Assembly (NCBI GenBank): GCA_964481235.1 | Contig: CAYZYH010000004.1 | Span: forward strand, 2,124-66,123 | Source: an uncultured Candidatus Saccharibacteria bacterium | GTDB lineage: Bacteria; Patescibacteriota; Saccharimonadia; CAILAD01; BJGX01 | Length of the DNA: 64,000 nucleotides | Reading direction: 5' to 3' | In this document: positions 1 to 64,000 of the stretch, one piece after another | Numbering within the stretch: the first letter of the stretch is position 1 | Layout: every line of letters begins with the position of its first letter | Notes under the pieces: generated by a model | What the model saw: the letters and a program-made list of their open reading frames with translations, nothing else | Databases searched by the model: none | What the model was told of the DNA's origin: nothing | Program-made: the position numbers and the translations under genes

Positions 1-645
1 AAGGGTGAGGTGACTGCTGCTGACATTAAGACGGTATCAGGTGTAGAAGTTGCTAATCCAAATCAGGTAATTGCTAATTTAGACAATAGTAAGAGTAAGC
101 TAGAGATGGAATTGCAGATAGAAAAAGGCAGAGGTTATGTTGCGGTAGAAAGTCGTGCTAGCGAAAAGCTACCAGTTGGCATGATAGCAGTGGATGCCAT
201 ATATACTCCGATAAAAAGGGTGAGATACAATATTGAAAACACTCGTGTAGGACAAATGACCAACTTTGATAAATTAATTCTAGATGTAGAAACAGACGGA
301 ACCATGGCTCCTTCAGAGGCCGTAGCACAAGCTGCCGAGATTCTAGTAGGTCACTTCCAAGTATTGGCTGGTCATGATGTAGTAAGTGTCGGAACAGGCG
401 GTATCGTGACAGCTGCAGAAAAACAAGAAGCTGATATGGCACAAATATCTATAGATGAAGTCAATTTTAGCCCACGCACAACCAACGCATTAATGAACAA
501 CGATATTAAAACTATAAAAGAAATAATGGAGCTCAAGGCGAGTGATTTAAAGGAGCTTAAAGGTTTTGGACAAAAGGCTTATGAAGAAGTTCTTGAAAAA
601 TTAGAAGAACTAGGTGTAAATAATGTAGTAAAGGAAACGGAGTAG
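1..645 (+). CDS. rpoA: DNA-directed RNA polymerase alpha subunit, C-terminal part (5' truncated by window edge)
   Basis: Frame 1 is open from nt 1. The translation matches the rpoA dimerisation region plus linker and alpha-CTD HhH region (…ISIDEVNFSPRTTNALMNNDIKTIKEIMELKASDLKELKGFGQKAYEEV…). Followed by rplQ as in the canonical rpoA-rplQ pair. Confidence 0.85.
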   Translation, partial: KGEVTAADIKTVSGVEVANPNQVIANLDNSKSKLEMELQIEKGRGYVAVESRASEKLPVGMIAVDAIYTPIKRVRYNIENTRVGQMTNFDKLILDVETDGTMAPSEAVAQAAEILVGHFQVLAGHDVVSVGTGGIVTAAEKQEADMAQISIDEVNFSPRTTNALMNNDIKTIKEIMELKASDLKELKGFGQKAYEEVLEKLEELGVNNVVKETE

Positions 646-651
646 AATAAA

Positions 652-1194
652 ATGCATCGCCACGCATTCGCAGGACGAAAACTTTCTCGCGCAGCCGGCC
701 CTCGCCGGGCTCTTTTGCGTGGCCTTCTTGACAGCTTGATTCTGTATGAGAGAATCGAAACCACCCAAGCCAAAGCTAAAGAACTTGCCCCGTACTTTGA
801 ACGTCAAGTTACTTTGGCAAAAAAACAAACCCTTGCTGCTTATCGAATGATCCTTGCCGAAACTATTAATCCGGTTGCCGCCCAGAAGCTAAATTTTGAT
901 CTGGTAAATGGTTTTTCGTCTCGACAAGGAGGTTATACTCGTATTATCAAGACCGGCAATAGACTAGGTGATGGTGCAGCTATGGCTGTTATAGAGCTAG
1001 TACTAGATGAGAACTACACTTCTGAACAAGCAAAATCAAAAGACTCGAAAAAACCAGAAAAATCTACTAAATCTACGAATGAATCAAAAGTTAGTAAGTC
1101 TGCAAAAAAGGAAGAGACCGTAAAAACCAAGATTACGGGAGTCAAAAACCTTACTGCACAAAAGCCAAAATCGGCTAGAAGGATGGCAAAATGA
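652..1194 (+). CDS. rplQ: 50S ribosomal protein L17 with Lys-rich C-terminal extension
   Basis: MHRHAFAGRKLSRAAGPRRALLRGLLDSLILYERIETTQAKAKEL… is typical L17. About 60 extra K/S/E-rich residues at the C-terminus. Confidence 0.9.
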   Translation: MHRHAFAGRKLSRAAGPRRALLRGLLDSLILYERIETTQAKAKELAPYFERQVTLAKKQTLAAYRMILAETINPVAAQKLNFDLVNGFSSRQGGYTRIIKTGNRLGDGAAMAVIELVLDENYTSEQAKSKDSKKPEKSTKSTNESKVSKSAKKEETVKTKITGVKNLTAQKPKSARRMAK

Positions 1195-1628
1195 AAACAT
1201 ATAGCCTAAAAACTGCCAAAGCTACTCAAGATTGGTATATTATTGATGCCAAGGGTCAAACTTTAGGTAGGCTAGCTACACAAATAGCTAGATTATTAAC
1301 GGGTAAAAATAAACCCAGCTATACTCCTCATGTTGTAGGTGGCGACATAGTGGTTGTGATTAATTCAGCCAAGATAGAAGTAACTGGTCAAAAACTTACT
1401 GATAAAATATACTATCATCACACCGGATACCCAGGTGGTATACGCGAAATAAGCTTGCGCGACCAACTAGTAAAAGACCCCAATGCTGTTATTGAGCACG
1501 CTGTTGCAGGTATGTTGCCTAAGAATAAGTTACAGGCACAGATGCTCAAAAACCTTAAAGTTTACGCAACTTCTGAACATCCTCATGCCCCACAAAACCC
1601 TACATTAATTGAAATGGAGAAAAAATAG
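1191..1628 (+). CDS. rplM: 50S ribosomal protein L13
   Basis: MKTYSLKTAKATQDWYIIDAKGQTLGRLATQIARLLTGKNKPSYTPH… L13 signature. 4-nt overlap with rplQ. Confidence 0.9.
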   Translation: MKTYSLKTAKATQDWYIIDAKGQTLGRLATQIARLLTGKNKPSYTPHVVGGDIVVVINSAKIEVTGQKLTDKIYYHHTGYPGGIREISLRDQLVKDPNAVIEHAVAGMLPKNKLQAQMLKNLKVYATSEHPHAPQNPTLIEMEKK

Positions 1629-2050
1629 TGGCCGAAAGTACAACCAAGTCACCTGCAAAAAAGCAACAGTATTATCCTGGAGTCGGACGTCGCAAACGTT
1701 CAATCGCAACAATTAGACTGACTGTTGGTAAAGGTGTTATTACTGTTAACGATAAAACCCCTCAGGAATATTTTGGCACCGATACTTACGACGAAGTGCT
1801 AAGATCTCCACTTGTTCTGTTAGCAAAAGATAAGAGCGTAGATATTAACGCTCGAGTCGCTGGAGGTGGTTTGAAGGGACAAGCCGAAGCAATTAGATTG
1901 GGGATAGCCCGCGCTTTATTAGGTATGAGCGAAGATTTTAAGGTTAGTTTGCGAAGAGAAGGCTATCTTACCAGAGATGCTCGTGTAAAAGAGCGTAAAA
2001 AACCCGGTCTTAAGAAAGCTCGTAAAGCGCCTCAGTTCTCTAAGAGATAA
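1628..2050 (+). CDS. rpsI: 30S ribosomal protein S9
   Basis: GTG start. …GGGLKGQAEAIRLGIARALL… and basic C-terminal …KKARKAPQFSKR are typical S9. Canonical rplM-rpsI pair. Confidence 0.9.
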   Translation: MAESTTKSPAKKQQYYPGVGRRKRSIATIRLTVGKGVITVNDKTPQEYFGTDTYDEVLRSPLVLLAKDKSVDINARVAGGGLKGQAEAIRLGIARALLGMSEDFKVSLRREGYLTRDARVKERKKPGLKKARKAPQFSKR

Positions 2051-2055
2051 CAATC

Positions 2056-2092
2056 AAGCAAGACCATATTTTTTAAAGGGTCTTGCTCTTGT
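2056..2092 (+). terminator. Hairpin after rpsI (putative intrinsic terminator)
   Basis: Inverted repeat caagcaagacc…ggtcttgctct directly after the rpsI stop. T-tract is weak. Confidence 0.35.
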
Positions 2093-2168
2093 ATTAAAAT
2101 TATTCATATTTGTATCTAAACTAACACGCTGCTAGCTTGCACAGTAAATTCACACTATAATAGTACTT

Positions 2169-3155
2169 ATGTCACCCACAATTAAGACACTACTAAAACT
2201 ATCTGCTATTACCGTAGTAATAATCATCGTTTCTAGTGCACTACTTGGCTACTTTGAACACATAAGCGTTCAGGAAAGTTTATACAGATCAATATATATA
2301 GCCTTAACTCATCACGATAATTTTCATGCTGAGCAGTGGGGAGCTAAAATAACTACTGTAGTTCTTATAGCAGCAAGTTTATTGGTAATCGCATATTTGC
2401 TAAAGATCCTCGCAGACTATATGATGAATCTAGGAGACGGATTAAAACGAAATAAAGTGAAAGCAAAACTTGTAAATACTAAAGATCACTATGTAGTTTG
2501 CGGATTAGGTCGGGTAGGTAGCCACATAGCCGACGAGTTGGCCAACGAGAATATAAAATTTGTAGGTATAGACAGAGATGAGGAGGCAGTAAAAAAAGCT
2601 GTCGCTAAGGGCTACACGGCATTTGTTGGTGATAGTACAAAAGAAGATGTATTAAAAAAAGCAAAAGTAGAAAAAGCCCACGGTATTGTTGCTGCACTCG
2701 GTGACGACTCATGCAACCTATTTATCACACTTACTTCAAGACAACTTAACCCATCTTTGTATATTGTAGCCAGAGCAAACAGAGAAGAGAATGTTGATAG
2801 AATTGAGAAGGCTGGTGCCGATAAGGTGGCTATGCCTAACCAAATTGGCGGTTTTCATATGGCCACAATGTTAATAAGACCTGGAGTGTTAGATTTTTTT
2901 GAGGTACTTAGTAACAAATCTAGTGCAGAGTTACAAGTAGAAGAGATGGTTGTTGCCAAGGGCTCTAAGCTGGTTGGTACTCGCCTTGGACATTTTATGC
3001 AGGCTAGCAACACTGGTACAACCGTGTTGGCACTCAACAGTCATGAGGGATCGAGTAAAGTTAACCCAAGTGGTCAGGAAATACTGTATGCTGGTGATAG
3101 GCTCATTATGATGGGTACTCGCGAACAGTTAGATCAATTGGGCCGCTATATATAA
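2169..3155 (+). CDS. Membrane protein with TrkA-N/TrkA-C (RCK) domains, putative ion channel regulatory subunit-like
   Basis: Two N-terminal TM helices, then a Rossmann-type TrkA-N (VVCGLGRVGSHIADELANENIKFVGIDRDEE…) and a TrkA-C-like C-terminus. No canonical GYG filter seen. Confidence 0.6.
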   Translation: MSPTIKTLLKLSAITVVIIIVSSALLGYFEHISVQESLYRSIYIALTHHDNFHAEQWGAKITTVVLIAASLLVIAYLLKILADYMMNLGDGLKRNKVKAKLVNTKDHYVVCGLGRVGSHIADELANENIKFVGIDRDEEAVKKAVAKGYTAFVGDSTKEDVLKKAKVEKAHGIVAALGDDSCNLFITLTSRQLNPSLYIVARANREENVDRIEKAGADKVAMPNQIGGFHMATMLIRPGVLDFFEVLSNKSSAELQVEEMVVAKGSKLVGTRLGHFMQASNTGTTVLALNSHEGSSKVNPSGQEILYAGDRLIMMGTREQLDQLGRYI

Positions 3156-3164
3156 AATATTCTT

Positions 3165-4058
3165 ATGAAAGATTTTTCTTTTACTGCTCAAGAAGCGCAG
3201 GAGGGTAAGCGAGTAGATTTTGTATTGGCTGAAACTTACCCCAAGTTTAGTCGTGCTAGATGGAGAGAACAAATACAGTCGGGCAGAATAAAGGTTGATA
3301 GCAGGGCAGTAAAAGCATCAGAAAAATTGAAGAATGGTTCTCTAATAAATGGTGAATTCCCCACAATAAGTAACCAGAACTTGTTGATTAGCCCTGATTC
3401 AGTGCCAGAAATTATCTACAAAGACGAAGATGTGTTGGTTATAAATAAGCCCACTGGATTAGTAGTTTATACTACAACTAACAACCCACAACCATCAGTA
3501 GCAGGGGCTTTTAAAAGCTTAATTAACGATAGTGATCCAGTAAGACCAGGTATTGTGCATCGTTTAGATAAAGATACTTCTGGTGTAATGATTCTGGCTA
3601 GAAACGATCACGCCAAGGAATTTTTATTATCGGCTTTTAAACAGAGAAGAATTGAAAAACACTATACAGCTTTAGTGGTAGGGAGACCCAATAATGATCG
3701 CGCTAGACTGGAGTTACCAATCAAGCGTGGTATAAAAAATCCACAGAAGATGAGCATACACAGTTCTGGCAAGTCGGCAATAAGTGAGTACCAACTTATT
3801 AAGGAGTACAATGGCTATAGCTTACTAGATGTCTCAATTCTAACTGGTCGCACGCACCAAATTAGGGTACAATTTGCACATATTGGTCACCCGATTGCTG
3901 GTGACAAACAATATGGAAATAAAAAAGCTGATAGTCTATTTACGAGACAATTTCTACATGCTAGCTCAATAAGTTTAGAGCTACCATCTAGAAAACCGAA
4001 AGTTTTTAAGGCTAATCTACCTGCCGATTTAGAAAATATTTTAACTAAACTATCATGA
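3165..4058 (+). CDS. RluA-family pseudouridine synthase (RluD-like)
   Basis: S4-like N-terminus. Catalytic motif HRLDKDTSGVMILARN and a C-terminal …HQIRVQFAHIGHPIAGDKQYG. Confidence 0.8.
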   Translation: MKDFSFTAQEAQEGKRVDFVLAETYPKFSRARWREQIQSGRIKVDSRAVKASEKLKNGSLINGEFPTISNQNLLISPDSVPEIIYKDEDVLVINKPTGLVVYTTTNNPQPSVAGAFKSLINDSDPVRPGIVHRLDKDTSGVMILARNDHAKEFLLSAFKQRRIEKHYTALVVGRPNNDRARLELPIKRGIKNPQKMSIHSSGKSAISEYQLIKEYNGYSLLDVSILTGRTHQIRVQFAHIGHPIAGDKQYGNKKADSLFTRQFLHASSISLELPSRKPKVFKANLPADLENILTKLS

Positions 4059-4918
4059 GATTTGTATATACTAAAAAAACCATCCAATCTCTTAATAGTA
4101 TTGGAGCAGACCCGCAACATGCCTACCTATTACACGGGTCTAGGGGATCGGGTAAATATCTTGCTTCACTAGACTTGGCAGCCAAAATAATTGGCGATGA
4201 AAAAATAACAAGCATAGAAAACTTTGCCCATCCCAACCTCTTTGTTATTAGACCACTAGCTAACAAAAATAATATCACTATTGCTCAAATTAGAGAATTA
4301 AATGATAATATGTGGCGAACAGCTAGTGGAGAGAATGCCTACAAAGTAATAATAATAGTTGGCGCAAATAAACTAACAACAGAAGCTGCCAATGCCTTGC
4401 TAAAAAACCTAGAAGAAAGTCCTAAGAATACGGTCTTTATACTTATTACTAATATGTTATCTCAGGTATTACCAACCATCCGATCAAGATCACAGCTAGT
4501 TTTTTTTGAGCCAATACCGTTAGATCTAGCAACTGAATTTTTGAATAAGCAATTAAATATAAATAAAGAAGACACCAAAAGCTTAATGAAACTAGCCCAT
4601 GGTTCTTTAGGAAAAGCAATTGAACTAATAGATATAGAAAAAAAAGAACATACACTTAGAGTTCATAAATACGCCGAGGACTTTTTAAGCGGTAATATCA
4701 CTAAGCGATTTCTGATTGCTAAAAATATATACAATGACGATTCTATTAAAGACTTCCTCGATGAGCTCATCTATGAAATTAGAGATAAATCTACTATACT
4801 AGGTGGTGTAATGAGTCTGGAGATAATAATGAAAACTGTTGATCAGCTCCAATCAAATATTAATAACCGAACAGTCTTAGAGAACCTAGGACTGCAGCTT
4901 AATGTAGTACAGGAATAG
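4055..4918 (+). CDS. holB: DNA polymerase III delta' subunit
   Basis: AAA+ clamp-loader N-terminus (LLHGSRGSGKYLASLDLAAKI) and …TIRSRSQLVFF sensor motif. Confidence 0.7.
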   Translation: MRFVYTKKTIQSLNSIGADPQHAYLLHGSRGSGKYLASLDLAAKIIGDEKITSIENFAHPNLFVIRPLANKNNITIAQIRELNDNMWRTASGENAYKVIIIVGANKLTTEAANALLKNLEESPKNTVFILITNMLSQVLPTIRSRSQLVFFEPIPLDLATEFLNKQLNINKEDTKSLMKLAHGSLGKAIELIDIEKKEHTLRVHKYAEDFLSGNITKRFLIAKNIYNDDSIKDFLDELIYEIRDKSTILGGVMSLEIIMKTVDQLQSNINNRTVLENLGLQLNVVQE

Positions 4919-4925
4919 AACCGGT

Positions 4926-5615
4926 ATGACTTTTGAATATTTATTAATGATTTTAGTGTTTTGCGTGGTAGTTTTGGCAATAATTAATAAGCGGAGTACG
5001 GTTACAGATTATTTAATAAACAATCTATCAACCAATCTACCTAGCCAAGACGAAGCTCTCGATACATTGCTAGATGTTGCTGGTCGCTATTATGCAGAGA
5101 AAAACTATCTTGCGGCAGAAAAAGCCTACTTAAAAGTTTTGCGCGTTGATCATAAAAATAGCCTAGCCTATAGTAGACTGGGTTTTGTTTACTCAGGCCT
5201 TGGCAAAAATGAAGATGCTATTGAGTGTTTTAAAATTGTTGCAGATACCTACCCTAATGCTGCTAGTTACCACAACCTTGCAATGATGTACTTTAAGACT
5301 CGAGACTTTCCTAGCTCTGCCGAAGCATTAGAAAAGTCGTTAAGTATGGAAATGCATGTGAATAGATTGGTTAGTTTGGCCAGAATTTATAGAATAATGA
5401 ATAAGTTTGATATGCAGCTCTCAGCACTTAAAAAAGCTCACAACCTTGAACCAAATAATATAGAGATTATGCAGCTTTTAGCTGAGGCCTTTATACACGA
5501 GAAGGATGAAAAATCTGCTCAAATCTTGTTTAGACAAATATTAAAACTTGACCCTAAAAATATTCGTGCTCACTCTGCACTGAAGCCCGCTAAGCAATTG
5601 AAAAAAGTAACCTAA
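4926..5615 (+). CDS. TPR-repeat protein with N-terminal transmembrane anchor
   Basis: N-terminal hydrophobic helix followed by repeated 34-aa TPR-like units (AYSRLGFVYSGLGKNEDAIECF…, YHNLAMMYFKTRDFPSSAEAL…). Confidence 0.6.
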   Translation: MTFEYLLMILVFCVVVLAIINKRSTVTDYLINNLSTNLPSQDEALDTLLDVAGRYYAEKNYLAAEKAYLKVLRVDHKNSLAYSRLGFVYSGLGKNEDAIECFKIVADTYPNAASYHNLAMMYFKTRDFPSSAEALEKSLSMEMHVNRLVSLARIYRIMNKFDMQLSALKKAHNLEPNNIEIMQLLAEAFIHEKDEKSAQILFRQILKLDPKNIRAHSALKPAKQLKKVT

Positions 5616-5731
5616 AATGATAAACTAAAGTTTGTATTTTCTTCTTAACTGTAGTGTTTTTCTTGTCGTTTTGTTAATAAAAAAATTTTTGTTTTAACAA
5701 AATGAATGGAGAAGTAGTAGCGGTTGAATGC

Positions 5732-5808
5732 GCCGATGTAGCTCAGTTGGTTAGAGCAGCTGTTTTGTAAACAGCAGGTCGTGGGTTCGAATCCCTCCAT
5801 CGGCTCCA
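5732..5808 (+). tRNA. tRNA-Thr (anticodon UGU)
   Basis: Acceptor stem GCCGATG/CATCGGC. D-arm GCTCAGTTGGTTAGAGC. Anticodon stem GCTGT/ACAGC with loop TTTGTAA. TTCGAAT T-loop, discriminator T, encoded CCA. One T-T mismatch in the T-stem as folded by eye. Confidence 0.75.
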
Positions 5809-5809
5809 G

Positions 5810-5884
5810 GCCTCGATAGCTCAGTGGTAGAGCGCTTCCATGGTAAGGAAGAGGTCGCGAGTTCAATCCTCGCTCGAGGCTCCA
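5810..5884 (+). tRNA. tRNA-Thr (anticodon GGU)
   Basis: Acceptor GCCTCGA/TCGAGGC. Anticodon stem CTTCC/GGAAG with loop ATGGTAA. T-arm GCGAG-TTCAATC-CTCGC. Encoded CCA. Confidence 0.75.
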
Positions 5885-5900
5885 GTAACTTCATATTTTT

Positions 5901-5987
5901 GCCGGGTTAGCGAAGTGGTTAAACGCATCAGACTGTAAATCTGACGGCCTTGTGCCTTCGGGAGTTCGAATCTCTCACCCGGCACCA
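5901..5987 (+). tRNA. tRNA-Tyr (anticodon GUA), class II with long variable arm
   Basis: Acceptor GCCGGGT/ACCCGGC. Anticodon stem TCAGA/TCTGA with loop CTGTAAA. Long variable arm and GTTCGAATC T-loop. Encoded CCA. Confidence 0.8.
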
Positions 5988-6078
5988 CGTCGATTTATTG
6001 CTCGAGTTTTCGCAAAATTATTAGACAATTCTGCTACAACTTATGCAATAAATCTCCTTTTCGAATCAAAATGTTATT

Positions 6079-6339
6079 TTGATTCGGCTAATAATCAAGC
6101 AGGACAATATGGCGCACAAATTAAAAAAATCAAAATCAGAAATAAGTTTGTCAAAAAAAGATAGTAAATTTCTCGGCGTAGCCGGAGGAATAGCTGATTA
6201 TTACAAACAAGATCCAGCCTGGGTGAGAGTAGGAGCTGTGGTCTTAATTATTCTTACTGGTATTCTACCAGGTTTATTAATTTATTCGGTTTTCTATTTA
6301 CTTATGAGAAATACTAGCGAGGATAAGAAAACCAAGTGA
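6079..6339 (+). CDS. PspC-domain membrane protein
   Basis: …FLGVAGGIADYYKQDPAWVRVGAVVLIILTGILPGLLIYSVFYLLM is a PspC-domain signature. True start may be the internal Met at about 6109. Confidence 0.55.
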   Translation: MIRLIIKQDNMAHKLKKSKSEISLSKKDSKFLGVAGGIADYYKQDPAWVRVGAVVLIILTGILPGLLIYSVFYLLMRNTSEDKKTK

Positions 6340-7634
6340 AGAAGTTGAATATTTTGGTTATAGGTTCTGGTGGTAGAGAACACGCACTTGCGTGGAAACT
6401 TGCGCAATCACCACGGTTAGAGAAACTATATGTTGCACCAGGCAATGGCGGTACTACTAGTCTTGCCACCAACCTTGCTCTTGATATCACTGACCACCAA
6501 GAAGTGATGCGGGCCTGTAAAGACAATAGTATCGACTTGGTCTTGATTGGCCCAGACGATGCTTTGGCTGCTGGTCTAGCAGATGACTTACAGTCTGCTG
6601 GTATCGCAGCATTTGGGCCAAGTAAGCTAGCTGCAAGAATAGAAGCCTCTAAGTCTTTTGCCAAAGATGTGATGAAAAGTGCTGGTGTACATACGGCTAA
6701 CTATCAAGAATTCACCGACTACACAAAAGCACTTGATTATATAAATAGTATTAAACCACCAATTGTTATAAAAGCCGATGGGTTAGCACTAGGCAAAGGT
6801 GTAATAATAGCTCAAGACCACAAAGAAGCGCAAGATGCCCTCAAAAGTATGATGCAAGAAGAAGCATTTGGTGAGTCTGGTCACAAAGTAGTTATAGAAG
6901 AATACTTGAAGGGTAGCGAGATAAGCACCCACGCCTTTTGTGATGGCAAAAATTACGTGATGTTCCCAAGTTCTCAAGACCATAAACCAATAGGCGAAGG
7001 CGATACTGGCCCCAACACCGGCGGCATGGGAACTATCGCGCCGGTACCATGGATAAGTCAAATATATATAGATAAATTGGGTGAACAACTAGTTAAGCCA
7101 GTTTTAGAGAAGTTGAAGGATCGAGGCATTCAGTATAGTGGCTTGCTTTACCCGGGCTTGATGCTCTCAGACGATAATTATAATGTTATAGAGTACAATG
7201 CGCGTTTTGGTGACCCAGAAACCCAAAGCTATATGCGTCTTTTTAAAAGTGATCTACTAGAAATATTATTGGCTTGCGCCAGAGGCGATTTGACTAAGCA
7301 AAATATTGAGTGGTCTGGTGGATATGCCTGCTGCATTGTGTTGGCATCTGGTGGATACCCGGGTGGTTACAACAAAGGTGAAGTGATAAGTGGTATTGAA
7401 GAGGCTGAAAAACTAGATGATATCGTCATCTTTCATGCTGGTACCAAACAAGATAGAAAAGACTTAGTCACCAGTGGTGGTAGAGTGCTCAATGTGACAG
7501 CCACTGGCAAGACTTTAGATGAGGCACTTGGTAAGGCGTACCGGGCTGTTAAAAAGATTCACTTCAAAGGTATGCAGTACCGCACCGATATTGGTAGGCG
7601 ACCAGTGCCAAATTGGATTAAAAAGCCAAAATAA
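6336..7634 (+). CDS. purD: Phosphoribosylamine--glycine ligase
   Basis: MKKLNILVIGSGGREHALAWKLAQSPRLEKLYVAPGNGGT… plus an ATP-grasp core. Full length, about 432 aa. Confidence 0.85.
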   Translation: MKKLNILVIGSGGREHALAWKLAQSPRLEKLYVAPGNGGTTSLATNLALDITDHQEVMRACKDNSIDLVLIGPDDALAAGLADDLQSAGIAAFGPSKLAARIEASKSFAKDVMKSAGVHTANYQEFTDYTKALDYINSIKPPIVIKADGLALGKGVIIAQDHKEAQDALKSMMQEEAFGESGHKVVIEEYLKGSEISTHAFCDGKNYVMFPSSQDHKPIGEGDTGPNTGGMGTIAPVPWISQIYIDKLGEQLVKPVLEKLKDRGIQYSGLLYPGLMLSDDNYNVIEYNARFGDPETQSYMRLFKSDLLEILLACARGDLTKQNIEWSGGYACCIVLASGGYPGGYNKGEVISGIEEAEKLDDIVIFHAGTKQDRKDLVTSGGRVLNVTATGKTLDEALGKAYRAVKKIHFKGMQYRTDIGRRPVPNWIKKPK

Positions 7635-7675
7635 GCTAAAATATATCTGTGAAGTAGATATTAACTGTCTTCTTA

Positions 7676-7712
7676 CGATTGAATAAACCGAAACAAAATT
7701 GTTTATTCAATC
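7676..7712. repeat. Perfect 13-bp inverted repeat (cgattgaataaac…gtttattcaatcg) in the purD/tRNA-Trp intergenic region
   Basis: Seen directly in the sequence. 11-nt spacer, no T-tract. Possible regulatory hairpin or purD terminator. Confidence 0.4.
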
Positions 7713-7790
7713 GAGAGGAGAAAGTGGTGTTCTAACTGAAGACGAATACTCATTTAGTGTTCGTCGAAAGCCTAAGCGCACTTTTGACGA

Positions 7791-7867
7791 AGGGGTGTAG
7801 CTCAGTTGGCTAGAGCGTTGGTCTCCAAAACCAAAGGCCGCGGGTTCGACTCCTGCCACCCCTGCCA
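7791..7867 (+). tRNA. tRNA-Trp (anticodon CCA)
   Basis: Acceptor AGGGGTG/CACCCCT. D-arm GCTCAGTTGGCTAGAGC. Anticodon stem TTGGT/ACCAA with loop CTCCAAA. T-arm GCGGG-TTCGACT-CCTGC. Encoded CCA. Confidence 0.8.
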
Positions 7868-9349
7868 AATTTTTGAATCAGGCTCATTTTGAGCCTTTTT
7901 GTTTTGTTCAGATAGCTCTCTAAAGGGGTTGTTGAGCACATAAGACAACTTTTTGTTGTTTAGTTCAACGTTCGAAATCATGTAACTCAGTAACTTCTGT
8001 CTAAGCTCGTTATTCGAACATCGAAACAGTTCTTCGGCTCGCTGTGCTAAGTCCAACAGGTATGAGGCGGTGACCTGGAAGCTCTTATTGTCTTTTGTAA
8101 GTTTCTTAAGTCTATCATTCAATATCTGCTGCTTGCCCTCTAGCTCATTTGCGATTTCGTCATGAAACTGCAGAGTAATACGCCTTTCTATACGGTCGTA
8201 ATAGAGTGTCTTCATTTTATCGTTGATGGCATCATATTCTTTGCGAGCTTGCTCAATGCTCTGCGTATAAAAGAGTTGCTGGTTTTCATGTCTATCTTTT
8301 AACATCGATATTACTTTTTCAACTATCTTCTCGGGCACACGTATGTTTGAAAGCTCCTTGTAAATATCGTGTAGAAGTAATGACTCTGCCGTGTTTGGAT
8401 TGCCGCAACTATGCTGACCTGTGCCGCTGCAACGTAGATATACCTGCTTACGACCGTAGTATGACGACACAGCACGCCCACAATTACCGCACTTTACTAT
8501 CTTTTTGAACGTGAACCAATGTGAATTATGTTTTGTACGGTCGTTACTTCGCTGCTCTTTTACCTCTTGGCATTTATTAAACAGCTCTCGGCTAATAAGT
8601 GGCTCATATTTGTGAGGGTAGCTTTTGGCTGCGTGAACCATGACGCCGTAGTAAAAGGTGTTATTTATTATTCGCTCCAAGTATGACTTGCCAACGGGTT
8701 TGTTGGATTTGACGGTGCCAGTAAAGCCATCTTTTCCGAGCTGAATTGCAATTGCGTCGTATGACATTCCCGTAGAACGTAGTTCAAAGGCTTTGATAAT
8801 AAACTTTGCTCTTACAGTATCAGGCTCTAGAGTAAACGTCTTATCATCTATTCGTCTTGTAATATAACCGATTGGGGGTCTGTGCACCCATATACCATCG
8901 CTAAGCATTTGCTCAAACCGACGCTTTACATTATCACTAATCGAGTCCGAATAGTATTTGGCCAAAGCCATACCAATACCAAGCCTAAACCAGTCTGCGG
9001 CAGAGGAATGCTGGGTTATTACTAGAGCGTCATGCGGGAAGTGAAGCTCGATTTTCCCTTGCTTTACTAACAACTGAAGTGCTTTTACTTCATCTTGGCT
9101 ACTATCTCTTGTGTAGCGGTCTATTTTATCGAACACAACCCAACAAGGGGCTTTCAAGTTTGTTATGTGCTCGACTAAAGCTGCGAACTTTTGTCTTTCT
9201 TCTTTGTGGGCACTTTCATCAAATTCGTGATATTCGTAATCTAGTTTATTTTCATCGGCATAATTAACTAGCCGACGTTTCTGAGCAGGCAAAGCTTGCC
9301 GCTGTTCTTCGTCTGATACTCTCGCAATTAGTATTAGTTTAGTTTCCAT
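7802..9349 (-). CDS. Large serine recombinase (phage-integrase type). Its 3' end overlaps tRNA-Trp in antisense
   Basis: N-terminal resolvase catalytic domain (KLILIARVSDEEQRQALPAQKRRL). Central recombinase domain. Zinc-ribbon CGNCGRAVSSYYGRKQVYLRCSG…HSCGN. The last 22 codons (…WQESNPRPLVLETNALAN) are the antisense of the tRNA-Trp 3' half. Confidence 0.8.
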   Translation of the reverse strand: METKLILIARVSDEEQRQALPAQKRRLVNYADENKLDYEYHEFDESAHKEERQKFAALVEHITNLKAPCWVVFDKIDRYTRDSSQDEVKALQLLVKQGKIELHFPHDALVITQHSSAADWFRLGIGMALAKYYSDSISDNVKRRFEQMLSDGIWVHRPPIGYITRRIDDKTFTLEPDTVRAKFIIKAFELRSTGMSYDAIAIQLGKDGFTGTVKSNKPVGKSYLERIINNTFYYGVMVHAAKSYPHKYEPLISRELFNKCQEVKEQRSNDRTKHNSHWFTFKKIVKCGNCGRAVSSYYGRKQVYLRCSGTGQHSCGNPNTAESLLLHDIYKELSNIRVPEKIVEKVISMLKDRHENQQLFYTQSIEQARKEYDAINDKMKTLYYDRIERRITLQFHDEIANELEGKQQILNDRLKKLTKDNKSFQVTASYLLDLAQRAEELFRCSNNELRQKLLSYMISNVELNNKKLSYVLNNPFRELSEQNKKAQNEPDSKIWQGWQESNPRPLVLETNALAN

Positions 9350-9378
9350 ATTCTTCCTTTCTAACTTACCATTAGTTA

Positions 9379-10521
9379 CTAGTTATTTGCAATGTTTGTT
9401 TTGAAGTATTCGAAATTTGTAGGTGTAAAGTGCTCTAAGGCTTCATCAATATGCACAAAAGCTTGTAGCCTATTGTGGTTGGGTTCTTTGAATATCGGCT
9501 TTAGACGGTACCAGGCAGCTTGTCCGTAGCGACCCTGAATAGTATCTCGAAGAGCAGTGATACTTTCTTGTCCATTGATTAGCAAGCCAGCAACGGCTGC
9601 TAGAGCTGCTTGAGGCGTTGCCTCATAATTATCTTCTATGTAGTTTTGAAGTAGCCCGTATGGTCTGCTTACGTCCAATGCCAGCATATCGATTGACTGG
9701 GTTATTTTCTGCCAATGCTTGATCAATACTTCTTGGCACAAATTAGCTTTGAATAACGATTCTAAATTAGTGTCTTCTAAGTTTGGATAGGCACGCTTTA
9801 TGGCCTGTCGGCCTACAAACCGCACTTCATAGCGAAATACTTCTAACGGCTTGTATTCATCCAACATTTCAAGCAGGTTCATTTGCATTCGGCCACTGTC
9901 TTCAAATGCTCTCTTGTCGCTAACCTTAGCTTTTCTTAGGTCGGCCATCTTGTCGTAAAACGCTATGTCTAGTGAATTACAGTGTACGTGCAGCACATGC
10001 CCGTCTCTAAAGTTTGTTCTTTGCAAATCATATATGCGACTAAAATCAAGCTTACCTAGTGTATTTAAAATTGTCTGACAGCCTGTATAGTCTAAGAAGA
10101 CGATATTCTTTGAGGGGTGCCATGCACCAACATCTGCCTTTGCCAGCTGCCACTTAAAGAATTTGTAATTCAGTAGCTCGTTAAGCTTGCTCTGCAAGGC
10201 GGTAACTATCTGTTCAAAATCTGTATCGACTAGTTCATCAAAGTTGTTTCCAAGCAACAGCTTTGGAGCCGAAAACTCAACCGCAAGCTGGTAAACAATG
10301 CCTTGCTTAGATGGCCGTTTAAAAAAGGTTAAACGGGGCATGTATTTACCAATCTTCTCATAAGTTGGCGTTGGGTTTAAGTATGTTCTGCCTGGGCTTC
10401 TGCTTTCAACCAGCTTTTCAATTGTGATTGGTGTAAACAGGCTCCCATCTAAAATACTCGGGTCATTTATTTTGATGAGTAATTTTACCGTGTCTACCAT
10501 TTTGTTCATCACTTTTTTCAA
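9379..10521 (-). CDS. Hypothetical protein of the integrated element, possibly a replication-initiation (Rep_trans-like) protein
   Basis: 380-aa ORF immediately downstream of the recombinase. Position and size fit mobile-element replication proteins. Family assignment is from memory only. Confidence 0.3.
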   Translation of the reverse strand: MKKVMNKMVDTVKLLIKINDPSILDGSLFTPITIEKLVESRSPGRTYLNPTPTYEKIGKYMPRLTFFKRPSKQGIVYQLAVEFSAPKLLLGNNFDELVDTDFEQIVTALQSKLNELLNYKFFKWQLAKADVGAWHPSKNIVFLDYTGCQTILNTLGKLDFSRIYDLQRTNFRDGHVLHVHCNSLDIAFYDKMADLRKAKVSDKRAFEDSGRMQMNLLEMLDEYKPLEVFRYEVRFVGRQAIKRAYPNLEDTNLESLFKANLCQEVLIKHWQKITQSIDMLALDVSRPYGLLQNYIEDNYEATPQAALAAVAGLLINGQESITALRDTIQGRYGQAAWYRLKPIFKEPNHNRLQAFVHIDEALEHFTPTNFEYFKTNIANN

Positions 10522-10774
10522 AAATTTCTTGGCACTTCTTTGTTATTGTTTGCTCAATGAGCTTGCCAGCCTCTTTGCTTATAGGGTAGTAGTAGTTGAG
10601 TTGCCGACTGCCTAGTAGCTTCGTCGGGTAAGTTATACGGTAGCCCGAACCATCTATGAGTTGATGGATTCCTAGTGAGCCAATATACAGACTTTTATCA
10701 ACTACACAACTAGCAAAGCCAACAAGACCATTTGTAGGCTTCACGGGTATGATTTGTACTTCACTTATCTTCAT
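10463..10774 (-). CDS. spoVG: SpoVG-family nucleic-acid-binding protein
   Basis: MKISEVQIIPVKPTNGLVGFASCVVDKSLYIGSLGIHQLIDGSGYRITYPTKLLGSRQ…YPISKEAGKLIEQTI aligns position-by-position with the SpoVG consensus (M.VTDVR…G.…AS…D…I…DG..G…P.….…P…….I…). Confidence 0.6.
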   Translation of the reverse strand: MKISEVQIIPVKPTNGLVGFASCVVDKSLYIGSLGIHQLIDGSGYRITYPTKLLGSRQLNYYYPISKEAGKLIEQTITKKCQEIFEKSDEQNGRHGKITHQNK

Positions 10775-10943
10775 TGTTTTTCCTTTTCTTCTTTACATCT
10801 TTCTGCTCAAGGTCCATTTGAATGAGTATGTCGAAGAAACCAGCAAGACTCTTTATGGCCTCGTCATCCATAGCAGCAACCAAGCCATTTTTTGCGGCTT
10901 TTGTATTTGGCTTTACTGCTGGTGATTTTTTCTTGTTAGACAT
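10761..10943 (-). CDS. Small basic/acidic hypothetical protein (60 aa)
   Basis: ORF only. Co-oriented with the flanking element genes. Confidence 0.3.
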   Translation of the reverse strand: MSNKKKSPAVKPNTKAAKNGLVAAMDDEAIKSLAGFFDILIQMDLEQKDVKKKRKNNEDK

Positions 10944-11035
10944 AAAAATAGCCTCTGTTTTGAGACTATCTGTTTGTGCTTGGGTTTTCGTTGTAGCAGG
11001 GCTACTTGGGCATCAAAAGGTATATAAGGGCTGGT

Positions 11036-11743
11036 CTACTTAAAATCCAAGTACTTTATTGCTATTTCATTTAAGTCGGATTTACTAACGGGGTTCTTAA
11101 ACCGAACACTACTCTTAGAAACATCGAAAAATACAGCTTTCAGTTGGGTTGTAAATCCAAGGTTCTCTATTACTTTGTGTATAGTTTTCTTTAGCACGAC
11201 ACCCTCTGCCTTAAGATCTTTCGTGTCAATACGCTTATTGGGGTTGGCATACACATAAGTAAAGAATCTCTCATTCTCACTATCAAAGTCTGGCTTTTTT
11301 AGTAAAAAGTTATTTATTGTTATCTCTCGAGATTTTTCTGAGTATCTAATCTCATAAACAGGGTCGCTTATCTCGGTTTCTGGAAGATTTGTTTTTTTGT
11401 AATCTCTTGCAGCGTTTTTATATTGCCCCTCATACATCCTAAAAACCACCTTATACTGAGGCCCGACTTTAAAAAATAAAAATCCATTCATTCCAGTTTT
11501 ATGGTCCAGGTCGGTTAGTGCATTCAGGTAAACGAGCCTATTAACAATCGCCGTTCTCTGTCTAGCGACCTCGTCAAATTCTAACTTCGAACCATAGAAA
11601 TTTGGCGGTCTGAAAGTTAGCTTGATGTAGTCCTCAGGGCTAGAAAGCTGTCTAGTTTCTTCGATTTCCTGGAGTACATTCCAGATTTTTTCTAAAGCCT
11701 TTCGAGAATACTTTGGAATCTTTTTAGTCATCACTTCACTCAT
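11036..11743 (-). CDS. Hypothetical protein (235 aa) of the integrated element
   Basis: Intact ORF with no recognisable motifs. Divergent from the excisionase-like gene. Confidence 0.4.
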   Translation of the reverse strand: MSEVMTKKIPKYSRKALEKIWNVLQEIEETRQLSSPEDYIKLTFRPPNFYGSKLEFDEVARQRTAIVNRLVYLNALTDLDHKTGMNGFLFFKVGPQYKVVFRMYEGQYKNAARDYKKTNLPETEISDPVYEIRYSEKSREITINNFLLKKPDFDSENERFFTYVYANPNKRIDTKDLKAEGVVLKKTIHKVIENLGFTTQLKAVFFDVSKSSVRFKNPVSKSDLNEIAIKYLDFK

Positions 11744-11762
11744 TTCCTAAAAATAGTAACTA

Positions 11763-11975
11763 ATGTATAGTAATAGTATGACACAACCAGGTACAGTCGA
11801 AAAGAAGAAGCCTAGATTACTTACCCTTAAGCAAGCAAGTGAAATGCTCAATTGTCATCCAAACACTTTGCGTGCCTGGGATGCAAAAGGCTATCTTGTA
11901 GCCGTTCGCTTTGGCACACGCAAGGACAGGCGTTATAAACGAGAAGACATTACTAAGCTGCTGGAAAAGAGATGA
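11763..11975 (+). CDS. Excisionase-family (MerR-like) helix-turn-helix DNA-binding protein, candidate recombination directionality factor
   Basis: …LLTLKQASEMLNCHPNTLRAWDAKGYLVAVRFGTRKDRRYKREDI… is an excisionase-family HTH signature. 70 aa. Confidence 0.55.
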   Translation: MYSNSMTQPGTVEKKKPRLLTLKQASEMLNCHPNTLRAWDAKGYLVAVRFGTRKDRRYKREDITKLLEKR

Positions 11976-12011
11976 AAGCATTTTTAGCTTAGTAACTTAT
12001 CTGATACTTAT

Positions 12012-12833
12012 ATGCAAAAATCATCTAAGAAACAGCCAGTCCACAAAAAACCTCTACTAATTGCTTCAATTTTTGTTGGATCAGTAATTTTGTTACTTTG
12101 CTTAGCTGCGGCTGTGGTCTATTTCGTTTCGCCCAAGGTTATTAGGCAGCCCCAATCAGAGCACTATCATTTTAGAATGCGAATTTTGGTCGATGGCAAA
12201 GCCGAAAACTTTTCAGAGCAGAAATATCAAACTGGTTATTCAAAAGACCTTTGCAACGCCAGCCTTACTGAGCAACCAATTCATTTCCACGACAACAAAG
12301 ATCAGTTTACGCACATTCACTGGGAAGGCATGACGGGCGGAATGGTGCTTAAATATTATGGCTGGAACTTTATTGGCGGACTGCCCAATATGCTGGGCTA
12401 CAAGCTAGATAATCTGCGTGACATTCAGCCAGTAACTACGCATGGCAATTATCTTCCAGTCATACCAAAAGATGCCAAATTTTACATTTACATTGGTGAA
12501 GAAAACAATTATCGCCAAGTTAGTTTTAATGACTGGGTAAACAAAGACTTAGAAGAAGTTTTTGACAAAGAAAGTAACTTTCCAGCTCATGAGAAAAACA
12601 AACAGTCTAGCTTGATTAACTCTTTCGTGCCTAAAGCTTTGGCACATGGAGGTGAAGCTGACGGAGCTGATGGCGAACCAGGCGAAGAAACACCGCAAGA
12701 AAAACTAACCAGAATAAACAATCTTATCGGCAATGTAGTAATCTTTGTGCAAAAAGACCCGCCCAGCGAGCAGCAAATAAAAGAACAGTTTCAGAAACTT
12801 GAACCACTATCGGAGAGCACATGCGGCGGTTAA
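12012..12833 (+). CDS. Membrane-anchored hypothetical protein (273 aa)
   Basis: N-terminal signal-anchor helix. Extracytoplasmic body with an acidic low-complexity stretch (GGEADGADGEPGEE). Confidence 0.4.
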   Translation: MQKSSKKQPVHKKPLLIASIFVGSVILLLCLAAAVVYFVSPKVIRQPQSEHYHFRMRILVDGKAENFSEQKYQTGYSKDLCNASLTEQPIHFHDNKDQFTHIHWEGMTGGMVLKYYGWNFIGGLPNMLGYKLDNLRDIQPVTTHGNYLPVIPKDAKFYIYIGEENNYRQVSFNDWVNKDLEEVFDKESNFPAHEKNKQSSLINSFVPKALAHGGEADGADGEPGEETPQEKLTRINNLIGNVVIFVQKDPPSEQQIKEQFQKLEPLSESTCGG

Positions 12834-13180
12834 CAGCAACCACTCTGAAAGTGGCTGTATTCTTTAGTATGAGTATATGCTTATTGCTACTCACTTACGT
12901 TTCGATTATTCCTCATAACAAGAATTATGTTGCAAACGCTGGGGCAAATCGTTCGCAGACTAGCTGTGATAATTGTACAGGCCATGCCCAACAAACCGTT
13001 CTGTATACCTTCAACCAAACAAAGCGTGTCGTGCGGTTGCAACCATTGCTACCGCCAATCCCATATTGGTTGCAAGCTCAATTGCCACTTTGGCTTTTAT
13101 ATGTGTTTCCGTTTTTAGCTATTGTTGCGATTGGCTATAGCCAAACCAGAATACTACTCAGTGTTCAGCTTAGATATTGA
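12821..13180 (+). CDS. Hypothetical membrane protein (119 aa)
   Basis: ORF with an N-terminal TM helix and Cys-rich segment. Overlaps the previous gene by 13 nt. Confidence 0.3.
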   Translation: MRRLTATTLKVAVFFSMSICLLLLTYVSIIPHNKNYVANAGANRSQTSCDNCTGHAQQTVLYTFNQTKRVVRLQPLLPPIPYWLQAQLPLWLLYVFPFLAIVAIGYSQTRILLSVQLRY

Positions 13181-13212
13181 AATCCCCATAGTTCACTTTT
13201 TAGATTAACTAA

Positions 13213-13896
13213 ATGGGGAGTTTTGTAATGTTTTTTAAGAAATATTTTAAGGTAATTTTAGGAGTCGTTGTCGTAGTTGGGATAGTGGGCTTTATCGGCT
13301 ACGCTCTGACACGTCCAGAACAAGCACCACAATCACAAACTGAGTCTGGCCCAGTTGGACCAAATGGCTCGAATAATGTCTATGGCAAAGCCGACAGCCC
13401 AGTACAGTTGACGGAGTATGTCGATTTTCAGTGTGAGGCTTGCTACTCATACTATCCAATCGTAAAGGAAGTAAAAGAAAAGTACAAAGACAAGGTAAAG
13501 TTTCAAATCAAGAATTTTCCTATAAGTAGTGCACACAAAAATTCCCTGCAAGCTGCTCAGGCAGCTCAGGCCGCAGCTAAGCAAGGTAAGTTTTTTGAGA
13601 TGCACAACCTTCTGTTTGAAAAGCAAAAAGACTGGGAAACCGACACCAATTTCCGACCAACTCTGGACAAATATGCGAAACAGATCGGTCTGAATATGGG
13701 TCAATTCGATAAAGACTTTAGTAGTGACGAAACCAAGGGGATAATCAACTTTGACCTGCAAGAAGTCACTAAGCTTGGTGGCAAGGGAACGCCTACTTTT
13801 GTGCTCAACGGCACGATGATTGAAAATCCTGGCCCAAGCGTTGAAGCACTTTCGAAACTACTCGATGCAGAACTACAGAAAGCAGGTATTCAGTAG
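13213..13896 (+). CDS. DsbA-family thiol:disulfide oxidoreductase
   Basis: Signal-anchor. Thioredoxin-fold CxxC active site (YVDFQCEACYSYYP) and a DsbA-like helical insert. Confidence 0.75.
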   Translation: MGSFVMFFKKYFKVILGVVVVVGIVGFIGYALTRPEQAPQSQTESGPVGPNGSNNVYGKADSPVQLTEYVDFQCEACYSYYPIVKEVKEKYKDKVKFQIKNFPISSAHKNSLQAAQAAQAAAKQGKFFEMHNLLFEKQKDWETDTNFRPTLDKYAKQIGLNMGQFDKDFSSDETKGIINFDLQEVTKLGGKGTPTFVLNGTMIENPGPSVEALSKLLDAELQKAGIQ

Positions 13897-13919
13897 CAGT
13901 ACGGTGATACAATAAGTCT

Positions 13920-14804
13920 ATGAGTCATCAACACGACACTGATTCGAATAGCCACTTTGGTATTGGGTTAATCCTCAATACTGGCTTTACTGTGTTTGAA
14001 ATGACGGTTGGAGTTTTGAGCGGCAGTTTGGCACTAGTAGCCGATGCCGCTCATAACCTAACCGATAGCTTAACGCTGGCGATCGCCTATGCTGCCGAGC
14101 GAATAAGCCGTCGTCAGCCCGATATTAAGCGTACCTATGGATATGGGCGGGTAAAAATAATCGCTGCTCTGCTCAATTCAGGTATTTTGATGGCTATCGC
14201 TACCTTCATAACAATTGAAGCTATCCAGCGTCTGTCGGAGCCTAAAGAGGTACCTGGCTTAACAATTGCAGTCGTGGCTACGATTGGCATTGCTATTAAT
14301 GGTGGGGTTGCGTATCTGCTCAGCAAACGTAAGCATGATCTAAATACCAAAGCTGCCTATACAAACATGCTTTATGATACGCTCAGCTCGGTTGGAGCAC
14401 TGGTTGCTGGATTGGCGATATACTTTTTCCATATATACTGGCTCGATAGTGTGGTTGGTCTGGCTATCGCTTTCATGCTTCTTATTGCTACCCTGGGCAT
14501 AGTCAAAGAAGTATTCCAGGTACTGCTAGAAGGAGTGCCAAAGGGAGTTGACCTGCAAAAATTACGCCAAGAACTGCTCAGTATAAAGGGTGTTAAATCT
14601 ATTGACGACGTGCACGCTTGGGCGATCGATAACGATAACTACGCCTTTAGCTGTCACATCGCTGTCGAAGAAAAAAACTTAAGTGACAGTCGTAAAATCG
14701 TTGAATCCGCTAAAGAATTACTAGATAAGGATTTTGGATTTGGGCACTCAACCATTGAGGTTGAACTAGACGGCTGCCAGCCCGAAGAGCACGGACACGC
14801 ATAA
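13920..14804 (+). CDS. Cation diffusion facilitator (CzcD-like Co/Zn/Cd efflux) transporter
   Basis: Six TM helices and a C-terminal cytoplasmic domain, including …HNLTDSLTLAIAYAAERISRRQPDIKRTYGYGRVKIIAALLN…. Confidence 0.8.
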   Translation: MSHQHDTDSNSHFGIGLILNTGFTVFEMTVGVLSGSLALVADAAHNLTDSLTLAIAYAAERISRRQPDIKRTYGYGRVKIIAALLNSGILMAIATFITIEAIQRLSEPKEVPGLTIAVVATIGIAINGGVAYLLSKRKHDLNTKAAYTNMLYDTLSSVGALVAGLAIYFFHIYWLDSVVGLAIAFMLLIATLGIVKEVFQVLLEGVPKGVDLQKLRQELLSIKGVKSIDDVHAWAIDNDNYAFSCHIAVEEKNLSDSRKIVESAKELLDKDFGFGHSTIEVELDGCQPEEHGHA

Positions 14805-14810
14805 TAAGTT

Positions 14811-15596
14811 ATGTTAGATGCTCTTATATTGGGAATTGTTGAGGGTTTTACAGAGTTTCTGCCCATTTCATCTACTGGACACCTAATATTAGTTGGTAAT
14901 CTACTAGGCTTTACTGGTGAAAAGGCTGCTACATTCGAGGTGTTTATACAGCTTGGAGCAATTCTGGCCGTTTTGGTTCTTTACCAAAGGCGGTTTACAG
15001 GCTTATTCAGCACCGAAACTAAAGGATTGGCTGGCATCAGAGGGTTAAAACTGCTAGCTATTACTACTGTTCCAGCAGTGATTGCGGGTTTTCTGCTTCA
15101 TGGAATTATTAAGGCAAAACTCTTTAATCCATTCACTGTAGCAATTGGCTTGCTAGTTGGCGGTGTTATTATCATTGTCGTTGAGCGTTGGCATAAGCCA
15201 ACCGAGGGCGTTGAGATTGATGACATATCTGAAAAGCAGGCTTTAAAAGTAGGACTGTTTCAATTACTTGCTTTGTGGCCTGGTTTTTCTAGAGCAGGGG
15301 CAACTATTATTGGTGGTAGACTAGTAGGTTTAAGTGACAAAGCCGCTGTAGAGTATTCATTCTTGGCTGCGGTACCACTCATGATAGCTGCCGTTGGGTA
15401 TGACTTGGTAAAAAGTATTCCTGCTCTTTCAACTAATGATATTGGCATTTTCTTTGTTGGTTTCGTAGCCGCTTTCCTCTCGGCTTTGGTGGCAATAAAG
15501 TTTCTGGTTGCAATTGTATCTCGCTATAGTCTGGCACCGTTCGGCTGGTATCGTATTGAGTTGGCTCTAATGATCTTTTTAGTGCTAGCTCTTTAG
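14811..15596 (+). CDS. uppP: Undecaprenyl-diphosphatase (BacA/UppP)
   Basis: MLDALILGIVEGFTEFLPISSTGHLILV… and …FSRAGATIIGGRLVGLSDKAAVEYSFLAAVPLM are UppP signatures. Confidence 0.85.
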   Translation: MLDALILGIVEGFTEFLPISSTGHLILVGNLLGFTGEKAATFEVFIQLGAILAVLVLYQRRFTGLFSTETKGLAGIRGLKLLAITTVPAVIAGFLLHGIIKAKLFNPFTVAIGLLVGGVIIIVVERWHKPTEGVEIDDISEKQALKVGLFQLLALWPGFSRAGATIIGGRLVGLSDKAAVEYSFLAAVPLMIAAVGYDLVKSIPALSTNDIGIFFVGFVAAFLSALVAIKFLVAIVSRYSLAPFGWYRIELALMIFLVLAL

Positions 15597-15801
15597 CAAT
15601 AAACCAAGCAAGCTAAAATGAATATGTAAGATGTCAGGTAAGCTACTAGACAGCTAGCAATTCACCTGATAGCTCAAATGTATCAACCAAAGATTTTAGG
15701 TTATAATCTTCATTAGAGGTAATTGCTGCCGTTTGTAATGCGTCAGCGATGCCCTGCCAAAGTACTTATGCTTAATTCACATAAATTACCACCCAGGAAA
15801 T

Positions 15802-16185
15802 ATGAAAACAATATTAGTAGATGCAATAAATGGTTTAGTCCTTGAAGATGGTAGTATTCTTGAGCCAATGCACAAACTACTTGAAAGTTATCCAAATAAC
15901 AAACTGGTATTGACAGGTGCAAATGATGAACAGTACAAGAAGTTCAAACTTGACCAAGTACCGTACGAAGTTTTTACCCTAAAACATGACCCCGAAAAAA
16001 CTGATCCAGTGTATTTCAAGATACTACTTGAAAAGTACGGACTTAAACCCGATGATGTTGTTTATTTTGAGCACAACGCAGAAGCGGCTAAGACAGCTAA
16101 ATCCGTTGGCATTACCACATTCTACTACGACCACACCAAAGAAGATATGGATACACTAAAGCAATTCTTGGATGAAAACCTATGA
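15802..16185 (+). CDS. Small HAD-like hydrolase-fold protein (degenerate), putative
   Basis: MKTILVDAINGLV… and C-terminal …VVYFEHNAEAAKTAKSVGITTFYY resemble HAD motifs I and III/IV, but the DxD is not canonical. Confidence 0.3.
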   Translation: MKTILVDAINGLVLEDGSILEPMHKLLESYPNNKLVLTGANDEQYKKFKLDQVPYEVFTLKHDPEKTDPVYFKILLEKYGLKPDDVVYFEHNAEAAKTAKSVGITTFYYDHTKEDMDTLKQFLDENL

Positions 16186-16250
16186 TGGTTGTTGTTTGAT
16201 AATTAAGTTACCATTTTAGCTTACTAACCCCTGCCACAAGTTGTTTTTAA

Positions 16251-16275
16251 AAAGACACGAAAGTGTCTTTTTTTG
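16251..16275 (+). terminator. Intrinsic terminator (aaagacac-gaaa-gtgtcttt + T7)
   Basis: Perfect 8-bp stem plus a T-run, seen directly. Confidence 0.6.
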
Positions 16276-16316
16276 AGGATTAAGTATATACATTAACTGT
16301 GCTACAATTTAAATAA

Positions 16317-17156
16317 ATGAAAGCACAAGCGAAATCGAAGCTATCTAAGTCACACGATAAGTTTGCACCTTTACGCTGGGTAATATTAGTAATATTAATA
16401 ATTACAGCCATATTACCAAATATTTCTGGCCCAGCGGCCCTAATAATATATTTGCTACCGACAATATTTGTATTTATGCACGGCGCAAGGTATTTGGGGC
16501 GTAAGAATATACTCATATTTTTTATGGTCACCTACATTATTACTTTTACAGCCGAGTATCTCGGGGTGAATACTGGGCATGTTTTTGGTGCTTATTACTA
16601 TAATTTGGTTGGTAATGGGCCGCTACTTGGTGGCGTACCGGTTCTTCTGATGCTTACATACTTTAGCTTGGCTTATAGTAGTTATTTAGTAATTAGAATA
16701 ATATTGGGTTGGCTAAAGGTAGTAAAGGGTTGGGGAATAGTAATACTAAGCTTACTAAGCGGTATGCTTATGACTCTATCAGATCTGGCCAACGACCCTA
16801 TCAACTCAACTGTTGATAAGATATATATATGGACCCAAGGTGGAATATTCTTTGGGGTGCCATATCAGAACTTTACAGGTTGGCTAGGAGAGACGGTAGT
16901 ACTATTTTTGATAATATCGGCAGTACTGGCATATATTACCAAGTCGCCCCACCTAAGAGTGTTACCAAGTAGTAGGTTTCTCACGGAGCCTATTGTGTTG
17001 TTTATCATACCTGTGGTGTCAGTTATCTTAAGCCCTATACTAACTACCAAACCCACCACTATTACCGAGCCAATGTCGCTTATAGCCTTGTTTGGTCTTG
17101 GTACCATCGCGCTATTAGCTTTAGTAAGGGCTGCTGCTAACAAACATCATATATAA
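16317..17156 (+). CDS. Polytopic membrane protein (279 aa), unknown function
   Basis: About 7 predicted TM segments. Possibly related to a membrane-protein family seen in carotenoid loci (low confidence). Confidence 0.35.
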   Translation: MKAQAKSKLSKSHDKFAPLRWVILVILIITAILPNISGPAALIIYLLPTIFVFMHGARYLGRKNILIFFMVTYIITFTAEYLGVNTGHVFGAYYYNLVGNGPLLGGVPVLLMLTYFSLAYSSYLVIRIILGWLKVVKGWGIVILSLLSGMLMTLSDLANDPINSTVDKIYIWTQGGIFFGVPYQNFTGWLGETVVLFLIISAVLAYITKSPHLRVLPSSRFLTEPIVLFIIPVVSVILSPILTTKPTTITEPMSLIALFGLGTIALLALVRAAANKHHI

Positions 17157-17255
17157 CTAAATATTGAAGTAAAAAAATTGTGTTTTATTGGTTATTTATG
17201 CCCTGCCATGGGGTATAATTAACATAACCGGAATTGAGGTTATTTAGCTTTATAT

Positions 17256-19028
17256 ATGGATAAAACAAATCAATCCCCCAAATCTTCAGATGTAGTTGAT
17301 CAAAACACCACTACAGATGAAAGTAGTAAGAAGCCAAAAGTTACTGCTTCTCAAGGTGTAACTATTGAAGAAGCCCAGAACTCTAGAATTAATACGGCTA
17401 AACGTATTAAAGAGGCTATGCTTAGTCAAAACAAAATTTCTCAAAAACAGCTAGACGCCATAGAGCATATTACTAAGCTACACAACATTAACTTTATAGA
17501 TTATTTAATATCACAAAATATTGTCAATAAAGACTTTATTGGTCAAACCCTAGCCAACTATTACAATACCTCATACATAGATCTAGAAAACAATCAGCCT
17601 CCAAAAGACCTAGTACTTAAGATACCCAAGAATGTAACTACTGAGAACCGAGTAATATTTTATTATGTAGACAAAACAAGAGCTGTGTTTGTTACCGACG
17701 AGCCAGGCCAGGTAGGGCTGAAAGAAAAACTAGCTATCTACACCAATGGTCTACCTGTATCTATTGCATACTCTCTAAGTGACGATATTGACGTTATTCT
17801 GGCTCACTATCGCAAGCCGCTAGCTACGCGATTTAACCAAATTATTCAAGAGCAGGAACGTGTTGCGCCAGAAATAATAGATGAAATTATCAAAGATGCT
17901 ATCGTGTTTGATGTGAGTGATATTCATTTTGAACCAGAAGAGAAAGTAGTTTTAATAAGGTTCCGAATAGATGGTGTATTGCGTGAGGCTGGTCAGATAC
18001 CTATTCAGTATTATGAGAATGTACTTAATAGGTTAAAGGTGCAAGCGAGAATGCGCATAGACGAACATGGCGCTAGCCAAGATGGCGCCATACGCTATAG
18101 CGTAGATGAAGAATCTGTAGATATTCGTATTTCTATTGTCCCAACACTTAACGGAGAGAAGGTTGCTCTAAGACTGCTCGCTGGCAACTCAAAGAACCTC
18201 AACTTCAAAAACCTCGGTTTTAATGTCTTTGATCTCAAGTTGATTGAAGCACAAATGCATCGGCCATTCGGTATGATAGTTACCACTGGACCAACTGGTT
18301 CGGGTAAAACCACTACACTTTATGCTATGCTAAAGCAGCTAAATAGCTCAGATATTAATATTACCACCATAGAGGATCCTGTAGAATACAAACTTTTTGG
18401 TGTAAATCAAATACAGGTAAACCGGGCTACTAATCTTACTTTTGCCGAAGGGTTAAGAACTATTGTCCGACAAGACCCAGATATCATTTTGGTAGGTGAA
18501 ATTCGTGACAAAGAGACGGCCAAAATGGCTGTAAACGCTGCGCTAACAGGCCACCTACTATTCTCTACCTTTCACGCCAACGACTCTGCCACGGCTATTC
18601 CTCGCTTTATAGACATGGGGGTAGAGCCTTTCTTGCTTTCATCTACTCTAAACGCCGTAATTGCTCAACGCTTAATGCGAACAATTTGTGTTACTTGTAG
18701 AAAGAGTTACTTGGTAAATCTTAGTGATATACAAAAAAAGATTCCTCATGCTGAAATGTATTTCAAAAGACCTCAAGTTACACTTTACTATGGCGAAGGC
18801 TGTGAATCTTGTAATTACTCGGGCTATAAGGGTAGGGTAGCATTATACGAAATACTAGTGGTATCACCAGCAATTAAAGAGCTTATAGTTAAAAATCCAT
18901 CCAGCAAATTAATATGGGATCAAGCCAGAAAAGAAGGTGCTCGTACGCTATTTGAAGACGGTATAATAAAAATACAAAATGGTCGATCGACCCTAGAGGA
19001 GTTAATGCGTGTCGCCGAACCAAAATAA
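17256..19028 (+). CDS. pilB: Type IV pilus assembly ATPase (GspE/PilB family)
   Basis: Walker A TGPTGSGKTT. Asp and His boxes. CxxC…CxxC tetracysteine (CVTCRKSY…CESCNYSGY). Confidence 0.85.
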   Translation: MDKTNQSPKSSDVVDQNTTTDESSKKPKVTASQGVTIEEAQNSRINTAKRIKEAMLSQNKISQKQLDAIEHITKLHNINFIDYLISQNIVNKDFIGQTLANYYNTSYIDLENNQPPKDLVLKIPKNVTTENRVIFYYVDKTRAVFVTDEPGQVGLKEKLAIYTNGLPVSIAYSLSDDIDVILAHYRKPLATRFNQIIQEQERVAPEIIDEIIKDAIVFDVSDIHFEPEEKVVLIRFRIDGVLREAGQIPIQYYENVLNRLKVQARMRIDEHGASQDGAIRYSVDEESVDIRISIVPTLNGEKVALRLLAGNSKNLNFKNLGFNVFDLKLIEAQMHRPFGMIVTTGPTGSGKTTTLYAMLKQLNSSDINITTIEDPVEYKLFGVNQIQVNRATNLTFAEGLRTIVRQDPDIILVGEIRDKETAKMAVNAALTGHLLFSTFHANDSATAIPRFIDMGVEPFLLSSTLNAVIAQRLMRTICVTCRKSYLVNLSDIQKKIPHAEMYFKRPQVTLYYGEGCESCNYSGYKGRVALYEILVVSPAIKELIVKNPSSKLIWDQARKEGARTLFEDGIIKIQNGRSTLEELMRVAEPK

Positions 19029-20196
19029 TCCTGTAAAAATAGACGGTGTGAGCAACGATAGGTCATCTAAAGATGCCCCCAAAGTTACTGTAGAAAAAAA
19101 ACCGGCTGAAGATGTAGAGAAAAAAACTAAATCCAAACCGCTTACCAAGCACGCTGTTAGTAGAGATGCTCGAGAGTATTTTACTGAGACATTAAGCATG
19201 CTAATTTCTACCGGTGTGACTGTGGGTCTCTCACTTGAAATACTCAGTAAAGAAGCACCTACCAAAAAAGTTAAAGCTGCAATACTTGCTATGCGTGACA
19301 AAGTTGACGAGGGCGGTACACTTTGGCGGGCTATAGGTGAGTCGGGTATGTTAAATGCCTCTTCAGTTGCGTTAATAAGGGCTGGCGAAGAATCTGGGCG
19401 ACTATCTGAAAACCTAAAGGTTGTTTCTGAGCAAACCCATAGAATTAACATGATCAACTCTAAGGTTCGCTCAGCACTTATTTATCCTACATTTCTTGTG
19501 GTGTTGATGTTAATTGTTGGTAGCGGCATAAGCTTATTTCTGTTACCAAGATTAGCAGAAATATTCGAAGGCTTAGATGTAGAATTAAACTTACTTACAA
19601 AAGTAATGATTGGCTTTGGGTTGTTTTGGTCGCACTGGGGCCTACTATTGTCGGGTATTTTTGTGGTTGCGGTTTTTATTATTGGTATGGGCATCGCTTA
19701 TGTAAAGCCTATCAGAACTCTAGCAGAGAAAGTACTCTATGTTATACCTGGTATAAAAACTCTCATTTATCAGTCCGAAATCTCTAGGTTTGGATTTATA
19801 ATGGGCTCACTATTAGAGGCAGGCCTACCAATTGTAGATGTGCTCGACTCTCTTGTAGATTCTTTTGCTACAGTCAGGTATAGCAATATTGCAAAAATTA
19901 TAAGAACGAACGTAGAAGAAGGTCAGTCTTTGGCGACTACTCTAGAGAAGATTCCAGATAGAAAAGCTTTGCCTGGCCCCATAAGACAGCTTATAGTAAG
20001 TTCTGAACAGTCGGGCAACCTTTCTGATACATTACTTAAAATTAGCAGTACCTATGAAGAAAAGGTTGAGATAACAGCCGAGAACCTTGAAACTGTACTA
20101 GAGCCTATTATCTTAATTGCAATAGCGGTAGGAGTACTCTTTATTGCCTTATCGGTAATATTGCCCATTTATGGCTTGCTCGGAGGAATTAAGTAA
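19009..20196 (+). CDS. pilC: Type IV pilus inner-membrane platform protein (GspF/PilC family)
   Basis: Two T2SS-F repeats and 3 TM segments. Translationally coupled to pilB. Confidence 0.8.
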   Translation: MSPNQNNPVKIDGVSNDRSSKDAPKVTVEKKPAEDVEKKTKSKPLTKHAVSRDAREYFTETLSMLISTGVTVGLSLEILSKEAPTKKVKAAILAMRDKVDEGGTLWRAIGESGMLNASSVALIRAGEESGRLSENLKVVSEQTHRINMINSKVRSALIYPTFLVVLMLIVGSGISLFLLPRLAEIFEGLDVELNLLTKVMIGFGLFWSHWGLLLSGIFVVAVFIIGMGIAYVKPIRTLAEKVLYVIPGIKTLIYQSEISRFGFIMGSLLEAGLPIVDVLDSLVDSFATVRYSNIAKIIRTNVEEGQSLATTLEKIPDRKALPGPIRQLIVSSEQSGNLSDTLLKISSTYEEKVEITAENLETVLEPIILIAIAVGVLFIALSVILPIYGLLGGIK

Positions 20197-20201
20197 TTAA
20201 T

Positions 20202-20657
20202 ATGTTTGTTAAAAAAAAACTTGCACTACACCAGTATGGTTTTACCTTAATTGAGCTCATACTTTCTATTGGAATAATTTCTATTATACTAATGTTAACA
20301 GCACCAGTACTGCAACGCTATGTGTTGCGCAACGACTTAGAAGTTATTAGTAGTATCATTATTCAAGATATGTATCGTGCGCAGAGCCTAGCTAGATCTG
20401 GAGAAAATGATGGTAATTGGGGCGTGCATGTGCAAAATGGCAGTATCACAGTTTTTCAGGGAAATAGTTATGCTACCAGAAACCAATCTAAAGATGAGGT
20501 TTATCCTTTTACATCATCTATTACTTTTTCGGGTCAAACTGAATTTGTTTTCGACAAATTCACCGGCAAGTTATCTATACCTGGTGCTGTTACGGTAGTA
20601 AACAAGGGCGACAACAAGACTATTACGGTAAGCTCAAAGGGAGTAATTGAATATTAG
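20202..20657 (+). CDS. Prepilin-type (pseudopilin) protein
   Basis: Class III signal peptide KLALHQYG|FTLIELILSIGIISIIL with the conserved Glu at +5. Confidence 0.7.
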   Translation: MFVKKKLALHQYGFTLIELILSIGIISIILMLTAPVLQRYVLRNDLEVISSIIIQDMYRAQSLARSGENDGNWGVHVQNGSITVFQGNSYATRNQSKDEVYPFTSSITFSGQTEFVFDKFTGKLSIPGAVTVVNKGDNKTITVSSKGVIEY

Positions 20658-22434
20658 CATGACATCAACAAATCGCACAGCTGCATCAATGCCAACGGGC
20701 TTTAGTTTGATAGAGATTTTATTGGCTGTAGCAATATTTGCATTATTTGGCACTGTTATGCTCAGTGCTTTTATATACGGCCGAGACGGAGTAAGACAAG
20801 CCGGTGAACGTACAAGAGCCACTGAACTCTCTAGTGCTGGTTTAGAAGTGGTTAGAAATATTGCTAATCCCAACTACTCTAATCTATCTAGTTATTCAAA
20901 CGGCACCAACTATTATATTAGTTCAGTAAACAACCAATGGCAGCTAACCACAATTCCTCAACTTGTAGATGGCAAATATACAAGAATAGTTAATTTTAGT
21001 GATGGACCAAATGGCTCACGTAAAGTTACTGTCACAGTGAGTTGGCCACGAACATTAGTGATTAGTTCTTCATTGAGCGTTGTAACATATTTTGCTAACT
21101 GGCGCCAACCAACCTCGGCACCAATCAAAAGTGGGCTTTTTGTCTATGCCGATGGCGGTACCACTACAGATAGGATGGAATATAGACAGCTATTAACAAC
21201 TGGCTCTTGGACTGCCCAGACTGTAATACCAGATGTAAGTACCACCACCAACAATCGAGTGCCACGTTCACTTAAGCTTTACTCGGCACAAACTGGCTCG
21301 GCCAAGATGATGGTCTCTAGGCACTATGATGGCGCCAGGCAATATATGTATGCTACTGCCTGGAACGGTAGTAGTTGGGCAACTCCACAGCTACTCGCCC
21401 AATGGACTTCTAGTAGCGCACTTAATTCTGGTAATTATGGAGGAGATTTTTTAGCCGACGGTTCATTTGTAGCAGTATATTCAGATGGTAGTAATAACCC
21501 TAAGTCTAGATCATTTAATGGCGCAACCTGGGGGCCAGAGGTTGGCTTGGGACAGATTGGCTCTAGCAGTAACTACATAACAGCAATGATGATTAAGGCT
21601 AGACCCGCATCTAATGACATGATGACAGTTTTTCTCACAAACGACTATCAGGTGAATACTAGCTTTTATGCCAATAGTGCCTGGTCTACCTATACCCAAC
21701 ACACCAATAGTTCTGCGGGAAATGGCTCTTTGCTGGTGGACTTTGACTGGAGTAACGTTAATACTAGCCAAGGTACCGTACTATATACTACTTCTAGTAA
21801 CAGTCGTGCTTTGCGTGCTCAAACATTTACTATTAACGGAAGTGGATCTGGTAGTTGGAGTTCTGTTATCACAAGTGGCAACATACCATCGGGGCAATCT
21901 ATCATCTCAATTCGGCAAATTTCGAGGCCAAGCTCTGCCAACGAGTTAGTAGCGTGTGCTAAGAGTGATATCAACCCTGGTTCAATATTTTGTTACGAAA
22001 TTAATCCTGGCGGTGTTGGTTTTGTTACGCCTACAAACAATCTTATTACCAACAACACTGATTACGGCGGGCAAATAACTTTTGATGTTGCTTATAAATA
22101 CGTTAATTCTAACGATGGCGTAATAGCTTACTCCGATAACACTCGAAGCGGTAAATTAAAGATATATAATAGCAGCCTAAACTCATGGGCAACAAGTGCA
22201 ATAGCACTACCGAACGCCAGTGACAATATTGGAAAAACTCGAATAGTAGGCAGACCAAATGCTGACGAAACCATGGTAATGGTGTCTGATGCTTTCCGTA
22301 ATTTATATTCAGTTGTGTTAGATGGAACCACTAATACATTATTTACTACACCATCAGGTAAAGCCTGGACTAATCACTTATCTAGCGGGCCTACAAACGA
22401 CGCTGTATGGTTTGATTTTGCTTGGGATAACTAA
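20647..22434 (+). CDS. Giant pilin-like protein (595 aa) with prepilin N-terminus, candidate pilus tip/adhesin subunit
   Basis: Prepilin leader …MPTG|FSLIEILLAVAIFALFG, then a 560-aa Ser/Thr/Asn/Trp-rich extracellular body. Confidence 0.6.
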   Translation: MNISMTSTNRTAASMPTGFSLIEILLAVAIFALFGTVMLSAFIYGRDGVRQAGERTRATELSSAGLEVVRNIANPNYSNLSSYSNGTNYYISSVNNQWQLTTIPQLVDGKYTRIVNFSDGPNGSRKVTVTVSWPRTLVISSSLSVVTYFANWRQPTSAPIKSGLFVYADGGTTTDRMEYRQLLTTGSWTAQTVIPDVSTTTNNRVPRSLKLYSAQTGSAKMMVSRHYDGARQYMYATAWNGSSWATPQLLAQWTSSSALNSGNYGGDFLADGSFVAVYSDGSNNPKSRSFNGATWGPEVGLGQIGSSSNYITAMMIKARPASNDMMTVFLTNDYQVNTSFYANSAWSTYTQHTNSSAGNGSLLVDFDWSNVNTSQGTVLYTTSSNSRALRAQTFTINGSGSGSWSSVITSGNIPSGQSIISIRQISRPSSANELVACAKSDINPGSIFCYEINPGGVGFVTPTNNLITNNTDYGGQITFDVAYKYVNSNDGVIAYSDNTRSGKLKIYNSSLNSWATSAIALPNASDNIGKTRIVGRPNADETMVMVSDAFRNLYSVVLDGTTNTLFTTPSGKAWTNHLSSGPTNDAVWFDFAWDN

Positions 22435-22446
22435 GGGCAATTAATT

Positions 22447-22974
22447 ATGAAAAACATTCACTATAACAATCAGACGGGCTACACCATAATAGAAATGCTT
22501 CTATATATTGCGGTATTTTCACTGATTATTGGCTCAATACTCGCTGTGGCCATCTCAATTACTAATCAACGTATTCAAAACCAAGTCAATCAAGAAGTTG
22601 ACGCTCAAGGACGTCTAGTGATGTCTAGTATCACCCAGAGCCTTCGTAATGCTAGTACTATAAACACTCCTTCGGTAGGAAATTCATCAGCGAGTTTGTC
22701 GCTAAATACTACTACAGCCGCAAATAATCCGACAGTATATGATAGCGTGATCGACCAAAATGTAAACAAGGTGCGCATCAAGGTGGGTAGTGCAAGCGCT
22801 GAATTCTTAACTAGCTCTAGGGTGAGTGTTAGTAACTTGAGCTTCACCAATAGAGCTATCTCTGGCGGTAGAGACTCAATAGAGATAAGTTTTACTCTCA
22901 ATTACTATAATCCTAGTAATAAATCTACATTACAGTATCAGAAAAATTTTTATGGAGTATCAACACTAAGATGA
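22447..22974 (+). CDS. Prepilin-type minor pilin
   Basis: …QTG|YTIIEMLLYIAVFSLIIGSILAV prepilin N-terminus. Confidence 0.65.
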   Translation: MKNIHYNNQTGYTIIEMLLYIAVFSLIIGSILAVAISITNQRIQNQVNQEVDAQGRLVMSSITQSLRNASTINTPSVGNSSASLSLNTTTAANNPTVYDSVIDQNVNKVRIKVGSASAEFLTSSRVSVSNLSFTNRAISGGRDSIEISFTLNYYNPSNKSTLQYQKNFYGVSTLR

Positions 22975-23396
22975 ATACACTATATACAAATCAACAATCA
23001 GGCTATATTACTCTAATAACAGTAATTGCCATAGCTGCAATTGGCTCACTTGTGGGCTTGCTACTGCTTTTTTCTGGCGTAACATCTAGCAAAACTAGCC
23101 TGAGTATTCAGCAATCTGCTCAAGCAAAGGCCGGAGCTGACGGTTGTGCAGAACTTGCCTTAGCTGCAATACAGGCAAACATTGTGCTTACTACACCGTC
23201 TAGTGCCAACTACACAATAGATGCTACAAACAAGACCACCTGCACCTACACCATCACCGGTACTAGCCCCAATTATGTGATAGATGCCGTAGGTGTTGCC
23301 GACGCTAGCGGCAAAAACATCAAAAAACGCGCCAATATTACATTAAATAGGGTTGGGCCAACTCTAAATATCTACAGTTGGCAAGAAATTCCTTGA
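22971..23396 (+). CDS. Pilin-like minor subunit (PilX-like), putative
   Basis: …QSG|YITLITVIAIAAIGSLVGLLLLF hydrophobic N-terminal helix. Overlaps the upstream gene by 4 nt. Confidence 0.5.
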   Translation: MNTLYTNQQSGYITLITVIAIAAIGSLVGLLLLFSGVTSSKTSLSIQQSAQAKAGADGCAELALAAIQANIVLTTPSSANYTIDATNKTTCTYTITGTSPNYVIDAVGVADASGKNIKKRANITLNRVGPTLNIYSWQEIP

Positions 23397-23419
23397 CAAA
23401 AAATCTATAAAAAAGCCTA

Positions 23420-23448
23420 TTGCAAAATAAGCATAAGTACTTTAATAT
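23420..23448 (+). promoter_or_regulatory. Sigma-70-like promoter for pilA (ttgcaa-17 nt-taatat)
   Basis: Near-consensus -35/-10 with 17-nt spacer. About 40 nt upstream of a strong RBS (aaagaaagagg) and the pilA ATG. Confidence 0.5.
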
Positions 23449-23489
23449 GATAGTAAGTAAAAATTACTAAAGAAAGAGGTTAAAAAAAG

Positions 23490-23948
23490 ATGTTCAAATT
23501 ATTAAAAAGTAAAAAAGGATTTACCTTGATTGAAGTTTTGCTAGTTGTTGCAATTATCGCAATTCTTGCCGGTATTGTTATACTAGCGGTTAACCCTGCC
23601 AAGCAGTTGGCCGATACTCGTAACGCCCAGCGTAGAGCCGATGTAAATACTATTATTAATGCAGCTTATCAGTACTCTATTGATAACAATGGTAACTTAC
23701 CATCAAGCATTCTGGTAGCTGGTACAGCCCCAGCGAACGATATTTGTGTAACTGGCGGAACTTGCACTGGCCTAACCGACCTGAGTGTTCTTACAGCAAA
23801 TGGTAAATATTTAGTATCTATACCAAAAGATCCGAGCACTGCTACAGCTAATGACACAAAATATACTATTGTAAAAGATGCTAACAATAGACTAGTTGTT
23901 TCTGCTCCAGACGCAGAACAAGGTGCCACAATTTCAGTAACTCGTTAG
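23490..23948 (+). CDS. pilA: Type IV major pilin (PilA-like)
   Basis: KKG|FTLIEVLLVVAIIAILAGIVILAVNP… is a classic T4a pilin N-terminus. 152 aa. Own promoter and strong terminator. Confidence 0.8.
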   Translation: MFKLLKSKKGFTLIEVLLVVAIIAILAGIVILAVNPAKQLADTRNAQRRADVNTIINAAYQYSIDNNGNLPSSILVAGTAPANDICVTGGTCTGLTDLSVLTANGKYLVSIPKDPSTATANDTKYTIVKDANNRLVVSAPDAEQGATISVTR

Positions 23949-23971
23949 TTATTCAGTATCCAACTACCAAC

Positions 23972-24000
23972 AAAAGAGCCCCTCTAAGGGGCTCTTTTGT
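23972..24000 (+). terminator. Intrinsic terminator after pilA (aaagagcccct-cta-aggggctcttt + T)
   Basis: Perfect 11-bp GC-rich stem with a U-tract. Confidence 0.7.
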
Positions 24001-24039
24001 TGCTTATTTAGCTTGATTTTGTCATAATCAAAAGTACTT

Positions 24040-24738
24040 ATGCCAGAACGTTATACACTATCTAATAGAACAGACGATAAAACCAAAGATAATGCCCCCA
24101 AAGAGAAAGGCGTTAAAAATAGCACACCTAAACTACCGAGTATTCCACCTATATATTGGCTTATTTTGACTATAATTGTGGTGGTGGTAACAAATATTGC
24201 AACCTATTTTATCGTAACATCTATCTATAACAAACGACTAAGTGATGCCGATAGTAAAACCAAAGATCTACAAACTAAGCTTAGTCAGGCTGAAGAAAAG
24301 AATAATAACCTCATAGGTAAAAATAATAAGAACCCCGGCTCAACCGACAGCAGTGTGTCTGAGGAAACTCGTAAAAAAATTCAAGCCCTGATAGACAGTA
24401 AGAAATATCAAGACATTACTGCATTACTTGGCGAAAACACCACAGTGGTAGTAGCAGGCTCTAGCACGTCACAACAGACTAGACAACAAGTTCTTGATTC
24501 GCTTGGCTATTTAAATAGTTCAACTGGTAGTTGGAACTGGAACTTAACTGCCAACCAGCTCCAACAGCTACAACAAGGTAACAATGCACAATACTTTGGC
24601 GACAATGCTATTGTAGGACAATCATCTGACGGTTATATAGTGGCTATTGTAATTAATGACAGCGGTCAGGTGAGCTCGGTATTTATGAGTCCGAACGCAC
24701 AAGATGCTGGCGTTTCATCAACTCCAGACAGTGAGTAG
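24040..24738 (+). CDS. Membrane-anchored hypothetical protein (232 aa)
   Basis: Single N-proximal TM helix. Coiled-coil segment, then a Ser/Thr/Gln-rich extracytoplasmic domain. Confidence 0.4.
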   Translation: MPERYTLSNRTDDKTKDNAPKEKGVKNSTPKLPSIPPIYWLILTIIVVVVTNIATYFIVTSIYNKRLSDADSKTKDLQTKLSQAEEKNNNLIGKNNKNPGSTDSSVSEETRKKIQALIDSKKYQDITALLGENTTVVVAGSSTSQQTRQQVLDSLGYLNSSTGSWNWNLTANQLQQLQQGNNAQYFGDNAIVGQSSDGYIVAIVINDSGQVSSVFMSPNAQDAGVSSTPDSE

Positions 24739-24778
24739 AGGTGTTTCGCAAAAATAGCAAATGGGTTAATATAGATAA

Positions 24779-25117
24779 ATGAGTAAGAGTTATAAGCAAC
24801 AAACTCTCGATGAATACAAAGGCGTGATTCAGCAGTTTAGAATGGCTGGTGTTACAGCAATTACACTACTTAGTGTGGGGGCAGTATTTTTTCATTATGT
24901 TCAAAAGCTAAGTTGGCTAGATGCTTTTTATTTCTGTACAATATCGCTCGCTACTATAGGCTATGGCGATATTACACCTACTACGCCCGCGGGCAAGATT
25001 TTTATTATGTTTTACGTGGTAATAGGTATTGGTATAATTGCTACCTTTGCAAATCTAGTTGTTAGACGAGCGGTCTTAAAACGTGAAATAAGAAGAATAA
25101 ACTCAGATAAAGAATAA
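24779..25117 (+). CDS. Small 2-TM potassium channel (Ion_trans_2 family)
   Basis: Canonical K+ selectivity filter TISLATIGYGDITP flanked by two TM helices. 112 aa. Confidence 0.8.
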   Translation: MSKSYKQQTLDEYKGVIQQFRMAGVTAITLLSVGAVFFHYVQKLSWLDAFYFCTISLATIGYGDITPTTPAGKIFIMFYVVIGIGIIATFANLVVRRAVLKREIRRINSDKE

Positions 25118-25129
25118 TAAGGATAAAAT

Positions 25130-25495
25130 ATGGCTCAAAAAAATGATACTACATTAACATTTATTAAAATTGGCAGAGTGATAACTTATATTGTTTATGG
25201 TTTCACTATGATTGCAATTGTTTCTTTAACATTTGGATTTTTCTTACTTCTATTTTCGGCCAACCCAACCACACCTTTCGTACAGTTTGTATACAAAATA
25301 GCCAATGAATTTTTACAACCATTTAGGGGTATTTTTCCTACCCACCCCGTAGGAGAAACTGGTTACTTTAGTGCAAGTGCATTGTTTGCGATTATTTTTT
25401 ATCTATTATTTGCTACAGGCGTAAGCGCCCTAGTAAGTTATTTAAATTTAAAAATGGCAACTCACGAGAGAGAATTAAAAAAAATCATCAAGTAG
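25130..25495 (+). CDS. Small membrane protein (121 aa), unknown
   Basis: Three hydrophobic segments. No motifs recognised. Confidence 0.35.
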   Translation: MAQKNDTTLTFIKIGRVITYIVYGFTMIAIVSLTFGFFLLLFSANPTTPFVQFVYKIANEFLQPFRGIFPTHPVGETGYFSASALFAIIFYLLFATGVSALVSYLNLKMATHERELKKIIK

Positions 25496-25535
25496 TTTTT
25501 GTATAAACCACTTTGGTTAGCTATAATAAAAAATT

Positions 25536-27149
25536 ATGACAAAGATAGAGAAACAAATTCTCATATTGCTGGCAATGGCACAGCTAATACTTACCCTAGA
25601 TACCACCGTAATGAATGTATCTATTTCTACTTTGGTAGTAGATTTGAATACCACGATAAGTGGCGTACAAAGTGCAATAACATTTTACACTCTAGTAATG
25701 GCCGCCTTTATGATTGCTGGTGCCAAGGTGGGCGATATAATAGGTCGCAAAAAAGCTTTTGTAATTGGGCTTTGTATATATGGTACGGGGTCGGCAATGA
25801 CTGCGCTGGCACCCAACATAACTGTTTTAAAAATAGGTTGGTCACTGCTAGAGGGTTTGGGTGCTGCCCTTATAATTCCTGCAATGATATCACTTATTGC
25901 TAGTAATTTTGGTGCTGGAACGCGTAGGGTAAAGGCCTATGGTGCTGTGGCCGCAATGGGCGCGGTAGGCGCTGGCATTGGCCCATTAATAGGTGGTTTT
26001 TTGACAACTTACGCAAGTTGGCGTTATGCTTTTGCGGCCGAAGTAGTAGTGGTTATATATATTCTTTTAAGAAAAGGTATTATAGTAGACTCAAAACTCG
26101 ATAAGGTAAAACCAAAACTTGACTGGCTAGGTGTTGGATTAATAGCTGCAGGGATGGTTTTGGTTGTGCAAGGTATATTATATGCAAGCACTTACGGGTT
26201 GTTGCGCGCTCGACAAGATTTTACAATAAACGGGCAGGTAGTTATTAATGCCGGTGGCATTTCTCCCACGATCTGTTTAATACTATTGGGCATAATTACC
26301 CTTGGATTGTTTGTGTTGTGGGAAAGACATCGTGAAAATAAGAAACTATTTCCATTGATCCATCTAGAGCTATTTAAAAATAGCGTTGTAAATGCTGGTA
26401 ACGGTTCTATATTTGCCACTCAGTTTTTGCTTGGTGGCACAATGTATGCCCTAGCACTGTTTTTACAGGTAGAATTGGGTTATGATGCTTTGAAAACAGG
26501 TGTAACAATGCTACCACTTTCTCTAATGATTCTAGTGTTGGCAAGCCGGGGATCAGTAATGTCTACAAAGTTTGCACCCCGCAAAATAGTGCAAGTAGGC
26601 TTTGTATTGGTTTTAATGGGTGCAATTTTACTCGGTATAAGAGCCGGCTCAGCAGATAGCGGCTGGGCACTAGTACCCTCATTAGCTTTCATTGGTTCTG
26701 GACTAGGCATAATATTTTCACAATTACAAAACCTAGTACAAAGCGCAGTTACTACCAAGGACTCGGCCGAGGCATCGGGGTTGTTTGCGACTTTTCAGAA
26801 TCTAGGAATGAGTTTTGGTACTGCTATTAGCGGGGTTTTGTTGGTGGGTACACTACTCATCGCTAGTACCAACGCGATCGACCAAAACACTACACTTAAT
26901 AATGCTCAAAAAGATCAGCTTAAGTCTGCTTACTCTACACAAGCCCAGATAGTGAGCAATACTCAAATAGAAGCTGTGACCGCCAACCAGCCGGCCGAGG
27001 TATCTCAGGCGGTGGTAGAAATTAATGCGCAGGCTCGACAAAAAGCCTTAAGTTCTACCTTTATATTACTAGCAGTTCTAAGTGGCCTTGGCTTGCTTGC
27101 AACAATTAAGTTACCAGCAAACAAACCAGGGCCAAAAGCCCTCGGTTAG
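25536..27149 (+). CDS. MFS transporter, DHA2 (EmrB/QacA, 14-TMS) drug:H+ antiporter family
   Basis: …LDTTVMNVSISTLVVDLNTTISGVQSAITFYTLVMAAFMIAGAKVGDIIGRKKAF… is DHA2 motif A/C architecture. 537 aa. Confidence 0.8.
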   Translation: MTKIEKQILILLAMAQLILTLDTTVMNVSISTLVVDLNTTISGVQSAITFYTLVMAAFMIAGAKVGDIIGRKKAFVIGLCIYGTGSAMTALAPNITVLKIGWSLLEGLGAALIIPAMISLIASNFGAGTRRVKAYGAVAAMGAVGAGIGPLIGGFLTTYASWRYAFAAEVVVVIYILLRKGIIVDSKLDKVKPKLDWLGVGLIAAGMVLVVQGILYASTYGLLRARQDFTINGQVVINAGGISPTICLILLGIITLGLFVLWERHRENKKLFPLIHLELFKNSVVNAGNGSIFATQFLLGGTMYALALFLQVELGYDALKTGVTMLPLSLMILVLASRGSVMSTKFAPRKIVQVGFVLVLMGAILLGIRAGSADSGWALVPSLAFIGSGLGIIFSQLQNLVQSAVTTKDSAEASGLFATFQNLGMSFGTAISGVLLVGTLLIASTNAIDQNTTLNNAQKDQLKSAYSTQAQIVSNTQIEAVTANQPAEVSQAVVEINAQARQKALSSTFILLAVLSGLGLLATIKLPANKPGPKALG

Positions 27150-27194
27150 ATTGGCGTGATATAATATATATACAAATAAGAAAAAGGAGTTAAT

Positions 27195-27614
27195 ATGCAC
27201 GGACCTATTGATTATATTGTTGTTAAATTTAAAGATAACAACTTTAGCGGAGAAATATTAGACGAGCTTTCTAAGGTTGTTAAAAATGGAACCATAGCAG
27301 TCTTAGATCTTGCCCTAGTAACAAAAAATAAAAGTGGCGAGGTAGCATCTATAGAGTTGAGTGACATGAAAGATGCAAACATCGTAAATTTCGCCAAAGC
27401 TAACGGGGTTGAATCTGGCTTAATTACTACCGACGATATAAATGAAATAGGTGATATTATAGACAATAATAGTTCTGTTGGCCTACTTGTAATTGAACAG
27501 CTTTGGGCGAAAGGTTTAAAACAAGCTATTATTAATGCAAATGGCGAGTTGATTGCTGAAGGTCGCATTCATCCAGATGCAGCCGACGAGCTAGATAAGA
27601 AAGGAGATAAATAA
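27195..27614 (+). CDS. Hypothetical cytoplasmic protein (139 aa), paired with a SHOCT protein
   Basis: ORF with a strong RBS (aaaaaggag). No motif recognised. Confidence 0.35.
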   Translation: MHGPIDYIVVKFKDNNFSGEILDELSKVVKNGTIAVLDLALVTKNKSGEVASIELSDMKDANIVNFAKANGVESGLITTDDINEIGDIIDNNSSVGLLVIEQLWAKGLKQAIINANGELIAEGRIHPDAADELDKKGDK

Positions 27615-27865
27615 TGCCAGGATTACTTAGAGGAATGGCCAGAACTGCCGTTATAGCTGGAACAGCTACTGCAGTATCAAACAACGTTAGTCGCAGGCAA
27701 GCTAATAGATGGGCTAATGAAGAACCGCAACAAGAATCGCAGTCTGCTACGGTAGATAGTAGCGATCAGATACAGCAGTTAGAAAAACTAGGCCAATTGC
27801 ACGATAGCGGAGTACTAACAGACGAAGAATTTGCTGCAAAAAAAGCACAGATTTTGGGTCTATAG
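27614..27865 (+). CDS. SHOCT-domain protein
   Basis: C-terminal …QQLEKLGQLHDSGVLTDEEFAAKKAQILG matches the SHOCT (short C-terminal) domain. Confidence 0.6.
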   Translation: MPGLLRGMARTAVIAGTATAVSNNVSRRQANRWANEEPQQESQSATVDSSDQIQQLEKLGQLHDSGVLTDEEFAAKKAQILGL

Positions 27866-27975
27866 CACTCTTATAATTATACAAAAGCAGTGCAATATAG
27901 TACTGCTTTTGTCTTGCGTAAAAATCTAAAAAAGTCTGATTATGGGCATATTATGTTATACTAATGCGGTAAATA

Positions 27976-28566
27976 ATGACTACGCAAATACCCCAAGAAC
28001 AACCTGATAATTTTGTACCGCTAGTTGCCAAAGCAAGAAGTGGTGATGAAGCAGCTTTTGAGCAATTGTATGAAGAGTATTTTTTACCTATTTATAGATA
28101 TATTCTTATTAGGGTGGGCGACAGTGAAGAGACCGACGACCTAACTCAGCAGGTGTTTATAAAGTTTTACAGAAACTTACATAATTGGCAAGACAAAGGC
28201 TATCAGCCATCTGCCTACATCTTTAGTATTGCCCGAAGCGTAATTGCTGACTTCTATCGCAGTAAGGGCAGAAAAGCTGTAAAGATACAAAACTCCGAGG
28301 AAGTACTCTTGCTTCTTGAAGATAAGTCACAAAACCCCCAGAATGACGTTATAAATACCGAAGAAATAAAACAACTTTATCGTAATTTAAAAAAATTACC
28401 CAATAACTACCAAGAAGCCCTAGTTCTTCGTTATATGGAGAATTTATCTAGTGCAGAGATAGCTATGATAATAGGAAAAAGCGATGTAGCCACCCGTAAG
28501 TTGCTATCTAGAGCTACAATGGCGCTATCAGAGGTTTCAAAACAGGAAGATAGAAAAAATGAATAA
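27976..28566 (+). CDS. ECF-subfamily RNA polymerase sigma-70 factor
   Basis: Region 2 (…YRYILIRVGDSEETDDLTQQVFIKFYRNLHNW…) and region 4 HTH (…ALVLRYMENLSSAEIAMIIGKSDVATRKLLSRA). Confidence 0.8.
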   Translation: MTTQIPQEQPDNFVPLVAKARSGDEAAFEQLYEEYFLPIYRYILIRVGDSEETDDLTQQVFIKFYRNLHNWQDKGYQPSAYIFSIARSVIADFYRSKGRKAVKIQNSEEVLLLLEDKSQNPQNDVINTEEIKQLYRNLKKLPNNYQEALVLRYMENLSSAEIAMIIGKSDVATRKLLSRATMALSEVSKQEDRKNE

Positions 28567-29026
28567 TAATAAGAGCAACAACAGCCCCGAAGAGTATGCT
28601 AAAAAACTAAATGAGTTTAATGGTTTTTCGATTAACAAGAGACACCTTCTCAATAATACTCTTCAAAGAATAGATAGGGAAAAAGATACTCCAAGAAGTG
28701 TAGTACCAGAAACAAAAAACAACCCTATGCTCAACCAACTAAGAGCATACATTATACCTGTGGCCACTTTTATGTTGGTGGTTATATTTAGCGGAGTATT
28801 TTTCTTTAGGAATAGTAACCCCAACATCAATAGCAATATTACTAACAAACTGAGTCAATCTGCTCCAAATGGTACAATCGAGAACACTTTTAATTCTGTT
28901 AGTGCTGATTTGGCCGATGAGAACAGTATTAATGAGCAAGCAATGAATCAAGGAGAGAATGTTGTGAAAGAGATGTCTAACGACATCAAGCAATTAGGAG
29001 ATATTAGTAATGACCCAAGTCTGTAA
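28559..29026 (+). CDS. Putative anti-sigma factor (single-pass membrane protein)
   Basis: Overlaps the ECF sigma stop by 8 nt. One central TM helix. Typical anti-sigma topology. Confidence 0.45.
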   Translation: MNNNKSNNSPEEYAKKLNEFNGFSINKRHLLNNTLQRIDREKDTPRSVVPETKNNPMLNQLRAYIIPVATFMLVVIFSGVFFFRNSNPNINSNITNKLSQSAPNGTIENTFNSVSADLADENSINEQAMNQGENVVKEMSNDIKQLGDISNDPSL

Positions 29027-29765
29027 ACATAATATTGTAATTATTACATTTACCACCATGCTATTTTTAACATCGATTGTTAGTATTTTTGGTCCACAAA
29101 CAACTCTGGCACAACAGAGTACTGATAATATATTTTGTAGTAGACTTAGCTCTATATCCTCAAGGCTGAATAGCCAGATCGATCAAAAGATAACTAGTAT
29201 AAATAACACCAGAGCTGATAAAGAAAAAAAACTCAATGAGATATTTTCAAAACGTGATCAAGATATATCAGACACACAAGCCAAGTGGGACAGTAATAGA
29301 CAAGAACACTATACAAAATTACTCGAGAAGTCTCAAACAGATTCTCAAAAACAAGCCATTAATGCTTTTAAAAGTAGTGTAGAAGTATCGATTGCTGAAC
29401 GTCGCCAATCTGTCGATAAAGTAGTAGACACCTATTATGATAATGTTATAGGAATTATTTCTGTACGTAATAATAGCATAGACGTAGCCATTGCCGATTA
29501 TAAGAGTTCTGTAGCTACAGCGCTAGCCAAGGCCCAAGCAAGTTGTGATGCAGGTAATGATAGCGAAACCGTACGTAAAGAGTTAAAAAGCGATATTGAA
29601 GGCGCACGGAACGAGATTCAGTCTATTGCGTTTGGAGAATCTAGCATTGTCGCTACAACTAAAGCTGTACAACTAGCAGGACAAAGCACGATATCCAGAG
29701 TGATTGAGCATTTCAATTATACTATGCAACAAGCTCAAACTACCCTTAAAGAATCAATAAAATAA
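29010..29765 (+). CDS. Secreted coiled-coil protein (251 aa)
   Basis: N-terminal signal peptide/anchor, then an extended Gln/Lys/Asp-rich coiled-coil. Confidence 0.4.
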   Translation: MTQVCKHNIVIITFTTMLFLTSIVSIFGPQTTLAQQSTDNIFCSRLSSISSRLNSQIDQKITSINNTRADKEKKLNEIFSKRDQDISDTQAKWDSNRQEHYTKLLEKSQTDSQKQAINAFKSSVEVSIAERRQSVDKVVDTYYDNVIGIISVRNNSIDVAIADYKSSVATALAKAQASCDAGNDSETVRKELKSDIEGARNEIQSIAFGESSIVATTKAVQLAGQSTISRVIEHFNYTMQQAQTTLKESIK

Positions 29766-29796
29766 AAAAGTGATAAATTAATAAATAGAAGTATTT

Positions 29797-31833
29797 TTAG
29801 AACACTTCTTTACGATTTTGCCACCGAGGCTTCAATACTTCGTAGTTTATCATTGAGTAAACTAGTAGATAAAACGAACATAGGCAACCTATAGGGTAGA
29901 GTAATGTAGATACAATACTCTGACGAGAGATTATAGTAATAATTAATCTGTTTATATAACTAAGTCCAATCGCTAGGGCTAAGAACCATAGACCTAGGTA
30001 AATGTTTAATACTAATAAGTAACTTATTAGTAGAGTTGGAAAGACCAAGACGAACAATCCAAACAAAACTAAGGCGATAGTTAAGGGCATGGAAAAGTGT
30101 AGTGCTGGGTAAAAACGCCTTAAGTTTTGCGCAACAATAAGTCTCAAACTAGCATGGTTTTGACTCATCGCCATGTCTGACCCTAGATAGAAGCCAGTTT
30201 TTAAACCCCTTGTCTTAGCAGCGGCTGCAAGGTCGAAATCTTCCAAGGGGCTTTTTCTTACAAGCTCAAAACCACCAAGGGCTAATACGCTAGATCTTAC
30301 GAAAGCAGTTATATTACTACTAGCATTAACTGATCTGGGGTGAGCCTTTGCCAAATATGCAGAAGGGTATAGACCAAGCATAAAGTAATGATTTTGACTT
30401 AGTATAATTTGTTGAGCAAAACTCTTATTTTGGTCTGATGGTAATATTGAAACTAAGCTTAGCTTTTCTTGCTCAATAAGACTAGCCATTACTGAGAGAG
30501 CGTTAGGTAATAGAATAGTATCAGCACTAAGAAGTAAAACTATTTCACCCGTCGACTTTTCTAGCAACTGCTGAGATACCCAGGAGTTAATGGTCCAGTT
30601 GGGTTTTAGTGGTTTTGTTTCTATAATCTTTAGCCTAGGGTCTTGAAAACCCTTGGCTATACTTAGAGTGTTATCTTGCGAGCCCAGATCGGTAAAAAGT
30701 ATTTCGAACTGAGGGTATTGCTGGCCTAAAAGTGAGAGGAGCGTAGAAGATATATTGTCACCTTGATTATAGGCGTGCATAATTATACTAATTTTTGGCC
30801 AATCAGTTAGTCGTTTTGTCTTTGGTCTAGCGAAAGCTCTTAGGTTATATATCGTTAGACCAAGTTGTATCAAGAAAAATACCAATAGAAAAAAACCAGT
30901 CAATGCAACGAAATATTCTCTAACACCGAACGGATCAAAAGCAAACAACAATATTTGAGTAATAAAAAACCCTACTATCATATTCAACCACATAAAGTTT
31001 TGCCAACCCCTATGAAACTGTGTAGATCTTGCATCGGATTTGTATTTAATAAAAAAACTAGCGTTTAAGACATACATTCCTAAAAACACACTAGCAAGTA
31101 AGCCAAGAGGAAAGTATGACACCGCAATAAACACACAGCACAATAGGTAAAGAGAAATGACAAATATATTGGTACGCCTGGCGCCCATCACTGTAGCTAT
31201 AGATTTAATATTAGCGGCTCTATCTGGCTTAATGTCTTGTATTGCACCAAAAGCTTGACTTGCCATACCCCATGCCATAAAGGCAATTATGGCTGGCCAG
31301 TAGTAGTTATTACTTTGTGCATATGCAAGCCCAAACACAAATGGTAGAACAAAGTGCAACGCTGAGTTGATTGAATCTAAAAAAGGAACTTCTTTAAAAC
31401 GAAGTGGTTTGGCACTATAGCTGAAAGCAAAGAATATAATAAGTACAAATAGTATTTTTGATATGGCAGTTCCAGTAGCTAAAAAATACAATGCAAAAGG
31501 TAAATTCAATAGTGCAATTGCTATCCATAAACTCTGGTGTTTTTGCTTAAGAAGTAAACCCCCTTCGATGGAATTTTTTCGAGGATTTTTAATATCTGAC
31601 TCGTAATCATATATATCGTTTACGCCATAAAGCATTAAATTGTAAGAAAACAAGAAATATACAAACCCAATTAGGCCAGGAAAACTTATGCCTTGAGAAG
31701 CAAGCAAGTAGCCCACCAAAAAAGGAAAAGCTGTGTTTATCCAGCTTACTGGGCGACTGGTCGCCAAAACTTCTTTAATTGTGAGTTTGCTACTTTTTTT
31801 AGACATATTATTTGTTACTTTTAAAATATTCAA
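29797..31833 (-). CDS. Fusion protein: UbiA-family prenyltransferase (lycopene elongase CrtEb-like) + GT2 glycosyltransferase (CrtX-like)
   Basis: N-terminal polytopic domain has both UbiA Asp-rich motifs (NDIYDYESD = NDxxDxxxD; DIKPD = DxxxD). C-terminal domain is GT2 (…ISIIMHAYNQGDNISSTLLSL…, D.D motif …LLLSADTILLPNAL…), followed by additional TM helices. Confidence 0.7.
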   Translation of the reverse strand: MNILKVTNNMSKKSSKLTIKEVLATSRPVSWINTAFPFLVGYLLASQGISFPGLIGFVYFLFSYNLMLYGVNDIYDYESDIKNPRKNSIEGGLLLKQKHQSLWIAIALLNLPFALYFLATGTAISKILFVLIIFFAFSYSAKPLRFKEVPFLDSINSALHFVLPFVFGLAYAQSNNYYWPAIIAFMAWGMASQAFGAIQDIKPDRAANIKSIATVMGARRTNIFVISLYLLCCVFIAVSYFPLGLLASVFLGMYVLNASFFIKYKSDARSTQFHRGWQNFMWLNMIVGFFITQILLFAFDPFGVREYFVALTGFFLLVFFLIQLGLTIYNLRAFARPKTKRLTDWPKISIIMHAYNQGDNISSTLLSLLGQQYPQFEILFTDLGSQDNTLSIAKGFQDPRLKIIETKPLKPNWTINSWVSQQLLEKSTGEIVLLLSADTILLPNALSVMASLIEQEKLSLVSILPSDQNKSFAQQIILSQNHYFMLGLYPSAYLAKAHPRSVNASSNITAFVRSSVLALGGFELVRKSPLEDFDLAAAAKTRGLKTGFYLGSDMAMSQNHASLRLIVAQNLRRFYPALHFSMPLTIALVLFGLFVLVFPTLLISYLLVLNIYLGLWFLALAIGLSYINRLIITIISRQSIVSTLLYPIGCLCSFYLLVYSMINYEVLKPRWQNRKEVF

Positions 31834-32101
31834 AGAGAGCAGGTACCATTAGTATTACAGCAACTAGGTAGCCAAAATCTTCTATAGGTATATTGCCAAC
31901 TTTATAACCCAATATAGAACTATTATTATACATCACAATCGGCAGAGTGGTGAGGTAGTTGTCGAATACAAGCATAGCAATGAGCAGGATTAGCCCGACC
32001 ACCATCAAAGCCTTGGGTTTTGGTGGGGTAATGCGCAAACGTACAAGTATTAATATTGATACCACCACTAAGCTGGTTACTAGTACTAAATAGCTAGTCA
32101 T
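31808..32101 (-). CDS. Lycopene cyclase domain protein (CrtYf/CrtYd-like half)
   Basis: 97-aa, 3-TM protein with the lycopene-cyclase-domain motif …IPIEDFGYLVAVILM…. Confidence 0.65.
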   Translation of the reverse strand: MTSYLVLVTSLVVVSILILVRLRITPPKPKALMVVGLILLIAMLVFDNYLTTLPIVMYNNSSILGYKVGNIPIEDFGYLVAVILMVPALFEYFKSNK

Positions 32102-32517
32102 GATCTTTTATTCCTAGACCCAACATTCCGTGTAGGGTGGCTCAGAGTTAGCTTGTCATTTTTTCGCTTATTATTATCAACTTTTCTAAATACCTCTAGC
32201 CTTCCAATTAGTTGATACAAAATCAGCGTCACATAGCATAGCATAAACAAAAAGACCACTTCTTCTATCGGTATATTGGGCGAAATAATATTTAATCTCA
32301 CTACGTAGTCTTGGTTTGTAGAAAATATTTTATTAATTACCCCAGCAACATCAAATATCAGTAGTAGTAGTATTGTATAGCCAACTGCTTTTGTGCTTGC
32401 AATTTTGTCATACCAAAACGCTAGTCTTAATCGCCAGTCGGCCAAAAGTAAACCAGCAATACTAAAAACTAGTACAAAAATATAGAAGTAATGTGTGTGC
32501 ACAAGTTGCATAATCAT
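32098..32517 (-). CDS. Lycopene cyclase domain protein (CrtYe/CrtYc-like half)
   Basis: 3-TM protein with …NIPIEEVVFLFMLCYVTLILY (PxEE motif). Adjacent and overlapping its partner half, as in heterodimeric actinobacterial cyclases. Confidence 0.65.
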   Translation of the reverse strand: MIMQLVHTHYFYIFVLVFSIAGLLLADWRLRLAFWYDKIASTKAVGYTILLLLIFDVAGVINKIFSTNQDYVVRLNIISPNIPIEEVVFLFMLCYVTLILYQLIGRLEVFRKVDNNKRKNDKLTLSHPTRNVGSRNKRS

Positions 32518-32573
32518 CTACCTATTATACTCCATATAAAAAACCCTCTCGTGTTAAGAGAGGGTATTTAAGT

Positions 32574-33095
32574 CTAAAGTTTTAGATGCAGCATAACTAT
32601 GAGCCAGTTGAGCATGGTATAGGCGTGCTGGGGGAACATTCTGTAGCCTCCAAGATATTGGTTGCCATCAGTCTTTGTGATATCTGCATAAGTACCGGTT
32701 TCGTCATATGTAAAGTCAATCCGTATCTTTCTACAATTGTTGCGAGGCGGCTTGTCAAATAGACTATCAATATAAACTTCTAGTTTAGTGTCTGGTAGTT
32801 TTTTGGCTCGTACTACACCGAAGTAGTCAGTAAAGTCTGGTGCAGGCTCAAATACTACAAGGCCTGGCGCCCAGTAAACAAGATAACCTAAAAATGTTTG
32901 CACATCATCGACCCGTCCAAACAGCACCTGTCGCGACAGTCGAGCTGGGTTTGCTTTATTGGTGAGCATTAATTCTACGCTTTTAATGGTGTTTATGCGC
33001 CCTCGTTTTGTTTTCAACCACCCAAGTTTACGCTCGCGCTCTATCACTTCTTCAATATTTGCAATCAAATCTTTTGTGGGGGTGATGGCACTCAT
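32574..33095 (-). CDS. Hypothetical protein (173 aa) embedded in the carotenoid cluster
   Basis: Intact ORF between the cyclase genes and crtI. No motif recognised. Confidence 0.35.
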   Translation of the reverse strand: MSAITPTKDLIANIEEVIERERKLGWLKTKRGRINTIKSVELMLTNKANPARLSRQVLFGRVDDVQTFLGYLVYWAPGLVVFEPAPDFTDYFGVVRAKKLPDTKLEVYIDSLFDKPPRNNCRKIRIDFTYDETGTYADITKTDGNQYLGGYRMFPQHAYTMLNWLIVMLHLKL

Positions 33096-33225
33096 AAATT
33101 TATTCCCATCTAGTAGTAGGTGCGGAGATTACTCAGATATTATAGTAATTAATCTCAAATTTGTAAATATTACTCAAAAACACTACCAATCAAAAAAGCT
33201 CTCTAAATATGCTATTATTTAAGTC

Positions 33226-34719
33226 GTGAAAAAGAAAAAAACAGTAATAATTATAGGTGCAGGTATTGGCGGTATGTGTACAGCGGCTAGGCTACTTAAA
33301 GAGGGCTACAAAGTTTCTATTTATGAAAAAGAGCCGTTAGTTGGTGGGAGAGCCAATCGAATCAAACAAGACAGCTACACTTTTGATACTGGTCCAACAC
33401 TATTAATGATGACCGACGTTCTTTACGACACTTTTGCATATTGTGGCAAAGACTTTGATGACTATATTGAGTTAATCCAGCTAGAGCCCAATTATCAAGT
33501 AGCCTTTGCTGACAGCTCACGTATTACCGTTAGCAGTAACCTCCCAAAGTTTGCTAGCGAGCTTGCCAAATTCGACCCTAAGGCCCCTGAGCAATTTTAT
33601 AGATTTTTTGCCGATGTTGCCGAAATATATAGGTTGTCGCGCGGTGGATTTATAGATAAAAACTTTGATAGTATTACAGATTTTATTAACTTTCGCTCTG
33701 GACTTAAATTATTACAAAAACGAGGACTTATAAGTCTTTGGAAGTTTGTAAGTCATTATTTTAATGACGATAGACTACGCCAACTATTTAGTTTTCAGAG
33801 TATGTACCTGGGTGTGAGTCCATATGAGGCACCGGCAGTTTACAGCGTACTTAGCTATATGGAGACTGGGCTAGGTATTTGGTACCCAAAAGGGGGGATG
33901 TATAGTTTGAGCCAGGCTCTAGAGAGGCTCGTAAAAGATATGGGTGGCGAAGTATATACCAATAGTCCTATTTCACAGATCAATATTGAAAATAGTATTG
34001 TCAAAGGGGTTGTTGTCGGTGGAGAAACTATAGAAGCGGATTTGGTAGTATGTAATGCCGATCTAATATATGCTTACAAAAATCTGCTACCCCCATCTAT
34101 AAAACTAAAAAGTCTGGGACGCAAAGCCGAAGATCTCAAGCAAGCCAGTTCGGCACTACTATTTTATTGGGGTGTTAATAACAAACTCGATGGCATGCTA
34201 CACCACAATGTTTATTTATGTAGTGATTTTAAAAACAACCTCGAAGAAATATTAAAAAATCATAAACTACCTAGCGATCCATCGTTTTACACCTATATAC
34301 CTACTAAAACCGATCCAACTCTTGCACCAAGAAACAGAAGTGTTATGTACATTCTTGTGCCAGTTCCAAATTTGCAAGCAGAAAACGATTGGGGTAAGGG
34401 CGTTAGTAAGATTCGTGCTCAGGTTTTGAAGCGCCTAAAAAATGAATATGGCAAAGACATAGAAAAAGATATTGAAACAGAAAAAATATTTTCACCGCAA
34501 GATTTTGAAACCAAATTTAATCTAACTGCTGGCTCGGCTTTTGGCCTAACTCATCACTTATTCCAGTCTGGTTATTTTAGGCCTCACAATATTGAACGTA
34601 GTGTAGAAGGTCTATATTTTGTGGGAGCGAGTACTTATCCGGGCGGAGGTATTCCTATGGTAACATTATCTGCAAAGCTTGTAGTCGAGCGAATTCTCGG
34701 GGATAATAAAGTGAATTAA
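33226..34719 (+). CDS. crtI: Phytoene desaturase (CrtI family)
   Basis: FAD-binding GxGxxG (VIIIGAGIGGMCTAARL…EKEPLVGGRA). …LRQLFSFQSMYLGVSPYEAP…GIWYPKGG… and C-terminal …FRPHN…LYFVGASTYPGGGIPMV… match CrtI along the full length. Confidence 0.9.
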   Translation: MKKKKTVIIIGAGIGGMCTAARLLKEGYKVSIYEKEPLVGGRANRIKQDSYTFDTGPTLLMMTDVLYDTFAYCGKDFDDYIELIQLEPNYQVAFADSSRITVSSNLPKFASELAKFDPKAPEQFYRFFADVAEIYRLSRGGFIDKNFDSITDFINFRSGLKLLQKRGLISLWKFVSHYFNDDRLRQLFSFQSMYLGVSPYEAPAVYSVLSYMETGLGIWYPKGGMYSLSQALERLVKDMGGEVYTNSPISQINIENSIVKGVVVGGETIEADLVVCNADLIYAYKNLLPPSIKLKSLGRKAEDLKQASSALLFYWGVNNKLDGMLHHNVYLCSDFKNNLEEILKNHKLPSDPSFYTYIPTKTDPTLAPRNRSVMYILVPVPNLQAENDWGKGVSKIRAQVLKRLKNEYGKDIEKDIETEKIFSPQDFETKFNLTAGSAFGLTHHLFQSGYFRPHNIERSVEGLYFVGASTYPGGGIPMVTLSAKLVVERILGDNKVN

Positions 34720-34722
34720 CCT

Positions 34723-35799
34723 ATGACAGAAACAAATCTTAAATCATACGTAGCAAAGGTAAAACAAGAAATTGATGCTCTGTTGAGCGATTTTTTGAAT
34801 CAAAAAATTGTTGACGCATCTAGGATTGGTAGTGAATACCAAAAGCTACTTAATGTTATTGCAAAACAAACTTTGCGTGGTGGCAAAAGACTCCGGCCAA
34901 GTTTGGCCATGCTGGGGTATGAAATTGCAGGTGGCAAAGACAGAGATAAGATGTTAAAAGCTGCAATGTCGTTAGAAATATTCCACAACTATTTACTTAT
35001 GCATGACGATATTATGGATCACGACGACAAACGTCACGGAGGTCTTAATGTTACTGGGGTTTATAAAAGAAGGTATTCCCGAACTCTAAATAGTTTAGAT
35101 GTTCAGCATGTGGCGAACTCTATAGCGATGTTGGCGGGGGATATATGTTGTGGTTTAAGCTATGAATCTTTGATAGCGTCAGGCATGAACCCTCAACAAT
35201 TAGTATCGGCAATATCAAGACTAAACACCGCAACATTCGAGGTAGCTGCTGGCCAACATCTTGACCTAATTGGTTCGGTAGGTAAGTCCCTTACTATAAG
35301 TGATATTAAGAAGATAAACCAATATAAAACAGCCGACTATACAGTAATAATGCCTTTGCAGTTTGGTGCAATACTTGCAGGTGGACCAGCGACATTACAT
35401 ACTCTGTTCGCGAAGTTTGGCAACAATGCCGGAGTGGCTTTTCAGTTGAGTGATGATGATCTAGGGGTTTTTGGTAGCCCAAAGCTTACTGGTAAACCAG
35501 TGGGGAGCGATATAAAAGAAGGAAAGCAAACAGTACTTATGCACAATGGTATTGAATTAACAAAAGGAACTCAAAGAGATTTTATTAAAAGGTGTATTAA
35601 CAATCCCAAATTAACTGCTAAAGATGTAAAAAAGGTACAAAATATACTAATTAAATCTGGAGCTAGACAGAAGACGGTATTGCTGGCCCAAGATTTAGCA
35701 AATGCCGCAATAGATATAACAAATGAAATACCCAACTCTAGCAATAGAACCCATCTATTAGCTGAATTTGCGCAATATTGCGTAGCTAGGAGTAGTTAA
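34723..35799 (+). CDS. crtE: Polyprenyl diphosphate synthase (GGPP synthase, CrtE/IdsA-like)
   Basis: FARM (LLMHDDIMDHDDKRHG) and SARM (FQLSDDDLGVFG) Asp-rich motifs. Confidence 0.8.
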   Translation: MTETNLKSYVAKVKQEIDALLSDFLNQKIVDASRIGSEYQKLLNVIAKQTLRGGKRLRPSLAMLGYEIAGGKDRDKMLKAAMSLEIFHNYLLMHDDIMDHDDKRHGGLNVTGVYKRRYSRTLNSLDVQHVANSIAMLAGDICCGLSYESLIASGMNPQQLVSAISRLNTATFEVAAGQHLDLIGSVGKSLTISDIKKINQYKTADYTVIMPLQFGAILAGGPATLHTLFAKFGNNAGVAFQLSDDDLGVFGSPKLTGKPVGSDIKEGKQTVLMHNGIELTKGTQRDFIKRCINNPKLTAKDVKKVQNILIKSGARQKTVLLAQDLANAAIDITNEIPNSSNRTHLLAEFAQYCVARSS

Positions 35800-35802
35800 G
35801 TA

Positions 35803-36639
35803 GTGAGTCAAAACCAGTACAGCGAAGTTTCGCAAGCAATTAACGCCATTATTACAAAGCAGTACTCTACATCATTTTCTGTGGCAATTAGGTTACTAGA
35901 CAAATCTATAAGAACAGACATATACAACATATACGGCTATGTTAGAGTTGCCGATGAACTAGTAGATACACTTAGACCAAAAGATAGCTTACGCATGCTA
36001 AAAGATTTTAACATTGAGACAACCCAGGCAATAAAGGTTGGTGTTAGCTTAAATCCAGTAATCCACGCCTTCGCTCAAACAGTTATCAAATACCAAATAG
36101 ATTATAGTTTGATACAAGCTTTTATAAATAGTATGACTATGGATATATCTAAAAAATCATATAACAAAAAACAATACAAAGACTATATATATGGCTCTGC
36201 CGAAGTTGTTGGCTTGATGTGCCTAATGGTTTTTCTTGGTGGTAACAAGACTAAATATAAAAAACTTACCCTAGGTGCGAAAGCACTAGGTTCGGCTTTT
36301 CAAAAAGTTAACTTTTTACGTGATCTAAATATAGATAACCAAGAGCTGGGTAGGATCTACTTTCCGAATATTGATATAGAAAATTTTCAAAGCGATCAAA
36401 AAAAGCAAATTGAGCAAGAAATACTTGCTGATTTTAAGATTGCTCAGTCAACTATCTATCAACTACCTTATTCGTCTAGATACGGAGTACTACTAGCTTA
36501 TTGGTACTATCGTTTACTGCTTAGAAAAATACAAAAAACTAGTGCTCAGGTGCTAAAAGAGAAACGAGTAAGGGTTTCTGATATTACCAAGTTACTACTC
36601 TATATTGTTGTGTTTGGTGAAAAACTACTTCATATATAA
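35803..36639 (+). CDS. crtB: Phytoene synthase (CrtB, squalene/phytoene synthase family)
   Basis: GTG start. …YGYVRVADELVDT…, …YGSAEVVGLMCLMVFLGG… and …AFQKVNFLRDLNID… are trans-IPPS head-to-head motifs. Confidence 0.8.
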   Translation: MSQNQYSEVSQAINAIITKQYSTSFSVAIRLLDKSIRTDIYNIYGYVRVADELVDTLRPKDSLRMLKDFNIETTQAIKVGVSLNPVIHAFAQTVIKYQIDYSLIQAFINSMTMDISKKSYNKKQYKDYIYGSAEVVGLMCLMVFLGGNKTKYKKLTLGAKALGSAFQKVNFLRDLNIDNQELGRIYFPNIDIENFQSDQKKQIEQEILADFKIAQSTIYQLPYSSRYGVLLAYWYYRLLLRKIQKTSAQVLKEKRVRVSDITKLLLYIVVFGEKLLHI

Positions 36640-36683
36640 AAATTCGGCTATACTATTAATATATAAAATGCTTTTTTAGTGCA

Positions 36684-38162
36684 ATGAAAAAACCCCCACC
36701 GAAACACATAATTATTGATGGTATTGTCTATGACTCCAACACCGGGGAAGTTGTCGGGCGTTCAAGGGGTGATTCCAAGTTGCTGCCAAAACAAAAACAC
36801 CCTGAGGTGCTAGACCTTCGTACCCCAGAAAGCATTGTAAATCAACCACAGGCTGCCATAAGTAAGAGGCAGGCCCAGCTTTCACTTACAAACCTTCAAA
36901 ACGAGCAAGAATTTTACGATAATAAAAACGCTAAATTAGAAAAATTAAAGGCTACAAAAGACAAACTAAAGAAAAAAATAAAGCTCCACACTAAGCGCAT
37001 AAAAAAATCACTAATATCTCCGGCCACCAAGTCATCTGCCAATAGTTCTGCTAAAAAAACTCCTAAACTGACCTTACAACAAGATTATTTAGAGTTTGTT
37101 TTGGTAAAGTCTATTTGGCCTCCTCCTTTATTTAGTTTGTGGCAAATGAGTCTGGTAAGAACTATTGTCAGTCCGCAGACCTGGCTTCTACTTAGCTTAC
37201 CGGTAATACTTTTGCAACTAAGAATACTACAAAATTTCACTACAAATGAAGTGCTGCAAAAAGCTAAGGGCGTGGTTAGTCCAGACCACTTTTCGGCTCT
37301 AGCATGGTCTGTAGGAGTGACTCTAACGCTATTCTTTTTAGGAGTAATAATTCGTTCAATAATATCAAATGCTGGTATAGCGATAAGGCTCAGACAGATA
37401 GATAATCGAACTTTACACCTTACAACAGCTTTACGCTCGGCAGTTCATTCTATGCTACGACAAGCTATTAACTATCTTTTACACCTGGTTATTATTTGTT
37501 TGGTGACTGCTTTTACTGTATGGGTTGCTATAAATATATTCAACTCGAATAATCATTGGCTAAGTACCAGTAAGTACCAATTAATAGTGTTTCTAGCAGT
37601 AATATGGTTGGTGGTTTTGGTTTTGCTTTATAGTAAACACTGGTTACAGGTAGGGCTTTTGGCGCGTAGTAGTAAGTCTAGTCATCTACAGCTACAAAGT
37701 CTCAAGCTGCTACAAATTAGCCCTTTAAGAAATTTTACCACTGGGTTTTTGGCTATTTGTGGTATTTTCTTGGGTTATAGCTCCATTCTATTGATAGATT
37801 GGCAAATTACTGATTTTTTCATTACTCATGTAAATAGTCCTACAATTTTGGTATTAATTGTTGTAGCAATTTTTACAGTAGTCATACTAACAACCATGCA
37901 GTATTACCAACAAAACACCTGGGCTAGGCAGTACTATTTTGTCGCCTCAAAGGCCATCAATAACCAAGAGTTACTTTATATGGAGCGCGAGAAACCCGCT
38001 AGCCTTTGGCCTTTATTTGTAGCTATTGGTTTTGCTGGGTTTATGGTGGGTCTTTATGCGATAATTGTTATTTGGCAATCCGCTCAAATTAAAGGCGTGT
38101 TGGCAAACTTTCACGCTGAAGTACCAAGTCAAATTAATTTCACTTTACCGGTTAAAGAGTGA
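36684..38162 (+). CDS. Large polytopic membrane protein (492 aa), unknown
   Basis: Lys-rich soluble N-terminus, then about 9 TM helices. Confidence 0.4.
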   Translation: MKKPPPKHIIIDGIVYDSNTGEVVGRSRGDSKLLPKQKHPEVLDLRTPESIVNQPQAAISKRQAQLSLTNLQNEQEFYDNKNAKLEKLKATKDKLKKKIKLHTKRIKKSLISPATKSSANSSAKKTPKLTLQQDYLEFVLVKSIWPPPLFSLWQMSLVRTIVSPQTWLLLSLPVILLQLRILQNFTTNEVLQKAKGVVSPDHFSALAWSVGVTLTLFFLGVIIRSIISNAGIAIRLRQIDNRTLHLTTALRSAVHSMLRQAINYLLHLVIICLVTAFTVWVAINIFNSNNHWLSTSKYQLIVFLAVIWLVVLVLLYSKHWLQVGLLARSSKSSHLQLQSLKLLQISPLRNFTTGFLAICGIFLGYSSILLIDWQITDFFITHVNSPTILVLIVVAIFTVVILTTMQYYQQNTWARQYYFVASKAINNQELLYMEREKPASLWPLFVAIGFAGFMVGLYAIIVIWQSAQIKGVLANFHAEVPSQINFTLPVKE

Positions 38163-38213
38163 GCAATGTATTATTATTTTAATGTATACAAGAGTACCAG
38201 ATATACCAAGGTG

Positions 38214-38243
38214 TTGACAAAAGTAATTTAAAAAAGGTATAAT
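38214..38243 (+). promoter_or_regulatory. Consensus sigma-70 promoter (ttgaca-18 nt-tataat), then a hairpin + T6 (38254-38273), upstream of secE
   Basis: Perfect -35 and -10 hexamers seen directly. A short hairpin/T-tract follows 10 nt later. Possible leader/attenuator or small RNA. Confidence 0.5.
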
Positions 38244-38350
38244 GTTACCAGTTAGCCGCCCTCGGGCTTTTTTAGATTACGAAATATTCTAAAGTATGTA
38301 AAACCTTAGAATAAACCAACAAATCACCTTAAAGTGAGATTATTTCATAG

Positions 38351-38539
38351 ATGAACAAAGTTACTAGCTATTTTTCTGCATCTTATGCAGAACTTAAAAA
38401 AGTTATTTGGCCAAGTCGAAAAACGGCTTTGGTTTTAACAGCAACTGTTATAGTTGGTGCTCTGGCAGTAGGTATTTACCTCACAATTTTGGGTTATGGT
38501 TTTCAGACTATATTACAAAAACTAATTTTTAAATCTTAA
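38351..38539 (+). CDS. secE: Preprotein translocase subunit SecE
   Basis: …YAELKKVIWPSRKTALVLTATVIVGALAVGIYLTILG is the SecE signature. Followed by nusG. Confidence 0.8.
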   Translation: MNKVTSYFSASYAELKKVIWPSRKTALVLTATVIVGALAVGIYLTILGYGFQTILQKLIFKS

Positions 38540-38555
38540 GCTAAGGAAAACCCCA

Positions 38556-39095
38556 ATGAAGCAACAAGACAGCACAAAGGCTTGGTACGTAATTCACACA
38601 TATTCAGGGTATGAAGACCAAGTAGCCGATCAGTTACGACAAAGAATTGAATCACTAGAAATGAAAGACAAGATTTTTGACGTGATTGTACCCAAAGAAA
38701 ATCAGATAGAAATAAAAAATGGTCGTCGTAAAGTAGTAGAGCGAAAGATCTTCCCGGGTTACATAATGGTGCAAATGATAGTCACCGAAGACAGCTGGTT
38801 TGTAGTGAGAAACACCCCCAATGTTACCGGCTTCGTTGGGACCAGCACCACACCATCGCCACTTGACGACTCTGAAGTTAAGTCTATTCAAAAACGTATG
38901 GGTGTAGAAGAACCAAAATACAACATTGACTTTAGTCTTGGCGAACTAGTTGCCATCACAGATGGTCCTTTTAAGGGTTTTGATGCTACAGTAAGCGAAA
39001 TTGATGAGCAAAAGGGTAAGATTAAGGTATTGGTCAGTATGTTTGGACGCGAAACGCCAGTTGAATTAGATAGCTTACAAGTCAAGAAAACTTAA
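38556..39095 (+). CDS. nusG: Transcription termination/antitermination factor NusG
   Basis: NGN domain (WYVIHTYSGYEDQVADQL…KIFPGYIMVQM) and a C-terminal KOW. Confidence 0.9.
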   Translation: MKQQDSTKAWYVIHTYSGYEDQVADQLRQRIESLEMKDKIFDVIVPKENQIEIKNGRRKVVERKIFPGYIMVQMIVTEDSWFVVRNTPNVTGFVGTSTTPSPLDDSEVKSIQKRMGVEEPKYNIDFSLGELVAITDGPFKGFDATVSEIDEQKGKIKVLVSMFGRETPVELDSLQVKKT

Positions 39096-39124
39096 ATTAT
39101 TAGATAACGAAAAGAGTATTTATT

Positions 39125-39553
39125 ATGGCAGCAACAAAAAAAATTAGTGCAAAAGTGAAAATGGTAATTCCAGGCGGTGGTGCAACTCCAGCACCTCCAG
39201 TTGGGTCATCACTAGGCCAACACGGCGTTAATATGATGGATTTCATTAACCCATTCAACGAACAAACTAATGACCGTAAAGGCAAGCCAACCCCAGTTTT
39301 GGTTACTATCTATGAAGACAAAAGTATGACCTTTACTATAAAAGGCACACCCACCACGACCCTTATTAAAGAAGCCCTAAAACTCAAAAAAGCCTCTGGT
39401 GTACCAAATAAAGATAAGGTAGGTAAGCTATCTCAGGCCCAACTTACCCAAATAGCCGAAGAAAAAATGAATGATCTTAACGCTAATGATGTAGAGATGG
39501 CCAAAAAAGTTGTGGCAGGTACGGCACGTAGCATGGGGATAGAAGTAGAGTAG
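39125..39553 (+). CDS. rplK: 50S ribosomal protein L11
   Basis: …KVKMVIPGGGATPAPPVGSSLGQHGVNMMDFINPFNEQT… is an L11 signature. Confidence 0.9.
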   Translation: MAATKKISAKVKMVIPGGGATPAPPVGSSLGQHGVNMMDFINPFNEQTNDRKGKPTPVLVTIYEDKSMTFTIKGTPTTTLIKEALKLKKASGVPNKDKVGKLSQAQLTQIAEEKMNDLNANDVEMAKKVVAGTARSMGIEVE

Positions 39554-39631
39554 CCTTATAAATTTATAAGTAAGATAATTAACAAAGTTAACAAGTGGGA
39601 GACACAAGTCATTAGTACCACAAAGGAGAAA

Positions 39632-40567
39632 ATGATGGCCGACAAAAAAATAAGTAAGAAACTAGAAGACAAGTCTCAAGCAGAAACTCTTGGACAAGAA
39701 TCTAATGAGAAAAGTTCTATATCAGTAACAGCTAAGGCTGGCAAGCATAGTAAAAAAGCAATTGCTGAGGCCGAAGCAAAAGCTAAAAAACAAGAACGGA
39801 AAAAATCTAGTAAAGAGACCAAGGAAGAAGCAAGGCCTAAAATAGTCCAAAAACCCAGAGTTATTAAATATTCTAAAAATCAAAAAGCAGCCCGAGCACT
39901 CGTGGAACCTACTAAATTATATGATATTAAAGAAGCTCTTGAGCTTTTACCTAAACTATCTAAAACTAAGTTTGATGCTACCGCTGAGCTGCATGTTGCA
40001 CTTAGTCTAGATACTAAACAAGCAGATCAAAACCTAAGAACAAGCGCTAGTTTACCAGCCGGTAGTGGTAAGAATGTTAAAATTGCCGTTATTGCTAATG
40101 ATAAAGATTCATCAACGGCAAAAAAATCTGGCGCTGATTTAACCAATGCGCAAGATATATTGACAGCTATTGGTAAAGGTAAATTTGATTTTGATGTGCT
40201 AATTGCTACACCAGAAAAAATGGCCGATCTTGGTCGTCACGCTAAAGTTTTAGGACCAAAAGGGCTTATGCCATCACCCAAAAGTGGTACAGTCACCAAT
40301 AACCCGGCTGCTGTGGTAGAAGAAATTAAAAAAGGTAGAGCTGAGATCAAAAACGACTCTAGTGGCATTGTTCATGTACCATTTGGCAAGCTTAGCTTTA
40401 AAACCACCGATCTAGAAAACAACTTACGCGCAATTTTAAGTGCAATAAAAACCAACAAGCCCAACGGAGTAAAGGGTACGTATATAAAAAGCATCTATGT
40501 AACCTCGTCTATGAGCCCAAGCATTAAGCTCGATCCCGAAGCCGCTTTCAAAGTATACAAAGTTTAA
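39632..40567 (+). CDS. rplA: 50S ribosomal protein L1 with ~80-aa Lys/Ala/Glu-rich N-terminal extension
   Basis: L1 core from …KNQKAARALVEPTKLYDIKEALELL… to the end. No in-frame Met precedes the core, so the extension is encoded. Confidence 0.85.
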   Translation: MMADKKISKKLEDKSQAETLGQESNEKSSISVTAKAGKHSKKAIAEAEAKAKKQERKKSSKETKEEARPKIVQKPRVIKYSKNQKAARALVEPTKLYDIKEALELLPKLSKTKFDATAELHVALSLDTKQADQNLRTSASLPAGSGKNVKIAVIANDKDSSTAKKSGADLTNAQDILTAIGKGKFDFDVLIATPEKMADLGRHAKVLGPKGLMPSPKSGTVTNNPAAVVEEIKKGRAEIKNDSSGIVHVPFGKLSFKTTDLENNLRAILSAIKTNKPNGVKGTYIKSIYVTSSMSPSIKLDPEAAFKVYKV

Positions 40568-40587
40568 GAGTATTAGTATTAAACTAA

Positions 40588-40617
40588 AAAACCAACCTCA
40601 TCAGGGTTGGTTTTTTA
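40588..40617 (+). terminator. Intrinsic terminator after rplA
   Basis: aaccaacc-tcatcagg-gttggtt + T6. Confidence 0.6.
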
Positions 40618-40707
40618 GTGAGGATCAAAACTCTCACGGTTGTTGTTGAGTTCTTTTGTCTGGTATGCTGTAAAAAGACTTAGTACCTTTAAAGTATTGG
40701 AGAAAAA

Positions 40708-41334
40708 GTGGCGATTGAAGCCGGAATTTTTTCAAATAAATCTGTCTTTAGTGAAAGATTTATAGACGACCATCAACTTCTAAAACAAAAAGTAGAACAT
40801 ATGAAGGGTATAGGCTTAAGAATAGTCTTAACCTCAGGGTCTTTCGACTTTTTCCACCTAGGCCACGCGCTTTATTTAGAAAAAGCTCGAGAATATGGTG
40901 ACTTACTAATTGTTGGTGTTGATAGTGACAACAAAGTTCGTGCACGAAAAGGCAGCAATCGTCCGCTATACCCCCAGGATGAGCGCTTACAGATTCTTGT
41001 ACGACAAAGATCGGTTGATATTGTAACACTAAAAAATATTGATGATGAGCACTGGCGTTTAATAAAGTGGGTACGCCCAGATGTTTTAATTGCTACTCAA
41101 GAAACATACTCACCAGAAGAAGTAGCGCAACTGTCGCAGTGGTGCGGTGAAGTAGTTGTACTTGAGCCACAGGCTCAAACATCTACAAGCAAGCGTCTGC
41201 GAGATCTTAATATTGAGCTAGGTGCTGAAATTTCTGAAGCTTTGAGTAAGGCGATGCCCGAACTAGTGGAACGCGTTATTCGTGACGCAACCGGTAGGCA
41301 TGATAAGGGCGATGCTAAGGATAATCGATCATGA
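40708..41334 (+). CDS. Cytidylyltransferase-superfamily nucleotidyltransferase (HxGH motif; RfaE domain II/TagD-like)
   Basis: GTG start. …VLTSGSFDFFHLGHALYLEKAREYGDLLIVGVDSDNKVRARKGSNRPLYPQDERLQIL… carries the (T/H)xGH nucleotidyltransferase signature. Confidence 0.6.
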   Translation: MAIEAGIFSNKSVFSERFIDDHQLLKQKVEHMKGIGLRIVLTSGSFDFFHLGHALYLEKAREYGDLLIVGVDSDNKVRARKGSNRPLYPQDERLQILVRQRSVDIVTLKNIDDEHWRLIKWVRPDVLIATQETYSPEEVAQLSQWCGEVVVLEPQAQTSTSKRLRDLNIELGAEISEALSKAMPELVERVIRDATGRHDKGDAKDNRS

Positions 41335-42173
41335 ATGAAGCTGTTATTCTTTACTGCCCAGTTCTACACGAAGGCTACATCCGATTCTTAAAAAAGCACA
41401 AAAACGGATTAGTTTACGTACTTGGTGATAGTTTCTTATCTCAACATAGAGATATCGTTAAAGACATCAGAGCTGTTAGCCCAGAAGAAGTTACTGTAGC
41501 GCTAAGTGCTCTGTTTGCAGATAGGCAAGTTATTATTCTAGAAGCAGACAACGAATCGCTAATAAGTAGCTTAAACTCAAATCGTTGGGTGTTACATATG
41601 CCTAACGAGGTACTAATGCAAGATTTAGCGGCCGAGTTCTTTACTGAAGCCAATATTGAGTTTGATACAATTTTTTTACGATGGGATAGTAAGAACTCAA
41701 CTGCTCAAACTCCTGTCTATACAGAAAAGGTAATAGATGTTAGTACCTTTACTCGTGAATGGATGTACAATGCATATAGATTCGCTGAAAAAAGTGCAGA
41801 CTGGTGGAGGCAAGTTGGTGCAGTCGCAATCACACCTTCTAATGAGATCTTGTCGGCTTATAATCAGCATGTACCTTATGAACTGATGCCCTATATTAAT
41901 GGCGACCCTAGATCTTCATTCAAAAAAGGTATCAATATTGAGCTAAGTACCGTACTGCATGCCGAAACAAGATTGATTGCTGAGGCAGCAAGACTAGGGG
42001 TTTGCTTAGACGGCGCTGAGTTATTTACCACAACCTTTCCATGCCCATGGTGTGCTAAAGTTGTTGCTTACAGTGGTATAAGACGTATCTACTTTGTCGA
42101 AGGCTATACTATGCTTGACGCCGAAAGCATCCTCAAAAGTCAAGGCATAGATATTGTAAAAGTCGAGATTTAA
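41331..42173 (+). CDS. dCMP/cytidine deaminase-fold protein with ~150-aa N-terminal extra domain
   Basis: C-terminal zinc-deaminase motifs HAETRLIAEAA… and …FPCPWCAKVV (HAE…PCxxC). N-terminal half unrecognised. Confidence 0.65.
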   Translation: MNEAVILYCPVLHEGYIRFLKKHKNGLVYVLGDSFLSQHRDIVKDIRAVSPEEVTVALSALFADRQVIILEADNESLISSLNSNRWVLHMPNEVLMQDLAAEFFTEANIEFDTIFLRWDSKNSTAQTPVYTEKVIDVSTFTREWMYNAYRFAEKSADWWRQVGAVAITPSNEILSAYNQHVPYELMPYINGDPRSSFKKGINIELSTVLHAETRLIAEAARLGVCLDGAELFTTTFPCPWCAKVVAYSGIRRIYFVEGYTMLDAESILKSQGIDIVKVEI

Positions 42174-42206
42174 AAAGCCCCCTACTTAATTGTAGGGGGC
42201 TTGTTT
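42174..42206. terminator. Bidirectional hairpin terminator between convergent genes
   Basis: aagccccctac-ttaatt-gtagggggctt flanked by A/T runs on both sides. Confidence 0.6.
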
Positions 42207-43165
42207 TCTTGTTTTATCGAACTCATTTTGAATCTAATAGGACGGTGTTCTGGGTTATGTACGTCACCAACTTTTAACTGGGCGTGAAGGTGAGCTACAC
42301 TACCTCCGGTATGCCACATTTGACCAAAGCGCATACCAAGAGCACCGAAATCTAGATTGTATTGATTAATGATTTTTGCAATAACAACGCCAAAATCTTT
42401 TTGAGACTCATAAGTCAGAAGTTCAAAAGACATTACATGCTCTTTTGGTATTAACAAAAGATCTATTAGGGCTCCACTGTAAGGGTTGTCGTTTGGCGTA
42501 ACTACCCAGTGATGTGTATCAAAAACTACTGACGAATCGTGATACCAATCTAGCCACTCCGGACAAAACGGGCAGAGGCCGTCTTGAAGAATTTGCTCCA
42601 TCTTTTCTGTTTGATCATCAAAACGTGATGCAGGAAGGTACACCAAAGGAGTGTATTCTTCATCTTGAGATCTTTTTAGATACTCTACTATAGCAAAGTT
42701 TGTATCTGTAAGATCGTCCCTGAGTCGTTGTGTATATTCAACCTTCCAAACTTCTGGATCAATTATTGGGAAATATGCTATATCTTGGTGTCTATCAGTA
42801 TCAATATAGACATCCACTAATGTAATCATTAACCTATCGGCCACCCCATGTCTAATGGCTTCATCATAGACCTCTGAACCACCAATAATGAAGATGTTAT
42901 CTGAGTTAGACATCAGCAATGCATCTTCTAGGGTGGCAGCAGTTTCTACTCCTGCCGTCTCAAACTCGGCGTTTCGAGTTAAGACGATGTTTTGCCTATC
43001 AGGCAGTGCACTACCAATAGAGTCGAATGTTTTCCTACCCATTATGACAGTGCCATTAGTTGTCAGTATTTTAAATCTCTTTAAATCTTCTGACAAATGC
43101 CAGGGCAAATGTCCGTCTACACCAATTACGCTGTTTCTAGAACGTGCAGCAATTAGCGTGATCAT
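42182..43165 (-). CDS. folA: Dihydrofolate reductase fused to a C-terminal GalT/HIT-superfamily-like domain
   Basis: N-terminal 160 aa is DHFR (MITLIAARSRNSVIGVDGHLPWHLSEDLKRFKILTTNGTVIMGRKTF…IFIIGGSEVY). C-terminal 160 aa has CPFCPE (CxxC), …HHW… and …VAHLHAQL… (HxHxQ), like GalT-branch HIT nucleotidyl-transferases/phosphorylases. Confidence 0.7.
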   Translation of the reverse strand: MITLIAARSRNSVIGVDGHLPWHLSEDLKRFKILTTNGTVIMGRKTFDSIGSALPDRQNIVLTRNAEFETAGVETAATLEDALLMSNSDNIFIIGGSEVYDEAIRHGVADRLMITLVDVYIDTDRHQDIAYFPIIDPEVWKVEYTQRLRDDLTDTNFAIVEYLKRSQDEEYTPLVYLPASRFDDQTEKMEQILQDGLCPFCPEWLDWYHDSSVVFDTHHWVVTPNDNPYSGALIDLLLIPKEHVMSFELLTYESQKDFGVVIAKIINQYNLDFGALGMRFGQMWHTGGSVAHLHAQLKVGDVHNPEHRPIRFKMSSIKQENKPPTIK

Positions 43166-43167
43166 AT

Positions 43168-44091
43168 TTAGACCGCCACCGGAATTCCGGCAATTGCCGG
43201 GTGCGGGTCGTATTCATTTAACACAAATAAGTCGCCGTGAAGTTTATGAACAAGACCACTATCGTGTGGCGTTGGTGGTACAAAGTCTCCGATGCCGTCA
43301 ACCAGTTGCATAGTAGGTAAGCGACGTGGCTTGCGAGACAACATCTCCTCGACCATATTTACCTGATCCTCGTAGATGTGGGCGTTTACAATTGTATGTA
43401 CATATTGACCCGGTGTGTAACCGAGTATTCTGCATAGTAACAATTGAAGAGCTGCATACTGCACCATGTTCGATGGTACCCCTACAGGCACATCGCCAGA
43501 TCGTTGGGTCATGTGTAGATGGAGTTTGTCGCCAATCACAGTTACTTGTACCCAGCCATGACAAGGGGCTATAGTTGCTTTATTAATTCTGCCCGAGTCA
43601 CGTGCTAGCCAAGCACCATACCACGGACTAACAACGTGAGTTTTGTCGTATGGAAACTCAGTAATCTGTTGCACCAAGTGTGCAAATTGATCGTATGTTT
43701 GGCCGGCTTCATCGGGCCAATCGTGAAACATAGCTCCATAGCTTGCTGGACCTATATCGCCAGTTTTTAGTCCGCGCTTTGCGCACTTCTCTTCGGTCAC
43801 CCAATCGCCCCACCAATCACAACCCCAGGCTGCAAAATCTTCGGCGGTACGCACTCCATTAATCATAGCGCCAAGCTCGTTAATAGGTTTCCGCCAAAAT
43901 CCTATTTTCCGCTCGGTAATGAGCGGAAAGCCATCACTTAGTAGATCGAATCGCATCTGCATACCCGTACACACTTTTGTACGTGGTCCTTGACGAGTGG
44001 TTGTCCACTCACCATTTCCTAAAATGAATTCAAGCAAAAATCGATATTGCGAATTCATTATGCGTTCGTCTTTATATTTAAAGTCTGACAT
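43168..44091 (-). CDS. thyA: Thymidylate synthase (ThyA family; dUMP-specific by conserved Asn)
   Basis: Nucleophile motif …IAPCHGWVQV… and …QRSGDVPVGVPSNMVQYAAL… (Asn retained). Full-length ThyA fold with an N-terminal extension. Coding GC is visibly higher than neighbours. Confidence 0.8.
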   Translation of the reverse strand: MSDFKYKDERIMNSQYRFLLEFILGNGEWTTTRQGPRTKVCTGMQMRFDLLSDGFPLITERKIGFWRKPINELGAMINGVRTAEDFAAWGCDWWGDWVTEEKCAKRGLKTGDIGPASYGAMFHDWPDEAGQTYDQFAHLVQQITEFPYDKTHVVSPWYGAWLARDSGRINKATIAPCHGWVQVTVIGDKLHLHMTQRSGDVPVGVPSNMVQYAALQLLLCRILGYTPGQYVHTIVNAHIYEDQVNMVEEMLSRKPRRLPTMQLVDGIGDFVPPTPHDSGLVHKLHGDLFVLNEYDPHPAIAGIPVAV

Positions 44092-44185
44092 TATGTTACA
44101 GCTTTCTGTGAAGGTCCACCTGTTTTTCAGGTCTGTTAGATGATACTACAAGACCAACTAATCTGCAAAGTGATATAATCAAACT

Positions 44186-45433
44186 ATGAACAAACTATTT
44201 GAGATTACTCAGGCCGAAACAAAACGCCAAAAGAGTACTCTCAATCTTATTGCCGCCGAAAATTATCCTAGTCCTAAAACTTTAGAGTTGCTAGGGAGTC
44301 TGTGGAACGACAAATATGCTGAAGGGTATCCTGGTAAACGTTATTATGGCGGTAACGTAAATGCCGATACGCTAGAAGAATTTGTTTGTCAAAAAGCTCT
44401 AGATGTTTTTGACAGCACTGGCGAGTATGGCGTAAACGTTCAGCCGCTATCTGGTAGCCCAGCCAATGCTACGGTGTATCTTACAGTTTTAGAGCCCGGC
44501 GATACTGTATTGAGTCTCAATCTCGCTAGCGGTGGACACCTAAGTCATATGCACGCTACCAGTAACTGGCTGAAGTTTTTTAAGTACGCCAACTATAGTC
44601 TGTTAAGTAGAAAAAACGGTTCAGGCATTGACGAGGCTGATTTTGTAGCCAAGCTCAAAGAGCATAAACCACGACTAACCATAATTGGGTTTAGCTCGTA
44701 CCCACGCAAGTATGAATTCACCAAACTATGTAAGTTAGCTCACGATGCTGGTTCACTTGTTTTGGCCGACATATCACATATTGCTGGGTTGGTAGCTACT
44801 GGCTTGCACGATAGTCCTTTCAAAAAAGACGGCGAAGGAGCCGATTTTGTAACTACCACCACCCACAAGACCTTGCGTGGCCCGCGCTCTGCACTTATTT
44901 TTGCCAAACACGAGTATATGCCTGCTATTAATAAAACCATTTTCCCTGGTACTTCGGGTGGACCACATCTTAATCAAATAGCTGCAGTCGGCCAGAGTCT
45001 ACTAGAAGTATTGGGTGAAGATAAGTATCCCGATAAAAAGCCTTTTAAGGATTATGCCGCGCAGGTAATTACTAACACCAAGGCACTTGAAAACGGCCTA
45101 GTAAAAATTGGTGTAGAGATGGTTTCGCCCACCCAAAACCATCTTTGCCTGGTAAAAGTACCAGGAAATATTGATAGTTTAGAGCTACAGAACAAGCTAG
45201 AAAATCTTGGCATTGTTACCAATCGCAATGCGGTACCAAATGATACTAATTCACCTTGGCGCCCAGGAGGTCTGCGGTTAGGTTGTGCTGCGTTGACTTC
45301 ACGTGGTCTAAGCACCCAGCAAGCTGAAGAGTTGGGCGAGTTGATAGGTAATATTATGACAAACGAGATAGATAACCTTAAAGCTAAAAAGATAGTTGGT
45401 AATATTCTTCAGTCGCTAAAATGGTACTATTAG
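44186..45433 (+). CDS. glyA: Serine hydroxymethyltransferase
   Basis: …LNLIAAENYPSPKTLELLGSLWNDKYAEGYPGKRYYGG… and the PLP-lysine region …TTTTHKTLRGPR…. Confidence 0.9.
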   Translation: MNKLFEITQAETKRQKSTLNLIAAENYPSPKTLELLGSLWNDKYAEGYPGKRYYGGNVNADTLEEFVCQKALDVFDSTGEYGVNVQPLSGSPANATVYLTVLEPGDTVLSLNLASGGHLSHMHATSNWLKFFKYANYSLLSRKNGSGIDEADFVAKLKEHKPRLTIIGFSSYPRKYEFTKLCKLAHDAGSLVLADISHIAGLVATGLHDSPFKKDGEGADFVTTTTHKTLRGPRSALIFAKHEYMPAINKTIFPGTSGGPHLNQIAAVGQSLLEVLGEDKYPDKKPFKDYAAQVITNTKALENGLVKIGVEMVSPTQNHLCLVKVPGNIDSLELQNKLENLGIVTNRNAVPNDTNSPWRPGGLRLGCAALTSRGLSTQQAEELGELIGNIMTNEIDNLKAKKIVGNILQSLKWYY

Positions 45434-45439
45434 CGCTTG

Positions 45440-45616
45440 ACCAATCAATTATTTCTTGATACACTAGTACTCGATTACCAAAGACTGTAGCAGTAAGCGA
45501 AGTTTTACTTAATTAGCTACACGAGGCAAAAATACTTTTTTAAGCTATCTTTGGAATCTCCAAAGATTTTTTTGTTGGTTAATCACGCACATTAAATAAA
45601 GGAAAGGAAGTAACTT
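45440..45616 (+). promoter_or_regulatory. rplJ (L10) leader region with attenuator-like hairpin + T-tract
   Basis: Long untranslated leader containing ctttggaatctccaaag + attttttt immediately upstream of rplJ. Confidence 0.4.
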
Positions 45617-46144
45617 ATGGCCAAAACCCGCGATCAAAAAGAACAAACGGTTGCAGAGCTAACCGAAGCTTTTAATTCAAACAAGTTAGCTGTGATGGCT
45701 GATTACCGTGGCTTAGATGTGCCAGCTATATCGGCCTTGCGTGCCAACTTGCGAGAGAACAATGCACGTTTTACAGTGGCAAAAAATAGCTTAGTAAAAA
45801 TTGCGCTAAATAATTCTCATCTCAATGTTGAAGATACAACTATGTTGGTGGGGCCCGTAGGTATTGCGTTCTCTAAAGACGAAGTAGGTGCAGCCAAAAT
45901 CGTATTTGATTTTGCTAAGACTAACGAAGCCCTAGAAATAGTTGGCGGAATTGACGAAGACGGTAACGCATTAAGTCGAGACGATATAGTGGCGCTTGCC
46001 AAGCTGCCATCCAAAGAGCAATTACTTGCCCAAACTGTCGGTACCATAGCTGCACCACTTAGTGGTTTTATGAGAGTACTAAATGGTAACCTAAGTGGAC
46101 TCGTATACGCCCTAAAAGCAATTCAAGAGAAAAAAACAACTTAA
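45617..46144 (+). CDS. rplJ: 50S ribosomal protein L10
   Basis: MAKTRDQKEQTVAELTEAFNSNKLAVMADYRGLDVPAISALRANLRE… is an L10 signature. Confidence 0.9.
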   Translation: MAKTRDQKEQTVAELTEAFNSNKLAVMADYRGLDVPAISALRANLRENNARFTVAKNSLVKIALNNSHLNVEDTTMLVGPVGIAFSKDEVGAAKIVFDFAKTNEALEIVGGIDEDGNALSRDDIVALAKLPSKEQLLAQTVGTIAAPLSGFMRVLNGNLSGLVYALKAIQEKKTT

Positions 46145-46168
46145 AACTTAATTTAAAGGAGAAACATT

Positions 46169-46693
46169 ATGGCAGAAGAAACTGCAAAACAAGAAGAAGT
46201 AAAGGAAGAAGCAAAAGCCCCAGAAGCTACTACAGAAGTACAAAAAGAAGAAAAACCCGAAGCACCAGCCGAAGTAAAAGCTGATAGCGAAGAAAAGAAA
46301 GAAGTACCGGCTAAATTTAAAAGCCTCGTTGATGAAATTGACAAACTAAGCGTATTAGATCTATCAGAATTTGTAAGCGTACTAGAAGACCACTACGGTG
46401 TTAGTGCAGCTGCCCCAGTAGCTGTTGCTGCTACTAGTGGTGCCGCTGCTGGTGGAGAAGCTGAAGCTTCTGAAGAAGCCAAAAGCTCATACAATATTAT
46501 GCTCACTGCTGCTGGTGACAAAAAGATTGATGTTATTAAGGCAGTTCGTGAAATATCTGGCCTTGGTCTAGCCGAATCAAAAGGCGTAGTAGACAGTGCC
46601 CCTAAAATGGTAAAAGAAGGCGTACCTGCCGAAGAAGCTGAGGCTGCTAAGAAAACCCTAGAAGAAGCTGGCGCTACAGTAGAACTTCAATAG
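46169..46693 (+). CDS. rplL: 50S ribosomal protein L7/L12 with ~45-aa acidic N-terminal extension
   Basis: Core from …[35 protein letters not shown]… to …[13 protein letters not shown]. About 45 extra E/K/A-rich residues at the N-terminus. Confidence 0.85.
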
Positions 46694-46716
46694 TTACAAA
46701 CTTAAGCACTAAATCT

Positions 46717-46743
46717 GAGCTCATTAAAATGAGCTCTTTTTTA
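46717..46743 (+). terminator. Intrinsic terminator after rplL
   Basis: gagctcatt-aaa-atgagctc + T6. Confidence 0.65.
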
Positions 46744-46853
46744 GTTTTTACTGAAATACATGACAAAAAAGTATTTACAAAATGTTTGGCATATGTTTGT
46801 TTTTTTGCTAAACTAATAAGTGAAAGAAAAGAGCTAAAATCAAAAGAGGTAAT

Positions 46854-47426
46854 ATGAGTAATAAAGACAAACAAGCAGAGTTGCAAGAACTCTCTAATCA
46901 AATGCACGCCGCCGAAGATAGTTTGCGGCAAGTAGAGAAGTTACTAAAAAAAATGGGCTTAAGTGGCAAAGATTTACCTAAGCCCACCGATAGCGAACCT
47001 AAACCACTGGTTAGCGTACCGCTACAAAGTGATCAGTCGACTAGTTCGACCGAACCAAGTGGTAAGATCATAGAAGGTCATTTCGATGGCCAAAATATGA
47101 TTGGGCCCGATGGTAAGACATATCCTGTACCTGCCAACTACGCCAGTAAATCCAAACTAGTTGAAGGTGACACCCTAAAGCTGACTATTGCTGCAGATGG
47201 GTCTTTTATTTATAAACAAATTGGCCCAATAGAGCGCAAAAAACTTATTGCCAAACTTGGTCTTGAAAACGGTCAATATATTGCCCAAGTAGGTGATAAC
47301 CATTTTCGTGTATTATATGCCAGCGTTACATATTTCAAAGCTCAACCAGGTGATGAAGTTACAGTAGTTATACCTGCCCATGGCGAAGCTAATTGGGCGG
47401 CCATTGAAGCAGTTATTGGTGCTTAA
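46854..47426 (+). CDS. Hypothetical protein (190 aa)
   Basis: Intact ORF with an RBS. Occupies the position usually held by rpoB after rplL. Confidence 0.4.
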   Translation: MSNKDKQAELQELSNQMHAAEDSLRQVEKLLKKMGLSGKDLPKPTDSEPKPLVSVPLQSDQSTSSTEPSGKIIEGHFDGQNMIGPDGKTYPVPANYASKSKLVEGDTLKLTIAADGSFIYKQIGPIERKKLIAKLGLENGQYIAQVGDNHFRVLYASVTYFKAQPGDEVTVVIPAHGEANWAAIEAVIGA

Positions 47427-47491
47427 TATAGAGTTATAATAGCCAAACAAAATCTACAGCCAAAGTATTGGTGTATAATAAGTGTTAAGTA

Positions 47492-48949
47492 ATGGAGGAT
47501 GAAACAAGGGTGTCTCGTTTGGCGCTATATCGTAAATATCGTTCGGCCGATCTTTCTGATGTGGTTGGTCAAGAACACATTACCAAAACTTTAGACCAAA
47601 GTCTAAAAAGTGGACAGATTTCGCATGCTTACTTATTTACCGGCCCACGAGGTGTAGGCAAAACCAGTGTTGCGCGCATATTGGCCAAAAGAGTGAATAA
47701 TTTAGGTTCTACTGAAGATACTGCACTCCAACTCGATATTATAGAGATAGACGCTGCTAGTAATAGGGGTATTGATGAGATTCGTTCGCTACGTGAAAAA
47801 ATTAATTCAAGCCCAACCAACTTAGAATATAAAGTATATATTATAGACGAGGCTCACATGCTCACTCGCGAAGCCTTTAACGCCTTATTAAAAACCCTTG
47901 AAGAACCACCCCCGCATGTATTGTTTATCTTGGCAACTACTGAGGCACACAAGTTGCCAGATACCATTATTTCTAGAACACAAAGGTATGACTTTAGGCC
48001 ATTTTCTGAAGAGACTATCACTAGACACCTAGGCGTAATAGCTAAATCAGAAAAAATCGATATTACCAAAGATGGTTTACAAACCATCGCCGAGCTAAGT
48101 GATGGTGGAATGAGAGACGCAATCAGTTTGTTAGATCAGTTGTCGGTTTTTAACGAAAAAATCGATGCAAACTTTGTTAGTCAACGAATGGGGTTGGCTA
48201 ACTCAAAACAAATCAAGACACTACTTGATGCTGCTTACCAAAACGACACCCAAACTGCTTTAGATGTTTTAACCAACCAGATGGCAAATGGAGTAGAGCC
48301 ACAGGCCTTCAATAATCAGATCCAAAGATCTTTGCGTGACCTGTTGATAAATACAGAAAAAAATAGCGAATACAACCAAAGTTTTATTCTTAGAGCACTA
48401 GACTTGCTTACTACGGCCGAACAACAATTTAAAATAATCTCGCATAGGAGTTTGCCTTTAGAGATAGCGATTGTAAAACTTAGTACAAACACACCTATGC
48501 CTCAACCCAGTCAAGAACTAAAACCTAACACCCAAAACATTGCCGATAAACATCCAAAGCTAGATAATAGCACACCAGAACCTAAAACCAACAAATTATC
48601 AGATACAACCCAAAAGATTAATAATGTAGACCTAACTAGTCGTTGCGCAAAGGGTTTGAGTATAATAAAAGAGCACAACAACTCGTTGTACGCCTTACTA
48701 AGATCCGGCAATGCCCATATTAAAGACAACAGTTTAATTGTAGATTGTAGATTTAACTTTCACAAAGAACGTATAGAGGAACATCGAAATCGTGAAATGA
48801 TTGAAAAAGTTATGAGTCGAGTTTGTGACCAGAATATTAGCTTGGTCTGTCGGCTCAACCAAACCAAGGTAAAAGAACCGATTAAAGAAGATAATGAATT
48901 GGTGAGCTCGGCTATGGCTATACTAGGTGGGGAGTTGGTAGATGGCTAA
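47492..48949 (+). CDS. dnaX: DNA polymerase III subunit gamma/tau
   Basis: AAA+ clamp-loader motifs: GQEHITKTLDQSLKSGQISHAYLFTGPRGVGKTS (Walker A), …IIDEAHMLT…, and the SRC region. Confidence 0.85.
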   Translation: MEDETRVSRLALYRKYRSADLSDVVGQEHITKTLDQSLKSGQISHAYLFTGPRGVGKTSVARILAKRVNNLGSTEDTALQLDIIEIDAASNRGIDEIRSLREKINSSPTNLEYKVYIIDEAHMLTREAFNALLKTLEEPPPHVLFILATTEAHKLPDTIISRTQRYDFRPFSEETITRHLGVIAKSEKIDITKDGLQTIAELSDGGMRDAISLLDQLSVFNEKIDANFVSQRMGLANSKQIKTLLDAAYQNDTQTALDVLTNQMANGVEPQAFNNQIQRSLRDLLINTEKNSEYNQSFILRALDLLTTAEQQFKIISHRSLPLEIAIVKLSTNTPMPQPSQELKPNTQNIADKHPKLDNSTPEPKTNKLSDTTQKINNVDLTSRCAKGLSIIKEHNNSLYALLRSGNAHIKDNSLIVDCRFNFHKERIEEHRNREMIEKVMSRVCDQNISLVCRLNQTKVKEPIKEDNELVSSAMAILGGELVDG

Positions 48950-50327
48950 TACACAAAAAAACAATCTATCATCAACCAATAATCATAGCAAAAACAACGA
49001 CTCGTTGGTTTTACCCCCACAGAACCTAGAAGCAGAATCAAGCTTGATAGGATCACTACTTATTGATAAAGATGCAATTATTAAGGTGGCCGACATTGTT
49101 GGAGCCGATGATTTTTATGTATCTAAAAATAGCATCATATTTGAAGAAATATTAGGGCTATTTGAGCGTAGAGAGCCTATTGATGTGGTTACACTTGCAA
49201 ATTCTCTAGACAAGAAAAAGCAACTAAAAAACGTTGGTGGAGCTACTTATTTAACCGAGTTAGTAAATAGCGTGCCATCAAGTTCTCACGTTCAGCAGTA
49301 TGCTAGAATCGTTGCAGAAAAAGCTACTTTGCGACGTTTGATTTCTGCAGCTAGCACAATTAATTCTATGGCATATGGTGAAGATGAGGCATTAGATTCT
49401 GTTCTGGACGAAGCAGAACAAACTCTTTTTTCTGTATCTCAAAAACACCTTAAGAAAAACTTCACCCCAATTTCTGAAATTCTTACTGAGAGCTTTGAGC
49501 GTTTAGATGATCTTCACAAAGATAAGACCACTTTACGTGGTATACCAACCGGCTATCGAGCATTAGATAATTTAACGGCTGGCCTACAAAATTCTGATTT
49601 AATCATACTTGCCGCCAGACCAAGTATGGGTAAGACCAGTTTGGCTCTAAATATTGCTCAACATGTAGCTGCAAGAGAGGGTATTCCGGTGGGTATTTTT
49701 AGCCTAGAAATGAGCAAAGAACAGCTTATTGATAGGCTGTTGAGTTCGGAGGCCGGAATTGATAGCTGGAAGCTAAGAACTGGCAATCTTGAGGATAGCG
49801 ACTTTGAAAAAATCAATAAAGCCATGGGCGTATTATCTGAAGCCCCGCTCTATATTGACGATTCAGCTATGAGTAATGTAATGGAGATGCGCACTAAAGC
49901 TCGTCGTTTGCAGTCTGAGAATGACCTAGGTCTAATTGTAATAGATTATCTTCAACTAATGAGTGGACGTAATAGCAGTAGCGAGAATCGGGTGCAAGAA
50001 ATATCTGAAATTTCTCGTGGCTTAAAGGGGCTGGCTAGAGAACTAAATGTGCCAGTAATAGCTTTGTCTCAGCTTTCTAGGAGTGTAGAAATGCGCTCAC
50101 CCAAAATTCCTCAGCTATCTGACCTTAGAGAGTCTGGTAGTATCGAACAAGACGCTGATGTTGTAATGTTTATATATCGTGAAGATTATTACGAGAAAGA
50201 GAGTGAGAAGAAAAACATTGCCGAAATATTAGTCCGCAAACATCGTAATGGTCCTACCGGCGAAGTAGAATTATACTTTCAACCTGAACAGATGTTGTTT
50301 CGTAGCGTTGATAAGGTACATCAGTAA
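48942..50327 (+). CDS. dnaB: Replicative DNA helicase DnaB
   Basis: N-terminal DnaB domain. RecA-like core with Walker A (ARPSMGKTSLALNIA) and …DYLQLM… motifs. Confidence 0.85.
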   Translation: MANTQKNNLSSTNNHSKNNDSLVLPPQNLEAESSLIGSLLIDKDAIIKVADIVGADDFYVSKNSIIFEEILGLFERREPIDVVTLANSLDKKKQLKNVGGATYLTELVNSVPSSSHVQQYARIVAEKATLRRLISAASTINSMAYGEDEALDSVLDEAEQTLFSVSQKHLKKNFTPISEILTESFERLDDLHKDKTTLRGIPTGYRALDNLTAGLQNSDLIILAARPSMGKTSLALNIAQHVAAREGIPVGIFSLEMSKEQLIDRLLSSEAGIDSWKLRTGNLEDSDFEKINKAMGVLSEAPLYIDDSAMSNVMEMRTKARRLQSENDLGLIVIDYLQLMSGRNSSSENRVQEISEISRGLKGLARELNVPVIALSQLSRSVEMRSPKIPQLSDLRESGSIEQDADVVMFIYREDYYEKESEKKNIAEILVRKHRNGPTGEVELYFQPEQMLFRSVDKVHQ

Positions 50328-50378
50328 CCAAAAAGCTTTTTTAGTTGCTAACACTACGTTATAATTAGCATAGCCATT

Positions 50379-50906
50379 ATGAAAAAAAATAAACAACCCG
50401 CTGTAGATGTCAAAAGAGTTGGTCGGTTTGGACTAGTTGGCATACTAAATACATTTGTAGATTTTGTAATTCTAAACGTTTTGGTAGTAACAATTTTGCC
50501 TAAAAGCAGTGTCTTGTTTACTATCACAATATTTGGCACCTCTATAGCTATTACCGGTATAATTGTTGCTGGCTTAATATCTGGAACTGCTGCTATGATT
50601 AACAGTTACATATTTAATATGCGTTTCACCTTTAGAAAAAGACATATTGATTCAAAACATACATTCTATTTCTTTGCCATTACTATATTTGGGCTATATG
50701 TTATTAGACCCGTAATTTTAAAAGTAATGACCGATATTTGGATATGGCCAGCCGATATTGCATACGCCATAACCTCTGGATTGAGATTACCACTTAGTCG
50801 TGATTTCGACGAAAGAAATCTAGCTCTTATGGTCGCTATCATGATTATTCTTGTTTATAATTATCTAATGTATAAGCATTTTGTATTTAATAATGAAAAA
50901 AAGTAA
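50379..50906 (+). CDS. GtrA-family membrane protein (polyprenol-linked glycan translocation)
   Basis: …VGRFGLVGILNTFVDFVILNVLV… matches the GtrA-like signature. 4 TM helices. Confidence 0.65.
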   Translation: MKKNKQPAVDVKRVGRFGLVGILNTFVDFVILNVLVVTILPKSSVLFTITIFGTSIAITGIIVAGLISGTAAMINSYIFNMRFTFRKRHIDSKHTFYFFAITIFGLYVIRPVILKVMTDIWIWPADIAYAITSGLRLPLSRDFDERNLALMVAIMIILVYNYLMYKHFVFNNEKK

Positions 50907-52464
50907 TTCAAAATTTTTAAACTTTATCCAAAAACACCAAGGATTATTAATACTGTTGGGTGTATTGGTGCTAGCTACAGCCTTTAGGTTATATCAGCTC
51001 AATAGTTTACCGCCCGGTTTACATCCAGACGAAGCGGCTAATGGTTTAGATATTGTACAGCGTATTTATAACCATGACTGGAGAATAATTTATAACACCA
51101 ATGGGCCAAGAGAAGCACTGTTTTTCTATTTCCAAGCTTTGTTTGTGCTTTTACTTGGCAACACCATACTTGCTTTGCGACTTGCACCAGCACTATTTGG
51201 AATTATTACGGTCTTCGTTGTTTACCTATACACCAAAGACTGGTTTGGACGCCGAACAGCACTACTTGCAGCCTTTTTAATAGCTGTTAACCCTTGGGTG
51301 AATACTGTTAGTCGTGATGGTTTTAGGGCTAGTATGGTACCACTAATGATAGCATTAGTAGCTTTTTTTGGTGGCAGAGCATTCAAAACCAATAAAACAC
51401 GCTACTTTGTACTGGCTGGGCTAGTATTTGGCTTAGGGTTCTATACTTACACCGCCTTTACTATGTTTAGCTTGGTGGTTGTTGGAGGACTAATATATTT
51501 AGGATTATTTAGACGAGACTGGCTTGCAAAAAATATTAAGAACATATTTATTGGGGGAGCGGTATTTCTAGTTACGCTTACACCTCTAGCATTAACTATC
51601 ATAAAAAATCCTGCTGATTCTACAGCTCGGGCAGGTGGTACAAGTTTTCTCAATAAAGACCTCAATAATGGCAAGCCTGTGCTGGCCTTACTAGAGAGCA
51701 CTGGAAAAACCCTACTACAGTTCAATTATCAAGGAGACCAGAATAGTCGCCACAACCTTCCTGGTGAACCATTAGTAAATACTTTTGTAGGTATCATGCT
51801 TGTACTAGGTCTTTTGGTAGCCTTTAGTAGGATAGGACGAGTAAAGTATGCTGCCATTTTGGCGATGTTCTTTGTAATGATGCTACCTGCGATACTGACT
51901 GCCGAGGGTCTACCACATGCACTTCGTAGTATTGGTACCGCAGCTAGTGTATTTACTATTGCCGCTATTGGTATAGATTATTTATTAACTCGTTGGTACA
52001 AGACCTTCCCCGTAAACGGGCCAGCAAGAACCACAGGGGTTATTAGTATTAGTATCTTATTGGCTTTAACGGCTATTGTTGGCTGGCGTCAATATTTTGT
52101 AGCCTGGGCGCAAGATCCCCAGACTTATTCGGCTTATAGTGAAAATATGGTAGCAATTGGTAACTTTCTTAACTCCGGCTCAAGCAAGCAAAATGATGGC
52201 AACTATATTATTGCTGGCGGTTACGAGACTATGCCAACCCAATATTTAACCACTAATAAATCTCGATACACATTACTTAGCTTGACCGACCTGCAAAACC
52301 AACCTATCTTAAACCAAAGCCTACTTTACGTTTTCCCAAGTAGCAGTGACAGCCAGAAGATTATTCAGGTATTACAAGCTAAATATCCGTCTGGTCAACT
52401 AAATTCGCACTATTCAAGCTTTGACAATCAACTATTATTTTATTCATTCAGAGTAAGTCAATGA
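50881..52464 (+). CDS. GT39/ArnT-like membrane glycosyltransferase (PMT_2 family)
   Basis: N-terminal …LPPGLHPDEAANGLDIVQ… is the DE-motif loop of GT-C ArnT/PMT enzymes. More than 10 TM helices. Confidence 0.7.
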   Translation: MYLIMKKSNSKFLNFIQKHQGLLILLGVLVLATAFRLYQLNSLPPGLHPDEAANGLDIVQRIYNHDWRIIYNTNGPREALFFYFQALFVLLLGNTILALRLAPALFGIITVFVVYLYTKDWFGRRTALLAAFLIAVNPWVNTVSRDGFRASMVPLMIALVAFFGGRAFKTNKTRYFVLAGLVFGLGFYTYTAFTMFSLVVVGGLIYLGLFRRDWLAKNIKNIFIGGAVFLVTLTPLALTIIKNPADSTARAGGTSFLNKDLNNGKPVLALLESTGKTLLQFNYQGDQNSRHNLPGEPLVNTFVGIMLVLGLLVAFSRIGRVKYAAILAMFFVMMLPAILTAEGLPHALRSIGTAASVFTIAAIGIDYLLTRWYKTFPVNGPARTTGVISISILLALTAIVGWRQYFVAWAQDPQTYSAYSENMVAIGNFLNSGSSKQNDGNYIIAGGYETMPTQYLTTNKSRYTLLSLTDLQNQPILNQSLLYVFPSSSDSQKIIQVLQAKYPSGQLNSHYSSFDNQLLFYSFRVSQ

Positions 52465-53234
52465 CTAAACATGATAGCTCAAAACCAATAGATTTAAGTA
52501 TTATTATTCCTACATACAAAGAGGCGTTTAGAATTGGCGATACAATGTCTCAGATAGCTCACTATTTTGCCTCTAAAAAACAAAGTGTAGAACTAATAGT
52601 GGTTGACGCTCAAAGCCCCGACGGTACAGCTGAAGCAGCTAAAAAGCAGGCCAAGTTGTTTGATAATTTTCAACTTATTGATGCTGGCCCAAAACCACCC
52701 AAAAAGGCTTTAAAAGGTAAGCAAGTAAAACTAGGTATGTTGGCAGCCAAAGGTAAGTATCTGGTTTTTATGGATGCCGATCTAGCAACTCCGCTCAAGT
52801 ATTTAAGTGATGTTGAAAAACTGGCCCAAAAAAATAGCCCGGTAGGTATCTGCGTGCGCAACCTTCAAAAAAGCCATACAGGTTTGCGAAAGTTTATATC
52901 GGGTAGCGCAAACTTTTTAGTACAAATGGTTCTATTACCAGGAATAAAAGACACTCAGTGTGGCTTTAAGGCTTTTAGCTCTGATGCAGCCAAAGAAATA
53001 TTTACTCGTCAAACAGTAGTAGGCTGGGGCTTTGATATGGAGATATTAGCGATAGCTAGACAATTGGGCTATCAAATAGAGACTATTGATGTACCCGACT
53101 GGCGTGATATTAAAGAGGGTAGTAAGGTGTCTACCTCAAAATTCTCGGCGGCAAAAGCAGCTCTACAAACATTTCCTGACTTAGTACATATTAAGTGGGG
53201 CCTGATTAGCGGTAGATATAAAAAGGCCAGGTAA
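52461..53234 (+). CDS. GT2 polyprenyl-phosphate sugar synthase (DPM1/ArnC/GtrB-like)
   Basis: …LSIIIPTYKEAFRIGDTMSQI…VVDAQSPDGT…FMDADLATP… are the GT2 DxD and acceptor motifs. Confidence 0.75.
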   Translation: MTKHDSSKPIDLSIIIPTYKEAFRIGDTMSQIAHYFASKKQSVELIVVDAQSPDGTAEAAKKQAKLFDNFQLIDAGPKPPKKALKGKQVKLGMLAAKGKYLVFMDADLATPLKYLSDVEKLAQKNSPVGICVRNLQKSHTGLRKFISGSANFLVQMVLLPGIKDTQCGFKAFSSDAAKEIFTRQTVVGWGFDMEILAIARQLGYQIETIDVPDWRDIKEGSKVSTSKFSAAKAALQTFPDLVHIKWGLISGRYKKAR

Positions 53235-54715
53235 TGAGCGCTACTCACAAATACTTATCACATAGTAAAAACTTTAATATTGCTATGGTAGTTCTTGCTA
53301 CAGTGGTGGCTACCGGCTTAAGGCTTTTGTATGTTACTAAATCAAGTATTTGGCACGACGAAGGCTTTTCAATATTACTGGCACGACGTACGCCCGATCT
53401 CATTTGGTCTGGTTCGGCGCGAGATGTACACCCACCCCTATATTACGAATTACTACATATCTGGATGAAGTATTTTGGTGATAGCGTCTTTACCATTAGA
53501 AGTCTAAGTGTAGTTGTTGGCATATTGCTAGTGCCGTTAGGTTATTTATTTGTAAAAAAGGTAGCAAATAATAGAGCAGCAATAATAACGGCATTTTTAC
53601 TGGCCTGTGCACCATTTTTAATACGTTACTCCCAAGAAGCCAGAATGTACGGGCTACTAAGCCTTTTTACTCTACTGGCCGTTTATGCTGCCACCTATAT
53701 TGCCGAAAAACCAAAGAATTTTTGGCCATATATACTGTATTGTTTGGCAATTACTGCGGGTATGTATACCCATTACTTTACAGCACTTGCAATCATGTCT
53801 ATATGGTTATATTTTGTGGTTTTACAGCCAATCAAAAAAATTAGATTCGGCAAATCTATTGTTGTATCGGCTCGGTGGTGGCTAGCAAATGCAGTAGCAT
53901 TAATACTGTTTATACCCTGGCTACCAAATATGATTGCGCAGTTGCGTAGAGGCCAGGGCTTAAGTTGGTTACCAAAAACCACCATCATGACCTATCACGA
54001 CACCATATGGCAATTTTTTACCTTTACAGATGCACACAAAATTTTTTATCTCATATACTTGTTGGTACCAATTATTATTCTTATTGCTTCTATCTACTTA
54101 ATTTACACCGACAAATCAGCTCAAAAGTACTCTAGGTTAGTAGTAAGTTTTGGAATATTACCAATCTTGGTTGGTCTTTTAGTGTCTATTCAGAAGCCAA
54201 TTTTTCACGAAAGATACTTTGTTTTTGCCGCAGTCGCAATTTATATAATAGTGGCAATGGCAATAGATCGATTTTCGCAAAAAAGAATTTGGTTATTAGG
54301 TATTCTTTTAACATTGGTAGTGGGTACCGAACTCATTGGAGTGCGCAACGTATATGCACAATCGGGTCATAAAATAGGCGAAGTAGTTGGTCAAATAAAT
54401 AACCAATATCAAATAGGTGATAAGATAGTTGCCGCCGAACTATACGTATATTTTGATAGTAGTTACTACAACACTACCGCACAACCAATTAAAATATACA
54501 CAGCAAATAGTAATTTAAACGGTTATGGCGAATCTGGGCTATTATATGATCAAAATGTTTATATTGATTCTTACAATAACATACCAAAGGGTAGAGTCTG
54601 GATTGTTGGCAAGACTGGTGAGCACGATTATTATCGTCAGATTCCATCTACTTGGGTTCTACTAAGTCAGGCAGAGTCGGGCTATAGCAAAGTTAGGCTG
54701 TATCAGGTAAAATAG
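53234..54715 (+). CDS. Second GT39/ArnT-like membrane glycosyltransferase
   Basis: …SIWHDEGFSILLARR… DE motif. Polytopic. Confidence 0.65.
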   Translation: MSATHKYLSHSKNFNIAMVVLATVVATGLRLLYVTKSSIWHDEGFSILLARRTPDLIWSGSARDVHPPLYYELLHIWMKYFGDSVFTIRSLSVVVGILLVPLGYLFVKKVANNRAAIITAFLLACAPFLIRYSQEARMYGLLSLFTLLAVYAATYIAEKPKNFWPYILYCLAITAGMYTHYFTALAIMSIWLYFVVLQPIKKIRFGKSIVVSARWWLANAVALILFIPWLPNMIAQLRRGQGLSWLPKTTIMTYHDTIWQFFTFTDAHKIFYLIYLLVPIIILIASIYLIYTDKSAQKYSRLVVSFGILPILVGLLVSIQKPIFHERYFVFAAVAIYIIVAMAIDRFSQKRIWLLGILLTLVVGTELIGVRNVYAQSGHKIGEVVGQINNQYQIGDKIVAAELYVYFDSSYYNTTAQPIKIYTANSNLNGYGESGLLYDQNVYIDSYNNIPKGRVWIVGKTGEHDYYRQIPSTWVLLSQAESGYSKVRLYQVK

Positions 54716-54760
54716 TAAAGTTATATTAAGCATTTATTTTACTAAAAAGGGAGAACTATT

Positions 54761-55069
54761 ATGGGCATGATGGACAAAGCAAAGATGGCGCAAAAGGCTC
54801 TTAAGCTACAGAAGGAGCTTAAGAGAATGAGAATAGAAGCCGAAGCAGGTGACGGCGACGTAAAAGTAACTGCAAAAATGCTAATCTCACAAACTAGCAT
54901 GAGTGTAGAGTTGCATGAAATAAATATTAAACCTGAAGCTGCAGAAGATATAAACAGGCTAGAGAGATTATTAGTCTCAGCAATTAACCAAGCCAATAAA
55001 GAAATTATGGCTGAAGCCACAAGTAAAATGCAAGAGATCGCTGGTAGCATGAACCTACCGGGGATGTAG
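54761..55069 (+). CDS. ybaB: Nucleoid-associated protein YbaB/EbfC
   Basis: …MAQKALKLQKELKRMRIEAEAGDGDVKVTAKM… is the YbaB fold signature. Followed by recR as in the conserved pair. Confidence 0.8.
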   Translation: MGMMDKAKMAQKALKLQKELKRMRIEAEAGDGDVKVTAKMLISQTSMSVELHEINIKPEAAEDINRLERLLVSAINQANKEIMAEATSKMQEIAGSMNLPGM

Positions 55070-55107
55070 TGTTGTTACCAGATTAATATTAAATTTACTA
55101 TAGTTAT

Positions 55108-55704
55108 ATGAACGAGATATTGCCCGAGAGTGTCAACAATCTTATTGAAGAGTTTACTAAGTTACCCAGTATAGGTCACAAAACAGCTGAAAGGTTGGTG
55201 TTTTATTTACTCAAAACAGAAGACAATAAAACTCTTGGTGAAGCGGCGCTTGCCCTCAAGGACGGTATAGTAAAGTGCGGTACTTGCCAAAACTTTAGTA
55301 CCAGCTCGACTTGCAAAATTTGCCTAAGCCCCAATAGAAGTAATAGTTCAATTTGTGTAGTATCTCAGCCGCTTGATATTGTTGCAATAGAAAAAACTGG
55401 TCTATACAAAGGTAAATATCACGTTCTACATGGAGTTATAAGCCCCATAGACGGTGTTGGGCCAGACGATATTGAGATTGCAAGTTTACTAAGTCGTATA
55501 GACAAAACTAAGCCAGAAGAAATTATTTTGGCTACCAATCCTAACCTCGAAGGTGAAACTACAGCACTATATATTGTACGTCAGCTCAAAGATTCGCCAG
55601 TACAAGTTACTAAGTTGGCACACGGCCTGCCAATGGGTGGCGATCTTGAGTACGCCGACCAAATGACCTTAGGTAGAGCCTTAGACAACCGACGAGCTTT
55701 TTAA
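55108..55704 (+). CDS. recR: Recombination protein RecR
   Basis: HhH N-terminus (LPSIGHKTAERLVFYLL), C4 zinc finger (CGTCQNFSTSSTCKIC) and a Toprim domain. Confidence 0.9.
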   Translation: MNEILPESVNNLIEEFTKLPSIGHKTAERLVFYLLKTEDNKTLGEAALALKDGIVKCGTCQNFSTSSTCKICLSPNRSNSSICVVSQPLDIVAIEKTGLYKGKYHVLHGVISPIDGVGPDDIEIASLLSRIDKTKPEEIILATNPNLEGETTALYIVRQLKDSPVQVTKLAHGLPMGGDLEYADQMTLGRALDNRRAF

Positions 55705-55780
55705 ACACCACATTACTAAATACAAATGATAACTTAGTAGTTTTTAAGATTTATAACTATTTATCAGGTATAATAAGGTA

Positions 55781-56323
55781 ATGAAGTTTAGAAAAGACAT
55801 ACTTATGATCGACTTTGAAACCACCGATGGTCGTCCGTCTATGGCCAAGCCCATTCAGTTGGCTGCAATATTGTTAGACAAAAACACCCTCAAAGAAAAA
55901 AAAGAGTTTAGTAGCTACATCAAACAAGACCTCGAGGGAGCCAACCCTCGTTCTAGTGCAGTACACGGTATTACTAAAGAGATGCTCAAGGATGCACCTA
56001 GTCAAGATGAGGTAATGCAGAAATTTCTAGATACTTTTGGTACCGATGTTTACTTGAGCTGTTGGACAACCATGCTAGATACTAAGATGCTCGAAGATAT
56101 GATGCAGAGTATTGGCCATGATTTTATGGAGTACGACTATCATATTCTAGACATATGGCCGATTATCTATGTATTTTTTGTACGTCAAGGCAAGGGTGAT
56201 ATTTATCGCTCAGAACAAACTTTTAGAGAGTTTGGCTTGCCAGCACGTAAATCTCACGATGCCCTAGAAGACTGCCGACACACCGCCGAGGTCTTAAGAA
56301 AAATAGTATTTGAGACAAAGTAA
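55781..56323 (+). CDS. DEDDh 3'-5' exonuclease (DnaQ-like)
   Basis: Exo I (IDFETTDG), Exo II, and Exo III (HDALEDCRHTAEVL) motifs. Confidence 0.7.
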   Translation: MKFRKDILMIDFETTDGRPSMAKPIQLAAILLDKNTLKEKKEFSSYIKQDLEGANPRSSAVHGITKEMLKDAPSQDEVMQKFLDTFGTDVYLSCWTTMLDTKMLEDMMQSIGHDFMEYDYHILDIWPIIYVFFVRQGKGDIYRSEQTFREFGLPARKSHDALEDCRHTAEVLRKIVFETK

Positions 56324-56329
56324 GGGTAT

Positions 56330-57700
56330 ATGTTGGTAATATACAACTCACTAACTAAATCAAAACAACCTTTTAAACCCATACATACTGGTAAGGCTAC
56401 TATTTACTCTTGTGGACCAACTGTTTATGACCACGTTCACATTGGCAACTTAAGAGCATTTATTACCGACGATCTTTTGCAAAGAGTCTTGAGAGATATT
56501 GAGAAACTAAAAGTTACTTGGGTAATGAACATTACAGACATCGACGATAAAATGATAGCTAGAATCAATAAATTAAATACATCAGATGATCCAATGTCTG
56601 CCCTCAATAAACTGGCCGACAAATATACCGATGCATTTATTGATGACATTGAAAGCGTCGGCATTAGACGTGCCGACATAGCTAAGCTACCGCGGGCTAC
56701 CGACCATATTGGGGCCATGCAAGATCTTATAAGAAAGTTATTAGAAGATAAAATTGCCTATATAAGTGATGGTAGTATTTATTTTAGTTTAGAAAAATAC
56801 ATAGCAAGTGGTAAGAAATACGGACAACTAGTTAGCGTAGATTACGAACCTAGGTCTAGAGTAACTGACGACCAAGACCAGAAAGAAGGTGTAAGTGATT
56901 TTGCACTGTGGAAGGCTCAAAAGCCAGGTGAACCAGCTTGGGACTTTATATGGCAAGACGAGAAATATCCAGGTAGACCTGGCTGGCATATAGAATGTTC
57001 GGTAATGAGTACAAAATACTTAGGGCAGCCTTTCGATATTCATACCGGTGGAGTAGATTTGAGGTTTCCACACAACGAAAATGAAATTGCACAGTGTGGG
57101 GGTGTACAAGCAAACTATTTTGTCCATAACGAATTTTTAAACATCAGTGGTGAAAAAATGAGCAAAAGTCTTGGCAATGTTACCGAGCTAAAAAACATGC
57201 CCAACCCGCTAGCCTTTAGACTACTGGTATTACAAGCTCATTACCGAAGCCATATGGATTTTAGTGAGCAAACCTTAAGCTCTGCTCAAGAAAGATTGAG
57301 TAATCTGCAGACCTATGTTGATATGCATATTTTGCGCAGTGCGCCACTTAAAAAATCAGACAACACTGGTGCAACCAAAAAATTCCTTCATGAGTTCACT
57401 CGGGCGCTAGAAGACGATCTCAATACCCCCGCCGCTATAGCAGCCTTTTCGCATATAGAAGGTAAAATTTTTACTCAAGAATCTCTGGCTGCTTTGCGCT
57501 CGGCTGATGATATTTTGGGGCTTAACCTCTTTGGTACCAAACCACTCACCAAGCAAGAACTAGATGTAGTGCATAGCTATGAACTAGCTAGAAAGAGCCA
57601 AGACTATACTAGTTCTGACACACTCCGTAAAGAACTTAAACAAAAATATGGACTGCTAGTAGCCGATACCGATAGTGGCAGTCTAATAAGTCGAATATAG
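56330..57700 (+). CDS. cysS: Cysteinyl-tRNA synthetase
   Basis: Class I HIGH (YSCGPTVYDHVHIGNLRAF) and KMSKS (KMSKSLGN) motifs. Confidence 0.9.
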   Translation: MLVIYNSLTKSKQPFKPIHTGKATIYSCGPTVYDHVHIGNLRAFITDDLLQRVLRDIEKLKVTWVMNITDIDDKMIARINKLNTSDDPMSALNKLADKYTDAFIDDIESVGIRRADIAKLPRATDHIGAMQDLIRKLLEDKIAYISDGSIYFSLEKYIASGKKYGQLVSVDYEPRSRVTDDQDQKEGVSDFALWKAQKPGEPAWDFIWQDEKYPGRPGWHIECSVMSTKYLGQPFDIHTGGVDLRFPHNENEIAQCGGVQANYFVHNEFLNISGEKMSKSLGNVTELKNMPNPLAFRLLVLQAHYRSHMDFSEQTLSSAQERLSNLQTYVDMHILRSAPLKKSDNTGATKKFLHEFTRALEDDLNTPAAIAAFSHIEGKIFTQESLAALRSADDILGLNLFGTKPLTKQELDVVHSYELARKSQDYTSSDTLRKELKQKYGLLVADTDSGSLISRI

Positions 57701-57751
57701 AAAAATAATAGTTATTTCAAAAATCATGGCACTATCAAGTACAATAATATA

Positions 57752-58999
57752 ATGCAACGTATTACAAACTTTTCGTCACAAAAATTATCAGATTACACCA
57801 ACCTAATAGACTCTACTCAGATAAAAAACATTGTAAGTTCCGCAAAAACCCTAAAAGGCAAAAAGATATATGAGATTAACTCAACCGCCGCTGGCGGAGG
57901 AGTGGCCGAACTACTCAACTCTCAATTGCCACTATATAAAGATCTTGGTCTAGATGTTGATTGGTTGGTGTTAGAACCCAACGACGAGTTTTTTAATATT
58001 ACAAAAACCCTACATAATTGTTTACAAGGTATGTGTAGTCCGCCAGATAATGCCGATCTAAATAACTATAGTAAGTACTTATCACAAATCGTTAAAGATA
58101 TTCCGCTAGATGGCGATTTGTATATCTTGCACGATCCTCAAACTTTAGGTTTGGCGCCATTTCTGAAAGAAAAAAAATTGGTATGGCGATGCCATATAGA
58201 TCTAACTCAAGCTGATTCTAATATTTTAAGTTGGGTAACGAAATTCTACAAATATTTCGACAGAATAATATTTTCGTTACAGCAGTATGCTAAAGATGTT
58301 GATAATCAAAAAGTCGCAATAGTACAACCCTCAATAGACCCTTTGAGTAATAAGAACCGGCCCGTAAGCGATCAACTCATCACTCGAATACTCAAACAAA
58401 ACTCTATTGACGGTAATTTACCATATCTATTACAGGTATCTAGGTTTGACAAGTTTAAAGATCCGCTTGGTGTAATTGATATTTTTCATCAAGTACTGAA
58501 GTATCTACCAGATACTCAATTGGTATTAGTTGGTGGTAGCGCTACCGATGATCCTGAGGGTAAAGTATATTATCAAAAAGTTCTTACCAAGACTAAAACG
58601 GTCGACTCTAGTAGAATTAAAATTATTAATAATATAGATGACGTCTCAGTAAATGCTTTACAAAGGGCAGCATCAGTGGTTTTGCAAAACTCAATTAAAG
58701 AGGGTTTTGGTCTAACAGTTACCGAGGCACTCTGGAAGAAAAAAATAGTGTTAAGCCGACCAGTTGGTGGTATTACCGTGCAAATAATTGATGGTAAAAC
58801 AGGATACTATTTGAGCAAAACAAATAAAGAGTCGGCTATGCAAATTGTAGATATTTTAAAAAATATAGGTAATTATAGCGATATTGGTAATAACGCCAAG
58901 TCATTGGTGCGGTCAAAGTTTATTACACCAATAATGTTAGCCGATTACCTTAAGCTATATTTAGATGTGATTAATAATAACCAATCAAAAATAAGTTAA
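57752..58999 (+). CDS. GT4-family glycosyltransferase (trehalose-synthase TreT-like)
   Basis: …INSTAAGGGVAELLNSQL… N-terminal motif. C-terminal GT-B …EGFGLTVTEALWKKKIV…. Confidence 0.6.
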   Translation: MQRITNFSSQKLSDYTNLIDSTQIKNIVSSAKTLKGKKIYEINSTAAGGGVAELLNSQLPLYKDLGLDVDWLVLEPNDEFFNITKTLHNCLQGMCSPPDNADLNNYSKYLSQIVKDIPLDGDLYILHDPQTLGLAPFLKEKKLVWRCHIDLTQADSNILSWVTKFYKYFDRIIFSLQQYAKDVDNQKVAIVQPSIDPLSNKNRPVSDQLITRILKQNSIDGNLPYLLQVSRFDKFKDPLGVIDIFHQVLKYLPDTQLVLVGGSATDDPEGKVYYQKVLTKTKTVDSSRIKIINNIDDVSVNALQRAASVVLQNSIKEGFGLTVTEALWKKKIVLSRPVGGITVQIIDGKTGYYLSKTNKESAMQIVDILKNIGNYSDIGNNAKSLVRSKFITPIMLADYLKLYLDVINNNQSKIS

Positions 59000-59030
59000 A
59001 AACCCAAACCTTTCGGTTTGGGTTTGGTAT
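58998..59030. terminator. Hairpin terminator shared by convergent genes (aaacccaaacc-tttcg-gtttgggttt)
   Basis: Perfect 11-bp stem, seen directly. Confidence 0.6.
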
Positions 59031-59031
59031 G

Positions 59032-59508
59032 TTATCGCTGCTTGTAACGCCTTCGAGCAACGATTCCAACACGATACCTGCTGAAGTAGGGGACGTAGCG
59101 CTCAATGAAGTCAGCTCTAGAGGGTACAATCTCTACCAAAACAAGATCTGGGAGATGCTCAATGAGCTGCTCAAAGTGCTCTACAGAAAAGCTACTGGTG
59201 ATATGTACGCAGTCACGATCTCTTGGAATGGTTGTGACTGCTTCGCGGTACGGGTCCCACTTCCAAATGCCCTTACAGGGTCTTTTTGGTGCCAGGATAA
59301 TGTCTCGCTCTTTTTTAATGTGTTGCTTCTTCTTTTTGCCGTCACCACTACCACTACACTTATCACACCAGCTCTTGGGAACCGGCGGAAAGAAGTGTTC
59401 GCATTCTTCTGGATCTTCGGTATCTAGCTGGATTGTTGCTTGACTGCTAAGTATGTCTGTCAAGACTGCTCCTTGTATGGGCGTTGAAGCAACTTTAATA
59501 TACCACAA
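59032..59508 (-). CDS. Hypothetical Cys/His-containing protein (158 aa). Coding strand uncertain
   Basis: GC-richer DNA with long ORFs on both strands. The minus ORF is longest, has an ATG, and ends at the shared terminator. It contains CDKC…H…C…CVH, a possible zinc-ribbon. Confidence 0.3.
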   Translation of the reverse strand: MWYIKVASTPIQGAVLTDILSSQATIQLDTEDPEECEHFFPPVPKSWCDKCSGSGDGKKKKQHIKKERDIILAPKRPCKGIWKWDPYREAVTTIPRDRDCVHITSSFSVEHFEQLIEHLPDLVLVEIVPSRADFIERYVPYFSRYRVGIVARRRYKQR

Positions 59509-59535
59509 TACAACAGTTATGTAAATACTTATAGT

Positions 59536-60099
59536 CTATTGTTTTGAACTGAAAAACTGTAAGAAATTATTATCTTTACTCAGTAGATTAGTTTCTTCTT
59601 GGCACCAGGGCGTGAACTCGGTAGTCTTGTCGCTTTGAGTACTAAAAGTAAGCCAGTCTACCCACCTTGTATTCATTACCTCTTCTGTATTGGGGGTGGG
59701 TTGAGAATTGTGTCTAACCACCATTACTGGGCAAAACTCATTTTCAACTACACCTTGGCGTTCGGCGCGGTATCTGTAGTTAGGAAAGATATTTATAATA
59801 CTTTGTTTATCAACATCTATACCAAGCTCGTACTTTAGTCTACGTACAGCAGCTTGTTCTACATCCTCATCGGGCAAAGGATGACCACAGCAAGTATTAC
59901 TCCATACTCCGGGCCAGGTGATTTTCTGCATAGAACGCTGTTGCAAGAGTACTTCTCCCTTGTCATTAAACAAAAAAACCGAAAAACCTCTATGTAACGG
60001 AGTGCTTTTAGTGTGTACAGTAGCTTTTTCAGTAAGCCCAATTGGAGTATTGCTTTCGTCAACTAAAATTACCGGCTCTTTATAGGTGGTTGTATTCAT
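59536..60099 (-). CDS. idi: Isopentenyl-diphosphate delta-isomerase, type 1 (Nudix)
   Basis: …HRGFSVFLFNDKGEVLLQQRS…KITWPGVWSNTCCGHPLPDE… is the IDI-1 signature. Confidence 0.85.
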   Translation of the reverse strand: MNTTTYKEPVILVDESNTPIGLTEKATVHTKSTPLHRGFSVFLFNDKGEVLLQQRSMQKITWPGVWSNTCCGHPLPDEDVEQAAVRRLKYELGIDVDKQSIINIFPNYRYRAERQGVVENEFCPVMVVRHNSQPTPNTEEVMNTRWVDWLTFSTQSDKTTEFTPWCQEETNLLSKDNNFLQFFSSKQ

Positions 60100-60147
60100 A
60101 TGCTACATTTTATACTTTGATTTGTCGCCATACAAGTTAATTATTTA

Positions 60148-60182
60148 ATGTAAAACCCCCGCTAGCAAAGCTAGCGAGGGTT
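60148..60182 (-). terminator. Intrinsic terminator on the minus strand at the 3' end of the GC-rich noncoding transcript
   Basis: Minus strand reads cccucgcuagc-uuu-gcuagcggggg followed by UUUU. Confidence 0.65.
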
Positions 60183-60880
60183 GAGTGGGGTTGTGAGAGA
60201 GTTAGGTCAGGCTCTCCCGATGCCGTCTTCATACCACGCCTGCGAAGCGTAGACAGCTTTGACCGTACATCACTGGTTTTACCCAATGTGGAGCTCTACG
60301 CCCCAGATCTAGTATGAGATCTTTATCCCCAAATCGTCTTCTTGATCTCTGCGCTGGCCGGCGCTTCGATCATGTCTAGGTGGTTATCCTAGACTTCCTT
60401 TTTACAAACACTCTGCTTCCCACGCAGTGTGCTCTTAAGGAATGGCCCTACGACGATTTAGTTTCCCACGCTTTCCATTCAACAGGTATGTTGATTGGTC
60501 TCCAATAACAGGCGCGTGAGTGGTCTTGGCACCCAGCCTTGCGAGCTGAGAGCTGTTCCACCTGCCTTTTCCGACTTTCATGAGTTGGCGCTCAATCAGT
60601 CACTAACTACCTTTGCCCCACCAAGGACTCGGCCTCTACTATTTCGCGTTTGGTCCCCCAAAAGGGCGCTACGTAGGTAGAGTGGAGATCTGGATAAGGA
60701 CAATGTCCCAACCCTGCGTGCACCCGGAGACAGGTGCTTTACGCATATCGACTCTCACGAGTCTGTCGGGCACTCCACAGCCCTGTTGTAAATTACTAAA
60801 AGTGTTAATAAATTACAACAGAACTGCAGGGTGGTTAGTTAATTATTTTATAAGGTGCAAAACTTCTGTTTTGTTTCTAC
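60150..60880 (-). ncRNA. Large GC-rich structured noncoding RNA candidate (~730 nt). Possibly RNase P RNA with extra sequence, or an unclassified large ncRNA
   Basis: About 750 nt with no ORF ≥60 aa on the minus strand and GC well above the flanks. Minus-strand σ70-like promoter at 60916-60888 (ttgact-17-taagat) and intrinsic terminator at 60148-60182. Weak RNase P-like motifs in order on the minus strand (GAAAGUCGG…GGCAGG…GGGUGCCAAG…GAAAGCGUGGGAAAC…ACGCUUCG). No match to rRNA, tRNA-like or SRP signatures by eye. Confidence 0.35.
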
Positions 60881-60887
60881 AAATACC

Positions 60888-60916
60888 ATCTTAGCAGAGT
60901 ACCAATAAAAAGTCAA
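60888..60916 (-). promoter_or_regulatory. Sigma-70-like promoter on the minus strand (ttgact-17 nt-taagat) driving the GC-rich ncRNA
   Basis: Seen on the reverse complement of 60888-60916. Confidence 0.4.
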
Positions 60917-61046
60917 TAGTCTTTGACAAAAAAGTTTTAAAATTACTGATTTTCTCGATATAAGATTATAGTATGTTAAAAACATAAGCATAATAGTGTC
61001 ATATTTTACTAACATATTCTGTAGCTATATAAAAACTCCCTCTAAA

Positions 61047-61697
61047 TCAAGAAGGAGTGGGGTTAAAACTACGGCCCATATTGGACCAAGGGTCGTTTTT
61101 ACTGAGTGGAAACTCATAAAACACTCGAGCACTCCACATATCGCAGGTATGGCAAAAAACCGCCAGCGGTGACATAGTACGAGCATTTGGAGAGTAGTCT
61201 TTATCTCTAATGCCTTCAACAAAGTGTAATGCATGCCAATGTGCGTCACTTAGCTCTATCTCGTACTCGGTAATGAGTCGCTTTTTGAATAATTCGCGGT
61301 TTGCCTTGCTTTCCATATTTGGTGCTATTAAGAATTTGCCATCTTGGCTGGTCTCTATAGAGCCATCATAATCAAGCTGTATTCGCCAGGCCTTCTCAAT
61401 ATCGTGCAAGAACAGCACCACAAGAGCATCAGACAAACTAAATTGTTCATCAACAGGTAGTAAACTCATACGCCCAGTGAAGGCGATAAAACGAAAAAGT
61501 TGTACCGCTAGGTTCATTACTTCTAGTACGTGGTCTAGGTATCCACCTCGCCAGGCTTGATGATTATGTGTAGAGCCTGGAGAGTTTTTAATACGCCAGT
61601 TGTTATCACTCAATACTTGCTGTAGACGGGCCCTATATGGCTCATCAATCATCGCCAGAAGTTCTTCTATGTCGTGGTAGGTTAGAGATTTACTCAT
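61047..61697 (-). CDS. HD-domain metal-dependent phosphohydrolase
   Basis: H…HD motifs (…GGYLDHVLEVMNL… and …VLFLHDIEK…) as in YfbR-type HD hydrolases. Confidence 0.6.
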   Translation of the reverse strand: MSKSLTYHDIEELLAMIDEPYRARLQQVLSDNNWRIKNSPGSTHNHQAWRGGYLDHVLEVMNLAVQLFRFIAFTGRMSLLPVDEQFSLSDALVVLFLHDIEKAWRIQLDYDGSIETSQDGKFLIAPNMESKANRELFKKRLITEYEIELSDAHWHALHFVEGIRDKDYSPNARTMSPLAVFCHTCDMWSARVFYEFPLSKNDPWSNMGRSFNPTPS

Positions 61698-61809
61698 TTT
61701 TGCCTATCTTTTGTAGGTACTTTAAAAACTTAGTATATCGCAAAAATTTTGCAAAATAAAACCCCGCAAATATTCTGAAATTTATCAGATTTTGCGGGGA
61801 TGTGGTGTG

Positions 61810-62226
61810 TTACCACCTAATAACGTTGCGACCATTGTGGAGTACGCCATGTGTTGGTCCCCAGAAACAATCAATGGCAAAGTTCTTGGGTGTAGAATAG
61901 CCATTAAGACCAAACCAACTTAGCAAAATATCTTCTACCAAACGGCTGACCTTTTTGCGTTGTTTTTTACTTAACCCAGATTCGCTAAACTGCACCACCA
62001 CCCAAACGCTTGGTATATTTACATCTTGTTGGTGAAACTTGTGGTGAGCGACCTGTACAGCAGCTTCTGGGGTATCGGCGTCTAGCCGTAGTTTCTTAGA
62101 ATTTGCAACAAATAGTGCCGGCAAATCTTGAGCAAAGTCAACCATCATTTGCTTACCAACGCTGCCACCACCAACCTGTTGGGTGGGGTGAAAGCGTGGC
62201 TTAGTAGTAATACTAATCAGTGGCAA
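61810..62226 (-). CDS. Tautomerase/MIF-superfamily protein, TTG start giving N-terminal Met-Pro
   Basis: AAGGAG sits 7 nt upstream of a TTG. Translation from there begins MPLISITTKP…, the Pro1 signature of the tautomerase/MIF superfamily. The annotated upstream ATG (62298) would add 24 residues without an RBS. Confidence 0.45.
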   Translation of the reverse strand: MPLISITTKPRFHPTQQVGGGSVGKQMMVDFAQDLPALFVANSKKLRLDADTPEAAVQVAHHKFHQQDVNIPSVWVVVQFSESGLSKKQRKKVSRLVEDILLSWFGLNGYSTPKNFAIDCFWGPTHGVLHNGRNVIRW

Positions 62227-62401
62227 GTATAAACTCCTTTTGAGGTACGACTGGTTTACAGTATTCACTCTAGTAGAATGATTATGCGATAATACCACTT
62301 AATCTTTACAAAATCAAGGATTGTTTACAAAATAAATAGCGCCTTTAGGATATTCCTAAAGGCGCAGTTTTTAGAGTAGATTATACTCTGGTTTGAAGGG
62401 A

Positions 62402-62644
62402 CTAACCCCAGCAGCTACCACAGCCACTTGCTTGCAAGTGGGTTAGGCGTAGAGCCAATTTTCTTGCCCGTCGATTCGCCTCATCCTCTTCAACAGTCTC
62501 ATCTGCTTCTAGGATTTCGTCGATTTCATCAAGCAATCTATCGGTCTCTGCCAAGTCGTGTGCCTCGTCTGAGCGTTTTGGGGTTTCAACTACTTCGGTA
62601 TCTTCTCGCGGGCGAGATTCGCGCCGCTTGAGCACACTACCCAC
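62402..62644 (-). CDS. Small acidic protein with Pup-like helix motif and C-terminal SGCGSCWG
   Basis: …AETDRLLDEIDEILEADETVEEDE… matches the Pup helix TDDLLDEIDDVLEENAEDF at about 12/20 positions, but ends …ASGCGSCWG instead of GGQ/GGE. Paralogous to the ORF at 63809-64000. Confidence 0.45.
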   Translation of the reverse strand: MGSVLKRRESRPREDTEVVETPKRSDEAHDLAETDRLLDEIDEILEADETVEEDEANRRARKLALRLTHLQASGCGSCWG

Positions 62645-62722
62645 TTGGATACCTCCTATCTCAAGCTGAGTTGAGTGGTATTATACATGGTTATGTATAA
62701 TAAATCAAACCCTCGTTAGCTA

Positions 62723-63226
62723 CTACGGGGTAGGTGAGAGGTCGTCTCCTAGGAGCATGTCGAACCCGCCACCGTCACCACCAAGCAGGCGTGCCAGTGG
62801 TGAGTCTACGTTCATCTTAGGGACGATACTCATGTCGTCCTCCAGGCTTCTGTACGCTCGACTTGCCGCAACATCTACGGCATAACCAGCAAAGTTGTTC
62901 ATCACCGAGGATGCCACAACAGCCTGGACCAGCTTGGGCGTGATCTCCAGCTCGAGGGTAACCTCTACGCGAAGCTCAACTCGGTATCCAAGAAGCTCTT
63001 GTACATAAAGCGTCTCAACAACAGTACTGCCTTCGGCCAGCTCATACTTGAGGTCGAGATGGTTCAGAGAGGGGATGAGTGGCGAGGTGACAGCCTGGAC
63101 AGCTTCCTTGAGCATGTCGTCCATCATGAACCCATCGTTTTCATCACCAATCATTTCTTCGGCAACAACAACCAAGTTGACGTTGACAGTTCCCTTCGAG
63201 AAGGGGTAACTCATAGCCAGTTGCAT
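62723..63226 (-). CDS. Hypothetical protein (167 aa), acidic C-terminal Gly/Asp-rich tail
   Basis: Intact ORF in the GC-rich island (…RVELRVEVTLELEITPKLVQAVVASSVMNNFAGYAVDV…GGDGGGFDMLLGDD). No family recognised. Confidence 0.4.
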   Translation of the reverse strand: MQLAMSYPFSKGTVNVNLVVVAEEMIGDENDGFMMDDMLKEAVQAVTSPLIPSLNHLDLKYELAEGSTVVETLYVQELLGYRVELRVEVTLELEITPKLVQAVVASSVMNNFAGYAVDVAASRAYRSLEDDMSIVPKMNVDSPLARLLGGDGGGFDMLLGDDLSPTP

Positions 63227-63479
63227 GTCTTGCTCCTTTACCTATCCAGGGCAGACAATTACCCACTTACCTGTAGTGCACTTTATTTATGCATACAAGA
63301 TAGGCTTACAAAACACAACATAATATGTTCTAAAAGCCTATCTCGCGCACATATTGAATTTTTAAAAATCATACAGTTTCGTCTTTTTTAGACTCATCAG
63401 GCTGAATACACATTCAGCGACTGCACCAGTTCTTTTCATGAGTGAACTGGCAATATCTCGTTGTTTTTACTATGAAAAT

Positions 63480-63821
63480 CTAGTTGGGCTCGGCAATTAC
63501 TGCGATAGATCTAAATATTAGGCCCGACATAACTGCAGCCAGAGCTACAATCATCATGGCCGAAACAAATAGATCTAGCACCAGTAGATCAGAATCTACC
63601 ACTCTTGGCTGGTAGATGGCTACTGCCGCAAAAGCCAACCAGTGGCTAGTACAGTAAGGGCAACTAAGCAGTTCACCAAACCATTCGTTATGGGCTTTTA
63701 CCCACAAGCGCAACGTCTTGGTTACCTTGGTCTTGGTAATAGTCATCGACATTGCCGAGACCGCCAAGGCTAGCATAACTACACTAACCACTTGAGTGGA
63801 GAGATCGTTCAATCCCAACAC
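63480..63821 (-). CDS. Small membrane protein with glutaredoxin-like CPYC motif (DUF1360-like)
   Basis: Three hydrophobic helices. …LLSCPYCTSHWLAF… sits between helices 1 and 2. Overlaps the upstream small Pup-like ORF by 13 nt. Confidence 0.4.
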   Translation of the reverse strand: MLGLNDLSTQVVSVVMLALAVSAMSMTITKTKVTKTLRLWVKAHNEWFGELLSCPYCTSHWLAFAAVAIYQPRVVDSDLLVLDLFVSAMMIVALAAVMSGLIFRSIAVIAEPN

Positions 63822-64000
63822 CCACAGCCACTACGCTTGGTGGGTTCAGTTGTCATTGTGCTGTTGAGAGCACGATCAATGGCATCAAGCGCACTATCAA
63901 CCTCAGGGACTTCCTCACGGACGTCCTCAAGGTCTTCAAATGTGCTATTGCTACCATTATCTCTAGGCTTACGGGTACGACGCGTGTCGAAAATCGACAT
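63809..64000 (-). CDS. Small acidic protein, paralog of 62402-62644 (Pup-like helix, C-terminal SGCGCWD). ATG at window edge
   Basis: …VPEVDSALDAIDRAL… and C-terminal …KRSGCGCWD share architecture and C-terminal motif with the other small ORF. N-terminus also Arg/Lys-rich. Confidence 0.4.
   Translation of the reverse strand: MSIFDTRRTRKPRDNGSNSTFEDLEDVREEVPEVDSALDAIDRALNSTMTTEPTKRSGCGCWD

Follow-up and report, generated by a model that had tools for sequence, protein, structure and literature searches.

Large serine integrases of phages such as phiC31, Bxb1, and A118/LI use an attP site that lies between genes and an attB site that is mostly within a protein-coding gene. In mycobacteria, tRNA attB sites have been reported for tyrosine integrases only (PMC10654092). 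A few AICEs employ a serine recombinase at a tRNA gene, those of Mycobacterium residing at tRNA-Leu, in agreement with the remark in a preliminary description of the present locus that such pairings are rare (PMC3218068). AICEs (pSAM2-type and Mycobacterium) are small elements that integrate where a tRNA gene ends and bring together an integrase, an xis-like gene, and a replication initiator, which for pSAM2 and its group is of rolling-circle type (PMC3218068). The Ralstonia filamentous phages phiRSM1 and phiRSM3 are likewise small circular replicons with a serine recombinase and a short core at a tRNA 3' end, i.e., 13 bp of tRNA-Ser (PMC4471427). In the "type I" or "suicidal" archaeal integrases of SSV1, pTN3, and pT26-2, attP lies in the integrase ORF and is translated as part of it. 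When the element enters a tRNA gene, one portion of the integrase gene goes to each of its ends; an undivided copy occurs only in the free form or at tandem junctions, and relics pile up at the site (PMC7253208, PMC8371274). A review describes integrase-splitting integration as "so far restricted to archaea" (PMC7253208), and our literature search found no description of an attP-inside-gene, split layout for a serine integrase.

We analyzed a 64,000-nt window from an uncultured Candidatus Saccharibacteria bacterium. Its positions 7868-15759 are very probably a plasmid-like circular element of 7,892 bp in its integrated state, one that splits its own integrase gene upon insertion. The chromosomal target (attB), which forms the left junction, is a tRNA-Trp gene with anticodon CCA and an encoded CCA end (7791-7867, + strand; ARAGORN; Rfam, 70.9 bits). 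On the opposite strand, a 515-aa ORF (7802-9349) encodes the integrated form of a large serine recombinase matching Pfam Resolvase (7e-15), Recombinase (4e-12), and Zn_ribbon_recom (7e-6), as well as the PHROG integrase family (7e-61), bearing out the catalytic domain and C-terminal zinc ribbon proposed previously. It has the catalytic Ser, recombinase domain, zinc ribbon with inserted coiled coil, and short att core of the phage integrases, and S12, C287, C290, C307, C315, and W495 are invariant among 58 integrase homologs. The antisense overlap with the tRNA had been noticed before but was placed in its 3' half; it actually spans 66 of the 77 tRNA bases (7802-7867). The element accounts for codons 1-494 (7868-9349), the next three (W-Q-G) are the att core, and the final 18 are antisense tRNA read-through. 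The ORF runs into the tRNA because attP sits within the integrase gene. The site falls on codon W495, where TGG reads as the CCA of the tRNA on the opposite strand, and the 18 codons beyond the core are an incidental by-product.

The core, CCCTGCCA, consists of the last 8 nt of tRNA-Trp, CCA included, and is common to attL (7860-7867, + strand), attR (15752-15759, + strand), attP of the circular contig L169, and attB of the empty site in L003. At attL it comprises the acceptor 3' strand, discriminator, and CCA of the tRNA, its antisense being codons W495-Q496-G497. Thus, the element does share the tRNA 3' end, as had been suggested, but to the extent of just these 8 bases. The 10-mer ACCCCTGCCA has two exact occurrences in the window (at 7858 and 16227; chance expectation, 0.07), and the 8-mer at 15752 marks the true right end. 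An element at this locus had been recognized with an end at 12000, about half of the actual span; the right boundary at 15759, the 3.8 kb of cargo that it adds, the attP-in-gene cause of the overlap, and the family-wide occurrence of the layout were absent from that account. Recombination of the circle's core with the tRNA core inserted the circle at the tRNA 3' end and left the tRNA sequence unaltered, with crossover presumably inside the core and the large serine recombinase as the likely catalyst of both integration and excision. Inspection of attP identified neither dyad symmetry nor a crossover dinucleotide.

Comparison with related genomes, which the preliminary description had proposed as a search for an empty site, yielded one in L003 (~86% nucleotide identity), where the homolog of window position 16237 onward directly follows a tRNA-Trp 100% identical to that of the window. 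Between the element and position 16237 lies a 477-bp segment (15760-16236, + strand) that carries a 127-aa gene with HAD matches (15802-16185), terminates in ACCCCTGCCA (16227-16236), which repeats the end of the tRNA, and is missing from L003, from the circles, and from L167. A previous insertion at this site left it behind as a relic or small cassette. An analogous segment with a NUDIX gene was seen in L001.

The element was also recovered from two circular metagenome contigs, L169 (7,947 bp, 55-bp terminal overlap) and L170 (7,922 bp, 30-bp terminal overlap), each giving a 7,892-bp circle that closes at CCCTGCCA and is 99.95-100% identical to window 7860-15761. In addition, copies at least 99.9% identical occupy other chromosomal contexts (L162-L167), with distinct flanks in L163/L164, L162/L165, and L167. 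The copies in L162, L163, L165, and L166 and the circle L169 have one set of three differences from the window in common and no others, and the host flanks of L163 are merely 74-86% identical to the window. Near-identical copies in differing host backgrounds indicate recent transfer. The empty site, the circles, and these multiple contexts refute a fixed chromosomal island in which the ORF merely lacks a stop codon by chance; despite the absence of a GC shift across the region and the incidental nature of the read-through codons, this reading has practically no probability, since the same geometry recurs at 55 loci and four tRNA species. The claim of a mobile integrative element with a large serine recombinase at tRNA-Trp is upheld on the same evidence.

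That a free circle exists is strongly suggested, although head-to-tail tandems in the chromosome can also give circular contigs. Such a tandem copy is present in L092, and tandem arrays occur in L162 and L093; these would fit a circle that exists only briefly as an intermediate or that arises in assembly. However, terminal overlaps were found on four contigs from different members and samples (L169, L170, L152, and L145), and the gene order of L150 wraps around its contig ends. The same alternative would assign a role other than replication to p380, the product of the 380-aa ORF next to the integrase (9379-10521, - strand; start probably at 10500, giving 373 aa). Indeed, p380 of the window has no direct match in Pfam, NCBIfam, or PHROG, nor to any replication family. 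Against this, it is the most constant of all integrase-linked genes (61 of 81 related loci, the set over which all linkage counts were taken), PF05144 (Phage_CRI) is matched by 17 of 73 divergent family members (best, 1.2e-8), and Foldseek against BFVD matched its predicted fold to Inoviridae G2P, with low TM-scores (0.41-0.48). We consider this alternative unlikely. The earlier label "Rep-like" is supported through this remote G2P homology and not through Rep_trans. We regard p380 as a putative rolling-circle initiator that would replicate the circle. The family shares an invariant Y182-D-K and several equally invariant acidic positions; the window p380 has G at a nearly invariant E, so this copy may be impaired.

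A 103-aa SpoVG-like protein (10463-10774, - strand) belongs to the conserved core module and is kept beside p380 in 55/81 loci; the homology named previously does appear as a match to PF04026, but below threshold (22.4 vs. 29.6 bits). The two hypotheticals noted on the integrase strand are present: a 60-aa protein (10761-10943), likewise of the core module and found at the same position in 36/81 loci by tblastn, has no family match, and a 235-aa protein (11036-11743), occupying a variable position within that module and common to only 4/81 loci, has no credible one. Divergent from this operon, as reported before, is a gene for a 70-aa HTH_17/MerR-type DNA-binding protein (11763-11975, + strand; PF12728, 39.3 bits, above cut-off), present in 47/81 loci at 49-85% identity. 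Its description as Xis-like holds at the domain level only (TIGR01764 "excise", 28.3 bits; cut-off, 28.8), and the protein may serve the module as a regulator or directionality factor.

The cargo, all on the + strand, begins with two ORFs without family matches that also lie inside the circular form: a 273-aa protein with an N-terminal hydrophobic stretch and His-rich motifs (12012-12833) and a 119-aa ORF (12821-13180). These are followed by a DsbA-like thioredoxin-fold protein (13213-13896; PF13462, 1e-29), a cation diffusion facilitator for metal efflux (13920-14804; PF01545, 1.5e-44, and ZT_dimer), and a BacA/UppP undecaprenyl-diphosphatase (14811-15596; PF02673, 3e-75), which in the circle immediately follows the full-length integrase. 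CDF cargo was also observed in L089 and L102. No transfer function was found among the genes of the element. Unlike AICEs, which carry an FtsK-like Tra for conjugation and other Rep families and for which a split integrase is not described (PMC3218068), the Saccharibacteria element yielded no such Tra.

Inoviruses such as phiRSM replicate via a G2P-type initiator. Considering the resemblance of p380 to that protein, the integration of phiRSM at a tRNA 3' end by means of a serine recombinase (PMC4471427), and a size of 7-11 kb that is compatible with an inovirus, a small prophage or phage satellite could be envisaged in place of a plasmid-like element. However, neither the window element nor circular L152 yielded a virion gene, be it for a Zot/pI-like ATPase, a coat protein, or another component, related elements have restriction-modification or envelope and metal cargo in their variable part, and the family had one distant match in IMG/VR and none in INPHARED (nor any in PLSDB). 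Moreover, phiRSM is a virion-forming inovirus with a small resolvase/invertase-type Int and attP between genes (PMC4471427), in contrast to the large serine recombinase and attP-in-gene of the present element. A phage origin is accordingly improbable.

Integration leaves 494 codons beside the tRNA and moves the rest of the integrase gene 7.9 kb away, where W-Q-G is followed by the 34-codon tail IADALQTAAITSNEDYNLKSLVDTFELSGELLAV and a stop (15646-15759, - strand). The integrated integrase sequence equals that of L169 up to the core, and in both L169 and L170 the frame is rejoined, with tail and body contiguous in a full 531-aa product. Body and tail are likewise joined in P0040, P0046, P0055, and P0064 and, with a more divergent tail, in circular L152 and in L150. 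Homologous detached tails, starting exactly at a core copy 6.6-11.3 kb away, were found at 18 loci besides the window. Conceivably, the split is functionally meaningless, with a dispensable tail conserved solely as integrase-binding P-arm DNA of attP. The first ~25 nt past the core double as the P arm, and synonymous divergence falls near the core (pS, 0.43 in the first 8 tail codons vs. 0.80), so that part of the tail's conservation is a DNA-level constraint. Furthermore, the split falls downstream of every one of the catalytic, recombinase, and zinc-ribbon/coiled-coil domains, and most integrated copies terminate one codon past the core. However, tail pN/pS is 0.45-0.57 and remains 0.45 in codons 12-35, which, at 33-105 nt from the core, exceed the usual arm length of a serine-integrase attP. 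AlphaFold predicted two helices in these codons (pLDDT, 71-80), and the motif DYKLKxLVExFxLS is kept across Trp- and Gly-targeting elements. A meaningless split is thus a possibility that we take seriously, but it is the less probable reading. If the tail is functional, its loss would alter integrase activity, and the integrated and free states would make different enzymes. Relative to phiC31, Bxb1, and A118/LI, the family's integrase possesses an extra C-terminal tail, of two predicted helices, that integration removes.

Insertion also separates the tRNA from its downstream sequence. A terminator-like hairpin (AGGCTCATTTTGAGCCT) with a T-run (7880-7906, + strand; hairpin scan) lies 13 nt past the tRNA end, within linker codons of the opposite-strand integrase. 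Such a hairpin and T-run were present in 40 of 47 distinct related loci vs. 3.3% of shuffles, and the stems vary in sequence between loci with pairing retained. This element-borne hairpin probably stands in for the tRNA's own terminator and would end tRNA transcription after insertion. The original is probably the hairpin GACAC-GAAA-GTGTC followed by T7 (16249-16274, + strand), today 8.4 kb from the tRNA, which aligns to the sequence directly after tRNA-Trp of L003; it was read by eye, the automated scan having left it unflagged.

An integrase 3' end overlapping an antisense tRNA was found at no fewer than 55 related loci in the metagenome sample (tRNA-Gly, 37; Asn, 14; Trp, 3; Ser, 1). The attP-in-integrase layout is therefore a trait of a large family and not an isolated case. 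The archaeal precedents are viruses and plasmids with tyrosine recombinases, and both of their integrase fragments are inactive pseudogenes (PMC7253208, PMC8371274), whereas here a large serine recombinase of a CPR bacterium loses just the last 34 of 531 residues and retains all recognized domains in one ORF. Thus, a bacterial large serine integrase has a layout that was previously reported just for unrelated archaeal integrases (PMC7253208).

The gene lying against tRNA-Trp(cca) (7791-7867, + strand; called by ARAGORN and Rfam) encodes a large serine recombinase with the catalytic, recombinase, four-cysteine zinc-ribbon and coiled-coil features of that class. In its integrated form the ORF comprises 515 aa (7802-9349, - strand) and matched the Pfam families Resolvase, Recombinase and Zn_ribbon_recom, as well as a PHROG integrase family (7e-61). 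The Pfam search placed a resolvase-type catalytic domain at residues 6-147 (PF00239, 7.4e-15), together with a recombinase domain (PF07508, 4e-12) and a zinc ribbon (PF13408, 6.8e-6; 26.8 bits vs. a cut-off of 25.3), bearing out the S-recombinase N-terminus and C-terminal zinc ribbon of the preliminary description. In an alignment of 58 integrase homologs, R10-V11-S12 and the zinc-ribbon cysteines C287, C290, C307 and C315 were invariant. The AlphaFold model of a full-length homolog, P0040 (mean pLDDT 81), showed the canonical large-serine-recombinase layout, with a coiled-coil insertion, formed by two long helices (341-388 and 394-445), that separates the zinc ribbon from closing strands 459-473, and then a linker helix (477-489). 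Domain searches of the integrase found serine-recombinase domains alone and no tyrosine-recombinase domain. Its homologs number in the hundreds, and their named source organisms are Saccharibacteria, Saccharimonadales or Patescibacteria. The ORF covers 66 of the 77 tRNA-Trp bases, and therefore extends beyond the 3' half of the tRNA to which the antisense overlap had been confined.

To delimit the element, species-representative genomes were scanned with the type IV pilus ATPase gene of the window (17256-19028), which recovered L003, a Saccharibacteria MAG of ~86% nucleotide identity to the window. There, a tRNA-Trp of identical sequence directly adjoins the homolog of window 16237 onward; thus, ~8.4 kb of the window is missing from L003. 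The last 10 nt of tRNA-Trp, ACCCCTGCCA, occur in the window solely at 7858 and 16227 (chance expectation, 0.07), and their final 8-mer, CCCTGCCA, has a third copy at 15752. This inner copy sits within a 56-nt stretch 96% identical to the element of L001, a genome that elsewhere shares only ~70-75% identity with the window. The outer 10-nt repeat (16227-16236) was rejected as the right end on the evidence of a detached integrase tail, of circular copies and of locus L167 (all described below), and the real end is the core at 15752-15759. A repeat search of 7000-14000 had found no repeat of the tRNA end, because the right end falls outside that span, and a composition profile showed no GC shift across the element. 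The empty tRNA-Trp site that was to be sought in related genomes therefore exists in L003, and the exact junction cores are located at the 8-bp CCCTGCCA.

Read in the tRNA sense, attP is GCGTCAGCGATG-CCCTGCCA-AATTTTTGAATCAGG (the bases immediately around the core being GCGATG-CCCTGCCA-AATTTTTG) and attB of L003 is CTCCTGCCAC-CCCTGCCA-GAAATTATTTTT. Identity between attP and attB was confined to 8 bp in Trp elements and to 6 bp in related elements at tRNA-Gly. The best dyad scores in attP were 0.36 for Gly-type and 0.43 for Trp-type sites (three sites only) vs. a random expectation of ~0.25, and neither dyad symmetry nor a crossover dinucleotide was identifiable in these sites. Large serine recombinases use short att sites of little identity with a 2-bp crossover, and they require a separate directionality factor for excision; we know of no signature common to directionality factors.

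When contigs encoding the element's 380-aa protein (p380) were looked up, two had terminal overlaps: L169 (7,947 bp, 55-bp overlap) and L170 (7,922 bp, 30-bp overlap). Both yield a 7,892-bp circle, the exact length of window 7868-15759, that joins at CCCTGCCA. Their identity to the window is 99.95-100%, and in each the gene for a 531-aa integrase precedes that for BacA. Circular contigs of the element, for whose excised form a test had been suggested, were thus recovered. Circular contigs can be derived from tandem copies instead of free circles, and a head-to-tail tandem was indeed present in L092, where 586 nt that match the integrase end exactly come after the tail (587) and the integrase gene is rejoined. 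No HTH gene was called in L168-L170; a mutated HTH gene in the circles was ruled out, since the sequences are identical there. The same element occupies tRNA-Trp in L163 and L164, where host flanks share no more than 74-86% identity with it. It stands in tandem in L162 and L165, behind a second element with a 570-aa serine recombinase, and in L167 it adjoins a carotenoid-synthesis-like gene, without the 477-bp HAD segment that follows it in the window. Five copies (L162, L163, L165, L166 and L169) share the same three differences from the window and have no others, so three substitutions are private to the window copy. Sequence comparison of these copies indicates that the element moved very recently between distinct lineages. 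This 7.9-kb integrative element, which carries a replication-initiator-like gene, has been mobile recently; an integrative element with a serine recombinase at tRNA-Trp, as first described, is real, and its organization goes beyond that description.

The conserved sequence of the integrase homologs ends at W-[Q/C]-G, and beyond it lies either a stop or differing tRNA-antisense peptides. W495 was invariant among the 58 integrases, and the TGG that encodes it is antisense to the tRNA CCA. Antisense from the inner core at 15759, the window reads W-Q-G-IADALQTAAITSNEDYNLKSLVDTFELSGELLAV and then a stop codon. Homologous tails (consensus W-x-x-[IV]-x-D-A-[LF]-Q-T ... D-Y-K-L-K-x-L-V-E-x-F-x-L-S) were found in 18 other integrated loci, each beginning exactly at a tRNA-end core copy that lies 6.6-11.3 kb away from the integrase. 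The tail is contiguous with the body of the enzyme in a minority of database proteins (P0040, P0046, P0055 and P0064), and a more divergent tail is contiguous with it in circular contig L152 and in L150. Since tails stand at distant core copies in some loci and are contiguous in other proteins, attP lies within the integrase ORF, and integration parts the last 34 codons from the first 494. Among the best 120 homolog clusters, 97 had the integrated-type end and 4 a contiguous tail; a search for further full-length integrases with a linker-plus-tail profile returned short fragments only. The tail forms two helices in the P0040 model (495-509 and 514-523), and the body ORF retains every recognised domain after integration (Pfam, AlphaFold). 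Across 20 diverged tails, pN/pS was 0.45 in codons 12-35 and 0.57 in codons 4-11, while synonymous divergence was 0.43 next to the core vs. 0.80, a pattern that fits DNA-level constraint by the attP arm plus protein-level constraint.

A metagenome scan with the 58-integrase alignment gave 79 loci, to which L001 and L002 were added. The integrase 3' end overlapped an antisense tRNA in 55 loci, namely Gly(gcc) in 37, Asn(gtt) in 14, Trp(cca) in 3 and Ser(gct) in 1; in a further 16 it was cut by the contig end, and among the remaining 10 some resemble tRNAs missed by ARAGORN and some are non-integrated forms. The core common to both junctions was 8 bp in Trp elements and 6 bp (GCACCA) in Gly elements. 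In this large Saccharibacteria family, the attachment site, at the CCA end of tRNA genes, falls within the serine integrase gene itself. Tails also stand in series downstream of one tRNA-Gly in L093 (at 229, 1081, 2500 and 3879) and in L120 (at 1141 and 3691), and such serial tail-plus-core remnants suggest repeated insertions and decay. Three loci (L129, ~8240-8330; L146, ~9830-9930; L153, ~11460-11520) have a tRNA-like sequence of the form TGGCTCC...GGxTCGAACC... past the integrase W, without an ARAGORN call. By analogy with the intron-containing tRNA-Asn and tRNA-Asp genes reported in Patescibacteria (PMC13011429), these may be intron-containing tRNA genes.

The integrase gene also overlaps a likely tRNA terminator. 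A 7-bp hairpin with a T-run lies on the tRNA strand at 7880-7906, 13 nt past the tRNA end and within the integrase linker codons K-K-A-Q-N-E-P. A hairpin with a T-run occurred at the equivalent place in 40 of 47 distinct related loci vs. 3.3% of shuffles, with stems that differ in sequence between loci and keep their pairing. A second hairpin and T-run at 16249-16274 is probably the original terminator of tRNA-Trp, and we infer that the element supplies a replacement.

Its putative replication gene, p380 (9379-10521, - strand), had no match in Pfam, PHROGs or NCBIfam, PF05144 included, and its family comprises 1,041 cluster representatives at E <= 0.001. Among divergent members, 17 of 73 matched Pfam Phage_CRI (PF05144; best 1.2e-8), which is the N-terminal domain of G2P; homology of p380 to G2P would therefore be transitive rather than direct. 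The predicted structure (pLDDT 82.8) had three strong matches among viral models (TM-scores 0.41-0.48), one to an Inoviridae G2P (E 6e-5) and two stronger ones to unnamed proteins (E 7.7e-9 and 4.3e-7). Residues Y182, D183, K184, D3, E89 and E225 were invariant in the 73 divergent members and are candidate equivalents of the G2P active site; H171-V-H173 was dropped as an HUH motif, since the histidines vary in the wider family. With moderate confidence, p380 is best read as a rolling-circle initiator, so that of the earlier "Rep-like" label a remote G2P/Phage_CRI relationship stands and a direct family match does not. At window 9656, in codon 289 of the 380-aa ORF, the window copy encodes G, in contrast to the E of 9 of 9 other element copies examined. 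In the family alignment this column (E282 in A3 numbering) is almost without variation, and p380 of the window copy may be impaired.

Of the other genes on the integrase strand, the 103-aa ORF matched PF04026 at 22.4 bits, under the gathering score of 29.6 (25.9 bits for its L152 homolog), and we retain the proposed SpoVG homolog as a SpoVG-like protein only; the 60-aa (p60) and 235-aa ORFs had no family match in Pfam, PHROGs or NCBIfam. The divergent 70-aa HTH_17/MerR gene (11763-11975, + strand) matched PF12728 at 39.3 bits (gathering score, 27), and TIGR01764 "excise" at 28.3 bits, just under the 28.8 cut-off. The domain of this supposed Xis is thereby established; an excisionase function, which its domain and position alone suggest, is not. 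HTH_17, p60 and the SpoVG-like protein are conserved integrase neighbours, and the module HTH_17(-) / p60 / SpoVG-like / p380 / Int was syntenic across the sampled loci. Cargo is variable, comprising DsbA-like, cation-efflux and BacA genes in the window, and methylase and ResIII-helicase pairs resembling type III restriction-modification systems in L001, L002 and L152. The cargo of these relatives (L001, 2424-7356; L002, 355-7260; L152, 4104-9946) is mostly defence-like, including N6_N4 methylase and ResIII helicase, SLFN/AlbA_2, SMC_N/AAA_21 and DUF4238 genes; in L089 and L102 a cation-efflux (CDF) gene stands beside the HTH gene, as in the window.

The family had one distant match in IMG/VR and none in INPHARED or PLSDB. 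An inovirus prophage would be expected to carry a pI/Zot morphogenesis ATPase and coat genes, but none was found in the window-element ORFs (Pfam, PHROGs) or in those of L152 (Pfam). On these grounds, we read the element as plasmid-like rather than viral. Unlike pSAM2-like AICEs, it has no FtsK/SpoIIIE-like Tra protein among its ORFs.

The surroundings of tRNA-Trp also vary. The 477-bp segment between the element end and the old flank (15760-16236) holds one HAD-like gene and ends in the second copy of the tRNA end; at the same place L001 has a 475-bp segment (1838-2312) with a NUDIX gene instead. The ends are conserved between the two: AAGTACTTATGCTTAATT follows the inner core, and the outer end reads GCYTACTA-NN-CCCTGCCA. 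The 477-bp segment could be what remains of an element of another type, or else a small cassette with a single gene that uses the same site. None of the loci fetched contained an exact match to the conserved cassette end (core plus AGTACTTATGC). The second element of L162 (12642-19764; also in L165) lies between tRNA-Trp and the 7.9-kb element. Its gene for the 570-aa serine recombinase extends into the tRNA, and its other genes include those for a Glucodextran_B-domain protein, several zinc-ribbon proteins and tRNA-Ile(tat). The neighbour of its far-end core reads WQGTIEEVRNAIILTKPQVLP* antisense, which could be the detached tail of that recombinase. Upstream of tRNA-Trp lie purD in the window (6336-7634), a gene for an unannotated 536-aa protein in L001 and ferric reductase and cytochrome b5 genes in L163; purD is unexpected in a lineage that is not known to make purines de novo. 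A type IV pilus-like cluster (17256-23000) begins a short way downstream of the integration hot spot; it comprises a T2SSE ATPase, a T2SSF platform protein and proteins whose N-termini carry a methylation motif. In L003, an ARAGORN "tRNA-Stop" call with anticodon TTA (4558-4629, - strand) is a candidate only.

Integration of serine recombinases into tRNA genes has been described as rare (PMC3218068); the cases known are phiRSM1, which uses tRNA-Ser, and eight Mycobacterium AICEs, which use tRNA-Leu (PMC3218068, PMC4471427), and in mycobacterial prophages tRNA attB sites were reported for tyrosine integrases alone (PMC10654092). An integrase gene that contains attP is what defines SSV-type "suicidal" tyrosine integrases, which are stated to be "so far restricted to archaea" (PMC7253208). 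The gene topology here is the same, with attP in the integrase ORF and the gene partitioned on integration. However, the enzyme is a serine recombinase from which only a C-terminal module is detached, and the Saccharibacteria element is not a member of that type. In SSV-type integrases both fragments are inactive after integration; the body ORF here retains all recognised domains and may or may not be active in the absence of its tail. We found no prior description of this layout or element family in the searched literature, whose coverage is incomplete, so that absence is unproven; on the mobile elements of CPR bacteria, Saccharibacteria included, we found almost nothing published.

We tentatively raise the possibility, which we regard as rather doubtful, that splitting of the integrase gene is a built-in directionality switch, the tailed and tail-less enzymes differing in activity. 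The 531-aa enzyme would be encoded solely by the free circle or a tandem junction, and its two-helix tail would be needed for integration or would bias the reaction towards it; the tail-less enzyme of the integrated copy would be prone to excision, or would stay silent pending the action of a partner, for example the HTH_17 protein. If this were true, the whole family would control integration vs. excision by its own gene topology, and a single DNA stretch would serve as coding sequence, attP arm and tRNA terminator. This would give the archaeal "suicidal" integrases a counterpart among bacterial serine recombinases, and Saccharibacteria a natural integration vector.

These findings extend the "attP inside the integrase gene" arrangement from archaeal tyrosine recombinases to a bacterial serine recombinase, and tRNA integration by serine recombinases, called rare, is the rule here, with at least 55 sampled loci and four tRNA species. 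Serine integrases are major genome-engineering tools and control of their directionality is actively studied; in this large natural family integration removes a conserved C-terminal module, and the 531-aa and tail-less proteins are directly comparable. With defined attP and attB, a candidate replicon and evidence of recent transfer between lineages, the element is a candidate shuttle or integration vector, and it gives restriction-modification, metal-efflux and envelope genes a way to spread between reduced CPR genomes.

Follow-up and report, generated by a model that had tools for sequence, protein, structure and literature searches.

An intact C50-type carotenoid gene set with a glycosyltransferase-fused, lycopene elongase-type protein in a Saccharibacteria bacterium

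A Saccharibacteria bacterium, tiny and host-dependent, carries an intact C50-type carotenoid gene set. In the 64-kb stretch of its DNA analysed here (the window), six pathway genes form two tightly packed divergent operons, crtI-prenyl synthase-crtB on one strand and two cyclase-half genes followed by a UbiA::GT2 fusion on the other, and we favour the reading that they encode a vertically inherited chromosomal pathway, the probable product of which is a glycosylated, C5-elongated (C45/C50) membrane carotenoid. A sequence-only reading had placed six pathway genes at 29797-36639; all are there at these coordinates, full length and with intact catalytic motifs in translations and profile searches. 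Chance can be ruled out, given the E-values and the more than 10 further genomes in which the entire arrangement is conserved.

The features of the window are:

16317..17156, + strand: CruF-family (Caroten_synth) membrane protein, 279 aa (PF04240)
27976..28566, + strand: ECF sigma factor (Sigma70_r2/r4_2 domains)
28559..29026, + strand: candidate anti-sigma ORF, overlapping the ECF sigma gene
29797..31833, - strand: UbiA::GT2 fusion ORF (PF01040 and PF00535)
29797..30936, - strand: C-terminal part of the fusion, with TM helix, GT2 and TM bundle (PF00535, AF2, Foldseek)
30937..31806, - strand: UbiA half of the fusion, aa 1-290, CrtEb/CrtE2/LbtC lycopene-elongase type (NF009608, BLASTP, motifs)
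31808..32101, - strand: cyclase half cycF, CrtYf/CrtYh/LbtB type, 97 aa (PF18916, BLASTP)
32098..32517, - strand: cyclase half cycE, CrtYe/LbtA type, 139 aa (TIGR03462, BLASTP)
32524..32529, - strand: -10-like TATAAT box (consensus match only)
32543-32565: terminator-like hairpin of the orphan ORF (promoter/terminator scan)
32574..33095, - strand: orphan 173-aa ORF between the divergent operons
33139-33167: promoter-like site of the orphan ORF (promoter/terminator scan)
33226..34719, + strand: CrtI-family phytoene desaturase, 497 aa (TIGR02734)
34723..35799, + strand: short-chain trans-prenyl diphosphate synthase, 358 aa (PF00348)
35803..36639, + strand: CrtB phytoene synthase, 278 aa (PF00494)
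36684..38162, + strand: conserved 492-aa multi-TM neighbour in the crtB-secE gap (synteny)

Enzyme families of the two operons

In the fusion, the UbiA half matches PF01040 (aa 35-282, 99 bits) and aligns along its whole length with four characterised elongases at 39-44% identity: LbtC (43.7%), C. glutamicum CrtEb (41.8%), CrtE2 (39.4%) and C. efficiens CrtEb (39.1%). With 317 bits it also clears the cutoff (217) of NF009608, the sole NCBIfam equivalog passed by all three elongases tested (C. glutamicum CrtEb, CrtE2 and LbtC, at 418-490 bits), which bears out the earlier claim of a C50-type gene set. Both Asp-rich motifs claimed for this half were found, as NDIYDYESD and QDIKPDR; together with SRPVSWIN, they are common to the characterised elongases. 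The start of the fusion is better placed at ATG 31806, 1 nt past the stop codon of the upstream 97-aa cyclase gene, which gives 669 aa in agreement with public gene calls.

In the AF2 model of the fusion (pLDDT 86.7, pTM 0.83), the UbiA helices span aa 10-290 and are followed by an extra TM helix (aa 296-324), a GT-A-fold family-2 glycosyltransferase (about 339-570; PF00535 match at aa 349-473, 60 bits) and a TM bundle (573-657). The model is confident and depicts the fusion as a single, uninterrupted membrane protein that carries a GT-A domain. The best Foldseek matches of the GT2 part are the membrane GT2s PcManGT, hyaluronan and cellulose synthases and ArnC, and its nearest named NCBIfam models, both below cutoff, are the terpenoid-lipid GT2 models HpnB (98 bits) and CruG (61 bits). 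Residues D373, D378 and D429 are nearly invariant and the window protein has the ED motif; in the Saccharibacteria clade the first DxD aspartate is replaced by Ser, Ala or Thr, some members deviate in the ED motif, and the Chloroflexota fusions retain the canonical DAD and REDxxL GT2 motifs. Judged by sequence, the pigment is probably decorated with a sugar. The GT2 half is also kept in the crt-less relatives L007, L009 and L010, so that another or an additional acceptor is possible. No GT2 homologue was found within 8 kb of actinobacterial C50 clusters.

The two adjacent cyclase-domain proteins with PxE(E/D) motifs that had been reported are likewise present, with PIED in the 97-aa half and PIEE in the 139-aa half, and they correspond to the two distinct subunit types of C50 cyclases. 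The shorter half matches Lycopene_cyc (PF18916, 57.5 bits) and, in BLASTP, LbtB, CrtYf and CrtYh (E 2e-9 to 6e-8), with which it has FDN and P(I/L/V)ED motifs in common. The longer half passes TIGR03462 (47.6 bits, cutoff 39.4), has no Pfam match at E<=0.01, and matches CrtYe and LbtA in BLASTP (E 5e-15 to 9e-12), sharing D(H/W)R..LAF, WD and PxEE motifs with that type; no match to CrtYg was found at E<=1. The two genes overlap by ATGA, as do crtYe and crtYf of C. glutamicum. In this overlap, in the 1-nt junction and in placing the Ye-type gene first, the Yf-type gene second and the elongase third, the operon parallels crtYe-crtYf-crtEb and lbtA-lbtBC (PMC6393565). In every locus compared, the UbiA gene lies directly behind the cyclase genes. 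The -10-like box stands 7 nt 5' of the operon's ATG, and a GTATAAT or GTATAC box precedes the cycE ATG by 7-12 nt in all 11 window-type loci compared; by its sequence, the TATAAT box could act as promoter for a transcript with a short leader or none.

On the opposite strand, CrtI passes TIGR02734 (483 bits, cutoff 238), requires its GTG start to take in the GAGIGG dinucleotide-binding motif, and is 63-91% identical among window-type loci. The prenyl synthase (PF00348, 164 bits) has DDIMD as its first motif and DDDLG as its second, which we take to be the DDxxG variant of actinobacterial-type enzymes; its best NCBIfam matches, actinobacterial-type IDS models and GGPP_syn, all score below the equivalog cutoffs, and it is probably a GGPP synthase, a chain length deduced from sequence. 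CrtB matches PF00494 at 143 bits. The catalytic residues of CrtI and CrtB, on which the earlier reading had been made to depend, are in place, with DELVD and DLNID in CrtB. No MVA, MEP or idi gene that would account for the precursor supply lies within the 64-kb window, and freshwater Saccharimonadia are reported to encode only C10-C20 isoprenoid steps (PMC9166423).

Neighbouring genes, distribution and origin

Two genes were overlooked by the sequence-only reading, the CruF-family gene 13 kb upstream and the orphan ORF inside the interval itself. The CruF-like protein matches PF04240 (100.6 bits, cutoff 25) and stays below the cutoff of each of the three CruF equivalogs (80 of 400, 65 of 155 and 50 of 300). 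In Patescibacteria it has more than 70 homologue clusters; seven of these list a longest contig equal in length, to the base pair, to that of a fusion homologue, and so apparently co-occur with it. We regard the gene as encoding a candidate carotenoid hydratase of this pathway, unlinked to the cluster, and it points to hydration chemistry absent from the Corynebacterium and Micrococcus pathways. The orphan ORF is probably outside the core pathway: it has no match in Pfam, NCBIfam or PHROG, just two homologues in the database (88% and 58%) and a diverged counterpart in L011, is missing from the remaining window-type loci, gives an AF2 model of pLDDT 68.6 without a match in the fold search, and carries its own promoter-like site and terminator-like hairpin. 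The 492-aa neighbour has no family match in the same three databases, and its slot holds a 400-510-aa counterpart even where crt genes are lost; it is probably not pathway-specific. An ECF sigma gene and two to three ORFs without assigned function stand beside the fusion in L004, L007 and L009, crt-less genomes included, and this flank is absent at L006; a regulatory link of the ECF sigma/anti-sigma pair to the fusion gene is speculative.

At least 10 further Saccharibacteria/Patescibacteria genomes have the same architecture in the same chromosomal slot beside secE-nusG, with fusions 46-95% identical across 10 of them, and a sister genome, L018, has 87-99% protein identity (78% for cycE139). 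A second architecture, colinear, GT-less and in the exact actinobacterial gene order, is found in about 15 other Saccharibacteria MAGs. With more than 90 homologue clusters of the fusion labelled Saccharibacteria, and with carotenoid genes of this kind mentioned in passing in two papers (PMC9948471, PMC11484240), the pathway is less unexpected in such genomes than had been supposed. In three related genomes the Asp motifs of UbiA are changed, mildly in one and to the point of clear destruction in two, and crtI, crtB and both cyclases are gone from the slot, whereas each of the 11 motif-intact loci retains them; this coincidence ties UbiA activity to the crt genes.

BLASTP and phylogeny, which had been suggested as a check, gave a divided answer. 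The UbiA and cyclase halves match C50 carotenoid enzymes, yet in neighbour-joining (NJ) trees, the only kind built and made from HSP-derived sequences, UbiA and CrtI fall outside Actinobacteria. The Actinobacteria and all characterised elongases are monophyletic (100%) with the window UbiA clade outside (100%), and the Saccharibacteria and Chloroflexota fusions cluster in one tree (94%). The window CrtI joins Chloroflexota CrtI (100%), apart from Actinobacteria (98%), the sampled members of which form a 96% clade without it, and is 27-33% identical to the actinobacterial enzymes. CrtB joins its counterpart from the second type of Saccharibacteria cluster (85%) and the prenyl synthase joins other Saccharibacteria synthases (73%). 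The label 'actinobacterial-style' and the proposed host-to-epibiont transfer are thus not upheld. The expectation that any transfer would be old agrees with the conserved chromosomal slot and with GC3 values of 0.29-0.38 for the cluster genes, inside the range of other genes (0.337 +/- 0.036). Most likely, the cluster is chromosomal and vertically inherited in the Saccharibacteria lineage, and no recent gift from actinobacterial hosts.

Proposed pathway and alternatives

In the pathway that we propose, the prenyl synthase would convert IPP and DMAPP, from a source not encoded in the window, into GGPP, two molecules of which CrtB would join into phytoene; CrtI would then desaturate phytoene to lycopene. 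The UbiA half would add C5 units at C-2 and C-2', like CrtEb, CrtE2 and LbtC, and a heterodimer of the two roughly 100-aa cyclase halves would close the elongated ends. The GT2 half, tethered at the same membrane site by the extra TM helix, could glycosylate a hydroxyl group of the product, and the CruF-family protein may hydrate a leftover acyclic end or a side-chain double bond. The analysis shows what the genes are, the families to which they belong, their intact motifs, the packing of the operons, the synteny and the placement in trees; from these we infer each of the chemical steps, as well as the ring type, the sugar and its acceptor.

Two other products are conceivable, both unlikely and to a similar degree. 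The genes might specify a C40 pathway, in which a CrtYc/Yd-type beta-cyclase yields beta-carotene, for example as a precursor of the retinal of Saccharibacteria rhodopsins, and UbiA::GT2 makes another prenylated or glycosylated envelope lipid. The Lycopene_cyc family also holds C40 lycopene beta-cyclases (CrtYc/Yd) and gives no C40/C50 split at family level, the GT2 half outlives the crt genes in some relatives, and Saccharimonadia have many rhodopsins and heliorhodopsins with an unexplained source of retinal (PMC9166423; bioRxiv 10.1101/2022.02.13.480300). Against this stand the CrtEb/CrtE2/LbtC equivalog match and specific motifs of the UbiA half, its gene packed straight after the cyclase genes in every locus, the decay of UbiA motifs alongside crt gene loss, and a window with neither blh nor a rhodopsin gene anywhere among its annotations. 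The product might instead be an acyclic, bacterioruberin-type C50 carotenoid (Lye + CrtD + CruF), as proposed for Patescibacteria by Haro-Moreno et al. 2023 (PMC9948471), with UbiA as elongase/hydratase, CrtI acting also as 3,4-desaturase and the CruF-like protein finishing hydration. This would account for a CruF-family gene in the window and on contigs shared with fusions; the next-best NCBIfam models of CrtI are the bifunctional CrtID and CrtD, and that study reports that Patescibacteria have HMM matches to lyeJ, crtD and cruF, the last of which lies at a distance from lyeJ/crtD in one Saccharibacteria genome. However, the acyclic route needs no cyclase, and here two conserved halves are translationally coupled to the elongase; the single desaturase gene lies under the CrtID (403 of 640 bits) and CrtD (281 bits) cutoffs, the CruF-like protein under those of all three equivalogs, and the UbiA half below both sister equivalogs, NF009516 (153 of 205 bits) and NF010119 (159 of 248 bits), the latter matched at 434 bits by a second Kocuria UbiA adjoining a CrtD-like gene.

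It seems very improbable that the entire cluster was recently acquired by horizontal transfer from an actinobacterial host. Cultured Saccharibacteria have Actinobacteria as their known hosts, CrtEb-type clusters occur mainly in the same group (the majority of the 573 confirmed relatives found), and the prenyl synthase models and the gene order of the second Saccharibacteria cluster type are actinobacterial; but the sampled actinobacterial clades exclude the window UbiA and CrtI, both of which join Chloroflexota, CrtI identity is low, GC3 is native, and the slot is conserved across Saccharibacteria with fusions just 46-50% identical. We give slightly less credence still to a decaying relic that no longer makes pigment. 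Such decay would fit the crt losses and degraded UbiA motifs of related lineages, the orphan ORF and hairpin inserted in the divergent promoter region and the missing IPP-supply gene, and conflicts with full-length ORFs, intact motifs, the high identity to L018, strong conservation at deeper divergence and a cyclase operon -10-like box kept 3' of the inserted ORF.

Comparison with known systems

The C. glutamicum decaprenoxanthin cluster, crtE-cg0722-crtB-crtI-crtYe-crtYf-crtEb (Krubasik 2001; Heider 2012, PMC3598387), draws on the same enzyme families at each of the six steps and has its elongase in the same NCBIfam equivalog, the same gene order and 4-nt overlap in its cyclase-elongase part and an end product that is naturally glycosylated, as is proposed here. 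Unlike it, the window has a GT2-fused elongase, two divergent operons, a CrtI about 30% identical to actinobacterial CrtI that groups elsewhere, an added CruF-family gene, no MarR-type CrtR regulator adjacent to the cluster, and a CPR bacterium as host with no IPP pathway visible. The Micrococcus/Corynebacterium gene set named in the earlier reading therefore holds for the enzyme families, and not for the fused elongase and the extra CruF-family gene.

Dietzia sp. CQ4 lbtA-lbtBC, for the beta-cyclic C50 carotenoid C.p.450 (Tao 2007; PMC6393565), includes the closest characterised elongase and offers a precedent for fusing an elongase to a pathway partner, with a heterodimeric cyclase encoded immediately upstream; its partner is an N-terminal cyclase subunit, whereas that of the window is a C-terminal glycosyltransferase, with the cyclase halves as separate genes. 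From what is cited of Netzer 2010 in PMC6393565, Micrococcus luteus crtE2-crtYg-crtYh and crtX, for sarcinaxanthin glucosides, likewise combine an elongase, a two-subunit cyclase and a glycosyltransferase, acting there on the C50 product; the glycosyltransferase, unlike that of the window, is a separate gene and the elongase comes first.

The bacterioruberin pathway Lye(J)-CrtD-CruF of haloarchaea and pink Arthrobacter/Kocuria (PMC9122864) also uses a UbiA enzyme for C5 elongation of lycopene and a CruF-family protein. The window differs in having cyclase halves, no separate CrtD, and a CruF-like gene that is unlinked and sub-cutoff. The pairing of a PF04240 hydratase family with a GT2, for which CruG is the second-best named model, recalls cyanobacterial CruF/CruG, although the window scores are far below cutoff (CruG 61 of 600; CruF 80 of 400). 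Those enzymes, reportedly described by Graham and Bryant in 2009 for myxol glycoside synthesis, act on C40 monocyclic carotenoids.

The cyc-cyc-UbiA::GT2-crtI-crtB operons of uncharacterised Chloroflexota MAGs (L008, L020, L024, L027, L037, L048 and L052) are high in GC, single and colinear, with no adjacent prenyl synthase and with a CrtB unrelated to that of the window (23-26%). They nevertheless encode the same UbiA::GT2 fusion, 28-34% identical overall and 42-45% in the UbiA half, and these fusions are the sister group of the Saccharibacteria fusions in the NJ tree that also unites them, with the CrtI proteins grouping together as well.

Gene set and surroundings

The window encodes a real, conserved C50-type carotenoid pathway with a previously undescribed elongase–glycosyltransferase fusion, and this pathway is widespread in environmental Saccharibacteria. 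The six genes that the sequence-only reading had listed at 29797–36639 are all present, matched by profile searches and with catalytic motifs intact throughout; an orphan ORF between the two operons, which that reading did not mention, and a distant CruF-family gene complete the set considered here.

Genes of the cluster and the unlinked CruF-family gene (window positions, strand, description)
16317–17156, +: CruF-family (PF04240) membrane protein, 100.6 bits; 13 kb upstream of the cluster, unlinked
29797–31806, −: fusion, 669 aa from ATG; N-terminal UbiA domain, C-terminal family-2 glycosyltransferase (GT2)
31808–32101, −: cycF, 97-aa lycopene-cyclase-domain protein; PF18916, 57.5 bits
32098–32517, −: cycE, 139-aa lycopene-cyclase-domain protein; TIGR03462, 47.6 bits (cutoff 39.4)
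32574–33095, −: orphan 173-aa ORF; no family match
33226–34719, +: CrtI; TIGR02734, 483 bits (cutoff 238)
34723–35799, +: short-chain prenyl diphosphate synthase (IDS)
35803–36639, +: CrtB; PF00494 (SQS_PSY), 143 bits (cutoff 26)

The minus-strand unit cycE-cycF-fusion is translationally packed, with the cyclase genes overlapping as ATGA and a single nucleotide between the cyclase stop and the fusion ATG, and the plus-strand genes crtI, IDS and crtB are spaced by 3-nt gaps. The version of the fusion on record starts at this ATG; an exact database look-up of the form from an alternative TTG start returned no match. Catalytic residues are not missing from CrtI or CrtB, an outcome on which the sequence-only reading had staked its claim: CrtI has the N-terminal GxGxxG motif as GAGIGG (aa 11–16 of the GTG-start ORF), and CrtB has both Asp-rich motifs, DELVD and DLNID. 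CrtB scores under the CrtB-specific NCBIfam equivalog cutoffs, and its phytoene-versus-squalene assignment therefore rests on context.

Core genes bracket the cluster, with rpoA-L17-L13-S9 at the left end and secE-nusG-L11-L1-L10-L12 immediately to the right, and its GC3 (0.29–0.38) falls within the spread of the remaining genes (0.337 ± 0.036). The cluster is therefore neither a binning artefact nor compositionally foreign, and this native GC3 rules out composition as evidence for transfer.

Elsewhere in the window, type IV pilus genes at 17256–24000 (+), including a PilB-like T2SSE ATPase, a PilC-like T2SSF protein and several N_methyl pilins, are as expected for an episymbiotic Saccharibacterium. 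The region 7791–13200 has the look of an integrative element that Saccharibacteria species share: tRNA-Trp (7791–7867) directly abuts a 515-aa serine recombinase (7802–9349, −) followed by unknown ORFs, one public assembly of the organism breaks exactly at this tRNA, and a 273-aa protein (12012–12833) has identical copies on 23 contigs, one of them in another Saccharibacteria genome (L004, GCA_964570715.1), where similar genes are bracketed by two recombinases. At the other end, an Rfam Hammerhead_3 ribozyme match (63371–63426, −) barely reaches its gathering score (48.6 versus 48.5 bits); the surrounding stretch (about 59–64 kb), with higher GC (0.44–0.47), small ORFs without family matches and an AAA ATPase, is possibly a mobile or phage-derived island.

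The elongase–glycosyltransferase fusion

For comparison with experimentally characterized enzymes we used the reference DNA in the supplement of Li, Furubayashi et al. 2019 (PMC6393565), covering CrtE2/Yg/Yh of M. luteus, CrtEb/Ye/Yf of C. glutamicum and C. efficiens, and LbtA/LbtBC of Dietzia. The UbiA half aligns over its full length (aa 9–289; E 3e-56 to 3e-76) with LbtC (43.7% identity), the two CrtEb proteins (41.8% and 39.1%) and CrtE2 (39.4%), and it shares their motifs SRPxSWxN, NDxxDYESD and QDxxxDR, here SRPVSWIN, NDIYDYESD and QDIKPDR. Rather than falling among non-carotenoid families, as the sequence-only reading had allowed, it passes the elongase equivalog NF009608 (317 bits, cutoff 217; C. 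glutamicum CrtEb, CrtE2 and LbtC reach 490, 449 and 418), and it fails the sister ‘prenyltransferase’ equivalogs NF010119 (159 bits, cutoff 248) and NF009516 (153, cutoff 205), as do C. glutamicum CrtEb, CrtE2 and LbtC. A PDB sequence search with this half gave no match. By family membership, the UbiA half is a CrtEb/CrtE2/LbtC-type lycopene elongase, for which C5 addition to lycopene (C45/C50) is the predicted activity.

One of the sister models can itself be placed. A second UbiA of Kocuria oxytropis, adjoining a CrtD-like desaturase, matches NF010119 at 434 bits, which suggests to us that this model covers a different, Lye-like type of elongase. In this pink organism the two genes lie immediately downstream of its CrtEb-type cluster (locus L089, 8857–11219, −), so that a cyclic-C50 module and a bacterioruberin-type module may stand side by side. 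An 835-aa ORF at the same locus was rejected as a Lye–CrtD fusion, being a high-GC frame artefact that holds the desaturase only.

An AF2 model of the fusion, built on 14 homologues (pLDDT 86.7, pTM 0.83), places the UbiA helices at aa 10–290, an extra transmembrane helix at 296–324, a GT-A domain at 339–570 and a C-terminal helical bundle at 573–657. Foldseek matches it to soluble GT-A proteins and to GT2 enzymes embedded in membranes, namely PcManGT, hyaluronan and cellulose synthases and ArnC. The closest named models to the GT2 half are terpenoid-associated but far below cutoff (HpnB, 98 of 379 bits; CruG, 61 of 600). The nucleotide-sugar-binding Asp residues D373, D378 and D429, nearly invariant among homologues, are present; the first Asp of DxD is Ser in the window and Ser, Ala or Thr across Saccharibacteria, and the ED motif is present here and variable in some relatives. 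Judged from sequence and model, a plausible but still putative role for the GT2 half is to glycosylate a hydroxylated carotenoid. A test of CrtX homology found no GT2-domain homologue within 8 kb of actinobacterial C50 clusters at E<1e-4.

Relatives, architectures and origin

Full-length homologues of the fusion fall into more than 90 clusters (40–78% identity), and those with names are all Candidatus Saccharibacteria; in the GTDB species representative ‘uncultured Candidatus Saccharibacteria bacterium SRP342105_co3_110’ the locus recurs, with a fusion of 95% protein identity. A scan of species-representative genomes yielded at least 573 confirmed elongase relatives, and we mapped all cluster genes onto the best 80 of their loci. 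Among these, the window's architecture (type A), with crtB←IDS←crtI divergent from →cycE→cycF→UbiA::GT2, recurs in at least ten further Saccharibacteria/Patescibacteria genomes (L006, L011–L019), with fusions 46–95% identical to that of the window, and adjoins secE-nusG in every case with flanking sequence. About 15 other low-GC Saccharibacteria MAGs among the 80 (L022, L025, L026, L028, L029, L034, L038, L040, L046, L050, L051, L058, L059, L062, L086) carry a colinear IDS-crtB-crtI-cycE-cycF-UbiA cluster without GT2 (type B), in the gene order of actinobacterial loci (Georgenia, Glutamicibacter, Microbacterium, Leifsonia, Kocuria and others), and their elongases pass NF009608 too. Chloroflexota show cyc-cyc-UbiA::GT2-crtI-crtB (L008, L020, L024, L027, L037, L048, L052). 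Two contigs are probably mis-binned: L071, labelled Chloroflexi (GC 0.47), carries a Saccharibacteria type B cluster at Saccharibacteria-like GC, and the elongase of L067, labelled Proteobacteria (GC 0.73), nests among Actinobacteria. The UbiA::GT2 fusion, both Saccharibacteria architectures and the Chloroflexota link went undescribed in the literature that our searches covered.

A −10-like box (GTATAAT or GTATAC) lies 7–12 nt upstream of the cycE ATG in all type A loci compared (the window, L006 and L011–L019). In the window it occupies 32524–32529 (−), between the terminator-like hairpin of the orphan ORF and the cycE ATG, a position from which the cyclase operon seems to retain its own promoter, with a transcript that is perhaps leaderless or has a very short leader. 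Scanned for promoters and terminators, the cluster gave no excess of sites over shuffled sequence (35 versus 29 ± 6). The orphan ORF, with its own promoter-like site and strong terminator-like hairpin, is inserted in the divergent crtI/cycE promoter region; its counterparts (L011, about 640–1160; L018, 6711–7232) occur only in the window's closest subclade, and it evolves fast (58% identity versus 78–97% for its neighbours). It has no Pfam, NCBIfam or PHROG match and only two database homologues, and a weak AF2 model (pLDDT 68.6) gave no Foldseek match at E≤0.001.

The UbiA Asp motifs are absent in seven Saccharibacteria-like fusion homologues, of which three loci were examined. L007 (10001–11986) and L010 (10001–12034) keep the fusion with these motifs destroyed, and L009 (10001–12094) keeps it with mild changes (N→G, Q→A). 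In all three the fusion occupies the same slot beside nusG, from which crtI, crtB and the two cyclase genes are missing, with the prenyl synthase persisting in L010. Motif change thus coincides with loss of the crt genes, and all 11 motif-intact type A loci keep crtI, crtB and both cyclase genes, a pattern that links UbiA activity to the crt genes. The GT2 half, a 400–510-aa membrane neighbour and a nearby ECF sigma unit are retained in the absence of carotenogenesis and are therefore not, or not only, carotenoid-specific; in these three loci the conserved look of the GT2 half suggests a second or new function. For the same reason we rejected the window's 492-aa membrane ORF and ECF sigma factor as pathway-specific: ECF sigma units recur beside the fusion, in crt-less genomes as well. 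Profile searches gave no family match for the 492-aa ORF or for the two ORFs, of 251 and 155 aa, that follow the ECF sigma gene.

Neighbour-joining distance trees (60–100 bootstraps, HSP-derived sequences) bear on the origin of these genes. In the UbiA tree, Actinobacteria and all characterized elongases form one clade (100%) that excludes the window, type A forms another (99–100%) and the Chloroflexota fusions a third (100%); the latter two group in one UbiA tree (94%), a node that falls below 70% in a larger tree. Actinobacteria are likewise monophyletic without window genes for CrtI (96%) and IDS (100%). CrtI of type A joins Chloroflexota (100%), apart from Actinobacteria with type B (98%); CrtB (85%) and the prenyl synthase (73%) of type A cluster with those of type B Saccharibacteria. 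On these groupings the window cluster looks mosaic, combining a crtI and UbiA::GT2 module held in common with Chloroflexota and a crtB/IDS pair common across Saccharibacteria.

The sequence-only reading had described an actinobacterial-style cluster and raised host-to-epibiont transfer, with any transfer being old. The gene order of the window cluster departs from the colinear actinobacterial crtE-crtB-crtI-crtYe-crtYf-crtEb, since crtI-IDS-crtB diverges from cyc-cyc-UbiA::GT2, and it does not nest within actinobacterial clades. With no window cluster gene placed among the sampled Actinobacteria, transfer from host to epibiont finds no support for this cluster: of the old-transfer proposal, the native composition stands and the actinobacterial source is not supported. 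The window-type pathway is not demonstrably host-derived. Type B, whose CrtI is sister to actinobacterial CrtI, would be the better candidate for exchange with actinobacterial hosts.

Predicted product, meaning and known counterparts

The two halves of the split cyclase match different reference subunits. The 139-aa half matches CrtYe and LbtA (E 5e-15 to 9e-12) and shares D(H/W)R..LAF, WD and PxEE with them; the 97-aa half matches CrtYf, CrtYh and the LbtB part of LbtBC (E 2e-9 to 6e-8), sharing FDN and P(I/L/V)ED. Two separate subunits, one of each type, thus stand beside the elongase as in the heterodimeric C50 cyclases CrtYe/Yf, CrtYg/Yh and LbtA/B. A UbiA of the elongase equivalog, with a coupled cyclase and a GT2 fused to it, points towards a glycosylated, elongated (cyclic C45/C50) carotenoid, which we consider the probable product. 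The domain models PF18916 and TIGR03462 cover C50 cyclases and the C40 heterodimeric beta-cyclases CrtYc/CrtYd alike; a product confined to C40 is, in our judgement, unlikely.

We regard a bacterioruberin-type pathway (Lye, CrtD and CruF) as equally improbable. It was proposed from HMM matches in Lake Baikal Patescibacteria (PMC9948471), and a bacterioruberin-like or mixed-end-group alternative is kept alive by the CruF-family gene; against it, the window UbiA is under the cutoffs of NF010119 and NF009516 (the Lye link being our own assignment), and a separate CrtD is absent, the single CrtI-family gene of the window scoring below the CrtD and CrtID cutoffs. The CruF-like protein is a PF04240 member, yet under all three CruF equivalog cutoffs. 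Its gene, conserved in more than 70 Patescibacteria protein clusters, is flanked by type IV pilus genes and, on its opposite side, by bacA and a HAD-like ORF, and in other loci none lies within 8–10 kb of the fusion. Co-occurrence was read entirely from longest-contig size, which 7 of the 76 CruF-like matches share to the base pair with motif-intact fusion homologues and 0 of 76 share with the three crt-less contigs (214, 109 and 52 kb): weak evidence that the gene travels with the pathway. Within the favoured glycosylated cyclic product, the presence of this gene, which the Corynebacterium and Micrococcus sets lack, suggests an extra hydration.

No MVA, MEP or idi genes are annotated within the 64-kb window, and freshwater CPR classes except Gracilibacteria are reported to encode the C10–C20 isoprenoid steps only (Chiriac et al. 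2022, PMC9166423). A more speculative synthesis, which taken as a whole we think rather unlikely, would be that an environmental Saccharibacteria clade, reportedly lacking a C5 isoprenoid pathway, makes its own glycosylated C50 carotenoids from host-derived isoprenoid diphosphates; that the bifunctional fusion channels a hydroxylated C50 intermediate to glycosylation; that crtI and UbiA::GT2 were exchanged with Chloroflexota and not with actinobacterial hosts; and that in crt-less sisters the GT2 half, its UbiA partner dead, has taken on a new role, possibly the modification of host-scavenged carotenoids or other lipids.

Our literature searches on CPR C50 carotenoids returned only the Lake Baikal paper, with lyeJ, crtD and cruF matches in Patescibacteria including one Saccharibacteria genome (PMC9948471), and a passing mention of a Saccharimonas MAG with crtB, crtE, crtYf and a ‘ubiA’ read as ubiquinone synthesis (PMC11484240), which is probably a lycopene elongase. 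Rhodopsin-bearing Saccharibacteria without blh have been described, with no mention of crt genes (Jaffe et al. 2022). Our analysis corrects two such passing annotations, ‘ubiA = ubiquinone’ and ‘bacterioruberin genes’.

In the prevailing view, CPR bacteria have next to no lipid or secondary metabolism and obtain membrane components from the host. That many Saccharibacteria carry this conserved seven-gene pathway intact argues for investment in a membrane-protective or membrane-ordering carotenoid of their own, points to light- or oxygen-exposed lifestyles and sharpens the question of their IPP source. The fusion is an uncharacterized enzyme architecture for glycosylated C50 carotenoids, compounds of biotechnological interest as strong antioxidants, and the pathway supplies a pigment marker with which environmental Saccharibacteria could be tracked or enriched. 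For the minus-strand unit, the same order (Ye-type, Yf-type, elongase) and the same 4-nt overlap have been reported in C. glutamicum (PMC6393565).

Follow-up and report, generated by a model that had tools for sequence, protein, structure and literature searches.

A lycopene-elongase-like UbiA prenyltransferase fused to a GT2 glycosyltransferase in a carotenoid gene cluster of Saccharibacteria

Results

In the stretch of DNA analyzed here (64,000 nucleotides, referred to as the window), one gene of a carotenoid cluster encodes a single polypeptide that joins a lycopene-elongase-like UbiA prenyltransferase to a GT2 glycosyltransferase. At the level of sequence, this fusion is confirmed as real and conserved. 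The domain architecture is what is new, as the component enzymes are of already known kinds, and a literature search found no described elongase-glycosyltransferase fusion. We consider it probable (about 0.7) that the protein is a bifunctional integral membrane enzyme with 13 helices, which acts in carotenoid tailoring and glycosylates a C45/C50 carotenoid.

Gene structure and predicted topology

The gene and its parts are located as follows.

29797..31806, minus strand: fused UbiA-GT2 gene, 669 aa plus stop, ATG at 31806
30922..31806, minus strand: UbiA-type prenyltransferase half, lycopene-elongase-like, aa 1-295, 9 TM helices
30802..30921, minus strand: linker region (aa 296-335) with the tenth TM helix (aa 296-324)
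30091..30801, minus strand: GT2 catalytic domain of GT-A fold, aa 336-572, with an interface helix at aa 554-568
29800..30090, minus strand: C-terminal membrane region with three predicted TM helices, aa 573-669

Residue numbers refer to the 669-aa form (the 678-aa numbering is higher by 9), except that Pfam domain boundaries are quoted in the 678-aa numbering. A length of 678 aa had been given in the initial annotation, and an ORF check of 29797-31833 on the minus strand did yield 678 codons from TTG at 31833 with zero internal stops; however, the gene more likely starts with the ATG at 31806 and encodes 669 aa. This ATG (31806-31804) was preferred to the TTG on two grounds: all homologues begin at its position, and it stands 1 nt past the stop codon (TAA) of the cyclase gene upstream. 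The initial annotation had named no strand; a plus-strand reading of the same interval was ruled out, as it contains stops throughout. The 669-aa protein was found by database search to be 100% identical to the public protein P0001. The source window is part of a metagenome-assembled genome, and its host belongs to the tiny-genome Saccharibacteria (TM7).

The AlphaFold model of the whole chain (pLDDT 90.4, pTM 0.88) begins with nine UbiA helices and the tenth helix in the linker, followed by the GT-A domain on the cytoplasmic side and three helices at the C-terminus. TM helices had been proposed on both sides of the GT2 domain, and the counts are 10 before it and 3 after it. Judged by how K/R are distributed among the loops, the two Asp-rich loops share one side with the GT2 domain, a side that would be cytoplasmic by the positive-inside pattern; the Asp-motif loops are rich in K/R, as is the N-terminus. 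In the model, the tenth helix appears to return the chain to the cytoplasmic side. A hydrophobic tail at the linker position is retained in the closest unfused relatives (331 aa). The C-terminal tail carries 4 K/R, in mild conflict with the positive-inside rule for the last three helices.

Distribution and conservation of the fusion

The single UbiA-GT2 ORF was found in approximately 110 protein clusters (at 90% identity) from independent assemblies and in 18 GTDB species genomes. Down to 30% identity, 109 of the first 113 database matches (NCBI, JGI, ENA, and Logan) have the same architecture. Together with the uninterrupted reading frame, these matches uphold the original proposal that one polypeptide holds both domains. 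Relative to the closest relative (L009, dS approximately 0.55), dN/dS is 0.047 overall; the UbiA half has a value of 0.08 and the GT2 half (aa 336-669) one of 0.011, and both halves are under purifying selection.

A sequencing or assembly artefact, or a GT2 half that is a non-functional remnant, would offer a trivial explanation, and the metagenomic origin of the assembled genome and the existence of the 331-aa unfused relatives, which show that the GT2 half may be missing, could be cited for it. Against it stand the recurrence of the same ORF across those clusters, four independent data sources and the species genomes, the very low dN/dS of the GT2 half, and its invariant D429. We regard the probability of this explanation as negligible. 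A sequencing error that merged two genes had been named as a concern from the outset; such an artefact is effectively refuted by the recurrence across independent assemblies together with purifying selection.

Larger and smaller combinations of the same domains were also detected, including triple cyclase-UbiA-GT2 fusions (P0110, P0112, and P0113) and homologous cyclase-UbiA proteins of approximately 390 aa (P0114-P0120). A second fused clade, also located beside crtI and crtB, is present in Chloroflexota and probably arose independently.

The UbiA half resembles lycopene elongases

The UbiA half matches Pfam PF01040 with 99.4 bits (cut-off 34.2) over aa 35-282. The Asp-rich motifs reported at first, NDxxDxxxD and DxxxD, are present at aa 63-71 (N63-D64-xx-D67-xxx-D71) and aa 191-195 (D191-xxx-D195), and each is kept in 103-106 of 109 fused homologues. 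Nine helices within aa 19-290 of the AlphaFold model correspond to the nine-helix UbiA fold, and Foldseek matched this half to AfUbiA (4tq3/4tq4) with an E value of 2e-6 and a TM-score of 0.66-0.67 on the target.

When the UbiA half alone was used as the query, only generic names were retrieved, such as 4-hydroxybenzoate polyprenyltransferase. The half scores 317 bits against NCBIfam NF009608 (cut-off 217), a model titled merely "prenyltransferase"; owing to this generic name, passing the cut-off is no proof of elongase activity. The MenA, ChlG, and GGGP-type NCBIfam models score it far lower (at most 60 bits). The crtEb genes of more than 60 actinobacterial C50-type loci show 41-47% identity to the UbiA half over approximately 285 aa, a comparison made with syntenic orthologues rather than with the characterized CrtEb, CrtE2, LbtBC, and LyeJ proteins themselves. 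All of these loci have the order idsA-crtB-crtI-cyclase-cyclase-UbiA. Among the genera represented are Dietzia, Glutamicibacter, Kocuria, Microbacterium, and Georgenia, from which C50 carotenoids are known. The initial view of the N-terminal half as lycopene-elongase-like gains from this identity and from the NF009608 score, and its assignment as a putative lycopene-elongase-type prenyltransferase is supported.

The GT2 half belongs to an HpnB/CruG-like group

The second domain also passes its domain models, with 59.6 bits for PF00535 Glycos_transf_2 (cut-off 23.3, aa 349-473), 39.5 bits for PF13641 (cut-off 27, aa 346-573), and 29.2 bits for PF13632 (cut-off 27), so that both halves of the initially proposed fusion are recognized by HMMs above threshold. 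The GT2 motifs expected in the same ORF were located at D373, D378, D429, and E522-D523. D429 is invariant (109/109 homologues); E522 is kept in 92/109, and D523 in 89/109 with E in another 13/109. Counted over both halves, the catalytic Asp residues are kept in 103-109 of 109 homologues. Position 427, where the canonical DxD has its first Asp, mostly holds Ser, Gly, or Ala (S47/G24/D16/A14), and the motif reads xAD. Foldseek gave a probability of 1.0 for similarity of the GT2 half to PcManGT (6yv7), WrtF (9omn), SpsA (1qg8), and hyaluronan and cellulose synthases. Judged by its motifs, the GT2 half appears to be a catalytically intact GT2.

The top family matches of this half are HpnB (TIGR03469, 97.6 bits) and CruG (NF045692, 61.3 bits), which are isoprenoid-lipid glycosyltransferases. 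Its scores lie below every curated cut-off for a named family (379 for HpnB and 600 for CruG), and it is a relative rather than a member of these two families. A word-indexed search with the GT2 half alone returned 13 weak matches without names; wider relatives were collected by an exhaustive HMMER search, and the GT2 tree was bootstrapped with capped distances. The nearest stand-alone relatives are all HpnB/CruG-like, with only 24-31% identity to the GT2 half, and the C-terminal TM region of the fusion aligns with that of these stand-alone proteins. The fused GT2 belongs to an HpnB/CruG-like group of membrane GT2s. The nearest stand-alone relative (P0139) lies in a carotenoid cluster of the type CruF-GT2-CrtD-...-crtE-crtI-crtB-cyclase, and another protein of the same GT2 group (P0208) is a GT2-CruF fusion; these two cases indicate that the GT2 family has repeatedly been tied to a carotenoid enzyme that makes the acceptor hydroxyl.

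The initial annotation had set the fusion against known C50 clusters, in which the elongase and the glycosyltransferase crtX are separate genes. This holds for the Actinomycetota loci, where the two are separate and adjacent, but the crtX-type GT2s of actinobacteria and the fused GT2 are not orthologous. A tblastn search of the GT2 half against the actinobacterial loci (E 1e-3) gave no match to these proteins. They reach 45-62 bits with an HMM built from the fused family, whose own members score 230-430 bits, and the mean identity between the two types is approximately 17%. An origin of the fusion by simple merger of crtEb and crtX genes was ruled out, as the fused GT2 represents another GT2 subfamily.

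The carotenoid gene cluster of the window

The neighbours of the fusion gene that are relevant to carotenoid synthesis are listed below.

31808..32101, minus strand: lycopene-cyclase-domain subunit, 97 aa (PF18916 57.5 bits, TIGR03462 57.2 bits)
32098..32517, minus strand: second lycopene-cyclase-domain subunit, 139 aa (TIGR03462 47.6 bits, cut-off 39.4)
33226..34719, plus strand: phytoene desaturase of the CrtI family, divergently transcribed (TIGR02734 483 bits)
34723..35799, plus strand: polyprenyl (GGPP-type) diphosphate synthase (PF00348 163.7 bits)
35803..36639, plus strand: phytoene synthase CrtB (PF00494 142.8 bits)
16317..17156, plus strand: CruF-family carotenoid hydratase-like membrane protein (PF04240 100.6 bits)

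The two cyclase genes overlap by 4 nt and the second junction, between cyclase and fusion, has a gap of 1 nt; such tight junctions argue for an operon. In all 11 of the fused Patescibacteria loci (11/11), as well as in the window, the fusion gene follows two cyclase-domain genes and lies opposite crtI, idsA, and crtB. The 97-aa cyclase subunit is syntenic in all fused Saccharibacteria loci, and the 139-aa subunit is likewise backed by synteny. CrtI shows 63-91% identity across the fused Saccharibacteria loci and 27-36% identity to actinobacterial CrtI, and the G+C content of the cluster (0.36-0.38) matches that of the window; neither observation supports the idea that the cluster as a whole was recently acquired from Actinomycetota. 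The CruF-like gene is located 13 kb from the cluster. NCBIfam CruF models match its product, every one below its cut-off. Among the window ORFs scanned, no MEP or MVA genes were seen.

The gene neighbourhood bears on the question of whether the UbiA half may prenylate an acceptor other than a carotenoid, such as a quinone/aromatic head group or a phosphoribosyl or glycerol-type acceptor, with the carotenoid genes as mere neighbours and the GT2 half modifying the UbiA product or a polyprenyl phosphate. Substrates of the UbiA family are unreadable from sequence, the names in NCBI and JGI are only "prenyltransferase" or the 4-hydroxybenzoate type mentioned above, and PcManGT, which is like polyprenyl-phosphate glycosyltransferases, is among the structural matches of the GT2 half. 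Nevertheless, the UbiA half has its closest homologues in crtEb of canonical C50 clusters, crt neighbours are found at every one of the best 80 genome loci, the models for MenA, ChlG, and GGGP-type enzymes score low, and the UbiA gene is bound to the cyclase genes both by the tight operon junctions and, in the triple proteins, by fusion. Taken together, such a non-carotenoid role seems quite improbable.

Discussion

A proposed two-step reaction on carotenoids

According to the reading that we prefer, lycopene would come from CrtE, CrtB, and CrtI, whose genes lie on the opposite strand. The UbiA domain, similar to CrtEb, CrtE2, LbtBC, and LyeJ, would bind DMAPP by means of its cytoplasm-facing Asp-rich loops and Mg2+, and would place the C5 unit on C-2 of an acyclic lycopene end, producing a C45/C50 end group with a hydroxyl. 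The tenth helix would bring the chain back to the cytoplasmic face, where the GT2 domain would sit, anchored at the membrane by the three C-terminal helices. Using the xAD metal/nucleotide motif (D429) and the catalytic pair E522-D523, this domain may then move a sugar from a nucleotide sugar to the carotenoid hydroxyl. The two upstream cyclase-domain proteins would probably close rings at the elongated ends, as happens in the C50 pathways of actinobacteria. The most likely product appears to be a glycosylated C45/C50 carotenoid in the Saccharibacteria membrane. From the architecture we infer coupled elongation and glycosylation, as initially suggested; we also infer the substrates, the sugar identity, the hydroxyl that is glycosylated, the step order, and channelling between the active sites. 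The assignment of the GT2 half as a candidate carotenoid glycosyltransferase draws on context: its covalent bond with an elongase, the location of P0139 in a CruF-GT2-CrtD neighbourhood, and the GT2-CruF fusion in P0208.

With cyclase genes upstream of the fusion and a CruF-like gene at a distance of 13 kb, the elongation and glycosylation steps are not necessarily successive. The CruF-like protein might instead provide the hydroxyl that accepts the sugar. In that case, the GT2 would glycosylate a tertiary C-1 hydroxyl made by this separate hydratase, as CruC/CruG do after CruF; this hydroxyl could belong to the end that is not elongated or to a C40 intermediate, and the fusion would serve co-localization or stoichiometry instead of hand-over. 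The CruG/HpnB-like character of the GT2 half, the position of its nearest stand-alone relative directly after CruF, the GT2-CruF fusion within the same family, the CruF-family gene of the window itself, and a Baikal Saccharibacteria genome whose cruF lies far from lyeJ/crtD (PMC9948471) all speak for such an arrangement. On the other hand, the covalent partner in two phyla is the elongase and not CruF, and the CruF-like protein of the window falls under all curated CruF cut-offs. We think that glycosylation of a hydroxyl from a separate hydratase is unlikely, and favour glycosylation of the elongated carotenoid.

A bolder generalization may be drawn tentatively from the probably independent elongase-GT2 fusions and the CruF-GT2 fusion: these GT2s might be tethered to whichever enzyme makes the acceptor hydroxyl, the UbiA cavity might hand the C45/C50 end directly to the GT2, and some Saccharibacteria might be autonomous makers of glycosylated carotenoids. 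We hold this broader picture to be possible but rather doubtful.

Significance

At present, making glycosylated C45/C50 carotenoids takes two genes, one for the elongase and one for the glycosyltransferase, and the native C50 glycosyltransferases have been little characterized. If the proposed function is true, the fusion would be a ready-made natural bifunctional enzyme for such compounds. The fusion of elongase and GT2, probably on two occasions, along with that of CruF and GT2, provides a testable hint on which enzyme supplies the acceptor hydroxyl and on how membrane enzymes hand over substrates. A subset of Saccharibacteria appears to carry a complete carotenoid tailoring set (crtE, crtB, crtI, cyclases, elongase, glycosyltransferase, and a CruF-like gene), which bears on the question of which compounds reduced epibionts make and which they take from their actinobacterial hosts. 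Were they autonomous makers, some members of a lineage viewed as lipid- and cofactor-dependent epibionts would produce their own glycosylated long-chain carotenoids, and these might stiffen or protect the very small Saccharibacteria cells. Previously, retinal dependence was inferred by Jaffe et al. in 2022 (PMC9296517), and it has been suggested that C50 carotenoids adapt Patescibacteria membranes (PMC9948471).

Comparison with known systems

C50 clusters of the type crtE-crtB-crtI-crtYe-crtYf-crtEb have been described in actinobacteria (PMC6669644, PMC5401885). CrtEb and CrtE2 of Corynebacterium glutamicum and Micrococcus luteus have the UbiA fold and both Asp-rich motifs in common with the fusion, and in their clusters, as in the window, the elongase gene comes right after two cyclase-domain genes and near crtI, crtB, and a GGPP synthase gene. 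Compared with these enzymes of approximately 290 aa, the 669-aa fusion adds a tenth TM helix, the GT2 domain, and three further TM helices; moreover, the cluster of the window is split into two divergent operons, and its host belongs to Patescibacteria rather than Actinomycetota.

Short GT2 genes were detected with a custom HMM beside crtEb in loci of Dietzia, Citricoccus, Georgenia, Arthrobacter, and Ornithinimicrobium. Pfam searches found no glycosyltransferase gene in the crtEb flanks of Microbacterium hydrocarbonoxydans and Kocuria sabuli, which contain MMPL and 2-oxoacid dehydrogenase genes instead. The GT2 beside actinobacterial crtEb is presumed to glucosylate C50 carotenoids (PMC5401885, PMC6669644). 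Like the GT2 half of the fusion, this CrtX-type protein belongs to the GT2 family and is coupled to the elongase locus, as an adjacent gene; unlike it, the protein is encoded separately, has approximately 250-310 aa, and is without the long C-terminal membrane region. CruC, CruG, and HpnB have the same layout as the fused GT2, in which a GT-A domain stands between a TM helix and C-terminal TM helices, whereas the GT2 of the window is covalently joined to an elongase and scores below the HpnB and CruG cut-offs.

Two steps of one carotenoid pathway are also combined in one polypeptide in CruF-CrtB of Rhodothermus marinus and in CrtYB of fungi (PMC7414004). Their domain pairs differ from that of the window, as neither consists of a prenyltransferase and a glycosyltransferase. 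In LbtBC of Dietzia sp. CQ4, a C50 cyclase subunit is fused to the lycopene elongase (PMC6669644), a precedent for an elongase that is joined to the enzyme acting next to it in the pathway. There the partner is an N-terminal cyclase domain, whereas in the fusion described here it is a C-terminal glycosyltransferase.

One reading frame encodes both domains

The interval 29797-31833 was confirmed as a single uninterrupted minus-strand ORF of 678 codons, counted from the TTG at 31833; a plus-strand reading was rejected, its frame being full of stops. The true start is more likely the ATG at 31806-31804, which lies one base past the TAA of the upstream gene, corresponds to the start of every homologue and yields a 669-aa protein identical to a public entry (P0001). 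Residues are numbered on this form here, and 9 must be added to obtain the numbering of the initial annotation. In Pfam, the first half matched UbiA (PF01040, 99.4 bits against a cut-off of 34.2) and the second Glycos_transf_2 (PF00535, 59.6 bits against 23.3), where three further related GT2 models also exceeded threshold. Both motif sets reported in the initial annotation were present in the one protein and, across 109 aligned full-length homologues, conserved: N63-D64-xx-D67-xxx-D71 and D191-xxx-D195 in the UbiA half, and D373, D378, the invariant D429 and E522-D523 in the GT2 half.

The same architecture was recovered from databases. Among the first 113 matches (NCBI, JGI, ENA and Logan assemblies, down to 30% identity), 109 were 640-760 aa long, and nearly all carried both Pfam domains. 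When one genome per species was scanned, 11 Saccharibacteria/Patescibacteria and seven Chloroflexota genomes were seen to encode the fusion as a single ORF. In comparison with L009, the closest relative, which is 95% identical at the amino-acid level and comes from an uncultured Candidatus Saccharibacteria MAG, dS was approximately 0.55 in either half and dN/dS was 0.08 in the UbiA half and 0.011 in the GT2 half; therefore, both halves are under purifying selection, which is stronger on the GT2 half. That the fusion is an artefact is extremely improbable.

Carotenoid gene neighbourhood

The source genome belongs to Candidatus Saccharibacteria (TM7). Its carotenoid genes are listed below.

Carotenoid-related genes in the window
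32098-32517, minus: cyclase-domain gene, first of a tight operon
31808-32101, minus: cyclase-domain gene, overlapping the 32098-32517 gene by 4 nt
29797-31806, minus: fusion gene, last of the operon, after a 1-nt gap
33226-34719, plus: crtI, facing the fusion operon
34723-35799, plus: GGPP-type polyprenyl synthase gene, facing the fusion operon
35803-36639, plus: crtB, facing the fusion operon
16317-17156, plus: gene for a CruF-family carotenoid hydratase-like protein (PF04240, 100.6 bits), separated from the crt cluster by 13 kb

This divergent layout beside nusG, rplK and rplA is kept in all fused Patescibacteria loci. Recent import of the crt cluster seems unlikely: its G+C content matches the window, and its CrtI shares only 27-36% identity with the actinobacterial enzyme.

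Between crtI and the cyclase genes lies a 173-aa ORF (32574-33095, minus) with no match in Pfam or NCBIfam; it occurs in the window and L009 only, being absent from all other fused loci, and is 58% identical between the two, compared with 75-99% for its neighbours. Convergent with the fusion gene are an ECF sigma factor gene (27976-28566, plus) and a 251-aa ORF of no assigned family (29010-29765, plus). A 155-aa ORF without family match (28559-29026, plus), which may encode an anti-sigma factor, overlaps the sigma factor gene. Homologues of the sigma factor adjoin the fusion gene in five related loci (L001, L002, L003, L005 and L009), and those of the 251-aa ORF in the same loci except L005. 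The three ORFs could be candidate light- or stress-responsive regulators of carotenogenesis.

The UbiA half resembles lycopene elongases

The UbiA half scored 317 bits against NCBIfam NF009608 (curated cut-off 217), with other prenyltransferase models far lower. In species genomes, the unfused sequences most similar to it (41-47% identity across about 285 residues) are UbiA genes of Georgenia, Glutamicibacter, Arthrobacter, Kocuria, Dietzia, Microbacterium, Cellulomonas, Demequina and others, each located in the canonical idsA-crtB-crtI-cyclase-cyclase-UbiA order of C50 carotenoid clusters (PMC5401885, PMC6669644). Because of this score and the location of all these relatives inside C50 clusters, the half is classed as lycopene-elongase-like, with elongase activity predicted. 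A non-carotenoid role for the fusion protein is very unlikely.

The GT2 half belongs to a different GT2 subfamily

With a sensitive HMM, short GT2 genes (about 250-310 aa, Pfam-confirmed) were detected directly beside the elongase gene crtEb in Citricoccus, Georgenia, Dietzia, Arthrobacter and Ornithinimicrobium, so the initial premise that elongase and glycosyltransferase are separate genes in known C50 clusters was right. The fused GT2 was rejected as the glycosyltransferase of these clusters: the crtEb-adjacent proteins scored 45-62 bits against the fused-family HMM (family members 230-430 bits), gave no tblastn match with the GT2 half and are only about 17% identical to it.

The best family matches of the fused GT2 were HpnB (97.6 bits) and CruG (61 bits), each falling well short of its cut-off. 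When 1.84 billion representatives were searched exhaustively with the GT2 half, the matches were a handful of fused proteins and, after a gap from E 1e-51 to 1e-34, a large stand-alone family of 360-400 aa with one N-terminal helix; all those tested were HpnB/CruG-like. A word-based search gave P0139 as the nearest stand-alone GT2; its gene is part of a CruF-GT2-CrtD-like block (locus L081 3399-6784, GCA_964688045.1), with crtE (polyprenyl synthase), crtI, crtB and the genes of two lycopene cyclase subunits close by. P0208 (601 aa), from the exhaustive search, carries a GT2 of this HpnB/CruG-like family at aa 41-246 and, at aa 442-569, a CruF/Caroten_synth domain, and is another uncharacterised carotenoid-enzyme fusion. 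Therefore, this GT2 family is linked specifically to the enzyme that makes the acceptor hydroxyl.

Predicted topology

AlphaFold modelled the whole chain with a mean pLDDT of 90.4 and a pTM of 0.88 (86-sequence alignment): a nine-helix UbiA fold (aa 19-290), a tenth helix (aa 296-324), a GT-A domain (approximately aa 336-572) ending in an amphipathic helix, and three further membrane helices (aa 573-658), whose orientation is uncertain. Foldseek matched the first half to AfUbiA (4tq3/4tq4) and the second to the membrane GT2s PcManGT, hyaluronan synthase and BcsA, as well as WrtF and SpsA. Judging from how K and R residues are distributed, the N-terminus, the two Asp-rich loops and the GT2 domain share one side of the membrane, presumably the cytoplasmic one, and the tenth helix makes this same-side placement of loops and GT2 domain possible. 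Among unfused proteins, the closest are P0295 and P0296 (331 aa, 53% identity), which are encoded in the same divergent cluster and retain the hydrophobic tenth segment without a GT2; either a 10-helix elongase gained the GT2, or these proteins lost theirs.

Evolution of the fusion

Neighbour-joining grouped the Patescibacteria fusions in one clade (100/100 bootstraps for either half) and the Chloroflexota fusions in a separate one (100/100 for UbiA, 75/100 for GT2), and monophyly of all fusions was recovered in only 21/100 (UbiA) and 0/100 (GT2) replicates. The GT2 halves of the two groups resemble each other less (about 22% identity) than they resemble stand-alone members of the family (23-26%). 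These identities and the low joint monophyly, the latter from simple distance trees, favour two independent fusion events. P0136 (L087 988-2457), a 489-aa GT2 with about 150 hydrophobic N-terminal residues and no UbiA domain, adjoins secE; 89/100 replicates place its GT2 part in one group with the fused GT2 of Saccharibacteria. Cyclase-UbiA and cyclase-UbiA-GT2 fusions also occur among database proteins.

Other Saccharibacteria MAGs (L014, L023, L027, L029 and L038) contain an unfused, actinobacteria-like collinear cluster (idsA-crtB-crtI-cyclase-cyclase-UbiA) without any GT2. Their UbiA genes group beside those of Actinomycetota (NJ tree), and these clusters could derive from host-to-epibiont gene transfer.

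Proposed function

We propose that lycopene would be formed by CrtE, CrtB and CrtI. The UbiA half would add C5 units at C-2, so that a hydroxylated C45/C50 end group arises, which would probably be cyclised by the two cyclase-domain proteins; the GT2 half, held at the cytoplasmic face as part of the same polypeptide, would transfer a sugar onto a carotenoid hydroxyl. We consider this scheme broadly right with a probability of about 0.7. In the main rival, which we regard as unlikely, the same enzyme acts, but its GT2 uses a hydroxyl from the CruF-like hydratase, and the fusion serves co-localisation only. Every curated NCBIfam CruF model matched the CruF-like gene of the window below cut-off (80/400, 65/155 and 50/300). 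Its distance from the cluster echoes a published remark on a Saccharibacteria genome from Lake Baikal, in which cruF is remote from lyeJ/crtD (PMC9948471).

Other features of the window

The gene of a large serine recombinase with Resolvase, Recombinase and Zn-ribbon domains (7802-9349, minus) overlaps a predicted tRNA-Trp gene on the opposite strand (7791-7867, plus) and is followed by three ORFs without family match (9379-10521, 11036-11743 and 12012-12833); the region 7791-12833 may be an integrated mobile element. A type IV pilus-like set (17256-23948, plus) contains the genes of a T2SSE ATPase and a T2SSF platform protein, one gene bearing the N-terminal methylation-motif signature of pilins, and two unassigned ORFs. 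At 50881-54715 (plus), a short GT2 gene (52461-53234), unrelated to the fused GT2, lies between two PMT_2-type (GT-C-like) membrane glycosyltransferase genes; the arrangement resembles a polyprenyl-phosphate-sugar glycosylation module. An Rfam type III hammerhead ribozyme match (63371-63426, minus) scored 48.6 bits against a gathering threshold of 48.5, among unannotated short ORFs of higher G+C (0.47).

Comparison with known systems

The fused proteins are already public under the generic names 'prenyltransferase', 'glycosyltransferase' and '4-hydroxybenzoate polyprenyltransferase', and a triple fusion (P0110) is named 'lycopene cyclase domain-containing protein' in its source database. A 2023 paper reported elongase genes in Patescibacteria (PMC9948471). 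A fusion of elongase and glycosyltransferase was not described in any text found by full-text literature searches. The fusion is of use in carotenoid engineering and in understanding what Saccharibacteria are able to make themselves. LbtBC, CruF-CrtB and CrtYB are known fused carotenoid enzymes, and lycopene elongases and carotenoid GT2s are likewise already known; what appears new is the joining of an elongase to a glycosyltransferase, and this does not amount to a new kind of system.
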